This document shows positions 1-64,000 of a stretch of 64,000 nucleotides of DNA, piece by piece (the stretch's first letter is position 1; every line of letters starts with the position of its first letter). The position numbers were made by a program, and so were the translations under genes. This DNA comes from Giardia intestinalis. Its lineage: Eukaryota. Under the pieces are notes generated by a model that searched no databases, was not told the DNA's origin, and saw nothing but the letters and a program-made list of their open reading frames with translations. The stretch lies in NCBI GenBank assembly GCA_000002435.2, contig CM018793.1. The stretch is one strand, 5' to 3'.

Positions 1-793
1 TTCCAGTAACAGTTGCTTTTTCCACCAACGCATCCAGCTTCTCGTTTGGGACCAACTGCATCGCAACAAGGCGCTGACTATAAACATACATGTGATTCGA
101 GCGAGGAATAATGGACAGGCCCACATTTTGGTTGCTCCTCTGAAAGAGAATGCTTTTGTATATCTTGCGGATATTGCGTGCGGTCTTGAACGCATCATAG
201 TAAACCTGATACAGCCTAAGAGTAGGAAAGGCAGCCATAATAAGTCTCCTGGGCACGTCGACGATGCCATAGGCCAGCAAGATGACTATCTGGAATGTTC
301 CAAACGTGTTAATAAGAGATATCAATAGCGTGTAGAGGACATTCATGGTGAATTTTCTGGTAGCTATCAGCACGACAACCACAATAATTGCAGGGATGCC
401 TATAAGCAGGTAGATGGTCAGGGTGCGAAGCATCCCATGACCCAGCCGGCCCCAGAAGTTCCAGTGGCCAGACTTGAGGAGCTGCTTATAGAGAAAGATC
501 ACAGCCCAGTTGAAGGCCAGCCAGCCAAAGTACAGAAACTTCCAGAGGCCTACCATGGGGCCAGTGGAGAAGGCTGATGACTCAGAAGATACCATAGAAC
601 TGGACTCAGCTATGTCCGGCGGAAAGCCAAGGAAAGCGGTCATTCCAAAAACTAGGGCGGTACCCACAATGATGTAATCTAAAAGATTGATAGTTGAAGA
701 ATTTGGGAACAACTTAAATACTATTCCCGTATATGTTAGAGCTGCTGCAGTAAAGAAAAGAATAACAAGTATAGCCAATTCAGAATAATCCAT
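1..793 (-). CDS. Polytopic membrane protein, partial. N-terminal 264 codons lie in the window; the gene runs off the left edge. Possibly LMBR1-like, but the family is not assigned with confidence.
   Basis: Manual translation of the minus strand from the ATG at 793-791 down to position 2 finds no stop codon. The product (MDYSELAILVILFFTAAALTYTGIVFKLFPNS...GLWKFLYFGWLAFNWAVIFLYKQLL...) has about seven hydrophobic helices. The ORF track does not list it because the stop lies outside the window. Confidence 0.45.
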   Translation of the reverse strand, partial: MDYSELAILVILFFTAAALTYTGIVFKLFPNSSTINLLDYIIVGTALVFGMTAFLGFPPDIAESSSMVSSESSAFSTGPMVGLWKFLYFGWLAFNWAVIFLYKQLLKSGHWNFWGRLGHGMLRTLTIYLLIGIPAIIVVVVLIATRKFTMNVLYTLLISLINTFGTFQIVILLAYGIVDVPRRLIMAAFPTLRLYQVYYDAFKTARNIRKIYKSILFQRSNQNVGLSIIPRSNHMYVYSQRLVAMQLVPNEKLDALVEKATVTG

Positions 794-939
794 GGGAATA
801 CCGTGCCAAAATCGACAATTTGATAGACTGTGTCAACAGGATAGACAGCCAAGACCAGATGCCCAGCTTTTATTTTTAACTCCGAACTTTTTGGGCCTGA
901 ATCAGCGTGTCGGAATGGAAGTACATGGTAGTTCAAGCG

Positions 940-1635
940 TTACCTAAGGAGATATTCGCCGTAGCAGCAGTCCTTTTCCTCACCGTTGTGTGAAAGGTAG
1001 ATCCACACGACAAAGTCTACTATGCCAGCAGGTTCGTGTAATGTGCTGGCTAATTGCTGAAAAGTTTTCAGAATGAACCCGCTGTCGCTATTGTGAAAGA
1101 GACGCTGAAATAACCTCTTCATGTGAACATCGGGCTTTGCGGCGGAACAAAGACCTATGTTTCTCGCCAGTTGCCAGCAAGTCGTAGGCCCGATCATAGG
1201 AAGCTTTGTCAGATCTCGGGGCTCTTTCCAAGTGCGAGAAACAAGTCGGTACTTCTCTGCTCCGGCTGGGCCCGAGAACTGCATGAAGGTTTCCCTAATG
1301 GCGGCACATTTTCTCTGGTTCCTGAACACCTCCTCGAGAGGAGTTATGACAACTCCTGTTGAAAAGTTCAAGCATGATAATATCTTCTTCGTGTATTCTG
1401 AGGCAACTCTGGCACGAAATCCACTTGCAAGGACAGTGTAGACATATTCCTCAAAAAACACCTCTGGGTCCTCCGTCAAATTAGTTTTTGTCCGCAGCCG
1501 CTCCACATCCATGCTGTGAGTCTTCTCTGCAAAGACCTTGGCGTGGGTATAGAGAGTGTGAAGGTCCTCCATTCCTACTCTAAAAAGAAATTGACAATGG
1601 ACGTTATAGACAAAGCATATGAGAGCCTGACCCAA
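940..1635 (-). CDS. HhH-GPD superfamily DNA glycosylase-like protein (endonuclease III / 3-methyladenine glycosylase-like). The true start is probably the internal Met at about 1572.
   Basis: The 231-aa ORF contains the helix-hairpin-helix motif LTKLPMIGPTTCWQLARNIGL followed by a PDVHMKRLF segment, matching the LPGIG..TA....VDTHV.R pattern of Nth/AlkA-type glycosylases. The plus-strand ORFs 1123-1362 and 1157-1441 are antisense artefacts. Confidence 0.45.
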   Translation of the reverse strand: MGQALICFVYNVHCQFLFRVGMEDLHTLYTHAKVFAEKTHSMDVERLRTKTNLTEDPEVFFEEYVYTVLASGFRARVASEYTKKILSCLNFSTGVVITPLEEVFRNQRKCAAIRETFMQFSGPAGAEKYRLVSRTWKEPRDLTKLPMIGPTTCWQLARNIGLCSAAKPDVHMKRLFQRLFHNSDSGFILKTFQQLASTLHEPAGIVDFVVWIYLSHNGEEKDCCYGEYLLR

Positions 1636-2583
1636 GTACGCGAGCCAGGGATGGCTGTTGATCTAGATGTTAGTGACATCCGTACTATTGTGGAGAGGGG
1701 GTGCGCCGTCCTTAATGCGCAGCCAAATGTCTTGTACATAAAATCCAACATATACATCGTAGGAGATACACACGGACAGCTCCACGATATTCTCAATTAC
1801 TTTAATGTTCTGGGCTCTCCACTGACAAAGAATTATCTGTTTTTGGGAGACGTCGTGGACAGAGGATACCAGAGTGTAGAATGCCTCCTTCTCATGCTTG
1901 TGTGCAAAATAAAGCGGCCAAATAACTTCTTTATAATCCGCGGAAACCACGAAACAACAGATCTACAGCCAAATGGCCGTGGCGCCAGTCTCAAAGAGGA
2001 GTGCGACGAACGCTATAGCGAAGAGCCAGATCTTGTGTTCAATCTGCTGATGCGGGCCATGGACTCGTTACCCCTTGTTGCAATCATCGGCCGGCGCATC
2101 CTGTGTGTGCATGGGTGTTTGGCATCAAACTTCTCTCTCGAGAAGCTCAAGGAGCAGAAGCTCCCCTTCAGCCTGAACAGCCTCACCGATGAGATGCGTG
2201 ACATCGTCACAAACCTTCTTTGGAGTGATCCTTTTGAGTATACAGACAAGCAGGACTCGTTTCCAGTCAAGAATGTGGCAAAAATAGGAGGCTCTACTAT
2301 CACTGCATATGAAAATCCTAAGAGGGGGTCCGGCGAAAAGACACCTGATGAGCTGTCTTGCAGCATTTTGGACAAGTACGGTTTTGACATATTAGTCCGG
2401 GGCCACGAGTGCTTCCATGACGGGATGAGCACCTCTGTCTCTGGGCGCGTCTTCACGGTGTTTGGGGCAACACACTATCATAAGAACGTCAAGGACATTA
2501 CAGCTTCTGCGGTTATGCAGGTCTCAAAGGACATGAAAATTAGCTTTGTTCAATTCTTTGAGGAAAATACGCGCACTTGCTAG
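1516..2583 (+). CDS. PPP-family serine/threonine protein phosphatase (calcineurin-like metallophosphoesterase).
   Basis: Contains the metallophosphatase motifs GDTHGQ, GDVVDRG and RGNHE in canonical order and spacing. The 355-aa ORF probably starts at the second Met (MDVIDKAY, about 1594), which removes the overlap with the divergent upstream gene. Confidence 0.8.
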   Translation: MSLLCKDLGVGIESVKVLHSYSKKKLTMDVIDKAYESLTQVREPGMAVDLDVSDIRTIVERGCAVLNAQPNVLYIKSNIYIVGDTHGQLHDILNYFNVLGSPLTKNYLFLGDVVDRGYQSVECLLLMLVCKIKRPNNFFIIRGNHETTDLQPNGRGASLKEECDERYSEEPDLVFNLLMRAMDSLPLVAIIGRRILCVHGCLASNFSLEKLKEQKLPFSLNSLTDEMRDIVTNLLWSDPFEYTDKQDSFPVKNVAKIGGSTITAYENPKRGSGEKTPDELSCSILDKYGFDILVRGHECFHDGMSTSVSGRVFTVFGATHYHKNVKDITASAVMQVSKDMKISFVQFFEENTRTC

Positions 2584-2644
2584 CCTATCTAGTGCAATCT
2601 ACTGTAGTAAATATACCTTGGGATTTACTAAGGTGGCCAAATGA

Positions 2645-3349
2645 TTGAGACTGAAAATTCAAATGCTGCTTGTCTTTGATGTTGACGGCACTCTCATCGA
2701 CAACGTTCACGTCTTTGTCTCCTGCATTAACGGTATCTTGGGTAGGCACGGTTACCCTTCATTTTCTCAGGAGCACATCACGTCTGTCATAGGGTGGGGA
2801 TGCGAGCATACTATTAAGGCACTCCTTCCAGACGTAGATGAAAGCACACAACTCCAGCTGGCCAGAGAGTATCGTGAAGAGATCAAGGCCATACAATCTG
2901 AACCTCAAGAGCTCTTCAATGGCGCCTTTGATGTGATGATGCGCTTGACCAAGATTGCTCAAAGAACCAGGGATTCAAGTTGCCAGGCCCTTAAGCTGGC
3001 AATTTTATCGAACAAGGAACATGACGCAACTCTCATCGTTGCCGATAAGGCATTCTCAGCCTTCTCGTTCGATGTTATCCTTGGAGCCGAGAAATCCCGT
3101 CGGTCCAAACCGCATCCCGATGGTCTGCTCGACATCATGCAACGCTGTTGTGCCACGCCAGAAGACACGTTGATGATTGGAGACATGACGGTCGATATTC
3201 AAGCCGGAGTTGCTGCAGGCGTCAGGACGATTGCATGTACATGGGGCTTCCACGGCACGGACATCTTGGCTGCTGAGAATCCTACCTACCTCGTCAACTC
3301 ATGGCAGGAGCTTGAGGAGCTTTTACTGAGGCTTATAAACAATTCTTGA
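2645..3349 (+). CDS. HAD-superfamily hydrolase (phosphoglycolate phosphatase / subfamily IA-like).
   Basis: Motif I LLVFDVDGTLIDN (DxDGT), a conserved Ser/Thr region ILSNKEH, a Lys region SKPHPDGL, and motif IV IGDMTVDIQAG. Confidence 0.7.
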   Translation: MRLKIQMLLVFDVDGTLIDNVHVFVSCINGILGRHGYPSFSQEHITSVIGWGCEHTIKALLPDVDESTQLQLAREYREEIKAIQSEPQELFNGAFDVMMRLTKIAQRTRDSSCQALKLAILSNKEHDATLIVADKAFSAFSFDVILGAEKSRRSKPHPDGLLDIMQRCCATPEDTLMIGDMTVDIQAGVAAGVRTIACTWGFHGTDILAAENPTYLVNSWQELEELLLRLINNS

Positions 3350-3354
3350 TGCAT

Positions 3355-4518
3355 TTACATAACACGAGATTGGATTGTAGGAATGTCCAGCTCACCTGCT
3401 AGATTGCTCTGAAAGAGCGTCTCCACACCGCTCTGATCAAGGTCCTGACCAAGTAAAATAGACAATTTGGTGTAAGCAGCCTCTGGAGTCATAGTGTATG
3501 CTGAAATTACACCGGCACGGCGCATGGCCCCGCCAGTCTCATAGAGACCGAGATCCACCATGCCCCAAAATGTCTGCGTAGCATCCACGATTACCAAACC
3601 TCTTGCATGAAGAGTTTCTAGAGCGGCGATAAACTCTGGATCAGAGGATGGACCGTTCCCAGATCCAAACGCTAGAAGTACCAGCCCTTTCTTTCCGACG
3701 GCTGTTGCAAGCAAGTCGTTGCCAGAAACTCCCGGATAAATGTGTACAATTCCAACAGCTGAGGAAACTGCGTCCTGCACAGTTGGCTTTTGATCACTGT
3801 CTGCCCTGCGAATCTTCTCCGTGTTGACAAAAACACTGACTCCCATGATAGCTAGTGGCGGGTAGGCTCCCGAGTCAAAAGCATTCAACTGCCAAGAGGA
3901 GTACTTCTGTGCCCTATTGCCTCTGTAGAGCTTTCCAGCAAAGAACAACCCAACCTCGGGAATGTCATACCATCCAGCTAACAGAATTGAGCCCAACAAG
4001 TTGAAGACACCGTCATTATATGTTTCAGCAAGAGGTATCTGGGATCCCGTTAGTATGACAGGCTTTGACAGGTTTGGAAGAAGAAAGGACAGCGCAGATG
4101 CTGTGTATGAAAGGGTATCAGTTCCATGGATGACTACAAATCCAGTGTAGTTGTCATATGCATCTGCAATGTCACGTGCTATCAATAGCCAGTCTTCTGG
4201 CCTCATATTGGATGAGTCCAGCAGTACATCATATTCACGTATGGTAAAGAGAGGCACGTCATCGGCCGAGAAGCATGGAAGAGAGGCAACAACTTCTTCC
4301 AGGTATCCTGGAGTTGGAACATACTCCCCAGTCTCATCCTTAGTCATTCCAATGGTTCCCCCGACATAGAGGCAAAGAACGTGGGGTCGTAATCCGACAC
4401 CTCTGTTCACATGCCAAGGGGCGTCCACTGAACCACTTGCTGTCGAAGCAGTAATAAGCTGAAGTATAAAAATGGTAACAGCAGTCAGAGAGCTCATTAT
4501 CCTTTGCACCTTCACCAC
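3355..4518 (-). CDS. L-asparaginase (type I / lysophospholipase-like N-terminal asparaginase family) with a hydrophobic N-terminal signal-like segment.
   Basis: Contains GGTIGM (the TGGTIAG active-site region), HGTDTLSYTASALSFLL (HGTDTM motif) and VILTGSQIPL. The N-terminus LTAVTIFILQLITASTASG looks like a signal peptide. Confidence 0.75.
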   Translation of the reverse strand: MVKVQRIMSSLTAVTIFILQLITASTASGSVDAPWHVNRGVGLRPHVLCLYVGGTIGMTKDETGEYVPTPGYLEEVVASLPCFSADDVPLFTIREYDVLLDSSNMRPEDWLLIARDIADAYDNYTGFVVIHGTDTLSYTASALSFLLPNLSKPVILTGSQIPLAETYNDGVFNLLGSILLAGWYDIPEVGLFFAGKLYRGNRAQKYSSWQLNAFDSGAYPPLAIMGVSVFVNTEKIRRADSDQKPTVQDAVSSAVGIVHIYPGVSGNDLLATAVGKKGLVLLAFGSGNGPSSDPEFIAALETLHARGLVIVDATQTFWGMVDLGLYETGGAMRRAGVISAYTMTPEAAYTKLSILLGQDLDQSGVETLFQSNLAGELDIPTIQSRVM

Positions 4519-4789
4519 CAGTCAAATTATTTCTCTAGGCAATGCTTTTATGTTAACACAGCCAAGAACAGAGTGTTTTCTATCCTAATGTCAAACACTT
4601 TCAACGAAATCCGGTACATGTCCCCATATAGGTCTTGGCGATAAGTTGTGCGCAGTAACACGTAATGATACACCACCCAATTTAGTCTCTGAGTGGCTGG
4701 GAGTCGCCAAACAAGATTGTCTAAGGCATTCTAGTAGAAGTGTTTAGAAGTCCTGCAGATCCTTTGGCATCCTGTACAAACTATTATGA

Positions 4790-5398
<609 letters not shown>

Positions 5399-5560
5399 GG
5401 GCTCATATGTTTGCAGAGCGTGTCGTTTTGTATCCTCCTGTATTAAGTTCTGGCGCCTCCTCTTGCGGGAAGAGAGTAAACGGGTTAGTTAGCCTCAGTT
5501 GCCTTCATTGCCCGTCGCTGTCGGCTAAATTGACTCCGGGGCCTTCGGTGCATAGCGCGG

Positions 5561-6022
5561 TTACTCTACAGCTACAGAAACAGAGAGCATGACCTTCGGG
5601 CCATCCACCTGGGTAATGGTCACATTGCCCAGTAGGCCAAGAGAATCTATTGCACCTGAAATGCACCCCTCAATAAATGCACAATAGAAGGTGAGTAAAT
5701 TGTCTTTTTGCATAACAAGCTTATAGCTCGCAAGAGGCAATTCTGCTCCCTCAAAGAGTGTCTCAATATCTTTAATGGTAGGATTTCCAAGGAACGTTCT
5801 GGTTTCTGGCCCAAACAGCGCTTCCCAAATAAACGCAATAAAAGAAACTTGCATCTTGGAGTCGCTGAGCTGTTGTGGAGGCAGAGTCTTGGTATATGCA
5901 CTGCCGGAGCGAAAACCAAGATTGAAGCCTAGTTGTTGCAATTTGAGTATAGCTTCAGGGCCTTTCAAGGAATTACTGTCTACTGTTCGCGTTAGGATGG
6001 AGTCTAAGAGCACGAAAATCAT
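5561..6022 (-). CDS. TRAPP complex Bet3-family subunit (Bet3/Trs31/Trs33-like).
   Basis: The 153-aa ORF aligns by eye to human TRAPPC3: LQQLGFNLGFR versus LDKMGFNIGVR, IAFIWEALFG versus AKVAFKMYLG, and FYCAFIEGCISGAIDSLG versus LLCGVLRGALEMV. Three overlapping ORFs on the plus strand (5647-5919 is minus; 5708-5932 and 5775-6029 are plus) have no recognisable content. Confidence 0.55.
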   Translation of the reverse strand: MIFVLLDSILTRTVDSNSLKGPEAILKLQQLGFNLGFRSGSAYTKTLPPQQLSDSKMQVSFIAFIWEALFGPETRTFLGNPTIKDIETLFEGAELPLASYKLVMQKDNLLTFYCAFIEGCISGAIDSLGLLGNVTITQVDGPKVMLSVSVAVE

Positions 6023-6075
6023 GTTCTAATTCGCAGGTGCTTTAGAAATTATCTAGCAAAAAAACACCCGAGGAC

Positions 6076-9000
6076 ATGCAATTTCTTTACCCTACTGCAA
6101 TTGTAGGGGGCACAGTTCAGTCAAACGCGCAAGTGGTCTTTCATGAGGTCGACCAGAGTGTCTTTATCTTTATGGTGACTAATTGCTACGTTTCGGTCTA
6201 CCATTACTCCACGGTTGACGAGAACCCTTCAGTCACTACTGCAGGCTTCTGTGTGCTATTGGAAACAAAGGAGTCTTGTAGAATCACAGCAATTGCTATA
6301 CAGGGTGAAACTTTATTTGCTGCCGCATCCTCTGGACTTACTAGAAACAGTGAACAAAAGGACGGCATTAATCCACTACACAGCCCTCTCAAGGAGGGGC
6401 ACTCCTCTAGCTATCTGTTTGCAGGGAGCGTTACACAATTAATGCGGCGATACACCACAGACCCTGGGACAGCTGGTATAGCCTTTCTAAGCCCATTACC
6501 GGCAGAGTTGACCCTTCGAATCAAGGAGCCAATCGTTCTTCTTAGAATTGTTGGATTAGCCACTCCAGATTCTCCCGACACTAGCATGCGACCTAGCAAT
6601 GCAGATGAGTCGCAATACAGCACCGTAATCGCCATTGTAACGCAGAGTGGGAAGTTCTACTACACTTATAATAACTCTCCAGAGATCTGTGCAGTAGCTC
6701 TGAAAGCCCCCTGCACTACCATCGTTGAGTGCCCAAGATCTACCAATATTTCGCAGCTATTTTTGGGCGGAGTGGGATATGTTGCAATGGTGAGTCCGTT
6801 TGATGGCGGGAGCGTACGGTATATCGATCTGAGCCAAATGTCAAAACAAGGAGATAGTACCCCAATTAACATCGTCTCCATCGTCAAGTATGGCCGATAC
6901 ATTTATGTCTTTTCCGATGATAGCCGCGTGCTGCAGGTTAAGCTTAGCGACGGAAAGGCTCTACGGACATTGAATCGACCTATTCATGTTTTTACAGTGC
7001 TCGGGGTAACGCAGAGCAGCGAGCTTTTCCACTGCTACGGCACTAATGGGGTCGTTCGCTTACTTACCTGTGATACTCTTAAGCTCTACCACAAGGTAAC
7101 CATTAGCTCTTTCAAGCACCTACACTACTACTCCTCTTCTTCAATTGTAGCTATGCATGTGTCCAAGTCTGGAATATGTTCTGTTTTAGAAGATAGCACG
7201 ATCGCCATTTACAAGCAAGAATCCCCCTCAGATGAGGCGCTCAAGAATCCGCGGAGCATGTTGCGATCGCGAGCAGGAGCACCCAGCAGTGGAGATGGAT
7301 GTGCCTCGGCAAACACCCACGCCCGTGATTCAAATACTCTTGTGCTAGCGAGCGTGTTCTATGGACATACTCCTTTTTCAGATAGCATATTCCTGGGAGA
7401 ATCTATCACGTACTCATATGCACAGACTCCAGGTAACCCCTGTTACCTGTCGATTCGTGGAGCAGAGTATGGGCAGGTGCACTTCTTCGATGTCTTCCCT
7501 CACTACATCAACTTCTTCTCTTTAGGTGAGCTTGTGATAGGCTTTTGCACAACAGCTGAAGCTACGCGGATAAAGCTATTGGCCAAGGCGGATCCTCTTT
7601 CCACTGTTTGCATGGTTATATATAGTATCAACGCGAGAAAGTTCATTCTCTCTTACTCCTTTAAGAAGTTTACCAAGGTGGATTTACTGACAGCAAGCTT
7701 TACTCCAGACGACAAGCTGCAGATATACTTTGTTGTTGACGGAAACATCTTCTATTTCCGGAATCTGGATGTGAAGCAATCAGCCTTTCACAATATTGTG
7801 CCTCTTTGTGCTAAGTTGCCGCACCTGAAAGCAGCGGACGCTTTTACTTCAATCATCACGCCTCAGGTGCCGAACTTCTGCTATTGCTTGACTAAAATGG
7901 GGTCTATCTACCAAGTGGCGTTTGGCACAGACATCAAGACGCATACGCGTACAATTTTCCAGCCCCCACAAGATGTCATAGATGTGTTTGGGGTACACAT
8001 AAGTCCAAATGGAAAGTATCTGCTAGTGGGTATCACCTCTATGATTGATTCCTCCCTCAAAAACTCTCCTACCGATTCCTATCTTCGGTCTGACGTCTTC
8101 ATAATTAATATAGACAGAGAGAGCACTAGAATATTGCTGAAGCAAAATATTGTTGAAACGCTGTCATTATCGGAGATACCGGAGGGTCCAAACGCATTGG
8201 CAGTCGGCTATCTCGGCCGTAACAGCGAGACTTTGCCAAGAAACGGCAAAAATACCTCCACTGGATTTGCTAATATGGTCAGTAATCAAGGGGATCTTTC
8301 AGACATGATTTATGCTGTATTCTTTAAATACAAAAGCCTTATTAGCATACGTTCTGTTATTCTCAATAAAAGAATTGCATTAGTTAATTCACTTCAACTT
8401 GACTCTTCTTTGCACAACCATCAGCTATATATTAACAATTATGGAAATCTTATCGTTTATGTAGCTAACGATAAGGCAATCGTTAAGTTTTCACCGCTGT
8501 CTGTAGCCGCGTTCCACTCATCATTGCAATTGCAGACCTCAGCCAGAAGTTCCACAGATGATGTTCCCTCATCCACTGACTTTGTATTTGGAGAGGGGAC
8601 ATACTTTGATGAGGCTGACTCCGGGATTCTACTTCCGAGGCCAATCTCTACAGAGCTCACGATAAAGCTAGAAGCAACATACACAGGTATAAACCCTGGA
8701 AAGCACGGTATAAGCGATCACATTCAGCCATCTGATAGACACTCTAATTGGGGAGCCGAATCTCTGGAATGCGCTCTTTCTGCACACAACCTTTCTACAA
8801 AAGGGAATGGACACACTGGTGATTCTCAAGAGCAGCAAGATACAATGCATAATGATTCCAAATATGCTTCCCTAAGTGAGGATTCCGACCTTTCAAACGC
8901 TGTGTTAGAGGCGTATGAGTACAATATGCAGACTGTGAACGCAAACCAAGCACCGAAGCTAACAGAAACAACCCTAGATAGTATATTTGAAAATGTAGAC

Positions 9001-10116
9001 ATCCTTGACGAGGAATCCGTACTGAAGAGGCTCGACTCTAAAGAAGCACGCCAAACCCTCTCCGAGTCCATTATTTTGACAATGAAGGATATCCTGTTGA
9101 GCAATGATTCATCACCGTTGGCGCCTGACAAAGGAAGCGCACAAAATACTCCGATTATGCCGTCTCTGGCCTCACCTCCAGGCTCTGCACGTCAGCATTC
9201 GCCCCCTTCCCAATTACCACCAATCACCCCTAAGGTAAAAGCCGCTATTTCTCCAGATGTTTCAGCACGTATAAAGGTAGGCAATCTAAAGCCTGTCATA
9301 ATTTTCAACGAAAATGTGGGTCAGATAACATCTGCTGCTCTTCCAGAGTCAAAGTTCGAAACAGCCTCATCAGTGCAGCACATCCCACAGGAAAAAAAGG
9401 AGGTGGAGGCAGGAAGTCTCCCTACGTCTCCAGCATCGAAGCCAGAGCCGGAACCAGAGCCATCCAAGGAAGCAAAGCCTATTGGTACGATCTTCTCACC
9501 CAGCGGGCATGATGAATTCAACAATACAATAAAGCCACCTGGTGATTCTAAAGCCGCCGGAGACGCGAAGAGAGTCATAGAGGCTATAGATTTGAGTATG
9601 TCTATCAAGAAATCATCTACGCTTTTGCAAAGCATATCTGCTGCACGCATGAATATAGCTGCCGCCTTGGCTGAACTAGAGAACTTACGGGAGCATTGTA
9701 GTGAAGACGAATATGCCAGTATTCTAACCTCTGCAGCGCCTCAGCTTCAAGAGGAGGCAAAGCACTTGAGCCACGTGCAATATAAAGTATCAACACTTGC
9801 AACACTCCATTCTTCGTCCTCTATGCTGACGTCATCTGCAGAAGCCTCCAAGGTCACACCCCACAGCCCGACGAACAGCGTATTATCCCAGTACATTGAC
9901 GCTGATGGCCACATACCTGCCAGTCAATTTGAGAGTATACTGGCTCAGTTTGGGAACAACCTGATTCAATCACTGAAGAGTTTGATTAGTCGGCCGAGCA
10001 TTGAGAGTGGTGAGGGAGCCCCTTCACAAAGCCAACAACCGCAGCCATTATCTGGTGCAGCTTTGGCGAGTGTCCTCCAGGTTCCTCTCTCACCAAAATA
10101 CCCTAGTAAATCTTAG
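6076..10116 (+). CDS. Large hypothetical protein (1346 aa) with a C-terminal Ser/Pro/Glu-rich low-complexity region and a coiled-coil segment.
   Basis: Uninterrupted 4 kb ORF with an AT-rich initiator (ctagcaaaaaaacacccgaggac) directly upstream. Contains a PEPEPEPSKEAKP tract and AAALAELENLREH. No recognisable catalytic motifs. Confidence 0.6.
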   Translation: MQFLYPTAIVGGTVQSNAQVVFHEVDQSVFIFMVTNCYVSVYHYSTVDENPSVTTAGFCVLLETKESCRITAIAIQGETLFAAASSGLTRNSEQKDGINPLHSPLKEGHSSSYLFAGSVTQLMRRYTTDPGTAGIAFLSPLPAELTLRIKEPIVLLRIVGLATPDSPDTSMRPSNADESQYSTVIAIVTQSGKFYYTYNNSPEICAVALKAPCTTIVECPRSTNISQLFLGGVGYVAMVSPFDGGSVRYIDLSQMSKQGDSTPINIVSIVKYGRYIYVFSDDSRVLQVKLSDGKALRTLNRPIHVFTVLGVTQSSELFHCYGTNGVVRLLTCDTLKLYHKVTISSFKHLHYYSSSSIVAMHVSKSGICSVLEDSTIAIYKQESPSDEALKNPRSMLRSRAGAPSSGDGCASANTHARDSNTLVLASVFYGHTPFSDSIFLGESITYSYAQTPGNPCYLSIRGAEYGQVHFFDVFPHYINFFSLGELVIGFCTTAEATRIKLLAKADPLSTVCMVIYSINARKFILSYSFKKFTKVDLLTASFTPDDKLQIYFVVDGNIFYFRNLDVKQSAFHNIVPLCAKLPHLKAADAFTSIITPQVPNFCYCLTKMGSIYQVAFGTDIKTHTRTIFQPPQDVIDVFGVHISPNGKYLLVGITSMIDSSLKNSPTDSYLRSDVFIINIDRESTRILLKQNIVETLSLSEIPEGPNALAVGYLGRNSETLPRNGKNTSTGFANMVSNQGDLSDMIYAVFFKYKSLISIRSVILNKRIALVNSLQLDSSLHNHQLYINNYGNLIVYVANDKAIVKFSPLSVAAFHSSLQLQTSARSSTDDVPSSTDFVFGEGTYFDEADSGILLPRPISTELTIKLEATYTGINPGKHGISDHIQPSDRHSNWGAESLECALSAHNLSTKGNGHTGDSQEQQDTMHNDSKYASLSEDSDLSNAVLEAYEYNMQTVNANQAPKLTETTLDSIFENVDILDEESVLKRLDSKEARQTLSESIILTMKDILLSNDSSPLAPDKGSAQNTPIMPSLASPPGSARQHSPPSQLPPITPKVKAAISPDVSARIKVGNLKPVIIFNENVGQITSAALPESKFETASSVQHIPQEKKEVEAGSLPTSPASKPEPEPEPSKEAKPIGTIFSPSGHDEFNNTIKPPGDSKAAGDAKRVIEAIDLSMSIKKSSTLLQSISAARMNIAAALAELENLREHCSEDEYASILTSAAPQLQEEAKHLSHVQYKVSTLATLHSSSSMLTSSAEASKVTPHSPTNSVLSQYIDADGHIPASQFESILAQFGNNLIQSLKSLISRPSIESGEGAPSQSQQPQPLSGAALASVLQVPLSPKYPSKS

Positions 10117-10147
10117 TACCAATCCTATGTAGTTATCTTTAAAAAAG

Positions 10148-10834
10148 ATGGACAACACTGCACAATACCTGAGAGAACTAACAGGGATTGAGGATCTCTC
10201 CATGGTCGAGTCTCTATCTCTTATTATAGACGTGTCAACTCAGTCGCTAGATCAGCTTTCTATGTTGTTGCCAAACTTGAAAGTCCTCAATGTAAGCCAT
10301 TCCGAAGTCACCATTTTAGACATATCTAGCGCATTCCCTAATTTGCGCGAGCTTATCCTCGATGAGTGCGAGCTCAGCGACCTTACTGGCATTTTCATGC
10401 TATCAAATTTAAAGAAGTTTAGGGCTCGGTCCAATTGTATCGAAGACTTGAGCCCTTTTTTAGAATGCTTTACCCTTGAGGTGATTGACCTTTGCCACAA
10501 CTCTATCTCAGACTTCAGTGCACTCTATAGCCTCACTCACCTGCCTCTTGTGAAACTGTTGGTTTCCGACAATCCTTTCTGGACACGTGCAAGCGATCAT
10601 CAAGCTATGGAACGCTGCTTACAAGAGCTTTTCCCTCGAGTTATGCAATTCTCATACCGTGAGCAAAGCCCAGAATCTCTATATGTTTCTCTGAGACTTG
10701 CAGCACCGACAGCCAAGCTGCTCAAGCATTCTAAATATGCCATAGGGACCAATGCACTTTTTAACTCGCCAAGCAGCCTTCTTCGGAGGAAGCGAAATAT
10801 TTCACAAGCGTGCCTTGTGTTTGACAGCCCATAA
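10148..10834 (+). CDS. Leucine-rich repeat protein (SDS22-like LRR).
   Basis: Repeated LxxLxxLxLxxNxI units: LPNLKVLNVSHSEVTIL, LRELILDECELSDL, LKKFRARSNCIEDL, LEVIDLCHNSISDF. Confidence 0.65.
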   Translation: MDNTAQYLRELTGIEDLSMVESLSLIIDVSTQSLDQLSMLLPNLKVLNVSHSEVTILDISSAFPNLRELILDECELSDLTGIFMLSNLKKFRARSNCIEDLSPFLECFTLEVIDLCHNSISDFSALYSLTHLPLVKLLVSDNPFWTRASDHQAMERCLQELFPRVMQFSYREQSPESLYVSLRLAAPTAKLLKHSKYAIGTNALFNSPSSLLRRKRNISQACLVFDSP

Positions 10835-10843
10835 CCCCAAAAA

Positions 10844-12649
10844 ATGCAACTGTCTGCCATTTCCTCTCCCAACATATCTCGTACCAGGATAGATACATCC
10901 ACCGCAGAGATGAATGATCTGCAGGTTGTATCTCAGCTTGCTGCCGTGCTGCCTGATGAAGGATCAATTATGGGCCCCACGTTATCGCGTGTTCCAAACG
11001 CGACGGTGCCGACTTACCAAGTTAGGACTCCCCTGCGCATGCCTCCTCACTCTGAGATGGATGTGAGCGTTACACTGATATCCGATAACGCATCCTCTTG
11101 CGTCTGTCGTACTGATGTAGCAGGAAATATAGAATGCTTTTTGCGCCCTCTTCTAGAGCATTTGCAAGGAAACGCATACGTTGCAAAGTTGTTTGTAAGA
11201 TCTCTTGACCTTGGTGAGGGACGCGCAACTGTGGAGATCTCTCGAATGTCGCCTGTTGCACAAATAATAATAGATATAGTAGTAACGAACGACATCAATG
11301 TCTCGCGTCTTAGTACAACTGAGTATAAGCCTGGAGAGTCTATGCATGTGTCCTTAAGGGACCAACCTGCTCCACCTTTGGCTTACAGACCTGACTTTGT
11401 TCCTCTCCATGTTCTGCATCCTCCTGAGCACGGCAATGTAGATGACACGCGTGCGCTGGATATTACAAGGCAAGAAGTTGCGGGGTTCTATGATAGTACT
11501 CTTCGCCCTGACGTTTGCCTCACGAATTCAAGCGATACGCAACTACTCGACCGCCTTGAAAGTGCATCAGCTAGTGCATACGGCAACATGTCATTGCATC
11601 ATCCCCACGTCAATGAGGGCAACTTTAGGCCTCCTTCTGGAGTTGACGTCTCTAATACTGTATATACCTGCCAAAACCACTTTCCTGATAGAGCAATTTT
11701 GGACCAGCCTATACCACCATCTGCCAACTTGGTGGACGTCCGACCCGTCAGTCCAATGCTTAGAGGCCAGCATGTAGAGTCGTTCACTGTCTCAAAAAAG
11801 AAGTATATCAGAGTCCTACCCTCAGATTGCCTCTTTGGCCCTGCAACCACTGTACACCCTCAAATGCGTACTATTAGAATTCGTAACATCTACTCGTCAG
11901 ATATACGTGTTGAGTGTGCTATCGCATCTCGATCTTTTGCTTCCGAGAAGCAAAGCATTTACCCAGAACTTGCTGTAGGATCAGGAGCATTTGAAATAGT
12001 TTCTCAGGCGGAGTTCCGTATACCCGCATCTGCAGATCAAACAAAGAACTTTAGAGAGATCTCAATCCGCTTTTCTCCTTCCCATATTAATACTATTCTT
12101 CATGCGGCGAAAGTCATCATAAATGTGGCACCCGATGTCCACAGCGACCAGCATGATAATCGTGCCTTTCAAATACCTCTTCTTGGCATAGCAGGGCGTC
12201 CATTTCTGACACTCATGGGGGATGACTTGTCTCGCCCCGATGCTCTTATTAAAATTGGTGACCAAGTATCTCTCCGATTGAAGAACGATGGCCTGGCCCC
12301 TGCTTTTGTCAAAACTGCAGCCATCGTTCAACCGAAGGTTCCAGACGCGTCTGGGTACCTTTCGCACACGGCGTCAGAGGCATACAAGACCATACCTGAC
12401 AGCTGTATTATTGCCCCAGGCTGCTCTAAAGATATCTTTATTACACGTACTGGTGTGAGTAATAAGAATTCTGAAGAAGAGGAAGTTATTGAGATTCGAT
12501 ATGGGCACGAAGGTCTTCGTTTGCTTGGAATGGCCTATGAAGGCCGCGGACCATGGGCTGAATTAATTAAACAGCTCCAACTCCGCGAGGACCCCCTTCG
12601 CATTATGGGACAGAATATCGAAAAACTGACCATTAGATTGAAGGTGTAA
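10844..12649 (+). CDS. Hypothetical protein (601 aa), possibly with an MSP/ASH-like beta-sandwich segment.
   Basis: Long ORF starting 9 nt after the upstream stop. The segment IRIRNIYSSDIRVECAIASRSF...FEIVSQAEFRIPASADQTKNFREISIRFSP resembles ASH/MSP-type Ig-like folds. This assignment is weak. Confidence 0.5.
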   Translation: MQLSAISSPNISRTRIDTSTAEMNDLQVVSQLAAVLPDEGSIMGPTLSRVPNATVPTYQVRTPLRMPPHSEMDVSVTLISDNASSCVCRTDVAGNIECFLRPLLEHLQGNAYVAKLFVRSLDLGEGRATVEISRMSPVAQIIIDIVVTNDINVSRLSTTEYKPGESMHVSLRDQPAPPLAYRPDFVPLHVLHPPEHGNVDDTRALDITRQEVAGFYDSTLRPDVCLTNSSDTQLLDRLESASASAYGNMSLHHPHVNEGNFRPPSGVDVSNTVYTCQNHFPDRAILDQPIPPSANLVDVRPVSPMLRGQHVESFTVSKKKYIRVLPSDCLFGPATTVHPQMRTIRIRNIYSSDIRVECAIASRSFASEKQSIYPELAVGSGAFEIVSQAEFRIPASADQTKNFREISIRFSPSHINTILHAAKVIINVAPDVHSDQHDNRAFQIPLLGIAGRPFLTLMGDDLSRPDALIKIGDQVSLRLKNDGLAPAFVKTAAIVQPKVPDASGYLSHTASEAYKTIPDSCIIAPGCSKDIFITRTGVSNKNSEEEEVIEIRYGHEGLRLLGMAYEGRGPWAELIKQLQLREDPLRIMGQNIEKLTIRLKV

Positions 12650-12889
12650 ACAGATATAAATCCCTCTATAGAATCACATAGTAACGTATGATACACTAAA
12701 GTATGCAAGAAGGCAGGTAGAAGGCGAGACGATTGTTTCTTGATCGCTGAGTCTTCATTAAACAATTCGCGGTACACCAAATGTAACCTAAAATAATGAA
12801 TCCAGTAAATGAAGATACTGAAGTATACATTCGGTGATCGTGACTATTCACGATAAACCTGAACAATAGCAAGAGGGGCCTTTATAGCG

Positions 12890-14119
12890 TCAGGAGATTG
12901 TTGCCAATCTTTGATAATTTCCATCAAAAAGAGCCAAGAGAAGGCGCTTAAAGTTACCTGTAGAGATACTTCGTAGCTCAGTACGTAAGGGCTTCTTGCT
13001 AAAGTGCTGGAATTCTTGTGCAACGTTGCTGATGTCTTCAAGGCAGGCCAAAAATGCCCGAAGCAGGCTCCTATCCCTGTATTCCCTAATAGTTCTGTAA
13101 ATGATCCATGCATAACACCGAGCGGGGTTGGTAACAAAGTAGTATCTCAGGCGTAAGGCATAGGATATAACGCCTGTGAATTCTTCTTCCAGGACCGTGT
13201 CCAACTCTGTTCCAGTTCTGGACTTATACTCGGCTGCAACTGCTCGGAGGTGTGCTGGAGACGAAAGAAACAGCATTTCATAAAAGGTCGCTTCCCTGTG
13301 TGCAAAGCCTTTGGTGGCCTCTAGAAGCTCATCTACAGACGCGTCGACCTGGGCCCTGAACTGAGTACTGGTGGTATCCAAATGATCTATGCTTGCAATA
13401 GTCGTCAGTGAAGAAGATTTTCCATGTGAATCATTCGGCTTTTCAGTGCACAGCGCATACATGCCACGATAAGATAAACTATATAAGCCGACACTAACGA
13501 GCTGGTGGAGAGCCGACTGTCTGCTGAGAAAACTGAGGACATCAACAAACATATCTAAACCGCCTGTAAGCATATTGTAGGCGTTCCTCATCCCCATTAT
13601 GTCGGCATCTGTCCGCGTGCAAAGAAGCTCAATGACCTCTAAAAAGTTAGGCAGGCTGGACTGGCTGTCTCTTGCCTTTGCAATTATGCCATCACTGTGG
13701 TAAAGAGAGCCGTACAGGCACTCTGCATCATACTTGTAGGGGTCTGTAAAGTAGCCTCGAAGAAGCTCTCCGTAGTAACAAGAAGAAGGAATGATTGATT
13801 CTCCGTCATCAGGTCCTCCTTCTTCATGCTCCAGCCCCTCATATATCGCAGCAATACCGTTGACGGAGGACGAACCATAGATGGACAAGTGACCAAAGCT
13901 TCGGTGGGAGAAGCCATGAGCTGTAAAGAAGAGCTCGCCAAAATAAGCTTGGTACTTGAGCGTCATATAGACTGCTTGCTGCCGCGAAAGAGACTTACTC
14001 AGAGAAATTATCATCTTATGGTCATGTCTAGTAATTGCATCTTTGAGTTGAGAAAGCTTATTAGTCATGTTAGAGATAGTACAGTTGCGAGACATCCCGC
14101 AATATAGTACTAAGGACAT
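12890..14119 (-). CDS. Alpha-giardin-like annexin-family protein.
   Basis: Annexin-repeat-like segments LKDAITRHDHKMIISLSKSLSRQQAVYMTLKYQAYFGELF and ELLEATKGFAHREATFYEMLFLSSPAHLRAVAAEYKSRTGTELDTVLEEEFTG. At 409 aa it is longer than typical alpha-giardins (about 300 aa). Confidence 0.5.
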   Translation of the reverse strand: MSLVLYCGMSRNCTISNMTNKLSQLKDAITRHDHKMIISLSKSLSRQQAVYMTLKYQAYFGELFFTAHGFSHRSFGHLSIYGSSSVNGIAAIYEGLEHEEGGPDDGESIIPSSCYYGELLRGYFTDPYKYDAECLYGSLYHSDGIIAKARDSQSSLPNFLEVIELLCTRTDADIMGMRNAYNMLTGGLDMFVDVLSFLSRQSALHQLVSVGLYSLSYRGMYALCTEKPNDSHGKSSSLTTIASIDHLDTTSTQFRAQVDASVDELLEATKGFAHREATFYEMLFLSSPAHLRAVAAEYKSRTGTELDTVLEEEFTGVISYALRLRYYFVTNPARCYAWIIYRTIREYRDRSLLRAFLACLEDISNVAQEFQHFSKKPLRTELRSISTGNFKRLLLALFDGNYQRLATIS

Positions 14120-14160
14120 GTAGCTCTAGCCTTAGCGGACACAACTTGATATAATTTTTC

Positions 14161-16524
14161 TTGATACAATTTTTAAGAGGCGAACGCCTTTTGTACATTA
14201 TGAGACTGCACTTGCTATTGTACGCCTTTATATCCATGATCTTGGCATCTATTACATACGGTAGCTCAGACATGACAGTGGACGGACCAGTTATGGCTCT
14301 AGCAAGTTTCAACGACAAGAGACTGATAGATTTGGTTTCTCTAACTTCTGATCGTAAGTGTATTACTATTCAAACTAATAAGGGCCCGGTACGTTTACCA
14401 AGCGGCCGACCAGCCAATTCAGACGTTACTCTCAGCTCTGAGGGTTATCCGTCTATTTGTCCACGCGATAATGATGATTCTGTGACACAGAATCTTATCA
14501 TTATCCAAATAAAGGTGTTAGACTTTAGCAGGAATGGACGCATGGATCTGCTGGTATCCTTAGCTCCTGATAGTTATAAAATTGACCGTAACAACAAACA
14601 GGTGGTCAACCTTCTGTATCTTCAGGTCGGCGAAGAGAAAAGCAAGTACTCACTAAACACCCTTCCCACTCTTTTCCCAGAAAATACTATAGACTTTTAT
14701 AAGCCCATCAGATTGATCAATACAGCAGAACCGCCAGTCCCTCTCATGATAAACGACAATGTGTATGCACCAGACTTGGTCTATGCAGAGAATAACACAA
14801 CACTGAAGGTACTCATCAATCAGCTGGCAGACTATACAATAGGAGACGATGGTAATATTTCACTATACCGCTGTCTAAATGATGCTAAGGTGGCTTCCGA
14901 TTGTTTTAGAGATGCAGTACTATATGATGAAAGCATGTCAACGATACAGGGTGCTGAGGTTTCTATCCCACTGGACATATCGCAAGTTGACCTCAGTGGA
15001 AACTGCAAGCCTGAGCTTGCACTGAAAATGGATGTTAAGTGCCACGACATAAGTCAAGATGCCGTCTTTATTGATCAGATAAGTAGACTTTCAAAGGTTT
15101 CTTCGGCTGTGCTCAAGCAACACCTCCCCTATGGACAGACTGACGTTTGCTCTGTTGTGCAGGTCTTCACTCTTAATTACTCCAGCACATCTCCCGTTAC
15201 CCTCTATACACCAAGCCCTGAGCATTCTATCTTTCTCGGAGTAGGCGTTGGCATGCTCACCTTTGTCGACATAAACAATAATGCAGCGATAGATATTGTC
15301 TTCACCATCTGTCGAGGACGTGAGACATCTGAATGCCTTTTAGAGAATAGCATTCACATCCTGCACAATAAGCAAATGTATGTTTGTGCGTCTTCCTCGA
15401 GCACACAAGGTCTTTGTCGCGGGAAAACAGACATGTGTTTGGATGACCCCAACTATGCCTTTAATAGCCGTGAGATGGACATTATCATATATCCCATAGC
15501 TAATATTAAAGAGCCGGACACCGAAGAAATAATCTCCTTAACTGCAAACACTATGGCCAGCCAGTTCAATGTTCCTCGTGTAGTGGCTATAGACTACCGA
15601 CTCCAACGCAAGCTATCGCTCATTGTTCCAGTGAAGGCAAACAACGAAAACACACTCCTTATCTTAGATCTAGAGCCATGCAGTGGAAGTACTAGTAAAA
15701 TGATGGACGCATGGGAAAATAAGCGCTATGATGAGCTTCTGCAGCTACATCAGAGCGCACTCAGAGAGACTGAGCATTGTCCAGATTACCTTCAGATAAG
15801 TTCTATTGCAGACTACCGCGTTTACCCCTCCTATGTCGATACTAATCTTCTCAACATAGAGAACACTAAGGGCGCCTACCTCGGTAACTTTGTTGATTTT
15901 GTTGGAAATGGCCATGCTAACCTGGTTGTCAACATTCCTAGTACATCGGTTTTCCTCCAGATTTCTCTGCCTCAGCAGATCACTGGCTTCTTTCTCAAAG
16001 TCAAGGGCTTGAATGATCTTTGCTTTGACTCTTGCAAGTCAGCAAATCCTAAATGGAAGAAATGTTATTACACAACTGCGGTACCTGGAGTTAGCTTCAA
16101 GTATGTTACTAGCGATACTTCTGCTGTTCCAGCTGCGGGGGCAGGATCGCAGTTCTGCACTATCGCGGCTAACCCGCTTATGCTCCCGCATATGTTCTGG
16201 GGCATTAGCGACGTTGCCCAGTACATCGACGTCCTCTTTGCCGGGAACATTTATTCAGGCAACGACAACTATATGTACTGGAGCGGAATTGTCCCCAATT
16301 CTTATGTAACCATATCGCAGTATCCTCCGAGCGCCGCGTCTCGGTGGGTTCTCAACTCGTTTCTCCCTGATGTCAGAGGAACCGAATCGTTTGTCATTGT
16401 CTTCGCCCTGGGAACCTTCCTCATCCTCCTCCTCGTCACAATCAGTCTCCACTGCTGCGAGCTGAAGCGCGACAAGCAGCTAGAAAGACAGTACTCCCAC
16501 AGCCTCTACCGATCAGAGCTTTAG
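14161..16524 (+). CDS. Type I membrane protein (787 aa): N-terminal signal peptide, large ectodomain, single C-terminal TM.
   Basis: Signal peptide MRLHLLLYAFISMILASITYG. C-terminal TM FVIVFALGTFLILLLVTISL followed by a short basic tail. Confidence 0.55.
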   Translation: MIQFLRGERLLYIMRLHLLLYAFISMILASITYGSSDMTVDGPVMALASFNDKRLIDLVSLTSDRKCITIQTNKGPVRLPSGRPANSDVTLSSEGYPSICPRDNDDSVTQNLIIIQIKVLDFSRNGRMDLLVSLAPDSYKIDRNNKQVVNLLYLQVGEEKSKYSLNTLPTLFPENTIDFYKPIRLINTAEPPVPLMINDNVYAPDLVYAENNTTLKVLINQLADYTIGDDGNISLYRCLNDAKVASDCFRDAVLYDESMSTIQGAEVSIPLDISQVDLSGNCKPELALKMDVKCHDISQDAVFIDQISRLSKVSSAVLKQHLPYGQTDVCSVVQVFTLNYSSTSPVTLYTPSPEHSIFLGVGVGMLTFVDINNNAAIDIVFTICRGRETSECLLENSIHILHNKQMYVCASSSSTQGLCRGKTDMCLDDPNYAFNSREMDIIIYPIANIKEPDTEEIISLTANTMASQFNVPRVVAIDYRLQRKLSLIVPVKANNENTLLILDLEPCSGSTSKMMDAWENKRYDELLQLHQSALRETEHCPDYLQISSIADYRVYPSYVDTNLLNIENTKGAYLGNFVDFVGNGHANLVVNIPSTSVFLQISLPQQITGFFLKVKGLNDLCFDSCKSANPKWKKCYYTTAVPGVSFKYVTSDTSAVPAAGAGSQFCTIAANPLMLPHMFWGISDVAQYIDVLFAGNIYSGNDNYMYWSGIVPNSYVTISQYPPSAASRWVLNSFLPDVRGTESFVIVFALGTFLILLLVTISLHCCELKRDKQLERQYSHSLYRSEL

Positions 16525-16648
16525 CGCTCTGTACCGACATCAGTCGACCTTGCAGCCTCAATCCCTATGAGCAGATCGCTTAGTTCACTTGAAGGGAATT
16601 CGAGAGTATAGAAATAGACATAGGGACACAGTGCCACTGAAGACCAGG

Positions 16649-17602
16649 CTACTCCTGATCTACCTTGAGGGTCTCCTCAGGCACGTCAACCTCTGACGGG
16701 TCGTTGGTTGGCTCTGCAGTGAGGGCGTCTGGCTGAGTAAGGGCGGTGGCCTTGGTGCGGTCGTACAGCTTCTTGACGGCGGCGCAAGGGCAGCACTTGA
16801 GCACGCTGATGGCAACCGTGACCAGGACACCCACGGTAACCGTCAGGGCAAGGGGCCAAACTGTCCAGCCAATATCGTAATCCATTGCGACAGTGAACGT
16901 GCACGTGGGCGACCCTGCAGTAGTGGTACCGTCTAACTTCAAGGTAACTCCACTCACTATATTGCCATAGTTCTTCTCGAGTACGTCTTTAAGAGAAGAG
17001 ACAGTCATGGTGGTAACAGTAGTTGTTGATGAACTTGTCGATAGGTTCGATAATTTAACCGTTGCCATGAGGCGCTCGGCGGGGGGAGGGCCTGTGGGCA
17101 CTCCATTGAGCTTGGGCCAGTGTCGCCTAACCTTCTCTGTGACAAGATCGGCCCACGGCTTTGTTTCTGAGGTGGTAAACTTGCTGTTGACGAAGTTGAA
17201 GTCCATTAGGCAGCTGGCACCTTCTCCGTTTGTGCATGTGAATTTCTGGCCCGACTGCGTGTATACAAAGCTTGAGGCCTTTCCGCCGAAGACCGTGCTG
17301 GAAAATGCAGTGATAGCGTAGCTCTTGCTGTCTCCGGTTTCTGTGGTAATGGATGCGCCAGGAGGATTGGCCAGTTCGATTCCGAAGTGGCTCGTGTCAT
17401 CGAACCCGGCCTTTAGTATGTTGATCGAGTGCTTGTTTACCCTGACCGAGAACGTCAGGAGAACCGTTCGGGCACCGTTTGTCGTGGAGGTGCACGAGCC
17501 AGTGTATACCGTGTTGTAGCCTACCCGCTCACGGGGCTTGTGTGCTGGAAACGCCCCTGCCAGCAGGGCCTGGAAGAGGATGAGAGCAAATACCCCGGCC
17601 AT
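16649..17602 (-). CDS. Type I surface membrane protein (317 aa) with a Ser/Thr-rich stalk.
   Basis: Signal peptide MAGVFALILFQALLAGA. S/T stalk NLSTSSSTTTVTTMTVSS. TM LALTVTVGVLVTVAISVL followed by KCCPC. Only 16 bp separate its start from the stop of the next gene. Confidence 0.55.
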   Translation of the reverse strand: MAGVFALILFQALLAGAFPAHKPRERVGYNTVYTGSCTSTTNGARTVLLTFSVRVNKHSINILKAGFDDTSHFGIELANPPGASITTETGDSKSYAITAFSSTVFGGKASSFVYTQSGQKFTCTNGEGASCLMDFNFVNSKFTTSETKPWADLVTEKVRRHWPKLNGVPTGPPPAERLMATVKLSNLSTSSSTTTVTTMTVSSLKDVLEKNYGNIVSGVTLKLDGTTTAGSPTCTFTVAMDYDIGWTVWPLALTVTVGVLVTVAISVLKCCPCAAVKKLYDRTKATALTQPDALTAEPTNDPSEVDVPEETLKVDQE

Positions 17603-17618
17603 TTGTTAATATTTGCGT

Positions 17619-18800
17619 CTAATTTACACCGTCCAAATCCGGCTCGGCAATGATGCCCTCGATGACCGTCAGCAGCGAGTCGGCTAGATAGCAGCGGTCT
17701 CCCAGCGACTCCACAGTGCTCAAGTGGAGCTCCCGCAGAAGGGGATAGGCTCCCAGGTCCTGCAGGCTTTTCTTTCCGTGATCGGTGTGGCAATACAGGA
17801 GCAAGCAATCGCTAAGGTTGGCACACGTCTCTTCGCTGGGAAACCTAAGCGACGAAAGGCTAGCCATGTGCGCCTGAATCCTCTCTGGCAGGGCAGCATG
17901 CTCTTCTGGAGTCAGCCCGGCTCCACGTGGCTCCGCTTTGGTCTCAAGGCTTCTCTCGCAAACAAGAGCTAGCAAGATATGTTCTACCAACGGCTCAAGC
18001 ATCTCGGCGGTCTGAGCCCGGTTCTCGGCCTGATCGGACCCAGTAGCGGACTGGTCAGCGGGTCGGAGCATCAAAAACATGTTGTGGAGGAGCTGGCTGT
18101 ACTGAAAGGATATCCCTGGATAATCAGCGGCTGTATCAACAATGTGGGCTCCAACAAGGTTCGCCGCGAGAGAGTCGACAAAGAGGTGCGCGACAGATGG
18201 AGCGTCCCCTGTGGCTGTGGCAATGTTGATCAGCAGGTAGAGCGATCGCTGAATGAGCGGAGCAGTGCCAACCGTTGCTTTAGTGAACGATATGTTAAAC
18301 ATGAGCCCTGCAGCATTTGGCAAGCTAGGAGACGTCAGCAGGGTCCTAGTTATCTCCAGACATCGAGTAAAATTTATCAGAATGGCAGCAAACACCGTGT
18401 GAATCCTATTCTCCGGTGTTAGACGCAGGAGGGCCATTAGAAGGTACTCTAAAAGAGGAGATAAAGACGGAGAGGCGGCGAGGGCGTCTAGAAACTCCTG
18501 GGCTCTGCTTGCAGCCAAAAAGACTTGCTGCGAGAGGAGAACCTCCGTGAGCTCCTCCTCCCGCTCTGGCGTGGACCTGGCCTTTGCAGACAGGGCATCG
18601 ATGACAGCAGGGGACGACAGGGCGGAGATTACGTCGGGGTCATCCGAGGCCCGTACCAGCGTCGTGAGCGTCTCTGCAGTTAACGACGGCGGCGTCCTTT
18701 TCAGCGCAGAAAGACAGGGATCCATGTTCAGGGAAATGTCCTCAGTTGCCGGGGGCTGGCTCTTTGCCCACAACAGTGGGGGATTTTTTGCTACCCCCAA
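17619..18800 (-). CDS. Hypothetical alpha-helical (ARM/HEAT-like) protein (393 aa). Its first 291 bp lie inside the left inverted-repeat arm.
   Basis: Complete ORF. The N-terminal 97 codons are duplicated in the right arm as the truncated ORF 37451-37750. Confidence 0.55.
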   Translation of the reverse strand: MGVAKNPPLLWAKSQPPATEDISLNMDPCLSALKRTPPSLTAETLTTLVRASDDPDVISALSSPAVIDALSAKARSTPEREEELTEVLLSQQVFLAASRAQEFLDALAASPSLSPLLEYLLMALLRLTPENRIHTVFAAILINFTRCLEITRTLLTSPSLPNAAGLMFNISFTKATVGTAPLIQRSLYLLINIATATGDAPSVAHLFVDSLAANLVGAHIVDTAADYPGISFQYSQLLHNMFLMLRPADQSATGSDQAENRAQTAEMLEPLVEHILLALVCERSLETKAEPRGAGLTPEEHAALPERIQAHMASLSSLRFPSEETCANLSDCLLLYCHTDHGKKSLQDLGAYPLLRELHLSTVESLGDRCYLADSLLTVIEGIIAEPDLDGVN

Positions 18801-19444
18801 CCTGGGGTGTAAAGCAGCCGGACTTCACCGTGCACAGAATAGAGCCTATCTTGGCTGGGACTACTTCCGAGTCCACACCGGTGGCTTTCTGCCGTACAAC
18901 ACACCACATCATTGGAACAAGAAGGCGTTGTGACTGAGGGGCTCTGGGCTGCTTATCCAATGAAGGGGCGGCTTCCAAGCTCACTGGCGGGATATACCTA
19001 CGCTAGTGCACATTGTAGGCTACGCCAATGGAGCAGAGCTACGGCTCCGTCTGAACGGCCGCACATCCCGCTGTGCACCCCTGGATTAGCACTCGTGGCT
19101 ACACGTACTGAACAGAACATCCCCGCCAGCTCGCCTGTTCTGCTGATACTGTCAGGATCACCGATCCCTCCAACGTCCCAGTAAGCCGGCCATCCGATAC
19201 CGGCCAGGAAGCACAGATACATAGGACATCGGAGGATGCTCGAAATCTCCTGCTCTGGAATGGCTGTCGTCCTCCCCCTCTGGGTCTCTATTATAGTTGT
19301 ACTAGTAGTCCACTGGCGTCCAACTCAATAATCACACACTCATCAAGCTAGTAACATCCAGAACAAGCCCTCTATAGATTCCTGCTAGTGTAACTGCCAC
19401 GTGGTTGGAAGCGCACTACTAGAGGCTGGCCATTTACTATAGGG

Positions 19445-22042
19445 CTACTTTGTAAGGATGGCCACTATCTCCTCATAGCCTTTCTTCCTGGCCATGTCGA
19501 GGGGTGTCTCTGTACATGCACAAGTTAAATGGGGTTCTGTATTGTACTGGGTTCTTCTAACATCTCCTTCCTTCTCTGCAAGAAGTCTTACACACTCTAT
19601 GTTGTTATTATCTATTGCCCATATAAGAGCAGTCCAGCCGTACTTATCATGCATCCCCGCCTCCCTGCCCAGAAGTAGCTTGACACATTCTGGATGATTA
19701 TTACGTACTGCACCCATGAGAGCAGTTCTACCCTTATTGTCCTGCATGCCCCCCTCCTCACTCAAGAGTAATCTAATACATTCTAGATGACCGTTATATG
19801 CAGCAAGGATGAGAGCAGTCTGACCGTCACTGTCTTTCATTCCACTTTCGTGAGCTACTAGCTGTCTCACCGCTTCTGTGTATCCATATATTGCCGCTCT
19901 CATAAGTGCTGTTCCTTCGTATATTTCCCATTTATCTATTTTGACATATTCTGCTTTTCGTCCTTTTTGAAGAGATATAAGTGTTTTCAGCACCTCTACA
20001 TCGTTTGTATCTGCCGCCCGCATAAGAGCCGTAGTACCTCTGCCATCTGTTGGGCTGAGAATCTCTACGACGTCCTCGTAGCCCGCTTGTGCAGCAAGCG
20101 TCAGAGCTGTATCGCCATCATCATTCTTCTTTTCCTTGTCAGAGAGCTGATTCCTGACTGTTTCAATGTCTCCAATGAAGGAAGCACACATGAGTTGGGT
20201 CCAGGATGAAGCCTCGTATTCACGAAGAATCATAGCAGTGTCTGTACGGTCATTATTGAGAGCATGCACGAACGCTGTGTTCCCACTGCTATCCTTTATT
20301 CCTTTCTGGATTGGTATAAGCAGTTTTACCATCTCAGTATCTCCTCTGGCTGCTGCCCTCATGAGTGCCGTGATATCATCTTTATCTGTAGGATCGTCGT
20401 GCTCTACGAGGATCTCAACGAGTTCTGGATGTCCATTCTTAAGAGCGTAGTATAAGGCGTTGTGATTCTGCTTATCCTTTATTCCCTTTTCGTGACCAAG
20501 AAGGATTTTTACCATTTCAAGATTCCCCTTTTGTGCGGCAACCATTAAGGCAGTTTTGCCTTCATTGTCAGCCAGACCCTTTTCATGTGAGGCCAGAAGG
20601 GATGCAACTTCTGCATGGCCTTTCTCTGCGGCGATCATCAAAGCAGTTTGATTATTCTTGTTTGTCTCTCTACACTCGTGAAGAATGAGAATCCTGGTTA
20701 CCTCAGGATGGTTGTTGTATGAGGCGTGCATGAGCGCAGTCCAGCCGTTCTTGTCCTGGAGGCCGTTTTCCTCCCCAACAAGCAACTCGACGGGATCAAC
20801 GTGCCCCTGCTGGGCCGCGTGCATGAGGGCCGTCATCCCCTGTGCGTCACGCTGACCAACGCCGAGTCTTTCTTCAAGCAGCATCCAGACGGTCTCCGTG
20901 CTATTCGTATGCGCGGCACGCATCAGCCTTGGCAGCAAAAAGAGGCTGGACTGAGGGTCAGTCGTGTTCATCCTGTCACTGAACTGTGCAAGCCTATTCT
21001 CCAGTGCCTTAATCATAGCTAGATGTTCCTTACTTTGGTCTTCAAGTGCGTCGATCTTAGTAGATTTAATCTTAACATCCTCTTCCAGCAGCGCGATCCT
21101 GGCGTTAGCGCCATTCAGCGCAGCCTCCAAGGATCCGCACTTATACTTCAGCATCACGCACTGACCTCCCAACTCACCAACTGGGATGTCGAATGTAGCG
21201 AGCGTCTCGTGCAGCTCCCTGGCCGTCGGCCTCCTCTCTGGCTCCAATACGAATATCCGCTCCAGAACACTCTTTATGAAGCCATCAGTGACACCGCTCA
21301 GGTCCGGCCTCCACCCATCGATGAAGACCTCTGCCGGCTCCTTGCCCCCCAAGAAGTCCGGTCTCCTCAGAGTTACTAATTCATAAATGATGACCCCGAG
21401 GCTCCATACGTCGGAGGCAGGGCTGGCCTCGTTGTGGAGGAGCACCTCGGGGGCAACGTATGCCATTATTCCTATGAGAGTGCTCCCACTCCACAGGGCG
21501 TCCCTGCAGAGGCCGAAGTCGGCGATGACGAAGCGCTCTCCGTCTGCGTTGATAAATATATTGGCAGGCCTGAGGTCGCGGTGGACGAGGCCTCTAGTGT
21601 TTGCTCCATTGACGCTGTGGAGGTAGGCGAGGGCGGCGGTGAGCTGTTTCATGACAGAGAGAATCACGCCGGCAGACACGGGGATCTTCCTTCGCTTGTG
21701 CTCAGTGAGGAGGCGCTCAAGGGTCTTGTCGTGCCGGTCCGTGACGACGTAGAAGAAGCTTTCGTCTTCGACAACTTGATGGTACTTGATGACTCCCGGG
21801 TGAAAGAGGGTAAAAAGAGCGGCCAGCTCAAGCTTGATAGTATCCACGCTGCTCCTATCCAAGCCTTCAAGCAAGATCTCCTTCACGGCGAGACTCGGAT
21901 AACCTTCGAGGGAGTAGACTACACCTGTGGCATCTCTTCCTAGCACGCCATTCAGCCGCTCGTGGAGCTCCTTAAAGGTGAACGGTGGGATGGTGGGAGT
22001 CACTGCAGAAAGACTGAATGCGTTATTGCCATTGTCGGCCAT
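19445..22042 (-). CDS. NEK: NEK-family protein kinase fused to a coiled coil and about 15 ankyrin repeats (left copy).
   Basis: Kinase motifs VAVKEI (beta3 Lys), HRDLRPANI, DFG and APE. A coiled-coil segment (LEEDVKIKSTKIDALEDQSKEHLAMIKALENRLAQF) is followed by tandem TALM.AA..GH ankyrin units. AGTAAAT poly(A) signal at 19432-19438. Confidence 0.85.
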   Translation of the reverse strand: MADNGNNAFSLSAVTPTIPPFTFKELHERLNGVLGRDATGVVYSLEGYPSLAVKEILLEGLDRSSVDTIKLELAALFTLFHPGVIKYHQVVEDESFFYVVTDRHDKTLERLLTEHKRRKIPVSAGVILSVMKQLTAALAYLHSVNGANTRGLVHRDLRPANIFINADGERFVIADFGLCRDALWSGSTLIGIMAYVAPEVLLHNEASPASDVWSLGVIIYELVTLRRPDFLGGKEPAEVFIDGWRPDLSGVTDGFIKSVLERIFVLEPERRPTARELHETLATFDIPVGELGGQCVMLKYKCGSLEAALNGANARIALLEEDVKIKSTKIDALEDQSKEHLAMIKALENRLAQFSDRMNTTDPQSSLFLLPRLMRAAHTNSTETVWMLLEERLGVGQRDAQGMTALMHAAQQGHVDPVELLVGEENGLQDKNGWTALMHASYNNHPEVTRILILHECRETNKNNQTALMIAAEKGHAEVASLLASHEKGLADNEGKTALMVAAQKGNLEMVKILLGHEKGIKDKQNHNALYYALKNGHPELVEILVEHDDPTDKDDITALMRAAARGDTEMVKLLIPIQKGIKDSSGNTAFVHALNNDRTDTAMILREYEASSWTQLMCASFIGDIETVRNQLSDKEKKNDDGDTALTLAAQAGYEDVVEILSPTDGRGTTALMRAADTNDVEVLKTLISLQKGRKAEYVKIDKWEIYEGTALMRAAIYGYTEAVRQLVAHESGMKDSDGQTALILAAYNGHLECIRLLLSEEGGMQDNKGRTALMGAVRNNHPECVKLLLGREAGMHDKYGWTALIWAIDNNNIECVRLLAEKEGDVRRTQYNTEPHLTCACTETPLDMARKKGYEEIVAILTK

Positions 22043-22544
22043 GACAGTTTATTTTCAAAAATAAGACCAAGCGATTGGATTGAACGAGTGATTGGGCCGC
22101 ACCCTCAGAGGCTACAAGAGAGCACAGGCATCTGCCAGCCTCACTTCTCGAATCTGTGTTCACGACAGCAGACACGTCGTCCCATACACTGTGGAGCGCC
22201 CTTGCATGCGCTGGCATGGCGTCCCTGTCTGTCCTGGCCCGTTCGCGACTATCACGCATTACTAGTACTCTGCGCCAGCTCTCTCGACTGTGTAGTCATG
22301 GCAATTCCACGTGTGCACAGGCCATCTAGCAGCACTCGCCCGCGTCCTCTGCTCCTCCGCCACTCATCCACGCGGGCCATGCAGGGTCTAGTGGCCCTTC
22401 CAGCGCTGGCCACGTTGGTGCTCTCTTCTGATGCTGCATGCCCTACAGGATCACCCGTGCTCACCATATTCCTAGAACCCATCACGCACCAGGGGGCTCC
22501 CTCGCAATTGGTGCCCAGAAAGTCGCGAGCAGGATTCATCGGCG

Positions 22545-22561
22545 CGTTTACTACCTAAGTC
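22545..22561 (-). promoter_or_regulatory. Extended VSP poly(A) signal (left copy).
   Basis: The reverse complement reads tgACTTAGGTAGTAAAC, overlapping the TGA stop, matching the ACTYAGRTAGTRAAY element described for Giardia VSP transcripts. Confidence 0.7.
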
Positions 22562-24836
22562 ATGCCTTCCCTCTGCATATGAACCACCAGCAGAGGAAGC
22601 CCACAAGGCCAGCCACGACGACCACCACGGCGACGGAGATACCTGCTATGGCCCCCGTGGAGAGCCCGCTACTCTTGTTGGCGCCAGAGGACACACACTT
22701 GTCACCCTCCAGACTGTAGTCGTCCCCGCACTGACCGCACTTGTTCTCCTCGCTGCACCTGACGCACCCGTCGATACTGCAGGGGATGCACTTCGTTCCG
22801 TCTGTGTTCGGTCTCTGGTCTTTACTGGTACAGGCCTCGCACTTGCCGCCTGCTCCACAGTGCGAGCATCCGTCAATGGTACATGTGAAGCACCCGCTCC
22901 CAGCCAGGTTGGGTTTATTATTGCCGCTACACGCTGTGCACGTGGCAGGGGCCATGCCAGGAGCCTCTAGCGCTGCTGGGGCCGTGCATGCTGTGCAGCC
23001 ATATACCCCCACATATGCCTTAGCGGTGCTGCCAGCCCCTATCACTGTGCCAAGGGGGTTCTCGCAGGCCAGGACAGACTGATCAGTATTGGATGCCCCC
23101 GGGACCAGGAAGTACCGGCTGTTCTCGCTGGGGGCGGTGCACCTCCCTCCCTCGGCAGTCTTGCACATGTGGCTGCCAGGAGCCTTCTGAGTACTGTAGC
23201 AGCCGCCCATGTACAGGAAGTACCCGGCAGCACACTGGGTGCAGACGCCATTGGCACAGGTGTTGTCACCCTTAGTTCCTGTGCAGACGCCATCGATGGG
23301 GAACGTGGCGGGGTCTCCGCACAGCGAGCAGTACTGGGAGAACGCCCCGGCGCTGTCAACGACGACCGCCCCGCAGGCCCCAGACGTCCCCCCGCAGGCC
23401 GTGGGGTCCTCGCAGGCCTTTGTGCACTTCACCGGATTGGTTCCCTCCTTGCGATAGTTGGGCTTACAGGAGTTGCAGGTCAACGAGCCAGCGAAGGTGC
23501 ACGTTGCACACCCATCGACTCCATCTGTCGGGTTATCACAGGGGACGCATGTGCCGGGGGAAGTGCCCCCTCTCAAGAAGAACCCGGTCTTGCAGGTTTG
23601 GCATTTGGTCTTGTCAGCTTTCTCAGAGCAGGTTGCGCAGTTCTCGCCACAGGCGTCACATGTGAAGCCGCTGTTGGTGTTCTTGATGTACCCCTCCAGG
23701 CACTCTGTGCAGGTCGGCGGTGTGGCGCCAGTCCTCGAGCACTTCTTACAGCCGACGATGCCCTGGTTCTTCTTCTCTTGCTCTGTCACTGTGTCGCTGC
23801 ATAGAATACACGCTGTTGCGTCGTCTTTCATGAATAGCCCACTATCGGTGGCTTTGCAGCCGTCGTCTGTCTTTTCCACGCACGTCGTCGTCCCGTCGGC
23901 AGCAGTTCTTACCAGCTTCCCGTTACAATCGGTGCACCTCGGCTTTCCCGTGGCGTCACTATATTCGCATGCCGCGCACCCAGCTATGTCAGTAGCGCAG
24001 GCCTTGCACTCGTCTGCTTTTGGGTCTGCATAGCTATCACTACCACATCCACCAGCCTCTACACACTCAGTGCCCTTCAGGAACTTCCCCCCAAGGCAGG
24101 CGGTGCACTGGGTCGGCGTAGCAGACTCACACGTCAAACAGCCGGGTCCGCATTGCACACATGCACCATCCTTCGTAGCGTACCCTCCTTGGCATGCAGT
24201 GCACGTGGCAGCCCCTGTACCGCCACCTGGCGCCGTGCATGTGTAGCAGCCCGCCACCCCCGTGACTCCGTCTCGCGGAGTGACGTCTGAGCAAAGCACG
24301 CACTCGTTGCCAGGGGCTACTGGGCTGGCCGGGTTCTGGAATAGATACACAGCGTCTGCCTTGCAGGTGGTGCACACCCCCTTGTCGGCCGCCGTGCAGA
24401 TCTCAGACCACTGGCTCGTCTTGTAGCACCCGCCCATGAAGAGGAAGTACCCGTCCCCGCACTTTCCGCAGGCAGTATCCGAGCCCGCCAACGCGGTCCC
24501 GTCTGCCCTGGTGCACCCGGCCGCCGCGGCCTGGGGGGAGCCGGGGGGCCAGCAGAAGCCGCCGACCGGGACGCCCCCGGCCCTGCACTCGGTGCAGATC
24601 TCGGAGTACCCGACCGTCTCGCACTTGTCGGTCTGGCAGCTCGCGGCATGGTCTCCGTCTGGCTGATAGGCCGCCGCGAGTGTGACTGCAAGCGTGGTTC
24701 CTACACACAGCAGTGGGTATCGCCTCAGAGGGCCCGCCTCCGCCACCTGCTGTGTACCGAATGTTGTGCTTGCAATGGGGAGTGCATGTTGAGATGTGGT
24801 CGATAGGCGCCCTGCAGACCCTGTGGTGGGCGGCAC
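22560..24836 (-). CDS. VSP: Variant-specific surface protein (VSP), left copy, with an atypical N-terminal extension.
   Basis: Cysteine-rich (about 12% Cys) with many CXXC motifs. Two GGCY motifs. TM followed by a CRGKA C-terminus. Extended VSP poly(A) signal ACTTAGGTAGTAAAC overlapping the stop. Unlike the right copy, the N-terminus (MPPTTGSAGRLSTTSQH...) is not a canonical signal peptide. Confidence 0.85.
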   Translation of the reverse strand: MPPTTGSAGRLSTTSQHALPIASTTFGTQQVAEAGPLRRYPLLCVGTTLAVTLAAAYQPDGDHAASCQTDKCETVGYSEICTECRAGGVPVGGFCWPPGSPQAAAAGCTRADGTALAGSDTACGKCGDGYFLFMGGCYKTSQWSEICTAADKGVCTTCKADAVYLFQNPASPVAPGNECVLCSDVTPRDGVTGVAGCYTCTAPGGGTGAATCTACQGGYATKDGACVQCGPGCLTCESATPTQCTACLGGKFLKGTECVEAGGCGSDSYADPKADECKACATDIAGCAACEYSDATGKPRCTDCNGKLVRTAADGTTTCVEKTDDGCKATDSGLFMKDDATACILCSDTVTEQEKKNQGIVGCKKCSRTGATPPTCTECLEGYIKNTNSGFTCDACGENCATCSEKADKTKCQTCKTGFFLRGGTSPGTCVPCDNPTDGVDGCATCTFAGSLTCNSCKPNYRKEGTNPVKCTKACEDPTACGGTSGACGAVVVDSAGAFSQYCSLCGDPATFPIDGVCTGTKGDNTCANGVCTQCAAGYFLYMGGCYSTQKAPGSHMCKTAEGGRCTAPSENSRYFLVPGASNTDQSVLACENPLGTVIGAGSTAKAYVGVYGCTACTAPAALEAPGMAPATCTACSGNNKPNLAGSGCFTCTIDGCSHCGAGGKCEACTSKDQRPNTDGTKCIPCSIDGCVRCSEENKCGQCGDDYSLEGDKCVSSGANKSSGLSTGAIAGISVAVVVVVAGLVGFLCWWFICRGKA

Positions 24837-25192
24837 TCGGCCTTCCTAGAAGCTATGCTCCCAGTAGATGGCTACAGTGAGCAAGCCCTGACTCGTCTGG
24901 CTTCAGTTCCGTACGTAGTTTATTGCTCAGTCGATTGTGAACAGCCCTTGAGGCCCGGTGCCCTAATCCGGTATTGGGGATCTGACTATGTAACACGCCA
25001 CTGAAGTAGAGTGGGTGTTTCCAAAAGCGCGTGACTTGATGCAACTCTCCAGTGCATCGGTTCGCCCTACCACGGGGGATAGCCGGGGCTGGCCTGGACA
25101 GGGCTTTTCTCTCGTACCGATCAGTTCACAGGTTTCCTTCTTATGTTTACAACATACTAATAAATAAGCCAAGCCAGTCCTAGGCACACCGC

Positions 25193-28100
25193 ATGCTGAT
25201 TCTCCTGTGTGCTGCTGCATGTCTCGCCGAGGCGTGCGGGACAGGACCTGCATGTGTTAACGGAGACTGCGCCTACGGGGACGGAGCACACTTCTGCCAG
25301 TGCAGGCGGGGCTGGGCGGGGGCTGCGTGCGATGCTCCCCGTGCAGGGTTCTGCAGGGTAACTACTAATACTGGCAAGGCGTCTACAGACAGGGCCGTCA
25401 ACTACGCCTGCCTCGTGAACGGGACGGAGTGCACAGGGTCGAGCAAGTGCACCTACTACGCGGGGGCGTACTCGTGCGACCCCTGTCCCGATGGCTTCGT
25501 GTCCTACGAGGGCGAGTGCCTGCCGAGGGGCTGCTTCAACACCGACGACTTCTCAAACCAGGAGGCAACGAAGGCCCCCTGCAACGGCCGCGGCCGCTGC
25601 CTCCTGAAGGACCCCGGGCTGGCCGGGCTGAGTGCTGACGACTACGCGTGCGACTGCTACCCGATCTACCGCGGGGGCCTCTGCCAGTCGTGCGACGACG
25701 CCAACGCGATCGCTACAGAAAGCTCTTCGTCTGACGCCCTCCCTACGTGCAATGCGCGGGCCTGCCAGGACTCGGATGGCATCGTGTGCTCAGGCCAGGG
25801 AACGTGCACCCTCGACGTGGGCCTCGATCGCGAATCGTACCGCTACCGCTGCAAGTGCAATGATGGCTACACACGCGTTGGGCACAGGTGCGTCAGGACG
25901 GAGTGCGTGGCCACGATTGACGGGTCCCCGGTCGTCTGCGGGGGCTTCGGGAAGTGCACAGATGAAGGAAACAACGGGGTGTTCAGATGTGTTTGCGATT
26001 CGGATGCAGTCCAGGTCGATAAGTTTTGCACATATTCCGCGTGCACAGACGAGTCCCGCTCAAAGATCTGTGGCGGAGTGGGCGCGTGTGTGCGCAATGG
26101 CGCTGGCTATAGTTGCGATTGCCGAGGGCTTGCCACGGGCGACCTCTGCGATACTTGCACTGACAAGTCTGCTAAGATAAATGGCACCTGTGTTCCAGTG
26201 GGGTGCCTCACTTCAAACAACCAGGAATCATGCAAGAACGGAGGAACATGTGTCAAGTCCAACGGCGAGTACCACTGCCGCTGCCCGGACATGCTCTTGC
26301 CGTCGACGGAGAGTGCACGTCCCCCGCGTGCATGGACGAGGAACTGGGGAAGGTCTGCTCGGGGCACGGCACGTGCAAGACGGACGATCTACGAAATATA
26401 CAATGCACTTGTGATCAGGACTATACCTACATCGCTCCGGGGCGTTGCATCTTGAGCACTTTGGTAGATAGCCCTGCCACGGTTTGCAGTGACCATGGAC
26501 GCATTGTCGTTAGTGCTGAGGCTCCTGATACGATGACGTGCCAGTGTTCGCCTATCCACACAGGAGCTAAGTGCGCAGAATGTGATCAACAGAACGCGCA
26601 AATGATTGGCGAGAAATGTATTGCAAAGAAGTGCATTGTGCAGCAACAGCCACCGGATCCACAGCCCAGTCTGCGCACGGCTACTGCTCAGGATATCTGC
26701 GGGAACACAGGCACGTACACCACTTATGGTGATCCGAGCAATCCGTTCATCACATGCGTCCCTAAAGATGCTGATAGTGGAAATGTCTCCGCCTACAACG
26801 GCACCTTCTCTGCTAAACCTGGATGTGTATTTATCAGTAAGATAGACAAGACAAGAAGATTCTTTTGTGGATTCCTTGAGAATATAACAGAAAACCTGTC
26901 AACTGGTAACTTGCCTACGTGCGCTAAACCTTCCGAAAAACCCGATCTGCCTGAAACATGTACTCACTGTCCAACTGACTTTCACCTTGTACACTTTGGG
27001 GAAAACAATAGCACATGTATGCACAAGAGTTGTCACGATGGCAAATCCAGTCATATGTGGTACAATTACTGCGGCGGCGTGGGAGACTGTATTCAGAAGA
27101 AGGATAAAAGCGGATACGAGTGTGATTGTGGGACTGCTGCTAAATGGGATCCAAATTTGAAGGCGTGTGTTACTGATGCATGCAAGCTCAACAAGAGTCT
27201 TGCTGGCCCCTATGCACCAGACTACTGTATTCCTCAGTCTACCTTTACACTCGAATGCACTGTCGGACGGGACGCAACGTGGCAGTGTAATTGCACTGGG
27301 GACTATGTTACGTACAACAAGACGTGCATTTCAAAGAGTAAGAACGCTGATCCAAAGACTCAGCGAGCAAGGGGACTCTGTGGCGGCCCCGGGGCGGGAT
27401 ATATAGACAGTACTGGAACCTGCGTCTGCAGCAATGGCTTCCTCAAGATCGGTGACATGTGCTACAGCTACGACTGCCTGCCAGTTGGCATATCAGATAA
27501 CATAAGGAATCCGGATATCAACGTGCTTGTCTGCTCCGGAAAGGGGGTCTGCGCATACAACCAGCTGACTGGCCGGTACGGCTGCGAGTGCAGCGACGGA
27601 CTGGAGGCCTTCGGGGGCTACTGCACTCATCCAGGATGCGCCGGAAAGGTAATGCATAACGGAGAAATTAAGTATGTTGAGTGCAAAATCTACGATGGAA
27701 CAACTGGAGATTGTACAAACGATAAGGGCACATATTCCTGCAAGTGTACTACTCCGTATAGATCTGTCAATGGGATCTGTGTTCATCAGCGTTGCGTATC
27801 GTATGATAACGTCTATTGCGGAGGAGATGTCCTGGCTGCATGCGTGCAGGGGAGTAATTACTATTACGGGTGTGTCTGCTCCGAAGGCTATGAGAGGGGC
27901 CAGCTCAATTCGGAATGCATTCCAAGTAAGTGTGTTTACAGAAGGCTGCTGAGTGATCCCACTATTGCATGCAATGGGTTAGGAACATGTGGCGGAGAAG
28001 GATCTTTGTTGAAGAATAGGCGGTGTGAGTGCAAGTCTGGTGCTAAGCTAGTCACACTTAGAGATGTGAATGGGGAGTTGAGAGAAACATGTATATTAAG

Positions 28101-30249
28101 TGAGTGCATTTCTAGTGAGGACGGAGTGGAACCGCCGATTATCTGTGGAGGACTAGGCAGTTGTGGGTCCACAGGATGCGTATGCGATCTGGGGACAAAG
28201 TTATTTAAAAAGGCTTGCTTTGGCATCAACTGCTTTATTAACACCGTAGATGATAGCGGACAACTTGTTGAGTCTGTGTGCGGTGGCGAGACCGTTGGGG
28301 TGTGCACAAAGATAGCGTCGCACGGCGATCGTCGAGACTACGCTTGTAAGTGCAAGGACCCGAAGCCTGACGAGTATGAAGAACTTGATGGGTTCTGTCT
28401 ACCAAAAGCTTGCATATTTGAAATCACAACCTTGACTAATCAGCAGGTGAGGACGATGTGCGGTGGAAAGCAGTTTGGAACATGCGTTCTTAATGCTACT
28501 CAATCATCCAAGTCATACTGTAAGTGCATAAATCGATATGACATTATTCAAATAACAAATGGAAAGTGTATGAAGAAAACCTGTCTTAGCGACTCTCTTT
28601 CTGGAGGTCCGGAGGGATACGTTGAATGTTCTGGACATGGGAAGTGTATAGGGGATCATATTGTGGGGTACTCGTGCAATTGTGACGAAAATTATCAAAC
28701 GGTTGCAGACGATCGCCGTTATTTGTGCGTACCAGCTGTCTGTGTTGTATCAGAGACAAATTCCAGTACTATATGCAACGGAAGAGGGACCTGTCAGTTC
28801 AAGACAGACCCAGGAAAGTGCGAGTGTAGGCCTGGGTATGATGGTACCAAATGTGAGACGTGTGCAAATGGCTACAAGGAACACACAGATGCACAGTGCT
28901 ACCTCAATGGCTGTCCGGCAGACAATTGTGGCACGGAGGAAAATACTAGCGTAGGGGCTTGCCAATTTAGCGGAAACAGTTTTGCTTGCGTCTGCGTCAA
29001 CTCGAGCTTCGTCGTTGACAGTGCTAGCAAGAAGTGCCGAAAATCCAGATGCGTTTGGTCGGATCCATACGATCAGACAGAAAAAACGTGCTATGGCATG
29101 GGTACGTGCAATGATAACGGCGAGGACACTGGGGCGTGTGTTTGCAACCCCGGGACAACCCTAGTCGGGACAAACATCTGTGTTTATAGCCAGTGCATCT
29201 CGGATGGAAGCGACCCCAAAGCAATATGCAAGGGGCGCGGGACATGCGTAGAGGGCCCTGTCGCCGGGACAGGACTGTGCAGATGCGACAGCAGCAGATA
29301 CCGCACAGACAAGAAGACCGGCCAGTGCTTTGTCAAGGAGTGCTTCGGGGCACACGAGAGCATCCTGGCCGAGGTCTGCGATGGCGGTGGAACATGCAGT
29401 GAAGACACTAAAAAGTGCAACTGTAGCGTAGACGGCTTCCAGAGCCTCGACGGCCAGAACGGCTGCGTGCACAGCAGCTGCGTCTCGTCGAACAACAAGC
29501 TTTGTAGCGGCTTTGGGGCCTGCGAGAAGACCGGTGACACCTACGGCTGCCTGTGCGCAAGTTACTATACTCTGGTCGACAAAGACTGCATCCCCACAAG
29601 GTGTCTCAAGGACGGGAAAGTCTGCAACGGCGGCGGCACGTGCTCCGGCGAGGGATCCTCTGCGACCTGTAGCTGCAACCAGGGCTGGGCTTCGCTGAAT
29701 AACCTCTGCTACCCGGCAGCCTGCGTTTCCAGTGGGACGCTCTGCGGGGGGAATGGCAACTGTCCACTTTCCACAGATAGTACATGCGAGTGCAAGTATG
29801 GGTATGAAAGTGTTCTTGACCAGCTCTGTATCAGCAGCCAGTGCGTCCAGCGCGGCACCGACGGCACCGTGACGATCTGCGGGGGCAACGGCAGGTGCGT
29901 GTCTGAGAACGGCGTGACTCCCAGCTGCGTGTGCAACGAGGGCTTCTCTCTCACAAGCGACTTCGTCTGCGGAGTCCCTGCTCCATCCAACAAGTCATCA
30001 AGTACCATAACGATTGCAGTCGTGGTCGTCGTCCTCCTCGTCCTCGTTGCAGTGGCCGGCTTCCTCGTCTGGTGGTTCGTGATACGGCCCAGGAAGAGCG
30101 GTGAGTTGAGGGAGCGCGCCCCGCGGAAAGGCCCTAGCTTTAGTGGCTCGCAAAAGCTCAAGAAGCAAGCAAGCTCCAAGGCGTCGCTCCACGCCACTGC
30201 GCCCCTACTGAGCCGGTCATCTCATGCCGGTTCTAGTGTCCAGCTCTAG
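25193..30249 (+). CDS. HCMP: High-cysteine membrane protein (HCMP, EGF-like/CXC-rich, about 1,680 codons), encoded as two overlapping ORFs (25193-26455 and 26203-30249) joined by an apparent -1 frameshift near 26288. Possible pseudogene or sequencing error.
   Basis: Signal peptide MLILLCAAACLAEA. Dozens of EGF-like Cys modules (CxCxxGY..., GxCxC) continue seamlessly across the frame change (...NGEYHCRCPD | GHALAVDGECTSPAC...). C-terminal TM IAVVVVVLLVLVAVAGFLVWWFVI followed by a 56-aa tail with no CRGKA. Confidence 0.75.
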
Positions 30250-31534
30250 TTCGCCGCCATCCATGCAAGATATTACAGCATGCACGAGTTGGCCCTCCAA
30301 AACTGTAAATCTGGGTATAAGACTCACTCAGCTCGAGTAGAGGAATCATCTACTGAGAGTAATTGTCCCTCGCCTGAAGCGTGTCCAGACGTCTCACGGG
30401 CAGCAAGCCTGGCCCTCTGAGGGTGGGGTGGTTGTAGGTAGCAAGCAGGGACTCTCCTCCACTGGTGCAAAGGGACGACCAGGGGCCCCGTGCGGTCGTC
30501 GGTGCCCGTGCCTCCGTGTCTCGTGCAGCGCAAGCTGGAGATCAGACCAGCCCGGCGACCAGTGCAGAGCCCGACAAGTGCAAGGCGGTGGGCGTGGGTG
30601 TCATCCAGCAATCAGAGGGATACCACAGCGAGAGGACAGGGGCACATACGGACACCACCCACCCGGTCCCCATCAGGAGCCCCCTATCAGTCCTCTTCTA
30701 CCCACTAGCTGGACCGGGACCCAGGGACTGCAACTGTAGGAGCGCTGCCCGGGACACAGCCGGACGGACACCGAGGGGCCCAGCCAACGGGGAGCCCCGA
30801 TGGCAGCAGTTGTGATAAATGGGAGCATCTAAAAGGACAGCGGCCAGAGCCTCACCCACCGTGAAGCGAGGGACCTCTAGCAAACCACACGAGCCTGTGA
30901 GAAGGCCAGGGCTTTAGACGCACACTCTCAGATAGCGCACGTCCCCGCGGAGCAACCGAGGAAGGCAAAAGACTCTGGATACAATACTAGAGAGAAGCCC
31001 CTGTTTGCTGTCTACAACCAACTCTCGCCCTCAGACTGGCCAGGAATTGAACGAGAAGTTATTCGTGAGACTCCTAGATCACGCTCAGATGGGGGCTTAG
31101 CAGCACAGTATAAACGGATATCAGTGTCTAGGGGAGCAGCCTGTTTGGCGTTGGCCGACTTAGTCTTGAGCAGAGCCATCCTCTCTAAGACGACCTGTAT
31201 AAAGAGTGAGAGCAATAGCAAAGCATCAGGATAGTGATCGCCAGTTGGGTGCGGTAGAACACGTGATAGTTACGGGTGTCACATACAAGAAGGCTGTGGG
31301 CACTATGGTAGAGGACAGCACTCAATACTCCAGAGCTGGATGCCACTGCGCCCTAAGTACTGGTAGAGATGCGATCTGACAGTCAGCACTCTCCACTGGG
31401 CACGTATTGGACAGCCTTTTGAGATGGAAGTTGATGATAATCGAGATTGACTGGTAACTCTAAAAACAGAGCTTGTTCACCAGAAGAGTGCGCTGCCACC
31501 AGCAGAGCTTTATCACCATCTGTGTCGCACTATA

Positions 31535-33691
31535 ATGTTGCTGATTGCATTGCACCTTGCGACAAGCATACTCGCGGCGCCTTGCCAGCCAGACGGAGAC
31601 CATGCCGCGAGCTGCCAGACCGACAAGTGCGAGACGGTCGGGTACTCCGAGATCTGCACCGAGTGCAGGGCCGGGGGCGTCCCGGTCGGCGGCTTCTGCT
31701 GGCCCCCCGGCTCCCCCCAGGCCGCGGCGGCCGGGTGCACCAGGGCAGACGGGACCGCGTTGGCGGGCTCGGATACTGCCTGCGGAAAGTGCGGGGACGG
31801 GTACTTCCTCTTCATGGGCGGGTGCTACAAGACGAGCCAGTGGTCTGAGATCTGCACGGCGGCCGACAAGGGGGTGTGCACCACCTGCAAGGCAGACGCT
31901 GTGTATCTATTCCAGAACCCGGCCAGCCCAGTAGCCCCTGGCAACGAGTGCGTGCTTTGCTCAGACGTCACTCCGCGAGACGGAGTCACGGGGGTGGCGG
32001 GCTGCTACACATGCACGGCGCCAGGTGGCGGTACAGGGGCTGCCACGTGCACTGCATGCCAAGGAGGGTACGCTACGAAGGATGGTGCATGTGTGCAATG
32101 CGGACCCGGCTGTTTGACGTGTGAGTCTGCTACGCCGACCCAGTGCACCGCCTGCCTTGGGGGGAAGTTCCTGAAGGGCACTGAGTGTGTAGAGGCTGGT
32201 GGATGTGGTAGTGATAGCTATGCAGACCCAAAAGCAGACGAGTGCAAGGCCTGCGCTACTGACATAGCTGGGTGCGCGGCATGCGAATATAGTGACGCCA
32301 CGGGAAAGCCGAGGTGCACCGATTGTAACGGGAAGCTGGTAAGAACTGCTGCCGACGGGACGACGACGTGCGTGGAAAAGACAGACGACGGCTGCAAAGC
32401 CACCGATAGTGGGCTATTCATGAAAGACGACGCAACAGCGTGTATTCTATGCAGCGACACAGTGACAGAGCAAGAGAAGAAGAACCAGGGCATCGTCGGC
32501 TGTAAGAAGTGCTCGAGGACTGGCGCCACACCGCCGACCTGCACAGAGTGCCTGGAGGGGTACATCAAGAACACCAACAGCGGCTTCACATGTGACGCCT
32601 GTGGCGAGAACTGCGCAACCTGCTCTGAGAAAGCTGACAAGACCAAATGCCAAACCTGCAAGACCGGGTTCTTCTTGAGAGGGGGCACTTCCCCCGGCAC
32701 ATGCGTCCCCTGTGATAACCCGACAGATGGAGTCGATGGGTGTGCAACGTGCACCTTCGCTGGCTCGTTGACCTGCAACTCCTGTAAGCCCAACTATCGC
32801 AAGGAGGGAACCAATCCGGTGAAGTGCACAAAGGCCTGCGAGGACCCCACGGCCTGCGGGGGGACGTCTGGGGCCTGCGGGGCGGTCGTCGTTGACAGCG
32901 CCGGGGCGTTCTCCCAGTACTGCTCGCTGTGCGGAGACCCCGCCACGTTCCCCATCGATGGCGTCTGCACAGGAACTAAGGGTGACAACACCTGTGCCAA
33001 TGGCGTCTGCACCCAGTGTGCTGCCGGGTACTTCCTGTACATGGGCGGCTGCTACAGTACTCAGAAGGCTCCTGGCAGCCACATGTGCAAGACTGCCGAG
33101 GGAGGGAGGTGCACCGCCCCCAGCGAGAACAGCCGGTACTTCCTGGTCCCGGGGGCATCCAATACTGATCAGTCTGTCCTGGCCTGCGAGAACCCCCTTG
33201 GCACAGTGATAGGGGCTGGCAGCACCGCTAAGGCATATGTGGGGGTATATGGCTGCACAGCATGCACGGCCCCAGCAGCGCTAGAGGCTCCTGGCATGGC
33301 CCCTGCCACGTGCACAGCGTGTAGCGGCAATAATAAACCCAACCTGGCTGGGAGCGGGTGCTTCACATGTACCATTGACGGATGCTCGCACTGTGGAGCA
33401 GGCGGCAAGTGCGAGGCCTGTACCAGTAAAGACCAGAGACCGAACACAGACGGAACGAAGTGCATCCCCTGCAGTATCGACGGGTGCGTCAGGTGCAGCG
33501 AGGAGAACAAGTGCGGTCAGTGCGGGGACGACTACAGTCTGGAGGGTGACAAGTGTGTGTCCTCTGGCGCCAACAAGAGTAGCGGGCTCTCCACGGGGGC
33601 CATAGCAGGTATCTCCGTCGCCGTGGTGGTCGTCGTGGCTGGCCTTGTGGGCTTCCTCTGCTGGTGGTTCATATGCAGAGGGAAGGCATGA
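31535..33691 (+). CDS. VSP: Variant-specific surface protein (VSP), right copy, with a canonical signal peptide.
   Basis: Starts MLLIALHLATSILAAP (typical VSP signal peptide). Identical to the left copy from QPDGDHAASCQTDKCETVGY onward. CXXC and GGCY motifs. Ends ...GFLCWWFICRGKA. Confidence 0.9.
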   Translation: MLLIALHLATSILAAPCQPDGDHAASCQTDKCETVGYSEICTECRAGGVPVGGFCWPPGSPQAAAAGCTRADGTALAGSDTACGKCGDGYFLFMGGCYKTSQWSEICTAADKGVCTTCKADAVYLFQNPASPVAPGNECVLCSDVTPRDGVTGVAGCYTCTAPGGGTGAATCTACQGGYATKDGACVQCGPGCLTCESATPTQCTACLGGKFLKGTECVEAGGCGSDSYADPKADECKACATDIAGCAACEYSDATGKPRCTDCNGKLVRTAADGTTTCVEKTDDGCKATDSGLFMKDDATACILCSDTVTEQEKKNQGIVGCKKCSRTGATPPTCTECLEGYIKNTNSGFTCDACGENCATCSEKADKTKCQTCKTGFFLRGGTSPGTCVPCDNPTDGVDGCATCTFAGSLTCNSCKPNYRKEGTNPVKCTKACEDPTACGGTSGACGAVVVDSAGAFSQYCSLCGDPATFPIDGVCTGTKGDNTCANGVCTQCAAGYFLYMGGCYSTQKAPGSHMCKTAEGGRCTAPSENSRYFLVPGASNTDQSVLACENPLGTVIGAGSTAKAYVGVYGCTACTAPAALEAPGMAPATCTACSGNNKPNLAGSGCFTCTIDGCSHCGAGGKCEACTSKDQRPNTDGTKCIPCSIDGCVRCSEENKCGQCGDDYSLEGDKCVSSGANKSSGLSTGAIAGISVAVVVVVAGLVGFLCWWFICRGKA

Positions 33692-33706
33692 CTTAGGTAG
33701 TAAACG
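33690..33706 (+). promoter_or_regulatory. Extended VSP poly(A) signal (right copy).
   Basis: tgACTTAGGTAGTAAAC, overlapping the stop codon at 33689-33691. Confidence 0.7.
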
Positions 33707-34208
33707 CGCCGATGAATCCTGCTCGCGACTTTCTGGGCACCAATTGCGAGGGAGCCCCCTGGTGCGTGATGGGTTCTAGGAATATGGTGAGCACGGGTGA
33801 TCCTGTAGGGCATGCAGCATCAGAAGAGAGCACCAACGTGGCCAGCGCTGGAAGGGCCACTAGACCCTGCATGGCCCGCGTGGATGAGTGGCGGAGGAGC
33901 AGAGGACGCGGGCGAGTGCTGCTAGATGGCCTGTGCACACGTGGAATTGCCATGACTACACAGTCGAGAGAGCTGGCGCAGAGTACTAGTAATGCGTGAT
34001 AGTCGCGAACGGGCCAGGACAGACAGGGACGCCATGCCAGCGCATGCAAGGGCGCTCCACAGTGTATGGGACGACGTGTCTGCTGTCGTGAACACAGATT
34101 CGAGAAGTGAGGCTGGCAGATGCCTGTGCTCTCTTGTAGCCTCTGAGGGTGCGGCCCAATCACTCGTTCAATCCAATCGCTTGGTCTTATTTTTGAAAAT
34201 AAACTGTC

Positions 34209-36806
34209 ATGGCCGACAATGGCAATAACGCATTCAGTCTTTCTGCAGTGACTCCCACCATCCCACCGTTCACCTTTAAGGAGCTCCACGAGCGGCTGAA
34301 TGGCGTGCTAGGAAGAGATGCCACAGGTGTAGTCTACTCCCTCGAAGGTTATCCGAGTCTCGCCGTGAAGGAGATCTTGCTTGAAGGCTTGGATAGGAGC
34401 AGCGTGGATACTATCAAGCTTGAGCTGGCCGCTCTTTTTACCCTCTTTCACCCGGGAGTCATCAAGTACCATCAAGTTGTCGAAGACGAAAGCTTCTTCT
34501 ACGTCGTCACGGACCGGCACGACAAGACCCTTGAGCGCCTCCTCACTGAGCACAAGCGAAGGAAGATCCCCGTGTCTGCCGGCGTGATTCTCTCTGTCAT
34601 GAAACAGCTCACCGCCGCCCTCGCCTACCTCCACAGCGTCAATGGAGCAAACACTAGAGGCCTCGTCCACCGCGACCTCAGGCCTGCCAATATATTTATC
34701 AACGCAGACGGAGAGCGCTTCGTCATCGCCGACTTCGGCCTCTGCAGGGACGCCCTGTGGAGTGGGAGCACTCTCATAGGAATAATGGCATACGTTGCCC
34801 CCGAGGTGCTCCTCCACAACGAGGCCAGCCCTGCCTCCGACGTATGGAGCCTCGGGGTCATCATTTATGAATTAGTAACTCTGAGGAGACCGGACTTCTT
34901 GGGGGGCAAGGAGCCGGCAGAGGTCTTCATCGATGGGTGGAGGCCGGACCTGAGCGGTGTCACTGATGGCTTCATAAAGAGTGTTCTGGAGCGGATATTC
35001 GTATTGGAGCCAGAGAGGAGGCCGACGGCCAGGGAGCTGCACGAGACGCTCGCTACATTCGACATCCCAGTTGGTGAGTTGGGAGGTCAGTGCGTGATGC
35101 TGAAGTATAAGTGCGGATCCTTGGAGGCTGCGCTGAATGGCGCTAACGCCAGGATCGCGCTGCTGGAAGAGGATGTTAAGATTAAATCTACTAAGATCGA
35201 CGCACTTGAAGACCAAAGTAAGGAACATCTAGCTATGATTAAGGCACTGGAGAATAGGCTTGCACAGTTCAGTGACAGGATGAACACGACTGACCCTCAG
35301 TCCAGCCTCTTTTTGCTGCCAAGGCTGATGCGTGCCGCGCATACGAATAGCACGGAGACCGTCTGGATGCTGCTTGAAGAAAGACTCGGCGTTGGTCAGC
35401 GTGACGCACAGGGGATGACGGCCCTCATGCACGCGGCCCAGCAGGGGCACGTTGATCCCGTCGAGTTGCTTGTTGGGGAGGAAAACGGCCTCCAGGACAA
35501 GAACGGCTGGACTGCGCTCATGCACGCCTCATACAACAACCATCCTGAGGTAACCAGGATTCTCATTCTTCACGAGTGTAGAGAGACAAACAAGAATAAT
35601 CAAACTGCTTTGATGATCGCCGCAGAGAAAGGCCATGCAGAAGTTGCATCCCTTCTGGCCTCACATGAAAAGGGTCTGGCTGACAATGAAGGCAAAACTG
35701 CCTTAATGGTTGCCGCACAAAAGGGGAATCTTGAAATGGTAAAAATCCTTCTTGGTCACGAAAAGGGAATAAAGGATAAGCAGAATCACAACGCCTTATA
35801 CTACGCTCTTAAGAATGGACATCCAGAACTCGTTGAGATCCTCGTAGAGCACGACGATCCTACAGATAAAGATGATATCACGGCACTCATGAGGGCAGCA
35901 GCCAGAGGAGATACTGAGATGGTAAAACTGCTTATACCAATCCAGAAAGGAATAAAGGATAGCAGTGGGAACACAGCGTTCGTGCATGCTCTCAATAATG
36001 ACCGTACAGACACTGCTATGATTCTTCGTGAATACGAGGCTTCATCCTGGACCCAACTCATGTGTGCTTCCTTCATTGGAGACATTGAAACAGTCAGGAA
36101 TCAGCTCTCTGACAAGGAAAAGAAGAATGATGATGGCGATACAGCTCTGACGCTTGCTGCACAAGCGGGCTACGAGGACGTCGTAGAGATTCTCAGCCCA
36201 ACAGATGGCAGAGGTACTACGGCTCTTATGCGGGCGGCAGATACAAACGATGTAGAGGTGCTGAAAACACTTATATCTCTTCAAAAAGGACGAAAAGCAG
36301 AATATGTCAAAATAGATAAATGGGAAATATACGAAGGAACAGCACTTATGAGAGCGGCAATATATGGATACACAGAAGCGGTGAGACAGCTAGTAGCTCA
36401 CGAAAGTGGAATGAAAGACAGTGACGGTCAGACTGCTCTCATCCTTGCTGCATATAACGGTCATCTAGAATGTATTAGATTACTCTTGAGTGAGGAGGGG
36501 GGCATGCAGGACAATAAGGGTAGAACTGCTCTCATGGGTGCAGTACGTAATAATCATCCAGAATGTGTCAAGCTACTTCTGGGCAGGGAGGCGGGGATGC
36601 ATGATAAGTACGGCTGGACTGCTCTTATATGGGCAATAGATAATAACAACATAGAGTGTGTAAGACTTCTTGCAGAGAAGGAAGGAGATGTTAGAAGAAC
36701 CCAGTACAATACAGAACCCCATTTAACTTGTGCATGTACAGAGACACCCCTCGACATGGCCAGGAAGAAAGGCTATGAGGAGATAGTGGCCATCCTTACA
36801 AAGTAG
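34209..36806 (+). CDS. NEK: NEK-family protein kinase with ankyrin repeats (right copy, identical to 19445-22042).
   Basis: Identical 865-aa translation. AGTAAAT poly(A) signal at 36813-36819, 7 nt after the TAG stop. Confidence 0.85.
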   Translation: MADNGNNAFSLSAVTPTIPPFTFKELHERLNGVLGRDATGVVYSLEGYPSLAVKEILLEGLDRSSVDTIKLELAALFTLFHPGVIKYHQVVEDESFFYVVTDRHDKTLERLLTEHKRRKIPVSAGVILSVMKQLTAALAYLHSVNGANTRGLVHRDLRPANIFINADGERFVIADFGLCRDALWSGSTLIGIMAYVAPEVLLHNEASPASDVWSLGVIIYELVTLRRPDFLGGKEPAEVFIDGWRPDLSGVTDGFIKSVLERIFVLEPERRPTARELHETLATFDIPVGELGGQCVMLKYKCGSLEAALNGANARIALLEEDVKIKSTKIDALEDQSKEHLAMIKALENRLAQFSDRMNTTDPQSSLFLLPRLMRAAHTNSTETVWMLLEERLGVGQRDAQGMTALMHAAQQGHVDPVELLVGEENGLQDKNGWTALMHASYNNHPEVTRILILHECRETNKNNQTALMIAAEKGHAEVASLLASHEKGLADNEGKTALMVAAQKGNLEMVKILLGHEKGIKDKQNHNALYYALKNGHPELVEILVEHDDPTDKDDITALMRAAARGDTEMVKLLIPIQKGIKDSSGNTAFVHALNNDRTDTAMILREYEASSWTQLMCASFIGDIETVRNQLSDKEKKNDDGDTALTLAAQAGYEDVVEILSPTDGRGTTALMRAADTNDVEVLKTLISLQKGRKAEYVKIDKWEIYEGTALMRAAIYGYTEAVRQLVAHESGMKDSDGQTALILAAYNGHLECIRLLLSEEGGMQDNKGRTALMGAVRNNHPECVKLLLGREAGMHDKYGWTALIWAIDNNNIECVRLLAEKEGDVRRTQYNTEPHLTCACTETPLDMARKKGYEEIVAILTK

Positions 36807-36812
36807 CCCTAT

Positions 36813-36819
36813 AGTAAAT
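36813..36819 (+). promoter_or_regulatory. Giardia poly(A) signal AGTRAAY downstream of the NEK stop.
   Basis: tagccctatAGTAAATgg. The mirror copy is at 19432-19438 on the minus strand. Confidence 0.55.
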
Positions 36820-37450
36820 GGCCAGCCTCTAGTAGTGCGCTTCCAACCACGTGGCAGTTACACTAGCAGGAATCTATAGAGGGCTTGTTCTGGATGTTAC
36901 TAGCTTGATGAGTGTGTGATTATTGAGTTGGACGCCAGTGGACTACTAGTACAACTATAATAGAGACCCAGAGGGGGAGGACGACAGCCATTCCAGAGCA
37001 GGAGATTTCGAGCATCCTCCGATGTCCTATGTATCTGTGCTTCCTGGCCGGTATCGGATGGCCGGCTTACTGGGACGTTGGAGGGATCGGTGATCCTGAC
37101 AGTATCAGCAGAACAGGCGAGCTGGCGGGGATGTTCTGTTCAGTACGTGTAGCCACGAGTGCTAATCCAGGGGTGCACAGCGGGATGTGCGGCCGTTCAG
37201 ACGGAGCCGTAGCTCTGCTCCATTGGCGTAGCCTACAATGTGCACTAGCGTAGGTATATCCCGCCAGTGAGCTTGGAAGCCGCCCCTTCATTGGATAAGC
37301 AGCCCAGAGCCCCTCAGTCACAACGCCTTCTTGTTCCAATGATGTGGTGTGTTGTACGGCAGAAAGCCACCGGTGTGGACTCGGAAGTAGTCCCAGCCAA
37401 GATAGGCTCTATTCTGTGCACGGTGAAGTCCGGCTGCTTTACACCCCAGG

Positions 37451-37750
37451 TTGGGGGTAGCAAAAAATCCCCCACTGTTGTGGGCAAAGAGCCAGCCCCC
37501 GGCAACTGAGGACATTTCCCTGAACATGGATCCCTGTCTTTCTGCGCTGAAAAGGACGCCGCCGTCGTTAACTGCAGAGACGCTCACGACGCTGGTACGG
37601 GCCTCGGATGACCCCGACGTAATCTCCGCCCTGTCGTCCCCTGCTGTCATCGATGCCCTGTCTGCAAAGGCCAGGTCCACGCCAGAGCGGGAGGAGGAGC
37701 TCACGGAGGTTCTCCTCTCGCAGCAAGTCTTTCTGGCTGCCATGGATTGA
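37451..37750 (+). pseudogene. Truncated duplicate (97 codons) of the 5' end of gene 17619-18800, created by the repeat boundary.
   Basis: The translation is identical to the left-arm gene through ...LSQQVFLAA, then diverges at 37741 and terminates after MD*. Confidence 0.6.
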
Positions 37751-37888
37751 GTGCAGAAGAACCTGAACTGCGGCCATTAAAAATAGTTAGCGGAGAAGAT
37801 TACTTTGTTCAGTGCAACATCTTGTTCAGTTTATTCAGCCTTCTATCGTAGTTGTATTTCTCCCGCAAAATGCCCATAGATTCACAGA

Positions 37889-40621
37889 CTATATGTGAGT
37901 GGTCAGAGTCTCCTCTATATCGCTGTTGAGGAGAAGTGAGGTCGCAGAGGAAGACACAGAAAGAGCATCCTGTGGAGGCCTGTCAACTTTTTCTGCGGGT
38001 GGACAAATACCAGGGCTAATTACTTTTCCGAAGAGATCATTGTCTCGAGGAAGTGTCGCATGATTCTGTGCAATCCAAAAGTTCATGCTTTGACCTGCAA
38101 CCTTTCCATTGCCAAGGGCCTTGATGACGGTTGCAGCCCCAGTCTGAACATCTCCTGCGCAAAAGACACCTGGGACAGAAGTCTCGAAGTTCTCATCAGT
38201 AATCACAAGACCTTTGTCATTTATCTTCAAATTTTCTGTCGTCTTCACGATAATGTTATTAGGCCCAAATCCTACCGCAACAATAATCATACTACAGGCA
38301 AAAAAGGAAAATTCTCCATCCAAGGGCACAATAGCTCCTGCTTCGAAGGAGTTAACCTGGCACCTTAGTCCCTTTATGCCGGTACGGCTATCGTTAGGGA
38401 TTATTTCTAAGGGCGAATTTAAGGTAGCAAAGTAGACTCCTTCTGCTTCGGCACTCTCGATCTCCTCAAAACGCGCAGGAGAATCCTGTAGACGACGACG
38501 ATATACCACTACAACATCAGCTCCTAGCCTTCGTGCAGACGAAGCACAATCCATTGCAACATTTCCACACCCAATGACCACGACCTTTTTGCGTGGCTCG
38601 TTACTGTCAGCTCTGCTAATGAATGGAAATACACAGTTGTCTTCTAGGTTACACCTCTTCAAAAACTCGTTTGCTGTGAAGACACCTGGAAGGTCTTCTC
38701 CAGGGATGCCAAGGCTACGTGGTATTCCTACACCTGTACCGATGAATATGGCAGTGTACCCCTCGCTTTGGAGTTGTGGGATAGTGACGTCCTTCCCCAC
38801 GACAGTCTTTGTCTTTATATCGACGAGCCCCAAGCGCTTAACACTATTTATTTCGTGAGCAACTATTTGCTTTGGCAACCGGAACTTAGGGATTCCGTAA
38901 TTTAATACACCACCAGGCTGATCTAGTGCCTCAAAGATTGTAACATAATGACCCGCAAGTGCACACTCCCGGGCGGCTGCAAGACCTGTCGGGCCAGAGC
39001 CAATTATAGCAACTTTATACCCGGACAAAACTATCTCAGGCATATTTTTACCATCCTTAAGTGATTCATCCTCCAAATTGTTTTCGCGCACGTAGTCGGC
39101 AACAAACCGCTCTAGCTTCCCAATGCCAACAGGCTCTTTACCAGTACGACAAAGGATACACCCGTAATTTCCCTCTGCAGACTGGCACTGGTTCTCTTGA
39201 GGGCAGACACGTCCAGTAACAGACGGACAATTATGTGCAGTCTTTATGATTTTATATGCTCCAAGGAAGTCCCGCTCAGTGATCTTTTTAATGAACTGGG
39301 GTATTGGAACTTGTACTGGACAGCCCCTGACACACATAGGCTTCTTACACTGCAAGCACCGTGACGCCTCCATCAGTGCCATTTCTGGAGTGTAGCCTAG
39401 AGATATTTCGGCCCAGTTATGACAGCGAACTTTAGGATGCTGCATAGGCATTGGTGTCTGTGTGGGAGCAGGCTTTACTGAACGTACAGATGGACCCTTC
39501 TTGTGTGCATTACCAGCTGAAGATGTTGTAGACGAATAAATACTTGTCCCAAGTCTAAACTTCTCCCAAGAAATACGATGAGCGTCAACTTCTGGACCGT
39601 CGACAAAGACATAGCTAGTGCTAATCTTACCTTTGGAAAAGCTGGGATTAATATTGCTTCTGACAAACTCATCCAAATTAATGCATGGAATATGGGAAGG
39701 GACGTGTTCCTTACGAAGAGCATATTTATCATAAATGCTCGTGAGATACGGGAGCTCGTTATACAATTCTACCCGGAAAGTCCCGAGAAGCATGGACCCA
39801 TCGACTGTAACGGTGCTGAGAAGACCGATAGTGCGAATGCCGTAATCCCTAGTGAGTTCAGAAATCTTACGAAGCAATGGATAAGGTCCCATCACGTAGA
39901 CAAGGTCCACAGGTACATACTTCTGAGGAGTCTTCAGAGTTTCTTGAAGAAAATCTTCGAATACCCCTACAAGTCCCTTTTCCTTCTTTTCTGGAGGGAT
40001 TTCATCAGCAATCACCACTGAAAGAGCATCGACTGTTTCTGCAAGCTTGTTTTCTCCAACGAGCTGGTCCTTTGACGGAGCACCGATAAAAGCAGATACG
40101 CTGTTACCGGGCAGCTGATGGATTGACCTAGCGTATAGCTGAACAGGACCAAGCCCAGCCCCTTCTGCAACTACTGCTACGTGGCCCATCTTTGCTGTAA
40201 TATCAGCCGCATGACCTAAGGGCCCAGTAATTGATGACAGACTCTGACCTTCAGCAAAGGATACTATCTTGCTTGTTGCATGCGTTATGGATGAACAAAT
40301 GAACGTGATGGTCTTCTTAACGGGATCACAGTCGCTGATAGGGATCGGAAGTCTTTCGGAGGGAGCATAGGCTTTGACTGTGACGAAGTGCCCGGCCTTA
40401 CTGGCCTCAGCAACTTCAGGAGCGTAGCATGTCAGCTCAACCGTCTCGGGGTCTTTCCAGAGAACAGTTCGTTTTACAATTGTAAACGGCTTGACACTTG
40501 GGGCTGTCGGAGCCACGCCTACAGAGCTCGGTGTTTTATCTGCTGGAGTAACGTATCCGTCGTTTTCAATACATATCGGCGTAGCAGTATGGCTCATATC
40601 ATCAGTTGTATTCTGCTTCAT
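37889..40621 (-). CDS. Glutamate synthase small-chain (GltD)/sulfide dehydrogenase SudA-like FAD/NAD(P) oxidoreductase, fused to an N-terminal ferredoxin-NADP reductase-like (SudB-like) domain (910 aa).
   Basis: C-terminal half has the dinucleotide fold VAIIGSGPTGLAAA followed by GGVLNYGIPKFRLPK, FIGTGVGIPRSLGIPGEDL and VVVIGCGNVAMDCA. Cys-rich Fe-S ligand clusters (CLQCKKPMCVRGCP, CPQENQC). N-terminal half has FNR-like YVMGPYPLL. Confidence 0.7.
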   Translation of the reverse strand: MKQNTTDDMSHTATPICIENDGYVTPADKTPSSVGVAPTAPSVKPFTIVKRTVLWKDPETVELTCYAPEVAEASKAGHFVTVKAYAPSERLPIPISDCDPVKKTITFICSSITHATSKIVSFAEGQSLSSITGPLGHAADITAKMGHVAVVAEGAGLGPVQLYARSIHQLPGNSVSAFIGAPSKDQLVGENKLAETVDALSVVIADEIPPEKKEKGLVGVFEDFLQETLKTPQKYVPVDLVYVMGPYPLLRKISELTRDYGIRTIGLLSTVTVDGSMLLGTFRVELYNELPYLTSIYDKYALRKEHVPSHIPCINLDEFVRSNINPSFSKGKISTSYVFVDGPEVDAHRISWEKFRLGTSIYSSTTSSAGNAHKKGPSVRSVKPAPTQTPMPMQHPKVRCHNWAEISLGYTPEMALMEASRCLQCKKPMCVRGCPVQVPIPQFIKKITERDFLGAYKIIKTAHNCPSVTGRVCPQENQCQSAEGNYGCILCRTGKEPVGIGKLERFVADYVRENNLEDESLKDGKNMPEIVLSGYKVAIIGSGPTGLAAARECALAGHYVTIFEALDQPGGVLNYGIPKFRLPKQIVAHEINSVKRLGLVDIKTKTVVGKDVTIPQLQSEGYTAIFIGTGVGIPRSLGIPGEDLPGVFTANEFLKRCNLEDNCVFPFISRADSNEPRKKVVVIGCGNVAMDCASSARRLGADVVVVYRRRLQDSPARFEEIESAEAEGVYFATLNSPLEIIPNDSRTGIKGLRCQVNSFEAGAIVPLDGEFSFFACSMIIVAVGFGPNNIIVKTTENLKINDKGLVITDENFETSVPGVFCAGDVQTGAATVIKALGNGKVAGQSMNFWIAQNHATLPRDNDLFGKVISPGICPPAEKVDRPPQDALSVSSSATSLLLNSDIEETLTTHI

Positions 40622-40931
40622 GGAGGCCTGTGATAATTTTTATATTCTACTATAGTTTATTAAATACTGTCAATATTGTTGATTATCAAGACTGGTACCA
40701 CAAATGTTGATGTGTAGGTTATTTGAAGAATTGTTGTAGATACATAAGTTGCCACAGAATTTCATCTCAAGTCATCCAGAGTTCAGTATTTTGAGAACAC
40801 CTTGCCATTAAGATTTTGTTATTCAGCTCTGCGCAGTTACTCCTGCGGCTCTCTATTGCTTTTTTGTGTGTCCTGTTCGTTATACGTCTCGCTTACGGAG
40901 CCTAGCTTAATATTTTGGACTTTGGGCTTTA
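40622..40931. promoter_or_regulatory. AT-rich divergent intergenic (bidirectional promoter) region between the oxidoreductase (-) and the 1327-aa gene (+).
   Basis: A 310-bp tract of much lower GC than flanking coding DNA (tgataatttttatattctactatagtttattaaatactgtcaatattgttgattatc). Both flanking genes start at its edges. Confidence 0.4.
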
Positions 40932-43900
40932 ATGGATGGTGCTGTGGCATTATCCCAGAAATTGGACCGCCTCCGGTGCATCTCTGACAACAGAGAGGTG
41001 AGTGCTGACGATGCAAAAGGGGTCAATCGATTAATGGAGGCGAAGAAAGCGTCCACTTCACAGGAGTCTTCTTTCTGGGGGACCTCTGGTCTCAACCCTT
41101 TAGGGGCTGCATCTAAAGCAGTTACTACGTATGCCCGTGAAGCGGCTATTTCAATGCTGCCGACATGGACCTTACCGACACTCAAGGACTCTCTCAGTGA
41201 TGTAAGTCTTGAGCAACTTGTCCGGCTAATTTCTTTAACGTACAAGAAGGATCCCTCATTGGGAACCATTCAAGCACATAAGTCTATCATTGATGGATTT
41301 GTGCGCGACCAGCAAATGCTTCTACCGCGAGCAGTGCGAAGTTCCTACAATGAGGGACCAGCCAGCAATGACTTCAACTATTCTGTCGCAGCGTTGCCTG
41401 GTGCAGTAACTGCCAGCGACGAGCAACTGCACAATTTGCCATTGCGTGCACGTGTCATTGTCGAGACTTTTCGGGCCGAAAACTGGAAATTCTTTGAGCT
41501 AACACAGCAGGAACAGCTATTTGAGGCATCGGACATTTTTTCTTGCTGGTACCAGCCCCTAAATGCATCTGAGATAGACCCCTCTGTTACAAACCCTCTT
41601 CCGTTCCCGCAAATGGACATCTACCCGCGTCTTTTACTCCTTCTCACCCTTGTTTCTATGAAAATAAAGCTAAGCGAAGGGTTTTTCGCGTTCTTCCTTT
41701 CTCCTCGCGTGGTCGACATGGTGGAGACCCTATTCTGGCTCGTTCACTCTGTTGTCTTTAGTCCCAAGAGTACCAGTATTCCAGCGTCTGAAGTCATGCG
41801 TACTATGCATCCTAATTTGTACAATAGCTCCAGATTTTGCCGAACAACTCACGACAGCAATGAGGACAGCATCTCGGACTCTAAGGTAGAGCAATCTGCC
41901 GATTCAACGCTTGGCGGTCTGCTTCCAAAACGACCAAGTTATGCAGAACCAGTCACATCAAGCAATGCCCCGCCATCGCGAGCAGTCGTGGGGCTCGATG
42001 GCCGTGTTCATTACAAGCCTCTCCGGCTTCCACCTCATCTCCGTCCCATGGAGCTAAACTTAAATAGTCAAGACTACTTAAGGAATCGCTTCGTGGATGC
42101 GTTTGTTGCTATCGAGCGTAACTGGATTGGCTGCCGCTCCTCTGACAAGGAGAAAGCAGTTGAAATGCTGCCCTATGTTATTAGTTCTGCAGTTATTCGC
42201 GGCTTCTTCCGGTGCTTTCCTGTTTACTCTCATATCTTTAGCGTTAAGTTTAGACTCTCTATATATGAAAATGTTATCTACTATCTAACAGGTGTACCAC
42301 CATATATAGATATTTTGCAAGATATACGCAAGAGCTATTTTCCTACAGAGCCTTACACGGTCGAATCTTTTTTACAATATTTTCCAAAGAACACGGCAAC
42401 TCTTATCAACGTGCAAACCATAAATGGATATAGTAGTCCCAAAGATATAATGCTAGGAAGGTATCGCAATTTCTCCTACACCCCTTTTGTAGACAATCTC
42501 CTCCTCGTCTCAAAAACTCATGATAGAACTCTTCGAGCCACATGCACAGTCGGAGAACAAGCTGCGGCAAAGGAATCGGCTCTAAAGCCCATTGAATTCG
42601 ACATTGTTCTCTTTCCAGAGGCTGAAAAGAACACAGATTTTCTTTTTAACATCTCTCAATCCGCAGTTAGGAATCGGAGTGTAAGCCCTGTGCCAAGTAT
42701 GCAACATTATCATGATGCATCTTTGAACCTGTCTGAATATCCCACTGGAAGAACTACCCTATCTACATACCCCTTTCTCATTGAGATTCCAACCACAGCA
42801 GCTTCATGTAAAAGGGAAGAGTGTCAAGCAGAAGTACTTTCTGCAGGATGCAAGAACCGTAGTGATGATTCTATGAGTGCAAGGACCGCATTTAGTACTG
42901 ACACAGTTGAAAACGAGAACATTCTGGTGACAGGAACCAAACAAGCAGCTCAGTTCTCCGGTTACGGACAATCTGGTCTCAGTCACCTCAATGCAGAAGA
43001 AGCACGAGTTAATAAGCATAAGATTGTTAAAAGCACTCTGTCACAGTTGGATCAGGTGGACTCGATTCTTCGTCATGGTCGGCAATCATGTGCATTCAGA
43101 ACCGAAGACAGAGTGCGGGTGAACAGTGAGGCTGTACCAGAAAATGGCCCATCAAAGAAGCAGGAGAATGTTAATTTAGACGCTGCAATTGAGAAGGTAT
43201 CCAGTTATGGAATTTCTTCTTTGGAGAGTATTCCAGAGCTAAAGCGGGCCTCTATTTCAAGTATTATTTTGAGAGGAGATGTAGCAGGAGAAGATCCTGC
43301 AGCAGAACAACAATCTACACAGCCAGGATCCCTTCATACTTTGCTGAAGAACCATGATATCGAAGCTATATCAGTAGTTGGATCACAGCCTCAATGTGAT
43401 TCTACTGTTGACAGAATCTCTTTAGATACGTATCAGAAGACGCATAGCATGTCTGTAGATAATACATTTCTCATACGACTCAATCGAAAGTTGCATATCA
43501 ATTCAAATCCGAAGATTGAAGGGATTTTGGGTACTGAGTTAGTCACTTCAGGCGATGTGGTGCTGGTAGAAAATGATGACGAGTACATGAAGCACGTGAG
43601 CAATGCCATGAACGATGCTATGCATCCAGAGAATTTCAATCACGCCGCTCGTGAACATAAGCCTCTCAACAAAGTAGGGTCCATCGCGTCTCCATCTGCA
43701 TCAAGGGCAGGATCACCGGGATATCGAGCAGAACAGATCATAAAGCTACTTCCGCGCACGACTGATACGTCGCGTAAGGACACAATTGAGAAGCTTCTTG
43801 GAAATCCCCTGGGGATAGCGCATCAGAAGATAGCGACGACTAGGGTGACACCCGTGATGGTCAGATACCTAACAATTACAGGTGCTCCTGCGGCTTCTGA

Positions 43901-44915
43901 TTTCTCGTCCTATATTAGGGACTCTGCATTTCTTGATCCATCACTAGGACAGTCTGATGCACTCAAGCGCATAACAAATCGACGTGCTGGGCGCCCTACA
44001 CAGAGCTCCTGTGCATCTATTGATAAGGAAATAAGCATAGTTAGGCGTACACGAAACGATCCGTGGAATAAGGCAGATGTTATCAGTTATGAAGCCGGGA
44101 TTGAAAAGCGGCAATTTGAGGCACCTGAAGACAGTGAAGCAGCGTTGTCGGCTCAAGATACACGAGTAACTATAGACCAAAAAGGTGTACTATATCCTAC
44201 GCGAGGACGAGTGGAGTCACCTGTTCGCAAAGAATCATTGAGTGGTGTTTGCAACGAACGTCTAAGTCCCAATAGATTCCACTTACAGTATGAAGCGGCA
44301 AAGAAAAAACTTAAGCGGCAGGCAGCAGATGACGCGAAGAAACATAAGGCTGAAATGGTGGAGTTAGAGGTTCAAAAGGAGCTGTTTCTCAACAAGGCCT
44401 TGAAAGGTGGAGGTGCGCGAACAGCTGCACTATCAAGAGCACTTGTGGAGGGCGACGCAAAAGACAAGAAAAAGGATGAAGAGGGCTTTATCTCATATCA
44501 CAGCAAAGACAATGCAATGGTGGCATTTCTTACGTTTCGGTCTGACCTACAGAAAAACCTACACGATCTTGAGGTTGCAGAGCAGCTTAGTCAAAAGGTT
44601 AAGCAGCGTGAGGAAGCCCGCAAGGCGATGGCCAGAAAAATGCAGGCGAATGAAGACAGCCTCAAGTTTTTAGCAAAAAAGGCCGAAGCTCCTCTGCTTC
44701 TTTGGCCAATCAATCCAATGAATAAAAATAAAATTAATGATTCTACGTCAGTGGAGGTAGACATGGATGGACGCGGGGCAGACTTACGTGACTTAGACTT
44801 TCAAAGTTATCAGGACATTGCACGGGGAGAACCTTCTGGTGGCCCCACTCTCGACATTCGGAATCCACCACGGCTACTCACGAAAATAAGTCATTCGCCA
44901 TTGAAATTTACTTGA
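40932..44915 (+). CDS. Large hypothetical protein (1327 aa) with a charged/coiled-coil C-terminus.
   Basis: Uninterrupted ORF. AT-rich divergent promoter region 40622-40931 is shared with the upstream gene. No recognisable motifs. Confidence 0.55.
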   Translation: MDGAVALSQKLDRLRCISDNREVSADDAKGVNRLMEAKKASTSQESSFWGTSGLNPLGAASKAVTTYAREAAISMLPTWTLPTLKDSLSDVSLEQLVRLISLTYKKDPSLGTIQAHKSIIDGFVRDQQMLLPRAVRSSYNEGPASNDFNYSVAALPGAVTASDEQLHNLPLRARVIVETFRAENWKFFELTQQEQLFEASDIFSCWYQPLNASEIDPSVTNPLPFPQMDIYPRLLLLLTLVSMKIKLSEGFFAFFLSPRVVDMVETLFWLVHSVVFSPKSTSIPASEVMRTMHPNLYNSSRFCRTTHDSNEDSISDSKVEQSADSTLGGLLPKRPSYAEPVTSSNAPPSRAVVGLDGRVHYKPLRLPPHLRPMELNLNSQDYLRNRFVDAFVAIERNWIGCRSSDKEKAVEMLPYVISSAVIRGFFRCFPVYSHIFSVKFRLSIYENVIYYLTGVPPYIDILQDIRKSYFPTEPYTVESFLQYFPKNTATLINVQTINGYSSPKDIMLGRYRNFSYTPFVDNLLLVSKTHDRTLRATCTVGEQAAAKESALKPIEFDIVLFPEAEKNTDFLFNISQSAVRNRSVSPVPSMQHYHDASLNLSEYPTGRTTLSTYPFLIEIPTTAASCKREECQAEVLSAGCKNRSDDSMSARTAFSTDTVENENILVTGTKQAAQFSGYGQSGLSHLNAEEARVNKHKIVKSTLSQLDQVDSILRHGRQSCAFRTEDRVRVNSEAVPENGPSKKQENVNLDAAIEKVSSYGISSLESIPELKRASISSIILRGDVAGEDPAAEQQSTQPGSLHTLLKNHDIEAISVVGSQPQCDSTVDRISLDTYQKTHSMSVDNTFLIRLNRKLHINSNPKIEGILGTELVTSGDVVLVENDDEYMKHVSNAMNDAMHPENFNHAAREHKPLNKVGSIASPSASRAGSPGYRAEQIIKLLPRTTDTSRKDTIEKLLGNPLGIAHQKIATTRVTPVMVRYLTITGAPAASDFSSYIRDSAFLDPSLGQSDALKRITNRRAGRPTQSSCASIDKEISIVRRTRNDPWNKADVISYEAGIEKRQFEAPEDSEAALSAQDTRVTIDQKGVLYPTRGRVESPVRKESLSGVCNERLSPNRFHLQYEAAKKKLKRQAADDAKKHKAEMVELEVQKELFLNKALKGGGARTAALSRALVEGDAKDKKKDEEGFISYHSKDNAMVAFLTFRSDLQKNLHDLEVAEQLSQKVKQREEARKAMARKMQANEDSLKFLAKKAEAPLLLWPINPMNKNKINDSTSVEVDMDGRGADLRDLDFQSYQDIARGEPSGGPTLDIRNPPRLLTKISHSPLKFT

Positions 44916-44949
44916 ATATTTGATTTATAGCTACATCATCACTTCCAGA

Positions 44950-47900
44950 TCAAGGAGATATGGCCAAAGAAGCTCTTGATTCTCTCTGTATACGTGAGGA
45001 GCTGAGATCGTTATTACGGGATCTGAGGGTAGATTCGGTCAGTTCAGCGGTGTCTAATTCATTGAAGGTAACGTTAAAGACTTTAGAAGCAAATGACAAC
45101 TCAATCTCTTTGTTTATCAGAGGGCGATTAGACGGAGGACCGCACTTAAGCAGACCCTCTTCGTCTTCTGCATCCTCCTTCTTTCTTTCCGCGATGAATT
45201 CTGCGTCCAGGGGAGCGTTGTACGTTAGTAGCCGATATTGCTCGGCTGTCACAGGAATGTGCGACAGCACATGTCTAGAGTCCACAAAGGGGTAGAGCAT
45301 CATGTAGAAATGAACTATTGTAGGAACGCGGGTATCATAACTGGCAGAATAAACAACCGCGTTGTTGACTGAGACGGAGACGGTAGGCTTGGAATCCCCC
45401 CACAAGTATTCCACTATTATCACTGGGAGTTTGTCAACGATTTGTCTGTTTGTCAATAGCTTTGAAGTAACGTCTGTGTATTTATCATATGCTCCGGTGG
45501 TCTCCAACATAAAAGCTCTCATTAGATTGAGGGCTGAACCGTGCTTCAACGAGCAAAATAATATCATGGCGTTCAGCCAGATTGCAAAGCACGAGATCGC
45601 TGTGTGGAAATCTGGGCGGGCTCCCCTTATCCTTTCAAGAACGTAGCCCCTCCAGCGAAACATGCCGTTATCTAGCCCAAGATTAGTCACAGTCTGTGAG
45701 TCTGACGACCGGTCACAGAATCGGAATATTCCGGTTTCACAGCTGTACTCCCAGGAACAACTAGTTAACTCGTGCATCGGCTTTAGGGCGACGTAATCTA
45801 CTCCAGAGTCATGCAAAGAAGTCTGAGCAGCGCACAAGTGTTGTGAATTACCCAGCAAACTCTCAACAGCTTCCTTTCCGCATGTATTCGTAAGAAGAGT
45901 AAGAAAGTTAAAATACTTTTCTACGGAAGAGTAATCAATAACGATTTTACATACTTCCTTGTTAATAAGAGATTCATGATGACGTACCAAACGAGCACCA
46001 CGCTTAATGTGCAACAGAGCGTATTGATCGATAATCTCAAAGCATAGACCAAGCAAGTGCCATGCGTGCTGTGGGGCCAGAATTTCCATGTATTCAGTTC
46101 CAGTGCTTTTAATGTAGTTTGACGCCTTCTCATAAGCTAAGCAGAACTCATCAATAGATACTATGTCGAGGAAGTACTCATTCCATTGTTGAATCAAGCG
46201 CGTTTCTAATCGAGATATGAACACAGCAAGAATTAAGCGGCTTGCACGCCTAATTTGTTCATTTGCACCAAAGATATGTAAATTATGGCCAAAGTATGCA
46301 AATATCTCATGATCTCTTTGCACGGAAAGATTCTCCAGGCCTCCCATGCCAGACATGGCTATTTCTGTTGCGTTCCGTTCCCGGCCTGACTCTGTCATTC
46401 TCTCTGCAGTGCTAACCATAGTGTCTATCAGAACATCTGCGTCATTCGCCAGGATAAGCGAGTCTAGAATCATCATATCTGCTGCTGCCGCGGTAACTGT
46501 ATCAAATTCCAACTCCTTAACTGTATCGGCAATACAGGCTGCAGAAATGGCTTGAGACGCTGTGTATATGCGGAGTTTCCGTGAAAGATAAACGCCAACG
46601 TTGGTTGCATACCACAATAGCATCTTATAAAGGTCAATTATCGTGTAGTGCTTTGTCAAGCATAGCTGATACTCGAAGTACGTAGGACAGTTCTCCATTA
46701 CTGTTTTTAGTGTTACCCTATGGTCAGGCTTCAAAAGGTAGCTGTTGGGATACTCCTCTGCAGTGGAAATCTTCTTTCCGTAATCAAACTGTGGAATGCT
46801 GTCCATATTATGCAAAACACGCTTGTGAGTGGAACGTTGCCTTTGATCCTTGGCGCTTGAGCTACTATTGCCACTGATTTCAGAGTCGCCACTATCCTCA
46901 TCATCTGACTCCAGAAGCTCCTGTTCCGTGGTTATTATAAAGCTACTAAGCCAGAGCATTTCCTTATAACACTGGAGGGATTTATTATATTCTTCCGTAA
47001 GCTCATTACGCGCTTGCAGAGAGTACTTATCTATTATGTTGTGCGGAGGATAGGGAACGCCCATCAACGCAGGATCAAGATCCGGAGGGAGTATAACCTC
47101 TAATTTTTCAAGAAATTCATCCGTTCGCCCAAAGGCCTCGTCAATCTCCTTAACTGTTATGGTTTGGTTGTGGTGCTCATGGAGGGGTATCGTGTAGCCT
47201 CGTAAGATTTTTCGACGCACCTGTGCTGCTTCGTCGGTCCGCTTTAGCTTGTCGGGAAGGTTGAATCTCACTGCAAACTTTGAATCACCTGCTCTAATAA
47301 GCGCGTCCTCTGGAGCATATGCAGGGCAGAGAAGCTCCCATGTGTTCAATTCAGGGGTTTGGTACCTATCTGGGTCAACAAAGCAATAGCGTAAGGAGCT
47401 GATAGCATACAGCACGCTTGCTTCTTGAATGCGGGCCAAGTCTGTTGGCAAGTCCACGTCAGATTCGGTCTCTGAACCCGAGTAATATTCTGTAGAACTT
47501 TCAGACTCACTACTATCGTGATAGCGCGTCTCAATATCACAGAGAATCTTATCATTTTGTTTTGCTACCTGTATTCTCCGCCTCTCCAACTTACTTGTGA
47601 ACTGGAAACGCTTTTGTCGCTTTTGCTTAACCGCATTCGGGCCTGAACCAACGTTTGCCACACTGGGAATCGAGGAGATACATTGTGAACCGGAAATGCT
47701 GGGTATTTGCTCAAGGCGGCTTATCGCCAAGGTCTTGATGTTTCCCGCTGTCGTTTGGAGGACATCTGCCAGGTTTTCGCGACTCTCTGTATACTTAAGC
47801 CCCGTGGTAGTGGAGGATTCTGTGGGGTTATTTGATGAAAAGCTCAGAAGTTTATCGGCATAGTTTTTGGCACTTAGCCGATCGTTCATCGCAGACGGTG

Positions 47901-49539
47901 CTTCATGGATGGGAGTGGCCTGATCATCTGGCATGGACGCAGTTGCAATTGCAGCTGCTCGGCCAGAGGAAACGACGTGCTTCTCCTGATATTTATCAGA
48001 TGCCTCTACGCCTTCGTCTTTGCTTGTCTCTGAGTCGCTCTCCTGCAGATCATAAGGCACCAAAAGATCATAGTTTCCAAAGAGATCTAGGTACTCTTCA
48101 GAATCAGTATCCTCATCTGCAGTTTTGTCTGTATTAGCCGGAACAGCCCCAGAGCTTGGAGTTAGACTGTGAGTAGCGTGGTCGTTGTCACCAGACGTGT
48201 GGATATCTTTAGTAAGAAACTCTCCATCTTCATAGTAATAATCGTCTTTAAAGTACAGTCTGTCATTTTCAGTTCCTTCGTGATGCTCATCATAGTGTCC
48301 TGTGCTAGTAGTGCTTAGATACTTATGTGCAGAACTGCGTAAAGACTCTTCTGAGTAGTCGGCACGACTGATAATCGATCGGCTGTATCGGGGCTTTTTA
48401 TTTTTTGTTGTGCTTCTCTCGATATTCTTATCTATGGCATAGAAAACTATATCAGTTTCCGTGAACTGACTAATACTGTATAAACAATCTTTCGGCGGAA
48501 TGACCCCCATAAACGAGGCCAGGGCACTCCCCCAATACTTTGACCCGATTGCTGAGGGATACAGACGCTTTGTGTCTCCATCTCGGAGCGTCAGTACCAA
48601 GGGCCCTGTAGCCACGCCGATGCTTATGGGATTGACGACGTTATGAACATCATCCCCTTCGAGGGTCGATATCTCTTCGATTTCTCCCGGAGTACATCGA
48701 AGTATTTCCTCACCATCTTCGTTGAGTATCAGAAGAAGCTCATTGGTGATCACTAGTCTGTATTCTTTCCTGGAAAGTACCCCCGGCATCTCAACAACTG
48801 CTTGGATAAGAAGCCTACTTGATTCCAAGCACGCTATTTGAGACGGAGTCAGCAAAGGATCGCTCTTGAACGCGGGATATAGGTAAGGAGGTATGCCTCC
48901 TGGAGCGCAGTATCCAACGGCAACTATTGGAAGCTGGCCGGTGTACGTTTGCGGATTCGGCCAACCGGGCGGCGCTGCTGGTTTGAGCGCAGTTATCTCT
49001 CGCTGTATACGTTGCCGTCTTTGAGAAAAGCTCTCCTCCTGTGGGTCATTGGCTATGTTTTTGTTCTTCGTCCAGATAACAAGAAAGTTATAAAAGCGAT
49101 CTATTTCCCTGGGGTCGTCGTGCAAAAATATGTCTATCCCAGAACTAGTAATTACTCCAAGACCAGGGAGAAACTTTGGGCCACAGGCGAACGCTAAATC
49201 ACAAATCGCGGACTTTCTGTAGCTCTTCTTCCCAGAAGAGAGCTGTTGATTCGTGACGTCATCATAGTATGCAAAAAGTGTTTCTGTAATGATGACATAA
49301 CGCTCTGTCCCAAGACTCTTACTCTTGTGTCTCTTAAAGAACCAACCTTGAAACAAGATGGGCTCTCCATCACAAAACTCCAGCCCTTTGGGGTTCTGGG
49401 GAAGCTTCTTCCTACTTAAGAACGCTGTGTCAGACCACCATGACATGGCTTTCCGATTACAGGTGGATTGATAATTTTTTAAAATGGGCCAGGTTGTTCC
49501 CAGTAATGTTGAAACATTCGGAACACTTATTGTTGTCAT
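44950..49539 (-). CDS. Large hypothetical protein (1529 aa) with an N-terminal PH-domain-like segment and acidic low-complexity stretches.
   Basis: The N-terminus LFQGWFFKRHKSKSLGTERYVIITETLFAYY fits the PH-domain beta1-beta2 pattern. The remainder is unassignable by eye. Confidence 0.55.
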   Translation of the reverse strand: MTTISVPNVSTLLGTTWPILKNYQSTCNRKAMSWWSDTAFLSRKKLPQNPKGLEFCDGEPILFQGWFFKRHKSKSLGTERYVIITETLFAYYDDVTNQQLSSGKKSYRKSAICDLAFACGPKFLPGLGVITSSGIDIFLHDDPREIDRFYNFLVIWTKNKNIANDPQEESFSQRRQRIQREITALKPAAPPGWPNPQTYTGQLPIVAVGYCAPGGIPPYLYPAFKSDPLLTPSQIACLESSRLLIQAVVEMPGVLSRKEYRLVITNELLLILNEDGEEILRCTPGEIEEISTLEGDDVHNVVNPISIGVATGPLVLTLRDGDTKRLYPSAIGSKYWGSALASFMGVIPPKDCLYSISQFTETDIVFYAIDKNIERSTTKNKKPRYSRSIISRADYSEESLRSSAHKYLSTTSTGHYDEHHEGTENDRLYFKDDYYYEDGEFLTKDIHTSGDNDHATHSLTPSSGAVPANTDKTADEDTDSEEYLDLFGNYDLLVPYDLQESDSETSKDEGVEASDKYQEKHVVSSGRAAAIATASMPDDQATPIHEAPSAMNDRLSAKNYADKLLSFSSNNPTESSTTTGLKYTESRENLADVLQTTAGNIKTLAISRLEQIPSISGSQCISSIPSVANVGSGPNAVKQKRQKRFQFTSKLERRRIQVAKQNDKILCDIETRYHDSSESESSTEYYSGSETESDVDLPTDLARIQEASVLYAISSLRYCFVDPDRYQTPELNTWELLCPAYAPEDALIRAGDSKFAVRFNLPDKLKRTDEAAQVRRKILRGYTIPLHEHHNQTITVKEIDEAFGRTDEFLEKLEVILPPDLDPALMGVPYPPHNIIDKYSLQARNELTEEYNKSLQCYKEMLWLSSFIITTEQELLESDDEDSGDSEISGNSSSSAKDQRQRSTHKRVLHNMDSIPQFDYGKKISTAEEYPNSYLLKPDHRVTLKTVMENCPTYFEYQLCLTKHYTIIDLYKMLLWYATNVGVYLSRKLRIYTASQAISAACIADTVKELEFDTVTAAAADMMILDSLILANDADVLIDTMVSTAERMTESGRERNATEIAMSGMGGLENLSVQRDHEIFAYFGHNLHIFGANEQIRRASRLILAVFISRLETRLIQQWNEYFLDIVSIDEFCLAYEKASNYIKSTGTEYMEILAPQHAWHLLGLCFEIIDQYALLHIKRGARLVRHHESLINKEVCKIVIDYSSVEKYFNFLTLLTNTCGKEAVESLLGNSQHLCAAQTSLHDSGVDYVALKPMHELTSCSWEYSCETGIFRFCDRSSDSQTVTNLGLDNGMFRWRGYVLERIRGARPDFHTAISCFAIWLNAMILFCSLKHGSALNLMRAFMLETTGAYDKYTDVTSKLLTNRQIVDKLPVIIVEYLWGDSKPTVSVSVNNAVVYSASYDTRVPTIVHFYMMLYPFVDSRHVLSHIPVTAEQYRLLTYNAPLDAEFIAERKKEDAEDEEGLLKCGPPSNRPLINKEIELSFASKVFNVTFNELDTAELTESTLRSRNNDLSSSRIQRESRASLAISP

Positions 49540-49948
49540 AGCAATCGTTTTCTACACACTCCTCTTCGCTGGCACACTACAGTTCCTATATCTTAGGAAG
49601 AAGAGTTTCGCAAAGATAATCAAAAGGCGTGCTTTTCGGTATCCAATGGATTACCGCATGAATTGTATCGCAAGGAGAATGCGAGATAGCGTCAACGAGG
49701 GGATACCTGAGCTTATCATGGCACTGGATATAGGGTGTCCCGGGTCGGAGCCATATGCGAGCAGACGCGACAGGTTGCAGAAGAGCTCTCTCCCCCAATC
49801 ACTCGCAGATTTTCTTACATATGGTTTTCTTGCTGATGACCTAACGGAAGATGAATATCACTACATAGAAAAAGTCGTCCAAAGCACGACTGCAATACAA
49901 CACAAAATCCAGGCCCCGGCGCGAAAAGCCGCAAATGACAATAATTAG
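49484..49948 (+). CDS. Small membrane-anchored hypothetical protein (154 aa).
   Basis: N-terminal TM TLIVVIAIVFYTLLFAGTLQFLYL followed by a basic stretch. The first 56 nt overlap the 5' end of the divergent 1529-aa gene. Confidence 0.4.
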   Translation: MGQVVPSNVETFGTLIVVIAIVFYTLLFAGTLQFLYLRKKSFAKIIKRRAFRYPMDYRMNCIARRMRDSVNEGIPELIMALDIGCPGSEPYASRRDRLQKSSLPQSLADFLTYGFLADDLTEDEYHYIEKVVQSTTAIQHKIQAPARKAANDNN

Positions 49949-49956
49949 TTTACTTA

Positions 49957-52900
49957 TTAAAGAGCTGATATAGTACGAGTGGAGTCTGAGACACGCAAGT
50001 AAGATCCACTTGCGGCCATAGCGGATTTTGACTGGCATGGAAGGTGTACCTTGCCACATGATGCCAGTCCAAAGTATATGACTAAAGCCCCGACAATCAG
50101 CAAGAGGATGAGGAGAGTGATAGTGGGAGCAACCGAAATGTCCCCTGACCTCCTCAAAGAGTCATTAGAATTATAGGGAACACGGTTCCAGTTGGAGTGT
50201 CGCTCAACGCACTGGTTATCAAGCGAGTAGAATCCTTGTGCACAGACACAGCGGCTGATTCCAGACACAGCGGTGCATGTTCCAATCTTTGGGTCATTGC
50301 ACTTCTGGCTTGGTCCCCGGCAAAACGGAATGGCACAGGTCAAGCCAGCAGTTCCTAGACCACATTTGCATGTGTTCTCTGTCGTATCACATGTGCTAGG
50401 GTCGCTAGAGTCAAAGGTCACACAATCCTTGTCTGCGCCACACTTGATACAGAGGAAGTCTTTAGAAACTGGAACGCCCCTTGAACATGTGACAATTCCT
50501 GGGAAAGAGCTCTTACAGGCACTCAGCCCCAGGCATTCATTGACGGTCCGCTTTGGAACCGGCAAGGTATTGTAGGCATTGTCTAGCTTATTTTTCCATA
50601 GACACTCCGAGCCGTTAGTCCAGCAGCCATAAGTATACGTGCACACAGGTATAGACAAAGTGTAAGTAGAAGTAAACAAAGTTCTAGATGCTGATAAGGT
50701 TGGAAGTTGTGTTAAGACAGGAAGTAAATTAGCTGTTACATTATATCGATTGGGCTTAGCAGTTGTTTGAATGACATTTGTCCATTTGGCATACGGTGTA
50801 TTCGTCTTGAGGTCTGTCTCCGTATGATAAGAGACTCCATTGGTGTAATTAGTGTTTGTGGGGATAACGTCTTCTGTGCTTGTCGAAGGCAGGGGACTGT
50901 CATCTGGTGTCTCCCCATCTGTTTTGTATGCTATACACCCTAGTATGCGCATTTTATTATCCTGCTTAGTTCCTTTCTTAAGATAGTACTGACTAGCGTT
51001 GCCGCAGAATCCACGAGGTACATATGCAGGCGTCGCCTCTGTGGAAAGGCTTATCTTAGTGAGAGCCAGATTGTAAGAAAAGTTAGTGTTGCTGTAAAGG
51101 TAGCCTGCAAATCGCCCACAGTTTTTGTTTTCCTTATTCAATATGAGCTCAGTCTCGGAGTACGACTGTCCAATATAGGTGTCTCCCGTAGAAGCAGTGA
51201 AGCCGCCTACCAGCAGAGGCTTGGCGCTCGAATCGGTCACCTCATCGACCAGCGTAATCTTTGCTCTAGTCCACGATGCCACGACCTCAGCCCCCATGCG
51301 GCACGAACCAGCGAAACCGCCAACATAGGACAACCTCTTTGTCGATGCTGCTTTACGCGTGAGGGAGACTGCTTTAATGATTGCAAAGCTAGTGGTGGCA
51401 GTTGAGTTGCGAATACTTCCAGCAATTCCACCATAGGATATGCCGGAACTCGAAGACACCGTAGTCGAGTTAACATTTGCATACGACTCTTTGAGGCTGG
51501 AATGATTGGTGAGGCTCCCGACTGCTCCTCCAACAAAGGAGTATAGTAGGCTCTGTGCTTCATCACTGCTTACCTTCATGGTGCCAATATTGGCAAGTGA
51601 GCTATCGATGTGGGCGGAGAGGCAAAGCCCGACAATGCCACCTGTATACCCGCCGTTGTTACGTGCGTTGACAATAAAATTCGTTGAGTAGTGATGGCAA
51701 CTGCTTACGCGCCCCAACTTAAGATCGCCAATGAGGCCACCAACTGAAAGGTATAGGTCTAGCAGCGGTTCAGCGCCGCCGGTACTGGGTACTGAGACAG
51801 AATAATTGTCGATCGTCGAGCCGCACCTTATAATGCTCCCGCCACTATCCACATCCGACTCGTAGGTCATGTCATTGACATAGACGGCAAAGCTCACTAC
51901 TCGTCCTGCAAGCCCACCAGACACGATAGCACCCTTTCCTTCAGCAGAAAGCGTGGACACACGTGCATATACGCGATAGAGCTCAAAATATTCTGACAAC
52001 GCCTTACGCTCGACGCTGCCTATGGCGCCTCCAACGACAGTTAGATAAACTGCGGCGGAGTCTATGATAGTCTTGTTCGAATTGGCACTAACACTGTAGG
52101 CTGCTGCAGATACTGCTGTAAATATGCCGCCATTGGTGTAGCCAACAGCGCCACCTACGTGGCACATCTGCACGCTATGGACGGACACATTCATGGAGGT
52201 GGACCCTTCATTAAGGTCACTGTTCTCCATCCACCCGGCTAATCCACCAGCGTAGCAGATCGAGGCATAGTAGCACCCTACCGTCCCTATACTATGCGTC
52301 GCCAGATTCCCAGACACCCTGGTGTCGTCTGCAGTAGACCGAAGCATCCCTACGATTCCCCCGACTATGCAGTTGCTGGCGCTGTCAGCACCGTCAGTGC
52401 CGTAGCAGTTGACGCTATCCCACGAAGTATTGACGTTCTTGAGCTGGGCAGCCACACCCACGAAGCCTCCGACCATAGCACTGGTTGCCGTCCCAATATC
52501 TACCCTGAGACCAAGTCCAAGCGCGGCCGAAGTGCTTACCATGCGGGACCCTTCCGCAGAACCTATGGCACCGCCAACAATAAGCGTCTTTGTGTTATGG
52601 GCCGACACATTCAAGCCAGAAAGGCTATCAACCCTGATCGAGCTAACGCGCTGGGACCCGCCGACTGATCCGAAGATAGACCCAACCGTCAGCGGAGCCG
52701 AGGAGCGGGAGTAGACAGTAAGATTGGCCTTACTGAAGACATTCTCAAATGTGTGTGCCTCCAGGAGAACACTCCCTATGAGTCCACCAACAAACATGGG
52801 CTGTCCATCTGAGTTTGCCTGCAAGGAATTTATGGTTATCTTGGCCGATCCAGAGCTGTCCGAGAGCAACGCGACGTTGTACAAGTACGGATCAACCGCG

Positions 52901-53268
52901 TCGCCAGCAAGAAAGCCAAAGCTCCTTATGGAGCCAGGCAGAGTAATCTGGTTCTCTAGGACGATACTCAAATTAAAAACCTGGCCTCTACGGATGGTAG
53001 CGAAAAATCCAAAATCTTCATAGCTTTCACCAATCTCGAGAGATGATATCAGCAACGAATTACCGTTTCCGTCAAGGCTCCCGGAGAACTCCTTAATGGG
53101 GATGTGGGTGCGCGGAACTGTAATATTCTGTTCCATCTTAAAATCGCAGCAGGGACAGGCGCGTATCTGTGCCAGATCACTCTCCGTCGAGAGGGACACA
53201 ATATCGGCCTTGGGAATGCAGGCGCCCAGTGTTGTGGCCAGGATCGCAGCGAGTGCACGCACCCACAT
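49957..53268 (-). CDS. Surface protein with a glycine-rich repeat array: signal peptide, about 15 degenerate GG[LAIF][IVA]G-centred repeats (about 35-50 aa each), an EGF-like Cys-rich module, a TM and a cytoplasmic tail.
   Basis: Signal peptide MWVRALAAILATTLGA. Repeats GGLIGS, GGAIGS, GGFVGV, GGIVGM, GGLAGW, GGAVGY, GGAIGS, GGLAGR, GGLIGD, GGIVGL, GGAVGS, GGIAGS, GGFAGS. Cys module CKCGLGTAGLTCAIPFCRG...CVCAQGFYSLDNQC. TM ITLLILLLIVGALVIYFGLA. Confidence 0.6.
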   Translation of the reverse strand: MWVRALAAILATTLGACIPKADIVSLSTESDLAQIRACPCCDFKMEQNITVPRTHIPIKEFSGSLDGNGNSLLISSLEIGESYEDFGFFATIRRGQVFNLSIVLENQITLPGSIRSFGFLAGDAVDPYLYNVALLSDSSGSAKITINSLQANSDGQPMFVGGLIGSVLLEAHTFENVFSKANLTVYSRSSAPLTVGSIFGSVGGSQRVSSIRVDSLSGLNVSAHNTKTLIVGGAIGSAEGSRMVSTSAALGLGLRVDIGTATSAMVGGFVGVAAQLKNVNTSWDSVNCYGTDGADSASNCIVGGIVGMLRSTADDTRVSGNLATHSIGTVGCYYASICYAGGLAGWMENSDLNEGSTSMNVSVHSVQMCHVGGAVGYTNGGIFTAVSAAAYSVSANSNKTIIDSAAVYLTVVGGAIGSVERKALSEYFELYRVYARVSTLSAEGKGAIVSGGLAGRVVSFAVYVNDMTYESDVDSGGSIIRCGSTIDNYSVSVPSTGGAEPLLDLYLSVGGLIGDLKLGRVSSCHHYSTNFIVNARNNGGYTGGIVGLCLSAHIDSSLANIGTMKVSSDEAQSLLYSFVGGAVGSLTNHSSLKESYANVNSTTVSSSSGISYGGIAGSIRNSTATTSFAIIKAVSLTRKAASTKRLSYVGGFAGSCRMGAEVVASWTRAKITLVDEVTDSSAKPLLVGGFTASTGDTYIGQSYSETELILNKENKNCGRFAGYLYSNTNFSYNLALTKISLSTEATPAYVPRGFCGNASQYYLKKGTKQDNKMRILGCIAYKTDGETPDDSPLPSTSTEDVIPTNTNYTNGVSYHTETDLKTNTPYAKWTNVIQTTAKPNRYNVTANLLPVLTQLPTLSASRTLFTSTYTLSIPVCTYTYGCWTNGSECLWKNKLDNAYNTLPVPKRTVNECLGLSACKSSFPGIVTCSRGVPVSKDFLCIKCGADKDCVTFDSSDPSTCDTTENTCKCGLGTAGLTCAIPFCRGPSQKCNDPKIGTCTAVSGISRCVCAQGFYSLDNQCVERHSNWNRVPYNSNDSLRRSGDISVAPTITLLILLLIVGALVIYFGLASCGKVHLPCQSKSAMAASGSYLRVSDSTRTISAL

Positions 53269-53588
53269 TTTATTTCCGAAGGAATGAATTAATTATAATA
53301 TCTTCAAGAAGACAAACCCATTGACCGTTGATTTTAGTAAGACGCTGCAGAGGGGCCACTAGCCCTTCTGTTGTAGAGAATGCCAAGTTCAGCTTCGAGT
53401 TTTTTTGAAGTATACGTTCTTCATAAGTACGACCCCTGATCAAAGGACTTCAGGTGAAGAACGTGACAAGCATCATTAGTGTAGAGGGCCATGGGGTAGA
53501 CTAGAATATTTCATGTTGCTTGAATAGAACAAGTATAATGCTATTGAAATATGTAAAGCGTGCAAGAGGGCGTGCTTCGTTTCTCTAA

Positions 53589-54869
53589 TCACAATGTGTT
53601 TGCTGAAAGATGACTGTCAGTGAGGGTGTTGACCACAGGAAGCAACTGCTTAACCGCAATATTGTTTTTATCCAAAACCTGGCGCATGGCACTGATGCTT
53701 CCTTGACTATTTCTCTGTAGCGCAATATCAATCGCTGTTTGCCCTTCATCATCTGCCATTAGAGGGTCGCATCCAAATTCCAGCAACATCTGCACCGAGG
53801 CAGGGTCTTCTTGAAGTGCTGCATAGTGGAGCGGGGTCCTCTTCCTGTGATCCTGGATATTGCATGCAAAACCTCCGCCGTGGCAAAGTACAAATCGTAG
53901 CGCCTCCGTATATCCCGAGGCGGCCACAAGATGAAGTGGATAGGTTTTCTTTCCTCGGGTTCTGCTGTGCTCTAAACTCCCCAGTAGCTCCGGAGTCACG
54001 GAGTGAAGTACCATGAGGCTGTTCGAGTCTCCGTTTTTGCAAGCATAATGGATGGGCAAGTAGCCTTCAGATGAATAAGTGAATTCGGTAATGCCAGAAA
54101 TATCTAAGAGAAGTTTCAATAAATCTGTGCTGCGGTTAATGGCTGCAATGTGAAAAACCGTTTGATTGTCTGGTGTCGTAGATTGAAAGTATTCTGTTAG
54201 ATTGCTCGTGCGGAAATATGTATCTAAAAAAGAGGGTGTACCTTGTCGTGGTGTGGTTGCTTCGTCTGAAAGTAAGGGTGTATACTTTGTGAATGCAACC
54301 AAATGTGATAAGATTGTTCGTGTTAAAACAGTGTTACATTCTTGGACGGCAAGCATAAGAGGTGTCCGTCCGTTTTCTGAGGTTACAGACGCCAACTGTG
54401 GATTCCACGAAAGAAGTATGTTAACTATATCGACCATAGATTGGTAGTCGCGATGTCTGCATGCGTTATGGATGCATGTATATCCATTATTGTCCCGAAC
54501 TAGTGGATTGACCCCAAACTTCAGCAACATCTGGACCATTGTGGAGTCCCCATTTAGCACTGCTATATGCAGGGCAGTTTGTCCCTGTGCATTCACTGAA
54601 TTGCAGATTTCAACCCGCTCAAACTTCGAAATTGTGATATAATTCATCAACGATTGCACGTCAGCCGCTGCCTTTCTAAGAACACAGTGATGTAGTACAT
54701 GATTTCCTTCCACGTCATGATATCTAAAAAGGGCTTGTGGGTTTTTCCTCGCCTGTCTTAGAGTGTACCGGAACAGCAGCCCTCCCCGCTTAGACCCATG
54801 AAACGCCCGGATGATATCAGAAATTCTAACGGTGCCAGCTGGAGTGGACTTTGGGGTACAAAGTGGCAT
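53589..54869 (-). CDS. Ankyrin-repeat protein (Giardia protein 21.1-like), 426 aa.
   Basis: Multiple 33-residue ankyrin units (G.TALHIAVLNGDSTMVQMLLKFGVNP, GYTCIHNACRH, KRTPLHYAALQEDPASVQMLLEFGCDP). No kinase domain. Confidence 0.8.
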   Translation of the reverse strand: MPLCTPKSTPAGTVRISDIIRAFHGSKRGGLLFRYTLRQARKNPQALFRYHDVEGNHVLHHCVLRKAAADVQSLMNYITISKFERVEICNSVNAQGQTALHIAVLNGDSTMVQMLLKFGVNPLVRDNNGYTCIHNACRHRDYQSMVDIVNILLSWNPQLASVTSENGRTPLMLAVQECNTVLTRTILSHLVAFTKYTPLLSDEATTPRQGTPSFLDTYFRTSNLTEYFQSTTPDNQTVFHIAAINRSTDLLKLLLDISGITEFTYSSEGYLPIHYACKNGDSNSLMVLHSVTPELLGSLEHSRTRGKKTYPLHLVAASGYTEALRFVLCHGGGFACNIQDHRKRTPLHYAALQEDPASVQMLLEFGCDPLMADDEGQTAIDIALQRNSQGSISAMRQVLDKNNIAVKQLLPVVNTLTDSHLSANTL

Positions 54870-54903
54870 TTTCTTATAGCAAAGTCCGGCATAGCTCGCA
54901 TAT

Positions 54904-55812
54904 TTACTTTCGCTTCGTAAGTGTTATGCCACGGCCAACGGGCCTCTTAGTCGATGGGGGAGGCTCGCTACTACTATCAGAACTAGACTCATTGTCTACA
55001 GACGCTGGTGCTACGGGAGCGCTTTCCTTTGGATGCTTTGTCTTCGATGTGGCAGAAGTCCAATTCTGATCTCTGCTACTGTCAGTGGACGTTTCTTCGC
55101 TACTGCTCTCTGTCACCTTAGAAGCGACTGCATCGGCTCCCCGAGGATTTTTCTTCCGTAATCTCTCCAGTTCTGCCTCAGGGATCCCATGGCCCCACTT
55201 TTTCTCTGGCCTGGCCTCACCTAGACCAAGCCAGCCTTTCGCTTTGTTAAATAATCCAAGTGCGCCAGTACCTATCCCTGTCTCGAGGTCCTTCTGGGCA
55301 GCAAACTCGGCCTCCTTCTTTCGGCGAATCTTTTCTGCCTCTGCTTCTTTGGCCTTCCGCTCCTCTATTGCCGCCTCCTCTGCGGCGCTGTGCATATCCA
55401 ATCGTTCGCGTACAGATCTAAGGGAGATAGGCCTATCTGCAAAGCCAAACTGCACTGTCTCGTCTAGGACAAAGAGAGCATCAAAAAGGGTTTCCCGACT
55501 ATCCAGGGGCCCGAGTTCATTAAGAAGATCAACAAGCACGGCGGCTGTGTCACTAATGTCTGCGATGTTAACATGTCGCTTACAGACTAAGGCAAGATAG
55601 TGATCGTACAGAAGCTTCCGATAAGTGCAGATAAAACCCTCTACCTCCATGGACCCCGCTGCTTTGCTCTCAACACTGAGTGAGGGGTCCTTAAGAAATC
55701 TGTACAGAGTGGTCCAGTAAGAAGTAGAGGACCCAACAGATCCAGGTATGTAAGTCCTGGAAACAGAAACTGATCCGTCTCCATCAATGAGCGACGCTGC
55801 CAGGATACTCAT
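54904..55812 (-). CDS. Longin-like (AP sigma / zeta-COP-like fold) protein with a charged, serine-rich C-terminal extension (302 aa).
   Basis: N-terminal segment ...EGFICTYRKLLYDHYLALVCKRH...LFDALFVLDETVQFGF parallels the sigma-adaptin core LIYRHYATLYFVF...LDLIFH.DKVH. The C-terminal half is a K/E/S-rich low-complexity region. Confidence 0.35.
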   Translation of the reverse strand: MSILAASLIDGDGSVSVSRTYIPGSVGSSTSYWTTLYRFLKDPSLSVESKAAGSMEVEGFICTYRKLLYDHYLALVCKRHVNIADISDTAAVLVDLLNELGPLDSRETLFDALFVLDETVQFGFADRPISLRSVRERLDMHSAAEEAAIEERKAKEAEAEKIRRKKEAEFAAQKDLETGIGTGALGLFNKAKGWLGLGEARPEKKWGHGIPEAELERLRKKNPRGADAVASKVTESSSEETSTDSSRDQNWTSATSKTKHPKESAPVAPASVDNESSSDSSSEPPPSTKRPVGRGITLTKRK

Positions 55813-55941
55813 CGCAGTCCCGCAATCTTTACAGGAAAGGTCTAAAGACTCAGTGGGTGCAAAGCCTTACTGGCGGTATATTTTTTACAGGGATTTAAAA
55901 TTTTACTAGTTGATTAACATATAAACTTAATTTGAAATCCC

Positions 55942-56397
55942 ATGAGTGAGGAGCACAAGGATCAAGGAAAGGGAAAGCCTGACCACGCCACAAACCGACA
56001 CGAGCCAACCAAGAACGATCGCAAGCCGAACAATCCGTCGTATGGAGAGCGTAAGGGCGGCCACGGCAAGGGTGGCGAGAACCAGACCGATCCTCGTTCT
56101 CGCATGCGCGGCGATCAAAACGACCGTACCGCTAAGCAGGAGGAATGGGAGAGACAGAGGCAGGAGCGCTTTGATGAAAAGCAGAAGGAGATAGAGGATA
56201 TGAATGCAGAGAATGAGGGGCGCCTGACCTACGCCAAATTCAAGGAGAGTAATGCGATGTTCAGCGTTACTGCTGCGTCAGCTGTCAAGATCGAAAAGCA
56301 TGGAAAGCTCCCGGCAGATCTCATGGAGCTCCTCAACAAGCGCCCCCCGAAGCGCAAGGAACACATTTTGGGCGGCTGTGTCATCAAGCCAGAGTAA
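55942..56397 (+). CDS. Small, highly charged (K/E/R/D-rich) hypothetical protein (151 aa).
   Basis: ORF with the AT-rich initiator tract ttaacatataaacttaatttgaaatccc immediately upstream. The composition suggests a nuclear or nucleolar protein. Confidence 0.45.
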   Translation: MSEEHKDQGKGKPDHATNRHEPTKNDRKPNNPSYGERKGGHGKGGENQTDPRSRMRGDQNDRTAKQEEWERQRQERFDEKQKEIEDMNAENEGRLTYAKFKESNAMFSVTAASAVKIEKHGKLPADLMELLNKRPPKRKEHILGGCVIKPE

Positions 56398-56408
56398 ACG
56401 CATGAGGT

Positions 56409-58253
56409 TCACTCGTATATAGGGTATGGCAGCGACGAGTATATGGCGTAGAATGTCTCCCCGATCTTTTCGCCAATCGTGAGCCAGTGCTTCGGGGTAT
56501 AAATGACAGGCTTTACAGTCCGCTCATCTGCATCGGTCTCGTTATCTTCATCATCTGCCTCTTCGAGGAGCCGGACGTTGAGATCTGCATGGTCGAGGCT
56601 AGGGTCGGGTCCATGGGAGTTTGTGACCTCCATCCCATAAACGTATGGCCCATTGTCCTGGCAGTATTGCTTCCCTAGTAAATTGAAGATTCGCCGCAGA
56701 CTCCCTGGAGTGTCCCGAAGCTGAACCCCTACCTTATCATCTTGACGTATAGCTCCAAAGGCCAGACACTTCTTGGCAAGCAGAGTCGGAAAAACTAACT
56801 CACATATGTGTCGCCGGTTACCACATAAGACACATGAGTCGGGGTTATAGAACAGGAACCCGCCGCTGAGACAGCTATGAGAGTGCAAGTCTAATACATA
56901 ATCTAGTCGCAACCCCGCCAAGATCTCTGTGCCAGGCTCCCAGGAAATGGTCAAGTCATCAGATGTCTTGATCGATCGCTTAAAAAGGGATGCTGATGAT
57001 GTCTGAGGAGGGGTGACTGTGTCTCCCCGGACTGCCCCCGACTCTGGAGTTGTTGGTGCAAAAAGGTCCTCCGTTAGATTAAGAGACGAGGCTACATCTA
57101 AAAGAGACTTGTTTAGAATCTGCCGTGTAAACCCCGATTCTGCGTCTTCTTTTCTAGAATACTGTGCATAGCCTTTATACGAGAGGATTAGATTGAGGAA
57201 CAGTCTGCGCAACTTGTAGGCTTCCTTGTGGAACTCAAGGCTAGGATTCTTATAACAACGATTGAGGTCATAACCAGACGCATTTGCCCGGTAGTTCCCA
57301 GCTGAGCACCCGTCTGGATTCACCATCGGGATCAGAATAAACACGACCTTTTCCCGCAAGAACTTTGCCCGGGGATCATTAGTGGTTAGATATTCTAGTA
57401 GTCCATGCATAACAAAGGATGATGGGACTTCTCCTGAGTGTACTCGGGCTGTTACTAAAACGACCCTCTTGTCCTTGGTCTGCCAGCCAAAGTTAGTGTT
57501 GATTGACCTGGGAGAAGTGTGCATTGATGTAGTCCCAAGGCCACTTGCTCCTGCTGCAGTTGCCGTCCCCACAGAGCTAAGGGCACTGGCAGCACGGTTG
57601 GCTCCGGTACTCACTGAACTAGAAATGTTAACTGCTGATGTTGACATGCCACCACGAGTGAAGTTGGATGAGCTTCTATCTACGGATACTACCACTGGTG
57701 TGCTTGTGCTAGTTATTGGCTGCATGGTGTGAATGTCTTGGCTAATAAGAACCACCTGTATATCGTTCCCAGCAGTGGTGCGTCCTAAGCTGACTATCTT
57801 TGTGTAACTAAGGCGGTGGTCTTTTATGCGAGCAAGAAACTTTGTGAGCATGGAGTAAGTGTAAGGGTATGTGAAGGCAAAGAAGTAATTCTCGTCTTTA
57901 TCAAATTGGAAGAGAAAGGAAAGCACTCGGGATTGCGTCTTTAGTTTATGCCGTGGCACCACGTTTCCATACCAGCACAGGGACTTCGGGATGTGCTCCC
58001 ACTTCGTTCGTGATGTAGACCGCACGAGTGGTGTTTGCTCTGTCTGGAAGGTTGTAGTTATCTTACTGAAGCCTATGATGTGAAACAGAAAGGGCTTGTT
58101 GATGACTATAGAGTTTACGCAGAAGTAGAACCAAAGGCAGGAGTTTGAACCGGCATCCGGCCGGACATATAAATCGTACTCACAAGGACTTATCCGTTCA
58201 AAGGATTGTAGATTACCTCCTTCAAATTTAGCCTCAAAGTTTAGATCTAGCAT
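56409..58253 (-). CDS. M14-family cytosolic carboxypeptidase (CCP/Nna1-like, candidate tubulin deglutamylase).
   Basis: The catalytic-core segment ARVHSGEVPSSFVMHGLLEYL...FILIPMVNPDG...YDLNRCY matches the CCP subfamily signature (ARVHPGE...NPDG). An FxP-containing N-domain lies upstream. Confidence 0.7.
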   Translation of the reverse strand: MLDLNFEAKFEGGNLQSFERISPCEYDLYVRPDAGSNSCLWFYFCVNSIVINKPFLFHIIGFSKITTTFQTEQTPLVRSTSRTKWEHIPKSLCWYGNVVPRHKLKTQSRVLSFLFQFDKDENYFFAFTYPYTYSMLTKFLARIKDHRLSYTKIVSLGRTTAGNDIQVVLISQDIHTMQPITSTSTPVVVSVDRSSSNFTRGGMSTSAVNISSSVSTGANRAASALSSVGTATAAGASGLGTTSMHTSPRSINTNFGWQTKDKRVVLVTARVHSGEVPSSFVMHGLLEYLTTNDPRAKFLREKVVFILIPMVNPDGCSAGNYRANASGYDLNRCYKNPSLEFHKEAYKLRRLFLNLILSYKGYAQYSRKEDAESGFTRQILNKSLLDVASSLNLTEDLFAPTTPESGAVRGDTVTPPQTSSASLFKRSIKTSDDLTISWEPGTEILAGLRLDYVLDLHSHSCLSGGFLFYNPDSCVLCGNRRHICELVFPTLLAKKCLAFGAIRQDDKVGVQLRDTPGSLRRIFNLLGKQYCQDNGPYVYGMEVTNSHGPDPSLDHADLNVRLLEEADDEDNETDADERTVKPVIYTPKHWLTIGEKIGETFYAIYSSLPYPIYE

Positions 58254-58301
58254 TAGGCGCCCGTTCTATGGCTCACTGACCTTGAAAGTCAATTTTATAA
58301 G

Positions 58302-59234
58302 ATGATCCGGATAGCCGGGTTGTTAGCCCTTACTCAGCGCTCTGCGCTTCTTAAAGTATCCAGTGGTAACGAGCGCCCTGGAGACCGCAGTTATAATGTT
58401 TCTAAAAATGAGGAGCACATGTTGACAGGGGCGACTGAGAGAGTATTTACTAAATTGCTGATTGAACACCTCCCTAAACAATGCAAGTCACACTACTGGT
58501 CATTTCAGGACCTAATGAATAACGATGTCAAGGGGGCTATATCTTCAGGAGAGCCTGCAGCTGCCACCTTCATTTTCTTCTCAGGCTTGGAACAGGTTGA
58601 CGTCACCACAGAGCTCCTTGCAAAGCTCGATGAGCTATTATTTACACACGAACATCTAGCCATTGTGTGTTTTATCACCTCTGAGCTGATACCCTACACA
58701 TTTATGCGATTCTTCGATATATATGAGGATCTAAGCGCGTTGGCAGGTGGTGAAGACCTGCAAAACCATAAGGTGTGGAGCCAACTTTCAGCTAAGTTAA
58801 GGGAACAGACAGTGACTAATGATAAGATTGATAAAATACCGATTCACCCTAAACTCACAGATAGTATCTATAGTATCGTAATGAGCATTCAATCAACTGT
58901 CTTTTATCATGACGTGTTACTACTTCCTGCAGACGGAGAAGATGGCGCGCCGAAAACCTTTGAGCTGACACCCGTTAAATTAGATCTCTACTTAATAAGA
59001 GTCATTGAATACTGGGCCAGGGCGATTGCATACTATGACACCCTTCTGAGCTCCTCCCCCCTCAGGCCAGTTGTCCTTCCAGCTCACGTCTCTGAGGCTC
59101 GCAGACTGGTGTTAACCCATAGGGTGGCCACACTCCCTCTTACTGAGCTCACACTCGAAGAAAGAGGCCGGATGCCAGAGTCCTTCGCGTACCTTTACAG
59201 GCTCCGTGCGATGCTTGAAGCTCTGCCTTTGTAG
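58302..59234 (+). CDS. Hypothetical protein (310 aa).
   Basis: Complete ORF. An AGTAAAC poly(A) signal at 59263-59269 lies about 28 nt after the stop. Confidence 0.5.
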   Translation: MIRIAGLLALTQRSALLKVSSGNERPGDRSYNVSKNEEHMLTGATERVFTKLLIEHLPKQCKSHYWSFQDLMNNDVKGAISSGEPAAATFIFFSGLEQVDVTTELLAKLDELLFTHEHLAIVCFITSELIPYTFMRFFDIYEDLSALAGGEDLQNHKVWSQLSAKLREQTVTNDKIDKIPIHPKLTDSIYSIVMSIQSTVFYHDVLLLPADGEDGAPKTFELTPVKLDLYLIRVIEYWARAIAYYDTLLSSSPLRPVVLPAHVSEARRLVLTHRVATLPLTELTLEERGRMPESFAYLYRLRAMLEALPL

Positions 59235-59262
59235 TCATCGCTAGGGCACAGACTAGTATAAG

Positions 59263-59269
59263 AGTAAAC
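59263..59269 (+). promoter_or_regulatory. Giardia poly(A) signal AGTRAAY for gene 58302-59234.
   Basis: agAGTAAACtat, downstream of the TAG stop at 59232-59234. Confidence 0.5.
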
Positions 59270-59413
59270 TATCGGAGTGGGTAGGTAAAGGAAGGTTGAA
59301 GATACATGTTCTTTGTACGTATAATAATCATAAGAAAAAGTACATTTAATATAAGACTAAACGTATAGCAAGGTTGCTAGTCAACACTTTTCTTCCGGTC
59401 TTCTATTTGAGCT

Positions 59414-60250
59414 ATGTCACGCTTTCCAGAGGTCGACGAGGATCTGTGCATAGGTTGCAATGTGTGCGTACAGGGATGTCCCACTCAGTGCATAGAGGTT
59501 AACGCAGAAACGAGGAAACTTGTCTTCAGAGCCAAGGAGACGTGCATTAGTTGTGGACACTGTGCGTCCGTTTGCAGGACCGCAGCCATATCGATGTTTG
59601 GCATCCTACCAGATACCGTCGAGGAAGAAATCATGGCAGACAAGCCTGTAGTACGAAGCATTAAGATGGCAAGACAGCACAGGTTTTTCAGGTCAACATC
59701 CATTTCACCACAAGAGGTCTTAAGGATTCTCAATATAGCGAAGTACTCTGGAGCCAATGCCTACAATTCCGCCTTCCATTTTACCGCCGTGGACCTCAAA
59801 CGAAACAATGTGGATGCGGTCATTGAGGTGTTTGTGACTGCGCTATCGAAAACTTCAAAGTATGCATGGCTGCCCAAAGTACGCGCACATGGAGGTGACC
59901 CCATTTTTCACGGTGCACCCTGGCTTATCTTGATATCGACAGGACACAATGAGGATGATCCTAAGGATGATGGTCCAGGTCTAGATGCATTTACACAAGC
60001 TCACATGCTATATCGGGACCTGCAGCTTCACTCAGAGATACGCGGATACGGGACTCACTTGTGTAGGATCCTTCAGCCCCATCTAAACGATGTTCAAAGC
60101 CTGTCTGACTCTTGTCCAAACATATTTGATGTACCTCAGTCGCACACCGTTCTCCTCGCGTTTGTTCTGGGAATTGGGGCTATGAAGTACCACAGGCCAC
60201 TTCTCCTTCCAGACTTAGTCGAAGGCATAGACGTAACGTTTGTGGAATAA
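59414..60250 (+). CDS. Ferredoxin-nitroreductase fusion (Fd-NR; Giardia GlNR-type nitroreductase).
   Basis: N-terminal 2x[4Fe-4S] ferredoxin motifs CIGCNVCVQGCP and CISCGHCASVCR, followed by a nitroreductase-fold domain. This is the architecture of Giardia nitroreductases GlNR1/GlNR2. Confidence 0.75.
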   Translation: MSRFPEVDEDLCIGCNVCVQGCPTQCIEVNAETRKLVFRAKETCISCGHCASVCRTAAISMFGILPDTVEEEIMADKPVVRSIKMARQHRFFRSTSISPQEVLRILNIAKYSGANAYNSAFHFTAVDLKRNNVDAVIEVFVTALSKTSKYAWLPKVRAHGGDPIFHGAPWLILISTGHNEDDPKDDGPGLDAFTQAHMLYRDLQLHSEIRGYGTHLCRILQPHLNDVQSLSDSCPNIFDVPQSHTVLLAFVLGIGAMKYHRPLLLPDLVEGIDVTFVE

Positions 60251-60340
60251 GCGAAGTAAACCATGAAGAGGAACTGAAAAGTGGAAAATGCAAAAATTGT
60301 ACACACCTCAGGGTAAACAGAGACCAGCGCTGAATGCCGA

Positions 60341-62743
60341 ATGAGTCCTAAATCTGGAAAAGAAGTGAAGAATTTATGCATAACCCTCCCTACGACTACT
60401 ACGTTGCTTGGCGACGAAATAAAGAGCATCTCTGATAATGTCGTTGTGCAGGAGACTGCCCTTCGTTTTCTAGACTCCGCATCTGTCTCCCCTACCGCAA
60501 AAAGCATACAATCTGCCTCTTCATTTTTCCGTGACGCAATGACGTGCGACCCCAAAAGCGTGCAATCCTCTCGGCGCAAGGGGGATTATGAAATAAAGTT
60601 TGTTGTTGGTGCTGAGAAGGATCCGCACAAGGACCAGCTAGCCGCCCTATCTCGAGGTCAAGAAGCAGAGGATGCTAAACGACGAAAAATTAAGCGCTCT
60701 GTACGCGTAGAACAACCAGTGGACAAATTCAATGTCACAACTACTCCATTCTTTAAAGCATACTATAAAATCGGCGCCCAGTCCGGTGTAGAGCGCATTA
60801 GTGCGGATACTGTGAGTCTTCCCCCTATAACCAGCAAGATACAAGTCATTGAGAAGTTCACGGAGCAATCAACTGCACATTCAGGTAGCCAAAAGTCCTT
60901 GACATTGTACCCTGGGAAGGCTCCTACATCTGTTCCAGATCTCAAACATGGCCGCATATCCGGCATACTGCTAGCCTCAGCAGCTTTCCAGTCTTACAAT
61001 TATGAGACAGAAGACGTCGAAAAAGCAACAGATTCTCCATCCCAGAAGGTGGACGCAATTGCTGCATATGTGCCTAGTGCTACAATTAACGATATCCGGG
61101 AAATGAAGCGGATATACACACAGCTGGAAGAGCTCTCGGATGGCAGTGGATATACGTACTGTGTAGGTGGACTTAGCTTCCATGAGATAATGATACGCAT
61201 TATAGCGCCAAGGAAGTCACGGATTCTCCAAGACGAGCTCTATACCTTTAAGAAAGGAGTTCCCTTCAATCCCGTTCGCCGGAAAATAATAGCACTGTGC
61301 CAGCAAATTGCTTTCGAGCGTGGCGTCAAGGCCAGAGAACTCCTCTTTGACAATAAAGTTAGAATCTATCCAAAGTCCTTTGATGATGTCTGGCCCTTGG
61401 GGGTTGCAGAGCTCATAGCCATAACCGGTATTTCTGGAAAGTATTCATCCATAGAGCACGTCAACCTGCCTGTAGGATATGGGTCTGATTGCTCCACCAA
61501 GTCATCTACGCAAGCTTCTGGAACTAACCAGAACTCTTCTCGGCGTGGCCAGACTAGTCAACTCACCTCTCAAAGACAGACATCTCTAAACCAGCAGACC
61601 ACCCAGGCAACGGGCTCCAGAAACATAAAGAAGGACCCCACCTTTCCACCAATGGAGCTCATCTACTCTATTCAGGATCAGCTTCTTAAATACTTAGAGT
61701 CACTCTTTCTGCGCAGTGTCCTAGAGCTTATTGAAGCCTTAAAAGATTGCGGCACTCTTACCAACAACGACCCAGTGCATGTCAAGTTATTGGACATCTA
61801 TACTAAACACTGTTTCAATAAGCCCCCTTCACCGGTTACAGATCCAGATGGAATTGAATGGGTCTCCTGCCACATAACAGAGCGGGTAGCTGGTGGTCCA
61901 TCATTTAGTGATATCTATCGCTATCTAGAGGGCTTTATTATGGTAGCTAACTGGAGCACCCTGCATAGCGGTGTAGCCCTAGACTCTGATGAGCGCTCCA
62001 TGCTCTGCACAAAGATCATCTCACCAATTACAGCTGCCCTAAGTTTATGCATTTCTCGCTTCTTTCTCCACGTCTACGTCGAGCCGCTTGTGTCTGTGAT
62101 GACAGAAGCCGATATAAAGAGCCAGATCCGCGAAGCTACTCTTTCTAAAGAAAGCGCCACTGTGGACGATCTTATCCTCGATCTTCTCCGCCGCGAAGGA
62201 AAGGCTCTGACAGAGCTAGAACATTCAAAGTACAAAAATCGCTACTATCGCCCGTTCATGAAGAGAATCTATGCACAGAGGGAGGAGGCAATTGCAACTA
62301 GTTACACGAAGGAACAAATACACAGCATTCATACCCTGATCAAGAAACTCCGAGATGTAAGTGTTTTACCGGATATAGTCACAGAGTCAGGTGCTCGAGA
62401 GCTCATAGAGTACGTCAGTAGCATAATGCTCAACATGGATATGAGCACCCTCTCGACAAGCCTCTTTCGTGTGCTCAGGGGGAAGTTCTTAACGAAGTAC
62501 AAGTCCACTTGCGCAATTCCGACGCCCTTAATTCTACGAAAGCATCTTGCATATCATGTTCACATTTGCATTTTGGCGGCCAAGGTTGCTGCCATAAAGG
62601 TTATTGAGGAGATCTATCCTCTACATGTACACACCCATGTAGGCAGAGTATTCGAATATGACGCCTTAACACAGATTGACCTTATCATAGATTCCACAGG
62701 CGTTCTCACAAGTAGCCTAAATAAGTTTATAAGCAGCACATAG
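60341..62743 (+). CDS. Hypothetical protein (800 aa).
   Basis: Complete long ORF with no motifs recognisable by eye. Confidence 0.5.
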   Translation: MSPKSGKEVKNLCITLPTTTTLLGDEIKSISDNVVVQETALRFLDSASVSPTAKSIQSASSFFRDAMTCDPKSVQSSRRKGDYEIKFVVGAEKDPHKDQLAALSRGQEAEDAKRRKIKRSVRVEQPVDKFNVTTTPFFKAYYKIGAQSGVERISADTVSLPPITSKIQVIEKFTEQSTAHSGSQKSLTLYPGKAPTSVPDLKHGRISGILLASAAFQSYNYETEDVEKATDSPSQKVDAIAAYVPSATINDIREMKRIYTQLEELSDGSGYTYCVGGLSFHEIMIRIIAPRKSRILQDELYTFKKGVPFNPVRRKIIALCQQIAFERGVKARELLFDNKVRIYPKSFDDVWPLGVAELIAITGISGKYSSIEHVNLPVGYGSDCSTKSSTQASGTNQNSSRRGQTSQLTSQRQTSLNQQTTQATGSRNIKKDPTFPPMELIYSIQDQLLKYLESLFLRSVLELIEALKDCGTLTNNDPVHVKLLDIYTKHCFNKPPSPVTDPDGIEWVSCHITERVAGGPSFSDIYRYLEGFIMVANWSTLHSGVALDSDERSMLCTKIISPITAALSLCISRFFLHVYVEPLVSVMTEADIKSQIREATLSKESATVDDLILDLLRREGKALTELEHSKYKNRYYRPFMKRIYAQREEAIATSYTKEQIHSIHTLIKKLRDVSVLPDIVTESGARELIEYVSSIMLNMDMSTLSTSLFRVLRGKFLTKYKSTCAIPTPLILRKHLAYHVHICILAAKVAAIKVIEEIYPLHVHTHVGRVFEYDALTQIDLIIDSTGVLTSSLNKFISST

Positions 62744-62817
62744 CTCTAGTATCAAGAAGAAAGCTATTTACATATATGATTGATTCCTAAAGCTCTGAAA
62801 AAGAAGCCCATAACACC

Positions 62818-63360
62818 TTAAAACATCGTGTCCTGGTCACGCAAGAATTCCCCTACGTCTGCCTGGTGAATGACAATTTTACTGGCAGGATCAGAGTTCA
62901 GTGCTTCGTTCCCAGATTTTGTCGTGACTCCGAACCCAACGGGTTGATCATCGGCGCTGACAATTACTACGCCAGCGTTGTCTGGAATTCCTTCACTCAT
63001 GTGCGTGATGTGGGACTTCATCACATCATTTTTATAAAGAAATGACAGCTCAGAAGCGGGTGTTATGCGAATCCTATAGGGTGCAAAGACCGCTAGTAGG
63101 GGAAGTGCCGTGATCTTAATGTGAAACTTCTTATGGTGTGTGAATTTTCCGATAAGCAGGCCAGAGCCAATGAGCTGCTTTCGGGGGATGTTCGAAGCCA
63201 TTTTCTCGAGCTGCTGTGACATGTAATAAACTCGATCTTTCAGAACTCTGAACACGTACTTTCCGTCATTTCTGTCAATGAGTTTCTCGACGTTCTTTCC
63301 TATGTACTTAGCCAGCTTGCCAAAGACGGTTTCCACCTCCTCTGGCTTCAGCTCACGCAT
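62818..63360 (-). CDS. NIP7: 60S ribosome biogenesis protein NIP7 (PUA domain), 181 aa from the Met at 63360. The listed ORF extends to 63513, but the extra 51 N-terminal residues look non-native.
   Basis: MRELKPEEVETVFGKLAKYIGKNVEKLIDR... matches the NIP7 N-terminus (MRPLTEEE..VF.KL.KYIGENL). The C-terminal PUA-like region is ...GFGVTTKSGNEAL. Confidence 0.75.
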   Translation of the reverse strand: MRELKPEEVETVFGKLAKYIGKNVEKLIDRNDGKYVFRVLKDRVYYMSQQLEKMASNIPRKQLIGSGLLIGKFTHHKKFHIKITALPLLAVFAPYRIRITPASELSFLYKNDVMKSHITHMSEGIPDNAGVVIVSADDQPVGFGVTTKSGNEALNSDPASKIVIHQADVGEFLRDQDTMF

Positions 63361-63532
63361 TTTTAATTCAATTGTTAATCTTGATTTACTGGATCTGCTG
63401 GAGGCCACGAAACCATAAGTCTGAGCCTTCCAAGCATCACCGGTAATATGTAATGATTTTGAAAGGTATATGCACCATGCATAAATGGTTGTGAGAGGAT
63501 GCCTACATCTCATCTGCAGATCGAAGCAAGTT

Positions 63533-63769
63533 CTATTCCTTCTGCTGGCTATATGGATCCGCTGTCATGAAAAGGATATGGTTGCTACGAATGAGCATCT
63601 CGTTAAGGAAGCTCTTTTGAGTGCCGGATGTATAGGTGCAATCTACAAGCAAGACGTTGCAGCGGTCGTCAATGCTTATCGTGAGCCCGCGAGCAGTCGC
63701 ACCATTGTCTAAACGCACTAGCACATGGGTGGAAATAAGGCTTTGAACGTATTTGTGCACCTCACTCAT
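63533..63769 (-). CDS. Sm-like (LSm) protein, 78 aa.
   Basis: Sm1/Sm2-like segments VLVRLDNGATARGLTISIDDRCNVLLVDCTYT. The plus-strand ORF 63485-63712 is antisense to it. Confidence 0.5.
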   Translation of the reverse strand: MSEVHKYVQSLISTHVLVRLDNGATARGLTISIDDRCNVLLVDCTYTSGTQKSFLNEMLIRSNHILFMTADPYSQQKE

Positions 63770-63777
63770 TTTTTCAT

Positions 63778-64000
63778 TCAGGTTGCTTCACCAGCGATAC
63801 GAAGCTCTTTCAAAGCGCGATTGTGAGCCATTCTTAGCTGCTCTCTAGTCAAGACTCCCTTTTGATAGCCAACTAGGCTTCCTGTCAACTCCATAAGAAC
63901 ACCCATGTAATCCTTGTCAACAGCGCAATCTCTGAATGTATGCTTTGGAGTAAGATTGATGATGGTCCGAGCATCATCCAAGATGTTTTGGGGAATTCCC
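63778..64000 (-). CDS. Hypothetical protein. C-terminal portion (at least 67 aa) of a gene that may extend beyond the right edge of the window.
   Basis: ORF terminating at 63778 with an open frame reaching the window edge. No assignable motif. Confidence 0.3.
   Translation of the reverse strand, partial: GIPQNILDDARTIINLTPKHTFRDCAVDKDYMGVLMELTGSLVGYQKGVLTREQLRMAHNRALKELRIAGEAT

Follow-up and report, generated by a model that had tools for sequence, protein, structure and literature searches.

A one-base deletion splits an EGF-like high-cysteine membrane protein gene of Giardia intestinalis WB into two annotated gene models

Within the 64,000-nucleotide stretch of Giardia intestinalis DNA analysed here (contig CM018793.1 of assembly GCA_000002435.2, hereafter the window), two long open reading frames (ORFs) on the plus strand overlap one another, and the question that they raise is whether they are two genes or one and, if one, whether the break between them is an error in the reference, a site at which the frame is changed during expression, or a genuine lesion. 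The upstream ORF (25193-26455, frame 2) opens with an ATG and codes for 420 aa, and the downstream ORF (26203-30249, frame 1) for 1348 aa when counted from a GTG allowed by translation table 11; the overlap, put at about 250 nt in the first-pass annotation, amounts to 253 nt. The 420-aa product is an exact match to GL50803_00113268, a 'hypothetical protein' of G. intestinalis WB clone C6 located on a chromosome of 4,018,654 bp, and recorded as KAE8305956.1 in the 2020 assembly and as XP_001705333.1 (UniProt A8BRR3) in the 2007 genome. The downstream frame carries a separate model, GL50803_0050127, to which the annotation gives the name 'HCMP EGF-like'. The features of the locus, in terms of a single high-cysteine membrane protein (HCMP) gene, are as follows.

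25193..26296, plus strand: codons 1-368 of the HCMP (EGF-like group), read in frame 2, the in-frame part of GL50803_00113268, with Pfam EGF matches
25193-25264, plus strand: signal peptide, first 24 codons, identical to the predicted signal peptide of GL50803_00114626 (Table S1, 10.1101/2022.03.07.483299)
26296..26297, plus strand: one-nucleotide deletion, cutting the Ile codon ATT of the relatives to TT, as placed by the DH alignment, the homologs and ORF repair
26297..26455, plus strand: frameshifted end of GL50803_00113268, 52 codons rich in Arg and free of Cys (LPSTESARPPRAW...RGVAS) and TGA
26297..30249, plus strand: codons 369-1685 of the HCMP and TAG, read in frame 1, of which about 1215 aa are almost identical to GL50803_00114626
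26533..30249, plus strand: gene model GL50803_0050127 (XP_037902367.1 / KAE8305957.1, 1238 aa), starting at an internal ATG
30007..30081, plus strand: transmembrane segment ITIAVVVVVLLVLVAVAGFLVWWFV in the -1 frame, the same as the predicted transmembrane domain of GL50803_00114626 (Table S1)
30082-30246, plus strand: 55-aa cytoplasmic tail in the -1 frame, the same as the predicted tail of GL50803_00114626 (Table S1)
30304..30309, plus strand: TGTAAA, a polyadenylation-signal-like hexamer of putative role, 55 nt past the TAG

The two frames exchange their cysteine content over a short distance. In frame 2, Cys makes up 13.2% of the residues as far as ...EYHCRCP and 0% of the next 56, a slice in which Arg reaches 17.9%; in frame 1, the proportion rises from 3.6% over the 28 residues that precede the junction to 10.7% over the 1321 that follow it, in keeping with the jump of Cys periodicity from frame 2 to frame 1 that had been described beforehand. 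The position of the break was obtained from isolate DH, in which positions 2261-9307 of one locus (L001; GCA_000498715.1, contig AHGT01000044.1) are colinear with 22458-29507 of the window at 92.9% identity. Because the colinear match takes in a minus-strand variant-specific surface protein (VSP) gene, the intergenic region and the HCMP gene, the DH locus was taken as the positional ortholog, and it is in frame at the site of the WB lesion. The alignment has ATGCTCATTGCC in DH where the window has ATGCTC-TTGCC, and an A is therefore absent between 26296 and 26297; the deletion form of the site is CTCTTGCC, and the form with the A is CTCATTGCC. This is the sole frame-breaking indel in the reliably aligned coding sequence, the remaining ones being of 3 nt, together with a pair of 8 nt and 10 nt that sum to 18 and keep the frame.

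Re-insertion of the A gave a single ORF of 1685 aa with the terminal stop alone, equal in length to the product of the intact paralog GL50803_00114626, and Pfam recognised in the repaired protein one more EGF_2 domain directly past the junction, which is bridged in frame by the peptide CPDMLIAVDGECTSPACMDEELGK. Nine intact homologs from WB, DH and P15 run uninterrupted through the site (CPDML[IV]A[VI].GECTS), GL50803_00114626 itself reading ...EYHCRCPDMLIAVDGECTSPAC... over the junction. Since homologs and DH alignment together fix the position, the true junction is that between CPDML and (I)AVDGEC. The first-pass annotation had thus been right to read one HCMP gene thrown into the -1 frame by one missing base, and the comparison with the HCMPs of other isolates that it had proposed showed these to be intact at the site. 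Its interval of 26270-26300 also contains the break, but the junction that it favoured, at about 26288, lies some 8 nt short of the true one; the residues GHAL that it counted as in-frame are frame-1 nonsense once the junction is fixed by homology, and the missing A falls about 8 nt 3' of the ccgctgcccgg run in which it had looked for the lesion, outside any homopolymer. A metagenome scan for the junction, with and without the extra base, returned 0 matches.

The repaired protein contains 190 Cys (11.3%), 28 CxC and 6 CxxC motifs, and so exceeds the 10% Cys by which HCMPs, also termed CRMPs, are recognised; it carries Pfam EGF and EGF_2 domains, and is 97% identical over 100% of its length to GL50803_00114626, which places it among the EGF-like HCMPs by homology. 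What separates it from that group as it stands is that signal peptide and C-terminal transmembrane segment do not occur in one ORF: the ORF with the signal peptide stops at 26455, and the transmembrane segment is encoded in the -1 frame. Transmembrane segment and tail are intact, but out of reach from the start codon at 25193. The locus is consequently a member of the HCMP/CRMP family by descent only, as a pseudogene or split gene, and the 420-aa ORF taken alone has the defining features of a secretory Cys-rich protein (SCRP), being Cys-rich, with a predicted signal peptide and without a transmembrane domain.

Two intact genes on the same chromosome, GL50803_00114626 (1685 aa) and GL50803_00113531 (1687 aa), share its 90%-identity cluster. 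These two paralogs differ from each other at 117 sites, and over them the repaired gene is a patchwork of blocks resembling one or the other, the 113531-like blocks lying at about aa 82-107, 264-352 and 400-409 and the remainder being 114626-like, almost wholly so over residues 423-1685. In sequence, all three WB paralogs are patchworks of one another. The frameshift at codon 369 adjoins a block switch between aa 352 and 371. Over 399 nt compared with the coding sequence of GL50803_00114626, the window has 8 synonymous and 8 non-synonymous codon differences. The GC content along the HCMP gene (25193-30249) falls from 62% to 47% and returns to 58%.

An error of assembly or sequencing, leaving the real gene intact and the reference one base short, had been offered as an alternative by the first-pass annotation, and it is a reading for which the means certainly exist: PacBio data do yield indel frameshifts, and a family of near-identical paralogs complicates polishing. 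For the 2020 assembly, PacBio reads were assembled de novo and polished with Quiver; because its authors had noticed homopolymer frameshifts, an indel correction with 100x Illumina data followed, which mended 85 indels affecting 38 genes (Xu et al.). The present frameshift survived that correction, aimed as it was at such errors, and the identical truncated 420-aa product is found in the annotations of both the 2007 Sanger and the 2020 PacBio and Illumina-corrected assemblies; moreover, as early as 2010 the product of ORF 113268 had been reported to have EGF repeats but no transmembrane domain (Chiu et al. 2010, PMC2867935). The context of the deletion (CTC^TTG) is that of an isolated A between C and T, the only homopolymer of at least 5 in the ORF overlap being CCCCC at 26321. 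Neither homopolymer context nor disagreement between assemblies, the two marks of a sequencing artefact, is thus seen here, as judged from the assemblies, and we regard an error as very improbable.

Giardia is tetraploid, and for that reason an intact allele may be present in some WB chromosome copies. Short reads would map ambiguously over the 3' 3.7 kb, since this part is near-identical to GL50803_00114626; the junction itself is inside a paralog-specific 5' segment at 25193-26600.

Programmed recoding, in which the full-length HCMP would be obtained through a -1 shift of the ribosome, slippage during transcription or a very small intron, agrees with the direction of the shift, with the roughly 250 nt over which both frames are open, and with the 1317 stop-free codons downstream. 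Nothing at the junction, however, resembles the required signals: the upstream frame contains no X XXY YYZ slippery heptamer between 26203 and 26455 and no A or T run there, the predicted fold of 26300-26420 (121 nt; -37 kcal/mol) is no better than that of shuffled sequences (mean -37.4; z = 0.13), and near the junction there are neither 5' GTATGT/CTATGT motifs nor a branch/acceptor motif. Furthermore, the DH ortholog and eight further homologs carry the additional base and read through the site in frame; because this holds for the ortholog and all paralogs alike, the shift is not a conserved feature. Programmed -1 frameshifting and transcriptional slippage were accordingly rejected, for want of a heptamer, of structure and of any relative that shares the shift, as was a frame-bridging intron, its motifs being absent and colinearity with DH leaving nothing extra to remove. 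We consider it scarcely credible that recoding restores the protein.

The explanation that we prefer, with a probability of about 0.85 for the whole of it, is that a genuine and recent single-nucleotide deletion in WB split a 1685-codon EGF-like HCMP gene, the 3' relic of which is untranslated. What has been observed is that the base is deleted, where it is missing, that two independent assemblies agree on this, and that ortholog and paralogs are intact at the site; what becomes of the products of both halves is what we infer. One of three close paralogs on the same chromosome would have lost, in WB C6, the A of an ATT Ile codon, and translation from the ATG at 25193 would now give a 420-aa product composed of a signal peptide, 368 Cys-rich ectodomain residues including it, and 52 residues out of frame. 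Such a product, if made, would be secreted or degraded rather than membrane-anchored, since anchor and cytoplasmic tail are both absent; the tail peptides CPDMLLPSTESAR and TIYEIYNALVIR are diagnostic of it. The remaining 1317 codons in the -1 frame, annotated as GL50803_0050127, would be an untranslated relic, because they lack a start of their own, as they do a signal peptide and a promoter-like element.

The flanking signals accord with this division. An AT-rich element, ACTAATAAATAAG, lies 27-39 nt 5' of the ATG at 25193; GL50803_0050127 has no signal peptide, and 5' of its ATG at 26533 there is no AT-rich initiator-like element but only coding-type sequence. No polyadenylation-like signal occurs in the 120 nt 3' of the premature TGA (26455). 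As the initiator-like element is found only 5' of 25193 and TGTAAA only after the final TAG, the arrangement suggests one transcript spanning both ORFs, its 3' three-quarters untranslated.

As to age, Nei-Gojobori comparison of the repaired WB gene with DH gave dN/dS values of 0.31 on the 5' side of the lesion and 0.27 on its 3' side, and the 1317 downstream codons are without an internal stop. No decay being visible on either side, the lesion was taken as recent and, with DH in frame, would be specific to the WB lineage; the first-pass annotation had likewise suspected a recent pseudogene-type lesion. The same data may be read otherwise, in that the undecayed 3' part could reflect conversion from an intact paralog rather than a young lesion, so that the choice is between a recent deletion and a 3' part refreshed by such conversion. 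The mosaic pattern at the 117 paralog-differing sites makes gene conversion plausible, and dS against DH varies locally between 0.07 and 0.52.

The DH copy has a history of its own. Past the position matching 29507 of the window its homology ends, and the sequence runs into a reverse-transcriptase ORF (Pfam RVT_1, E = 2e-17; L001 9308-10815), which probably belongs to a non-LTR retrotransposon and removes the transmembrane and tail region. Unless the DH draft assembly is chimeric here, the gene at this locus appears to have been disrupted independently in WB, by the frameshift, and in DH.

Whether the 5' half has been put to new use deserves separate consideration, since a recent preprint (10.1101/2022.03.07.483299) classed GL50803_00113268 as an SCRP, with expression values of 0-24 (Table S9) and the entry 'Unique' for peptide evidence (Table S13), an entry that is second-hand here and comes from a table that names no peptides. 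GL50803_0050127 appears in its Table S7 of pseudogenes, as lacking a signal peptide. The main text of the preprint makes no link between the two models, and no explicit description of 113268/0050127 as a split gene was found in the literature searched. Because transcription and unique peptides are reported, the 5' piece may not be a completely dead gene. It might be argued from this that the deletion turned a membrane HCMP into a new secreted Cys-rich protein that WB expresses and selection maintains, only the 3' remainder being pseudogenic: the ORF retains its ATG, signal peptide, eight-odd Cys modules and the AT-rich element upstream, and the authors of the preprint argue that SCRPs descend from CRMPs (10.1101/2022.03.07.483299). 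Against this, the expression values are low, the final EGF module is incomplete and gives way to 52 Arg-rich nonsense residues, the truncated state is known from WB alone, with DH in frame, and dN/dS cannot distinguish selection that followed the lesion from selection that preceded it. We therefore hold such neofunctionalisation to be unlikely; were it true, the locus would provide a dated, single-step case of the origin of the SCRP/tenascin-like secreted proteins of Giardia from membrane HCMPs.

The gene lies within a large palindrome, the arms of which are 6174 nt long, 100% complementary and separated by a spacer of 6882 nt.

18511..24684, no strand assigned: left arm, with a NEK-type kinase/ankyrin ORF (19445-22042, minus) and an ATG-less VSP copy ending at 22560 (minus)
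31567..37740, no strand assigned: right arm, with a VSP in which ATG and signal peptide are present (31535-33691, plus), and with a NEK-type kinase/ankyrin ORF (34209-36806, plus)

The spacer contains no long ORF besides the split HCMP, as had been claimed for it. The arms bear coding genes and are nevertheless 100% identical, which points to very recent duplication or to ongoing homogenisation. The two VSP copies (22560-24836, minus; 31535-33691, plus) are identical only as far as the arm boundary: an ATG and signal peptide (MLLIALHLATSILA...) are present in the right copy, and the left has a different 5' end without an in-frame ATG (...PLLCVGTTLAVTLAAAYQPDG). At the syntenic position, the DH VSP (L001 2363-4516) shares the start-less 5' end of the left copy, and because of this the head-less state would be older than the split between WB and DH. 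The kinase gene beside the VSP in DH is on the opposite strand, and blastn (E ≤ 1e-3) matches it nowhere in the window. Head-to-head VSP pairs are reported often to enclose retrotransposon remnants (10.1101/2022.03.07.483299). Between the HCMP stop and the right VSP start (30250-31534, ~1.3 kb; 55.7% GC) there is no ORF longer than 116 aa. Further out, the variable region is bordered by two genes of housekeeping type, one for an annexin-domain, alpha-giardin-like protein (12890-14119, minus) and one for a glutamate-synthase-like protein with Fer4_20 and pyridine-nucleotide-disulphide oxidoreductase domains (37889-40621, minus), the latter beginning ~150 nt outside the right arm.

The case is an ordinary one, a recent pseudogenisation in a multigene family that evolves fast, and the reference already carries two gene models for it. 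Its chief value is one of annotation hygiene in a much-used reference genome: GL50803_00113268 and GL50803_0050127 are two halves of one frameshifted HCMP, and HCMP/SCRP censuses, expression studies and secretome lists should not treat them as separate members of the family. It also offers a small, clean case of turnover in a Cys-rich family, combining a one-nucleotide deletion in WB, a reverse-transcriptase-bearing element in DH and patchwork paralogs.

The closest known systems are the paralogs GL50803_00114626 and GL50803_00113531, which share the architecture of the repaired gene (signal peptide, EGF-like modules with ~190 Cys, transmembrane segment and 55-aa tail) but are intact, whereas the window copy is short of one A in codon 369 and its ORF is split. 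Viral gag-pol junctions are examples of programmed -1 ribosomal frameshift sites, and such sites likewise consist of two long overlapping ORFs, the second of them in the -1 frame; the junction described here, by contrast, has no heptamer, stimulatory structure or conserved shift, and homology pinpoints a plain deletion. The EGFCP/tenascin-like cyst proteins (PMC2867935) resemble GL50803_00113268 in having a signal peptide, more than 10% Cys and EGF-like repeats without a transmembrane domain, and 113268 was indeed listed in Fig. S6 of that study among proteins with 'some characteristics of EGFCPs' (Chiu et al. 2010, PMC2867935); however, EGFCPs are of ~570 aa, the nearest relatives of 113268 are membrane HCMPs of 1685 aa, and it lacks a transmembrane domain only because of the frameshift. 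Comparable, too, is the former 'HCP' GL50803_00115202, likewise a short, secreted-looking Cys-rich ORF with its transmembrane segment in another frame, and genes of this type were read by the authors as pseudogenes generated by indels; GL50803_00113268, on the other hand, was kept as a bona fide SCRP, and GL50803_0050127 was placed separately among the pseudogenes (10.1101/2022.03.07.483299).

Follow-up and report, generated by a model that had tools for sequence, protein, structure and literature searches.

The open reading frame (ORF) at positions 37451–37750 of the window, the whole 64,000-nucleotide stretch of Giardia intestinalis WB DNA analysed here, is very probably a non-functional 5′ fragment of an HGH1-homologue gene. 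It marks the outer breakpoint of what we regard, with the same good confidence, as a real 6.15-kb inverted segmental duplication in an island of VSP, NEK and HCMP genes. Gene identities were assigned from exact matches to G. intestinalis WB proteins, and the features to which the text refers are as follows.

14161–16524, plus strand: ITFG1-like gene
16649–17602, minus strand: GL50803_86468
17619–18725, minus strand: HGH1 homologue, intact, 368 aa (GL50803_137679, KAE8305954.1)
18511–24684: left arm of the repeat (perfect core 18519–24665), the source copy for the NEK and HGH1 part
19445–22042, minus strand: NEK kinase with ankyrin repeats, left copy (KAE8305955.1)
22560–24716, minus strand: VSP, left copy, the same as the right VSP from codon 18 on, with no ATG at the expected place
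24685–31566: spacer of 6.9 kb, which holds GL50803_113268 and an ORF for an EGF-like high-cysteine membrane protein (HCMP)
25193–26455, plus strand: GL50803_113268
within 26203–30249, plus strand: the EGF-like HCMP ORF
31535–33691, plus strand: right VSP, 718 aa, with an ATG, a signal peptide and a CRGKA tail (KAE8305958.1)
31567–37740: right arm of the repeat (perfect core 31586–37732), the derived copy, ending as a gene stump at the GltS 3′ flank
34209–36806, plus strand: NEK kinase with ankyrin repeats, right copy, identical to the left copy (KAE8305959.1)
37318–37743, minus strand: antisense ORF, 141 aa (GL50803_7198, KAE8305960.1)
37526–37750, plus strand: the stump, 74 aa (GL50803_28126, XP_001705328.1; 2007 gene set only)
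37733–37740, plus strand: outer junction, a C at 37733 followed by TGGCTGC (37734–37740)
37741–37888: ancestral GltS 3′ flank, the target side of the junction
37889–40621, minus strand: glutamate synthase (GltS), the conserved right-hand neighbour

A repeat search revealed one inverted pair in the window, 18511–24684 and 31567–37740, with arms of 6174 nt. Compared base by base, the arms differ at six positions, every one of them near an end. Five mismatches belong to the inner end and all fall inside 31567–31585; the sixth, 18518/37733, lies 8 nt from the outer edge and is T versus C in the gene sense, a synonymous leucine change. The core of 6147 nt (18519–24665 and 31586–37732) is free of mismatches, and outside either arm end the identity in the same comparison is only random. 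A perfect core with random identity beyond both of its ends is not explicable by chance. Each arm contains two genes, a VSP and a NEK kinase, together with the 5′ end of the HGH1-homologue gene; an ORF for the VSP matches the Pfam family “Giardia variant-specific surface protein”. A preliminary description of this DNA had proposed a real repeat whose outer edge cuts through a gene, and the comparison bears out both the repeat and the two ORFs concerned. It had also placed that edge 291 bp inside the gene; the edge does lie within the ORF, but the true figure is 290 nt, with codon 97 straddling the edge. The region of about 16–38 kb, which contains the island between HGH1 and GltS, forms a GC-rich block (0.51–0.62 GC, against 0.43–0.47 in the flanks).

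The two VSP copies, 22560–24716 (minus) and 31535–33691 (plus), are arranged head to head, and the inner boundary of the repeat falls within their signal-peptide codons. Both sides of this boundary are paralogous, and identity fades over 19 nt. The right VSP retains its own ATG and leader (31535–31585), which are carried by the right end of the spacer, and its first 17 codons are outside the perfect core. For the left copy, no in-frame ATG was found at the expected position and no protein accession was found; it is probably a pseudo-VSP. The region upstream of it at the inner end is colinear with a paralogue, L015.

At the outer end, the ORFs 17619–18800 (minus, 393 aa) and 37451–37750 (plus, 99 aa) both exist and have 97 codons in common. 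The lengths of 393 aa and 97 codons given previously for the intact gene and the stump need correction. The former counts from a TTG start produced by bacterial-code ORF calling, and the deposited protein, which begins at the first ATG, has 368 aa. Counted in the same manner, the stump has 74 aa (37526–37750), namely 72 shared codons plus Met-Asp. The breakpoint thus falls after codon 69 of the HGH1 homologue, or after codon 72 when the microhomology described below is counted. Judged by its sequence relationships, GL50803_137679 is a divergent HGH1 homologue. DUF384, the C-terminal motif, is matched by all six Giardia orthologues (best E 3.1e-8), the WB protein itself reaching 24.2 bits against a cut-off of 24.6, and a profile built from the orthologues matches yeast Hgh1 (6hb1) at the equivalent C-terminal position with an E value of 2.4e-5. 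DUF383, expected in the middle of the protein, was matched by none of the six orthologues at E ≤ 0.1 and was likely missed owing to divergence. The HGH1 homologue is transcribed in trophozoites (supplement, PMC4670223).

The exact position of the outer junction was examined against the 3′ flank of GltS in other lineages. The equivalent of 37733–37740 reads ATGGCAGCCGGAAT in P15 (assemblage E) and GCGCAGCCAGGG in L017 and L018, and all three flanks carry GCAGCC(G/A)G. The outer ends, written in the sense of GltS, compare as follows.

Target proxy, P15: ...TTATGGCAGCCGGAATGATTTTTTGC...
WB right junction: ...CCATGGCAGCCAGAAAGACTTGCTGC...
Donor, HGH1 antisense: ...GCTTGCAGCCAAAAAGACTTGCTGC...

The heptamer TGGCTGC (37734–37740) is identical to the donor at 18511–17, and the calculated probability that at least 7 nt are shared by chance is about 4e-4. 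Donor and target are thus identical over 7 nt at the breakpoint and only randomly similar beyond it, the target being represented by P15 and L017/L018 as proxies and not by the true ancestor. This reading depends on the GltS-flank motif GCAGCCAG; the intergenic DNA of L017–L019 is too diverged to be aligned reliably, and only the motif GCAGCCAGG at the expected place is usable there. Since the motif is already present in the flanks of P15 and L017/L018, the base at 37733 would be the flank’s own base, and the last 8 nt of the repeat (37733–37740) are most likely pre-existing target sequence with microhomology, not copied DNA. The mismatch that had been reported in the final 10 bp of the repeat is indeed present, at 37733, although it probably represents this target base and not a change within the copied DNA. 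The difference at 18518/37733 is fixed in A1 and A2, the left copy having T and the right copy C. The flank motif, taken together with a T/C difference that stays fixed while everything inside is homogenised, places the breakpoint between 37732 and 37733, followed by 7 nt of microhomology.

A different placement, which we consider unlikely, would set the junction between 37740 and 37741. The base at 37733 would then stem from a point mutation after the event or from a polymorphism already present in the donor, and the duplication would have arisen by another route, for instance fold-back or fork template switching, in which microhomology was not involved. The chr4 paralogues likewise have C at the equivalent of 37733, so that C was possibly the donor base at the time of copying, and the C could indeed be an old donor polymorphism instead of a target base. 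(The chr4-type locus is represented by DH contig L009, and the context of the WB chr4 paralogue by a 2.1-kb Logan contig only.) However, the occurrence of GCAGCC(G/A)G in the P15 and L017/L018 flanks means that the similarity predates the event, and the difference is fixed in both A1 and A2, with homogenisation of everything inside it. Moreover, target and donor share the motif even if the junction is placed there.

The preferred reading, a breakpoint between 37732 and 37733, leaves a stump that carries the 72 N-terminal residues of the HGH1 homologue followed by Met-Asp-stop and lacks the conserved C-terminal DUF384 motif. As the preliminary description had stated, the right arm repeats 97 codons and stops after two more: the left gene goes on with Ser-Arg-Ala where the right copy reads Met-Asp-stop. 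No KAE accession is attached to the stump’s sequence, and its sense ORF has not been kept in the current annotation. The stump does retain the HGH1 upstream region, the arm continuing beyond it across 640 nt of intergenic DNA to NEK and VSP, and transcription from this copied upstream region is plausible. The same description had named membership of a longer spliced gene as the finding that would overturn its reading. Neither strand of 37300–38000 contains a GTATGT 5′ splice site, a CT[AG]AC...AG motif or an AGTRAAY poly(A) signal; only TGTGAAT occurs, after the GltS stop. The idea that the stump is a piece of a spliced or longer gene was rejected, as no splice signals link it to one.

The antisense ORF appears to be a product of the same junction. 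The ATG of GL50803_7198 (37741–37743) is supplied by the target flank. The corresponding frame begins with LAA(K/R)K, and not with an ATG, in the left arm and on chr4; in P15 it contains indels and a stop. GL50803_7198 is probably an annotation artefact that owes its ATG to the junction, and both it and the stump are regarded, from these comparisons, as non-functional by-products. The identifiers GL50803_28126, 7198, 86406, 137679 and 40283 gave no match in the main text of papers, those of the stump and GL50803_7198 gave none in the supplements of the strand-specific RNA-seq paper, and the supplement of PMC4670223 lists as expressed only the two full-length paralogues.

Function at the junction can be imagined in several forms. 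In one of them, which is very unlikely, GL50803_7198 would be a lineage-specific gene born at the breakpoint, with an ATG from the GltS 3′ flank and a body antisense to the HGH1 5′ region, or a 74-aa peptide made from the duplicated promoter would interfere with HGH1; in a related proposal, recombination between the arms would flip the spacer and thereby switch which VSP copy receives the only start codon. The general proposal that the junction made a new functional gene, either a 74-aa HGH1 N-terminal peptide or the 141-aa antisense GL50803_7198, is highly improbable. It could draw on the retention of GL50803_7198 as a hypothetical protein in the current annotation, on the HGH1 upstream region kept by the stump and on the conservation of the junction from A1 to A2. 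Against this, in P15 the antisense frame is interrupted by indels and a stop, neither the left-arm nor the chr4 copy offers it an ATG, and the substitutions between WB and P15 over the first 215 coding nucleotides follow the HGH1 sense frame (20 at its third positions, versus 9 and 4 at the others). In addition, the stump lacks the only conserved motif of the family and is followed by no canonical poly(A) signal, and neither identifier occurs in the main text of papers or in the transcriptome supplements searched.

Evidence that the duplicated structure exists outside the current WB assembly comes from several independent data sets. In the 2007 Sanger annotation, the 368-aa and 74-aa proteins are both present in exactly this form. 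In an A2-like ENA contig, L003, the sequence runs from GltS across the junction into the stump. The DH (A2) contig L016 begins within the arm, 22 nt from its edge at the equivalent of 18533, and extends across the left junction. A second DH contig, L010 (6154 bp), covers 31570–37717 and is nearly one arm exactly, and five Logan short-read contigs from other isolates all end at 37708. The two outer junctions, which the preliminary description had offered as markers for validating the structure, are accordingly both present in independent assemblies. At the inner ends, the left junction is colinear over 7 kb with the paralogous HCMP–psiVSP unit L015 and is also found in an A2 ENA gene model, and the right junction lies in a complete in-frame VSP whose 5′ end is like that of P15 VSP678 across the boundary. 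Both inner junctions look natural by these comparisons.

These observations also bear on the proposal, which we rate as a very slim chance, that the inverted duplication is an assembly artefact, for example a single-copy segment whose orientation differs among the four genome copies and which was assembled as two arms. In its favour, the arms are identical and exceed short reads in length, and the order of the 2007 accessions (GltS 5324, stump 5328, NEK 5330, VSP 5332, 113268 5333) puts the GltS-side arm beside the left end of the spacer, unlike the window. Nevertheless, an inversion polymorphism cannot yield the fourth junction, from the right end of the spacer to VSP, and precisely this junction is a complete in-frame VSP that is homologous to P15 VSP678 across the boundary. 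The colinearity of the left inner junction with its paralogue and its presence in the A2 ENA contig, the recovery of both outer junctions in independent assemblies, and the DH arm contig, which breaks at both ends of the arm, all speak against an artefact, as does the origin of the WB assembly, which was made from PacBio reads and checked with optical maps (PMC7000408). Since four distinct junctions are not derivable from a single-copy segment in two orientations, mis-assembly is unlikely.

Two further observations concern the A2 contigs. The tail of L003 switches to chr4-type upstream sequence at 37044, which may reflect an error of contig joining or a genuine variant whose right arm is far shorter. 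A VSP on the DH contig that carries GltS (P0019) was considered as a candidate for the right arm; it belongs instead to a paralogous HCMP–psiVSP unit, 93% identical, elsewhere on the contig.

A real inverted duplication raises the matter of which side is ancestral, and gene order and orthologues agree on the left. The P15 contig L001 is colinear with the window from 21809 to 7612, with the order NEK, HGH1, 86468, ITFG1, annexin and onward, which is the left-arm arrangement. The 368-aa protein is 88% identical to its P15 orthologue and 71% and 68% identical to those of two further assemblages. The G. muris homologue (355 aa) aligns over residues 12–361 with 26% identity (E 6e-29), and the end-to-end alignment runs through residue 72 without interruption in every orthologue. 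The WB–P15 substitutions in the first 215 coding nucleotides, concentrated on third positions of the HGH1 frame, point the same way. The G. muris homologues of HGH1 and 86468 (86468, E 2e-43) lie immediately after GltS and on its strand. This adjacency of GltS and HGH1 indicates that the 19-kb stretch between them in WB is an island inserted between anciently adjacent genes, with which the GC content of the island, standing out from its flanks, is consistent.

On the GltS side, the P15 3′ flank is homologous to the window at 87.5% identity, but only up to 37725. Past that point, P15 turns to GC-rich sequence of an unrelated kind, with two VSP genes and neither a stump nor a NEK. A B-like isolate shows the same continuation as P15 across the 156 nt that its contig reaches, and likewise no stump or NEK there. 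An origin of the stump before the A/E split, followed by loss in P15, is unlikely, as the P15 flank continues like that of the B-like isolate and is not HGH1-derived. The absence of the right copy beside GltS in P15 and in the B-like isolate makes the event younger than the A/E split. The left gene is shown to be ancestral and the right copy derived, and the duplication is likewise shown to be specific to assemblage A and common to A1 and A2. The pre-duplication state is deduced from P15; this isolate has diverged by 12.5%, and its contigs stop within the island, short of the stretch between VSP678 and NEK.

The preliminary description had left two readings side by side, a duplication derived on the right and a left gene formed by fusion, and had suggested an orthologue comparison. 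Carried out on P15, two further assemblages and G. muris, this comparison identifies the left side as ancestral, and the first reading is upheld by P15 synteny, by the G. muris adjacency and by the lack of a stump after GltS in P15. The fusion reading, in which the 368/393-aa gene was made at 18511 and the short right ORF is the original gene, has geometry alone in its favour (a repeat edge inside the left ORF) and can be dismissed with near certainty, for the orthologues in P15, in two other assemblages and in G. muris have the same length and are continuous over the breakpoint, the C-terminal part of the left gene matches the HGH1 family, P15 synteny agrees with the left side, and the stump stops two codons past the junction, within the GltS flank.

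A sequence of events that would account for these features can be proposed. Reading rightwards, the ancestor would have carried four minus-strand genes (86468, HGH1, NEK and a VSP without a start codon), then the HCMP genes, a plus-strand VSP and the GltS 3′ flank, with the resident plus-strand VSP adjoining GltS as it does in P15 today. A break or stalled fork in this resident VSP may have led to invasion of the inverted, paralogous start-less VSP on the left. Such an invasion of one VSP by another would place the inner boundary in the signal-peptide codons and cause identity to decay gradually there. Copying would have taken in the body of the VSP, the NEK gene and the intergenic DNA, and then 69 codons from the start of HGH1, before the new strand was joined to the GltS 3′ flank at the 7-nt microhomology (TGGCTGC). 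About 5.7 kb of resident sequence would have been replaced in the process; P15 has such sequence at that place. Later gene conversion from arm to arm would have kept the arms identical up to the boundary between 37732 and 37733, and not across it. No difference separates the WB arms over 6147 nt; the WB and DH arms differ by 3.3% (up to 10% in VSP), the DH arms being collapsed in one contig, with their number and identity judged from contig breaks alone. The junction is common to A1 and A2, which makes the duplication older than the A1/A2 split, and continued arm-to-arm gene conversion, as we infer from these identities, is the simplest reading of the identical WB arms.

Inverted VSP duplications are well documented in this organism. 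In WB, Adam et al. (2010) found 14 inverted pairs of identical vsp genes, whose flanks are identical until an abrupt divergence 139–729 bp from the ORF and whose ORFs are separated by 2–4 kb (PMC2996952). Xu et al. (2020) reported 19 VSP pairs, duplications of up to 20 kb that make up 6.9% of the genome, pseudo-VSPs without start codons, and breaks of synteny at VSP-, NEK- and ankyrin-rich regions (PMC7000408). Inverted vsp repeats of this kind broke contigs in early assemblies (PMC2996952, PMC7000408). The present locus resembles these pairs in having head-to-head VSPs that are near-identical, with identity extending into the flanks until it diverges abruptly (PMC2996952, PMC7000408). Yet several differences are present. 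The arms are 6.2 kb long, against an ORF plus 139–729 bp, and they include a whole NEK gene and a fragment of a gene outside the family. The spacer measures 6.9 kb and holds GL50803_113268 and an HCMP-like ORF, whereas those of the published pairs are 2–4 kb of non-coding DNA or a reverse transcriptase remnant. The VSPs are identical only from codon 18, one of them having no start codon, whereas the published pairs are identical over their whole length; the abrupt outer divergence here comes 4.0 kb past the VSP stop, beyond NEK. This VSP pair is absent from the tables of Adam et al. (PMC2996952) and from Table 2 of Xu et al. (PMC7000408).

The stump itself is like the truncated duplicates found at the breakpoints of segmental duplications, in which a 5′ fragment keeps its upstream region and soon meets a stop in unrelated sequence. 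It differs from the usual fragments in lying at the edge of an inverted copy, not a tandem or dispersed one, and in nothing essential. Outgroups conserve the full-length parent gene and lack the fragment. Because the copy takes in upstream non-coding DNA as well as neighbouring genes, and a poly(A) tract is missing, it is not a retrocopy.

Junctions mediated by microhomology are known from MMEJ and from MMBIR/FoSTeS. The outer end resembles these in joining non-homologous DNA at a 7-nt identity, which here lies inside a partly similar patch of about 17 nt. The other end, in contrast, lies in true paralogous homology (VSP 5′ coding sequence), and no template insertions are visible. With one end in VSP homology and the other in microhomology, the event has the appearance of copying that was initiated by homology and finished without it. 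Arm-to-arm gene conversion also keeps the large palindromes of the human Y chromosome identical. The WB arms may be comparable, with 0 differences over 6147 nt against an A1–A2 identity of 96.7% and with the A2 arms in one collapsed contig; they span kilobases where the Y palindromes span hundreds of kilobases, and conversion is deduced here from the identities.

Collectively, the locus is an atypically large instance of the known inverted VSP duplications of Giardia, and the stump is an ordinary breakpoint pseudogene; nothing here would surprise a Giardia genomicist. For annotation, the stump should be treated as a pseudogene fragment and the left VSP copy as lacking a start codon, and the sequences of the two outer junctions are usable as markers for assemblage A. 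The locus offers a base-level view of a single duplication event, with VSP–VSP homology at one end and a 7-nt microhomology at the other, and illustrates how the body of a start-less pseudo-VSP can end up behind an intact VSP start. It is in keeping with a view of VSP/NEK/HCMP islands as places where ectopic copying and concerted evolution disrupt synteny.

The gene carried at the other end of each arm is a VSP gene. An ATG and a signal peptide are present in the right VSP copy only (31535–33691, plus strand), and both are located in the spacer, whereas the left copy (22560–24836, minus strand) has no start codon; no protein accession was found for the left copy. Thus, in each arm one end gene is intact and the other is crippled, in opposite senses.

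The outer part of the left arm also belongs to a second segmental duplication, a block of 3.06 kb, with sequence at the following positions:

Window 16150–19207 (also 37044–37740)
L009 9594–12651, the contig of the A2 isolate DH used as the chr4-type locus
L002 435–2097

The block contains the final 374 nt of the ITFG1-like gene, GL50803_86468, the HGH1 homologue, and 482 nt 5′ of the HGH1 ATG. A copy with 97.6% identity is present on the 2.76-Mb chromosome (GL50803_87519 and GL50803_40283). At the chr4-type locus of DH, the ITFG1-like gene is cut down to a 114-aa stump (L009 12277–12621); therefore, the boundary of the 3.06-kb block also interrupts a gene.

When the chr5 and chr4 HGH1 copies were compared (window 17619–19207 against L002), their divergence was found to step at the edge of the inverted repeat, with differences at 7 of 697 positions within the arm and at 31 of 892 outside it (Fisher p = 0.0014). 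In addition, A1–A2 divergence is higher across the whole 3-kb block (2–5%) than in its flanks. These two features point to gene conversion between the three copies. L003 (13578–14417), an A2-like ENA contig crossing the right junction, departs from the arm at window 37044, the exact edge of the chr4-shared block. Past this point it carries chr4-type upstream sequence that contains a VSP 3′ end and matches L009 at 96% identity. The switch reflects either a mis-join caused by the repeat or a genuine isolate whose right arm measures 0.7 kb.

Two open reading frames (ORFs) overlap the HGH1 stump at the right junction:

37318–37743, minus strand: GL50803_7198 (KAE8305960.1), 141 aa, antisense to the HGH1 stump and kept in the current reference annotation
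37568–37777, minus strand: GL50803_86406, a third overlapping ORF, from the 2007 gene set

The ATG of GL50803_7198 arises from the right junction. Since its reading frame is not conserved in the assemblage E isolate P15, GL50803_7198 probably represents an artefact of annotation. In the 2007 annotation, the accession order XP_001705324–5333 reads glutamate synthase (GltS), stump, NEK, VSP (a 216-aa model), and GL50803_113268. With this order, the arm on the GltS side adjoins the left spacer end, opposite to the window, which reflects either collapsed arms or assembly of a flip-flop isomer, in which the spacer has the reverse orientation.

The EGF-like high-cysteine membrane protein (HCMP) gene of the spacer (25193–30249, plus strand) is broken up into GL50803_113268, an ORF of 420 aa, and a 1238-aa model that overlaps it. 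The paralogues that share its 90% cluster are each one undivided protein of 1463–1687 aa, and the spacer gene is likely frameshifted or decaying. A DH unit consisting of an HCMP and a start-less VSP (L015 1509–8555, contig AHGT01000044.1) is a paralogue of window 22458–29507, with 93% identity and colinearity that runs through the left inner boundary. The unit lies close to the start of this 85.5-kb contig, which also carries GltS, and the gene after it encodes a different NEK kinase.

In G. muris (L014 10001–14782), GltS and the homologues of HGH1 and GL50803_86468 lie directly side by side on a single strand, separated by gaps of 6 nt. The WB VSP/NEK/HCMP island (window 18.8–37.9 kb) is inserted between these conserved neighbours, GltS and HGH1/GL50803_86468. 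The block at about 16–38 kb containing the island has a GC content of 0.51–0.62, compared with 0.43–0.47 in its flanks. Two short-read contigs of a B-like isolate (L012 and L013) stop 156 nt past the GltS stop codon, and the GC-rich sequence at their ends is common to P15. In other assemblages as well, a further repeated element thus appears to begin at this point, about 150 nt downstream of GltS.
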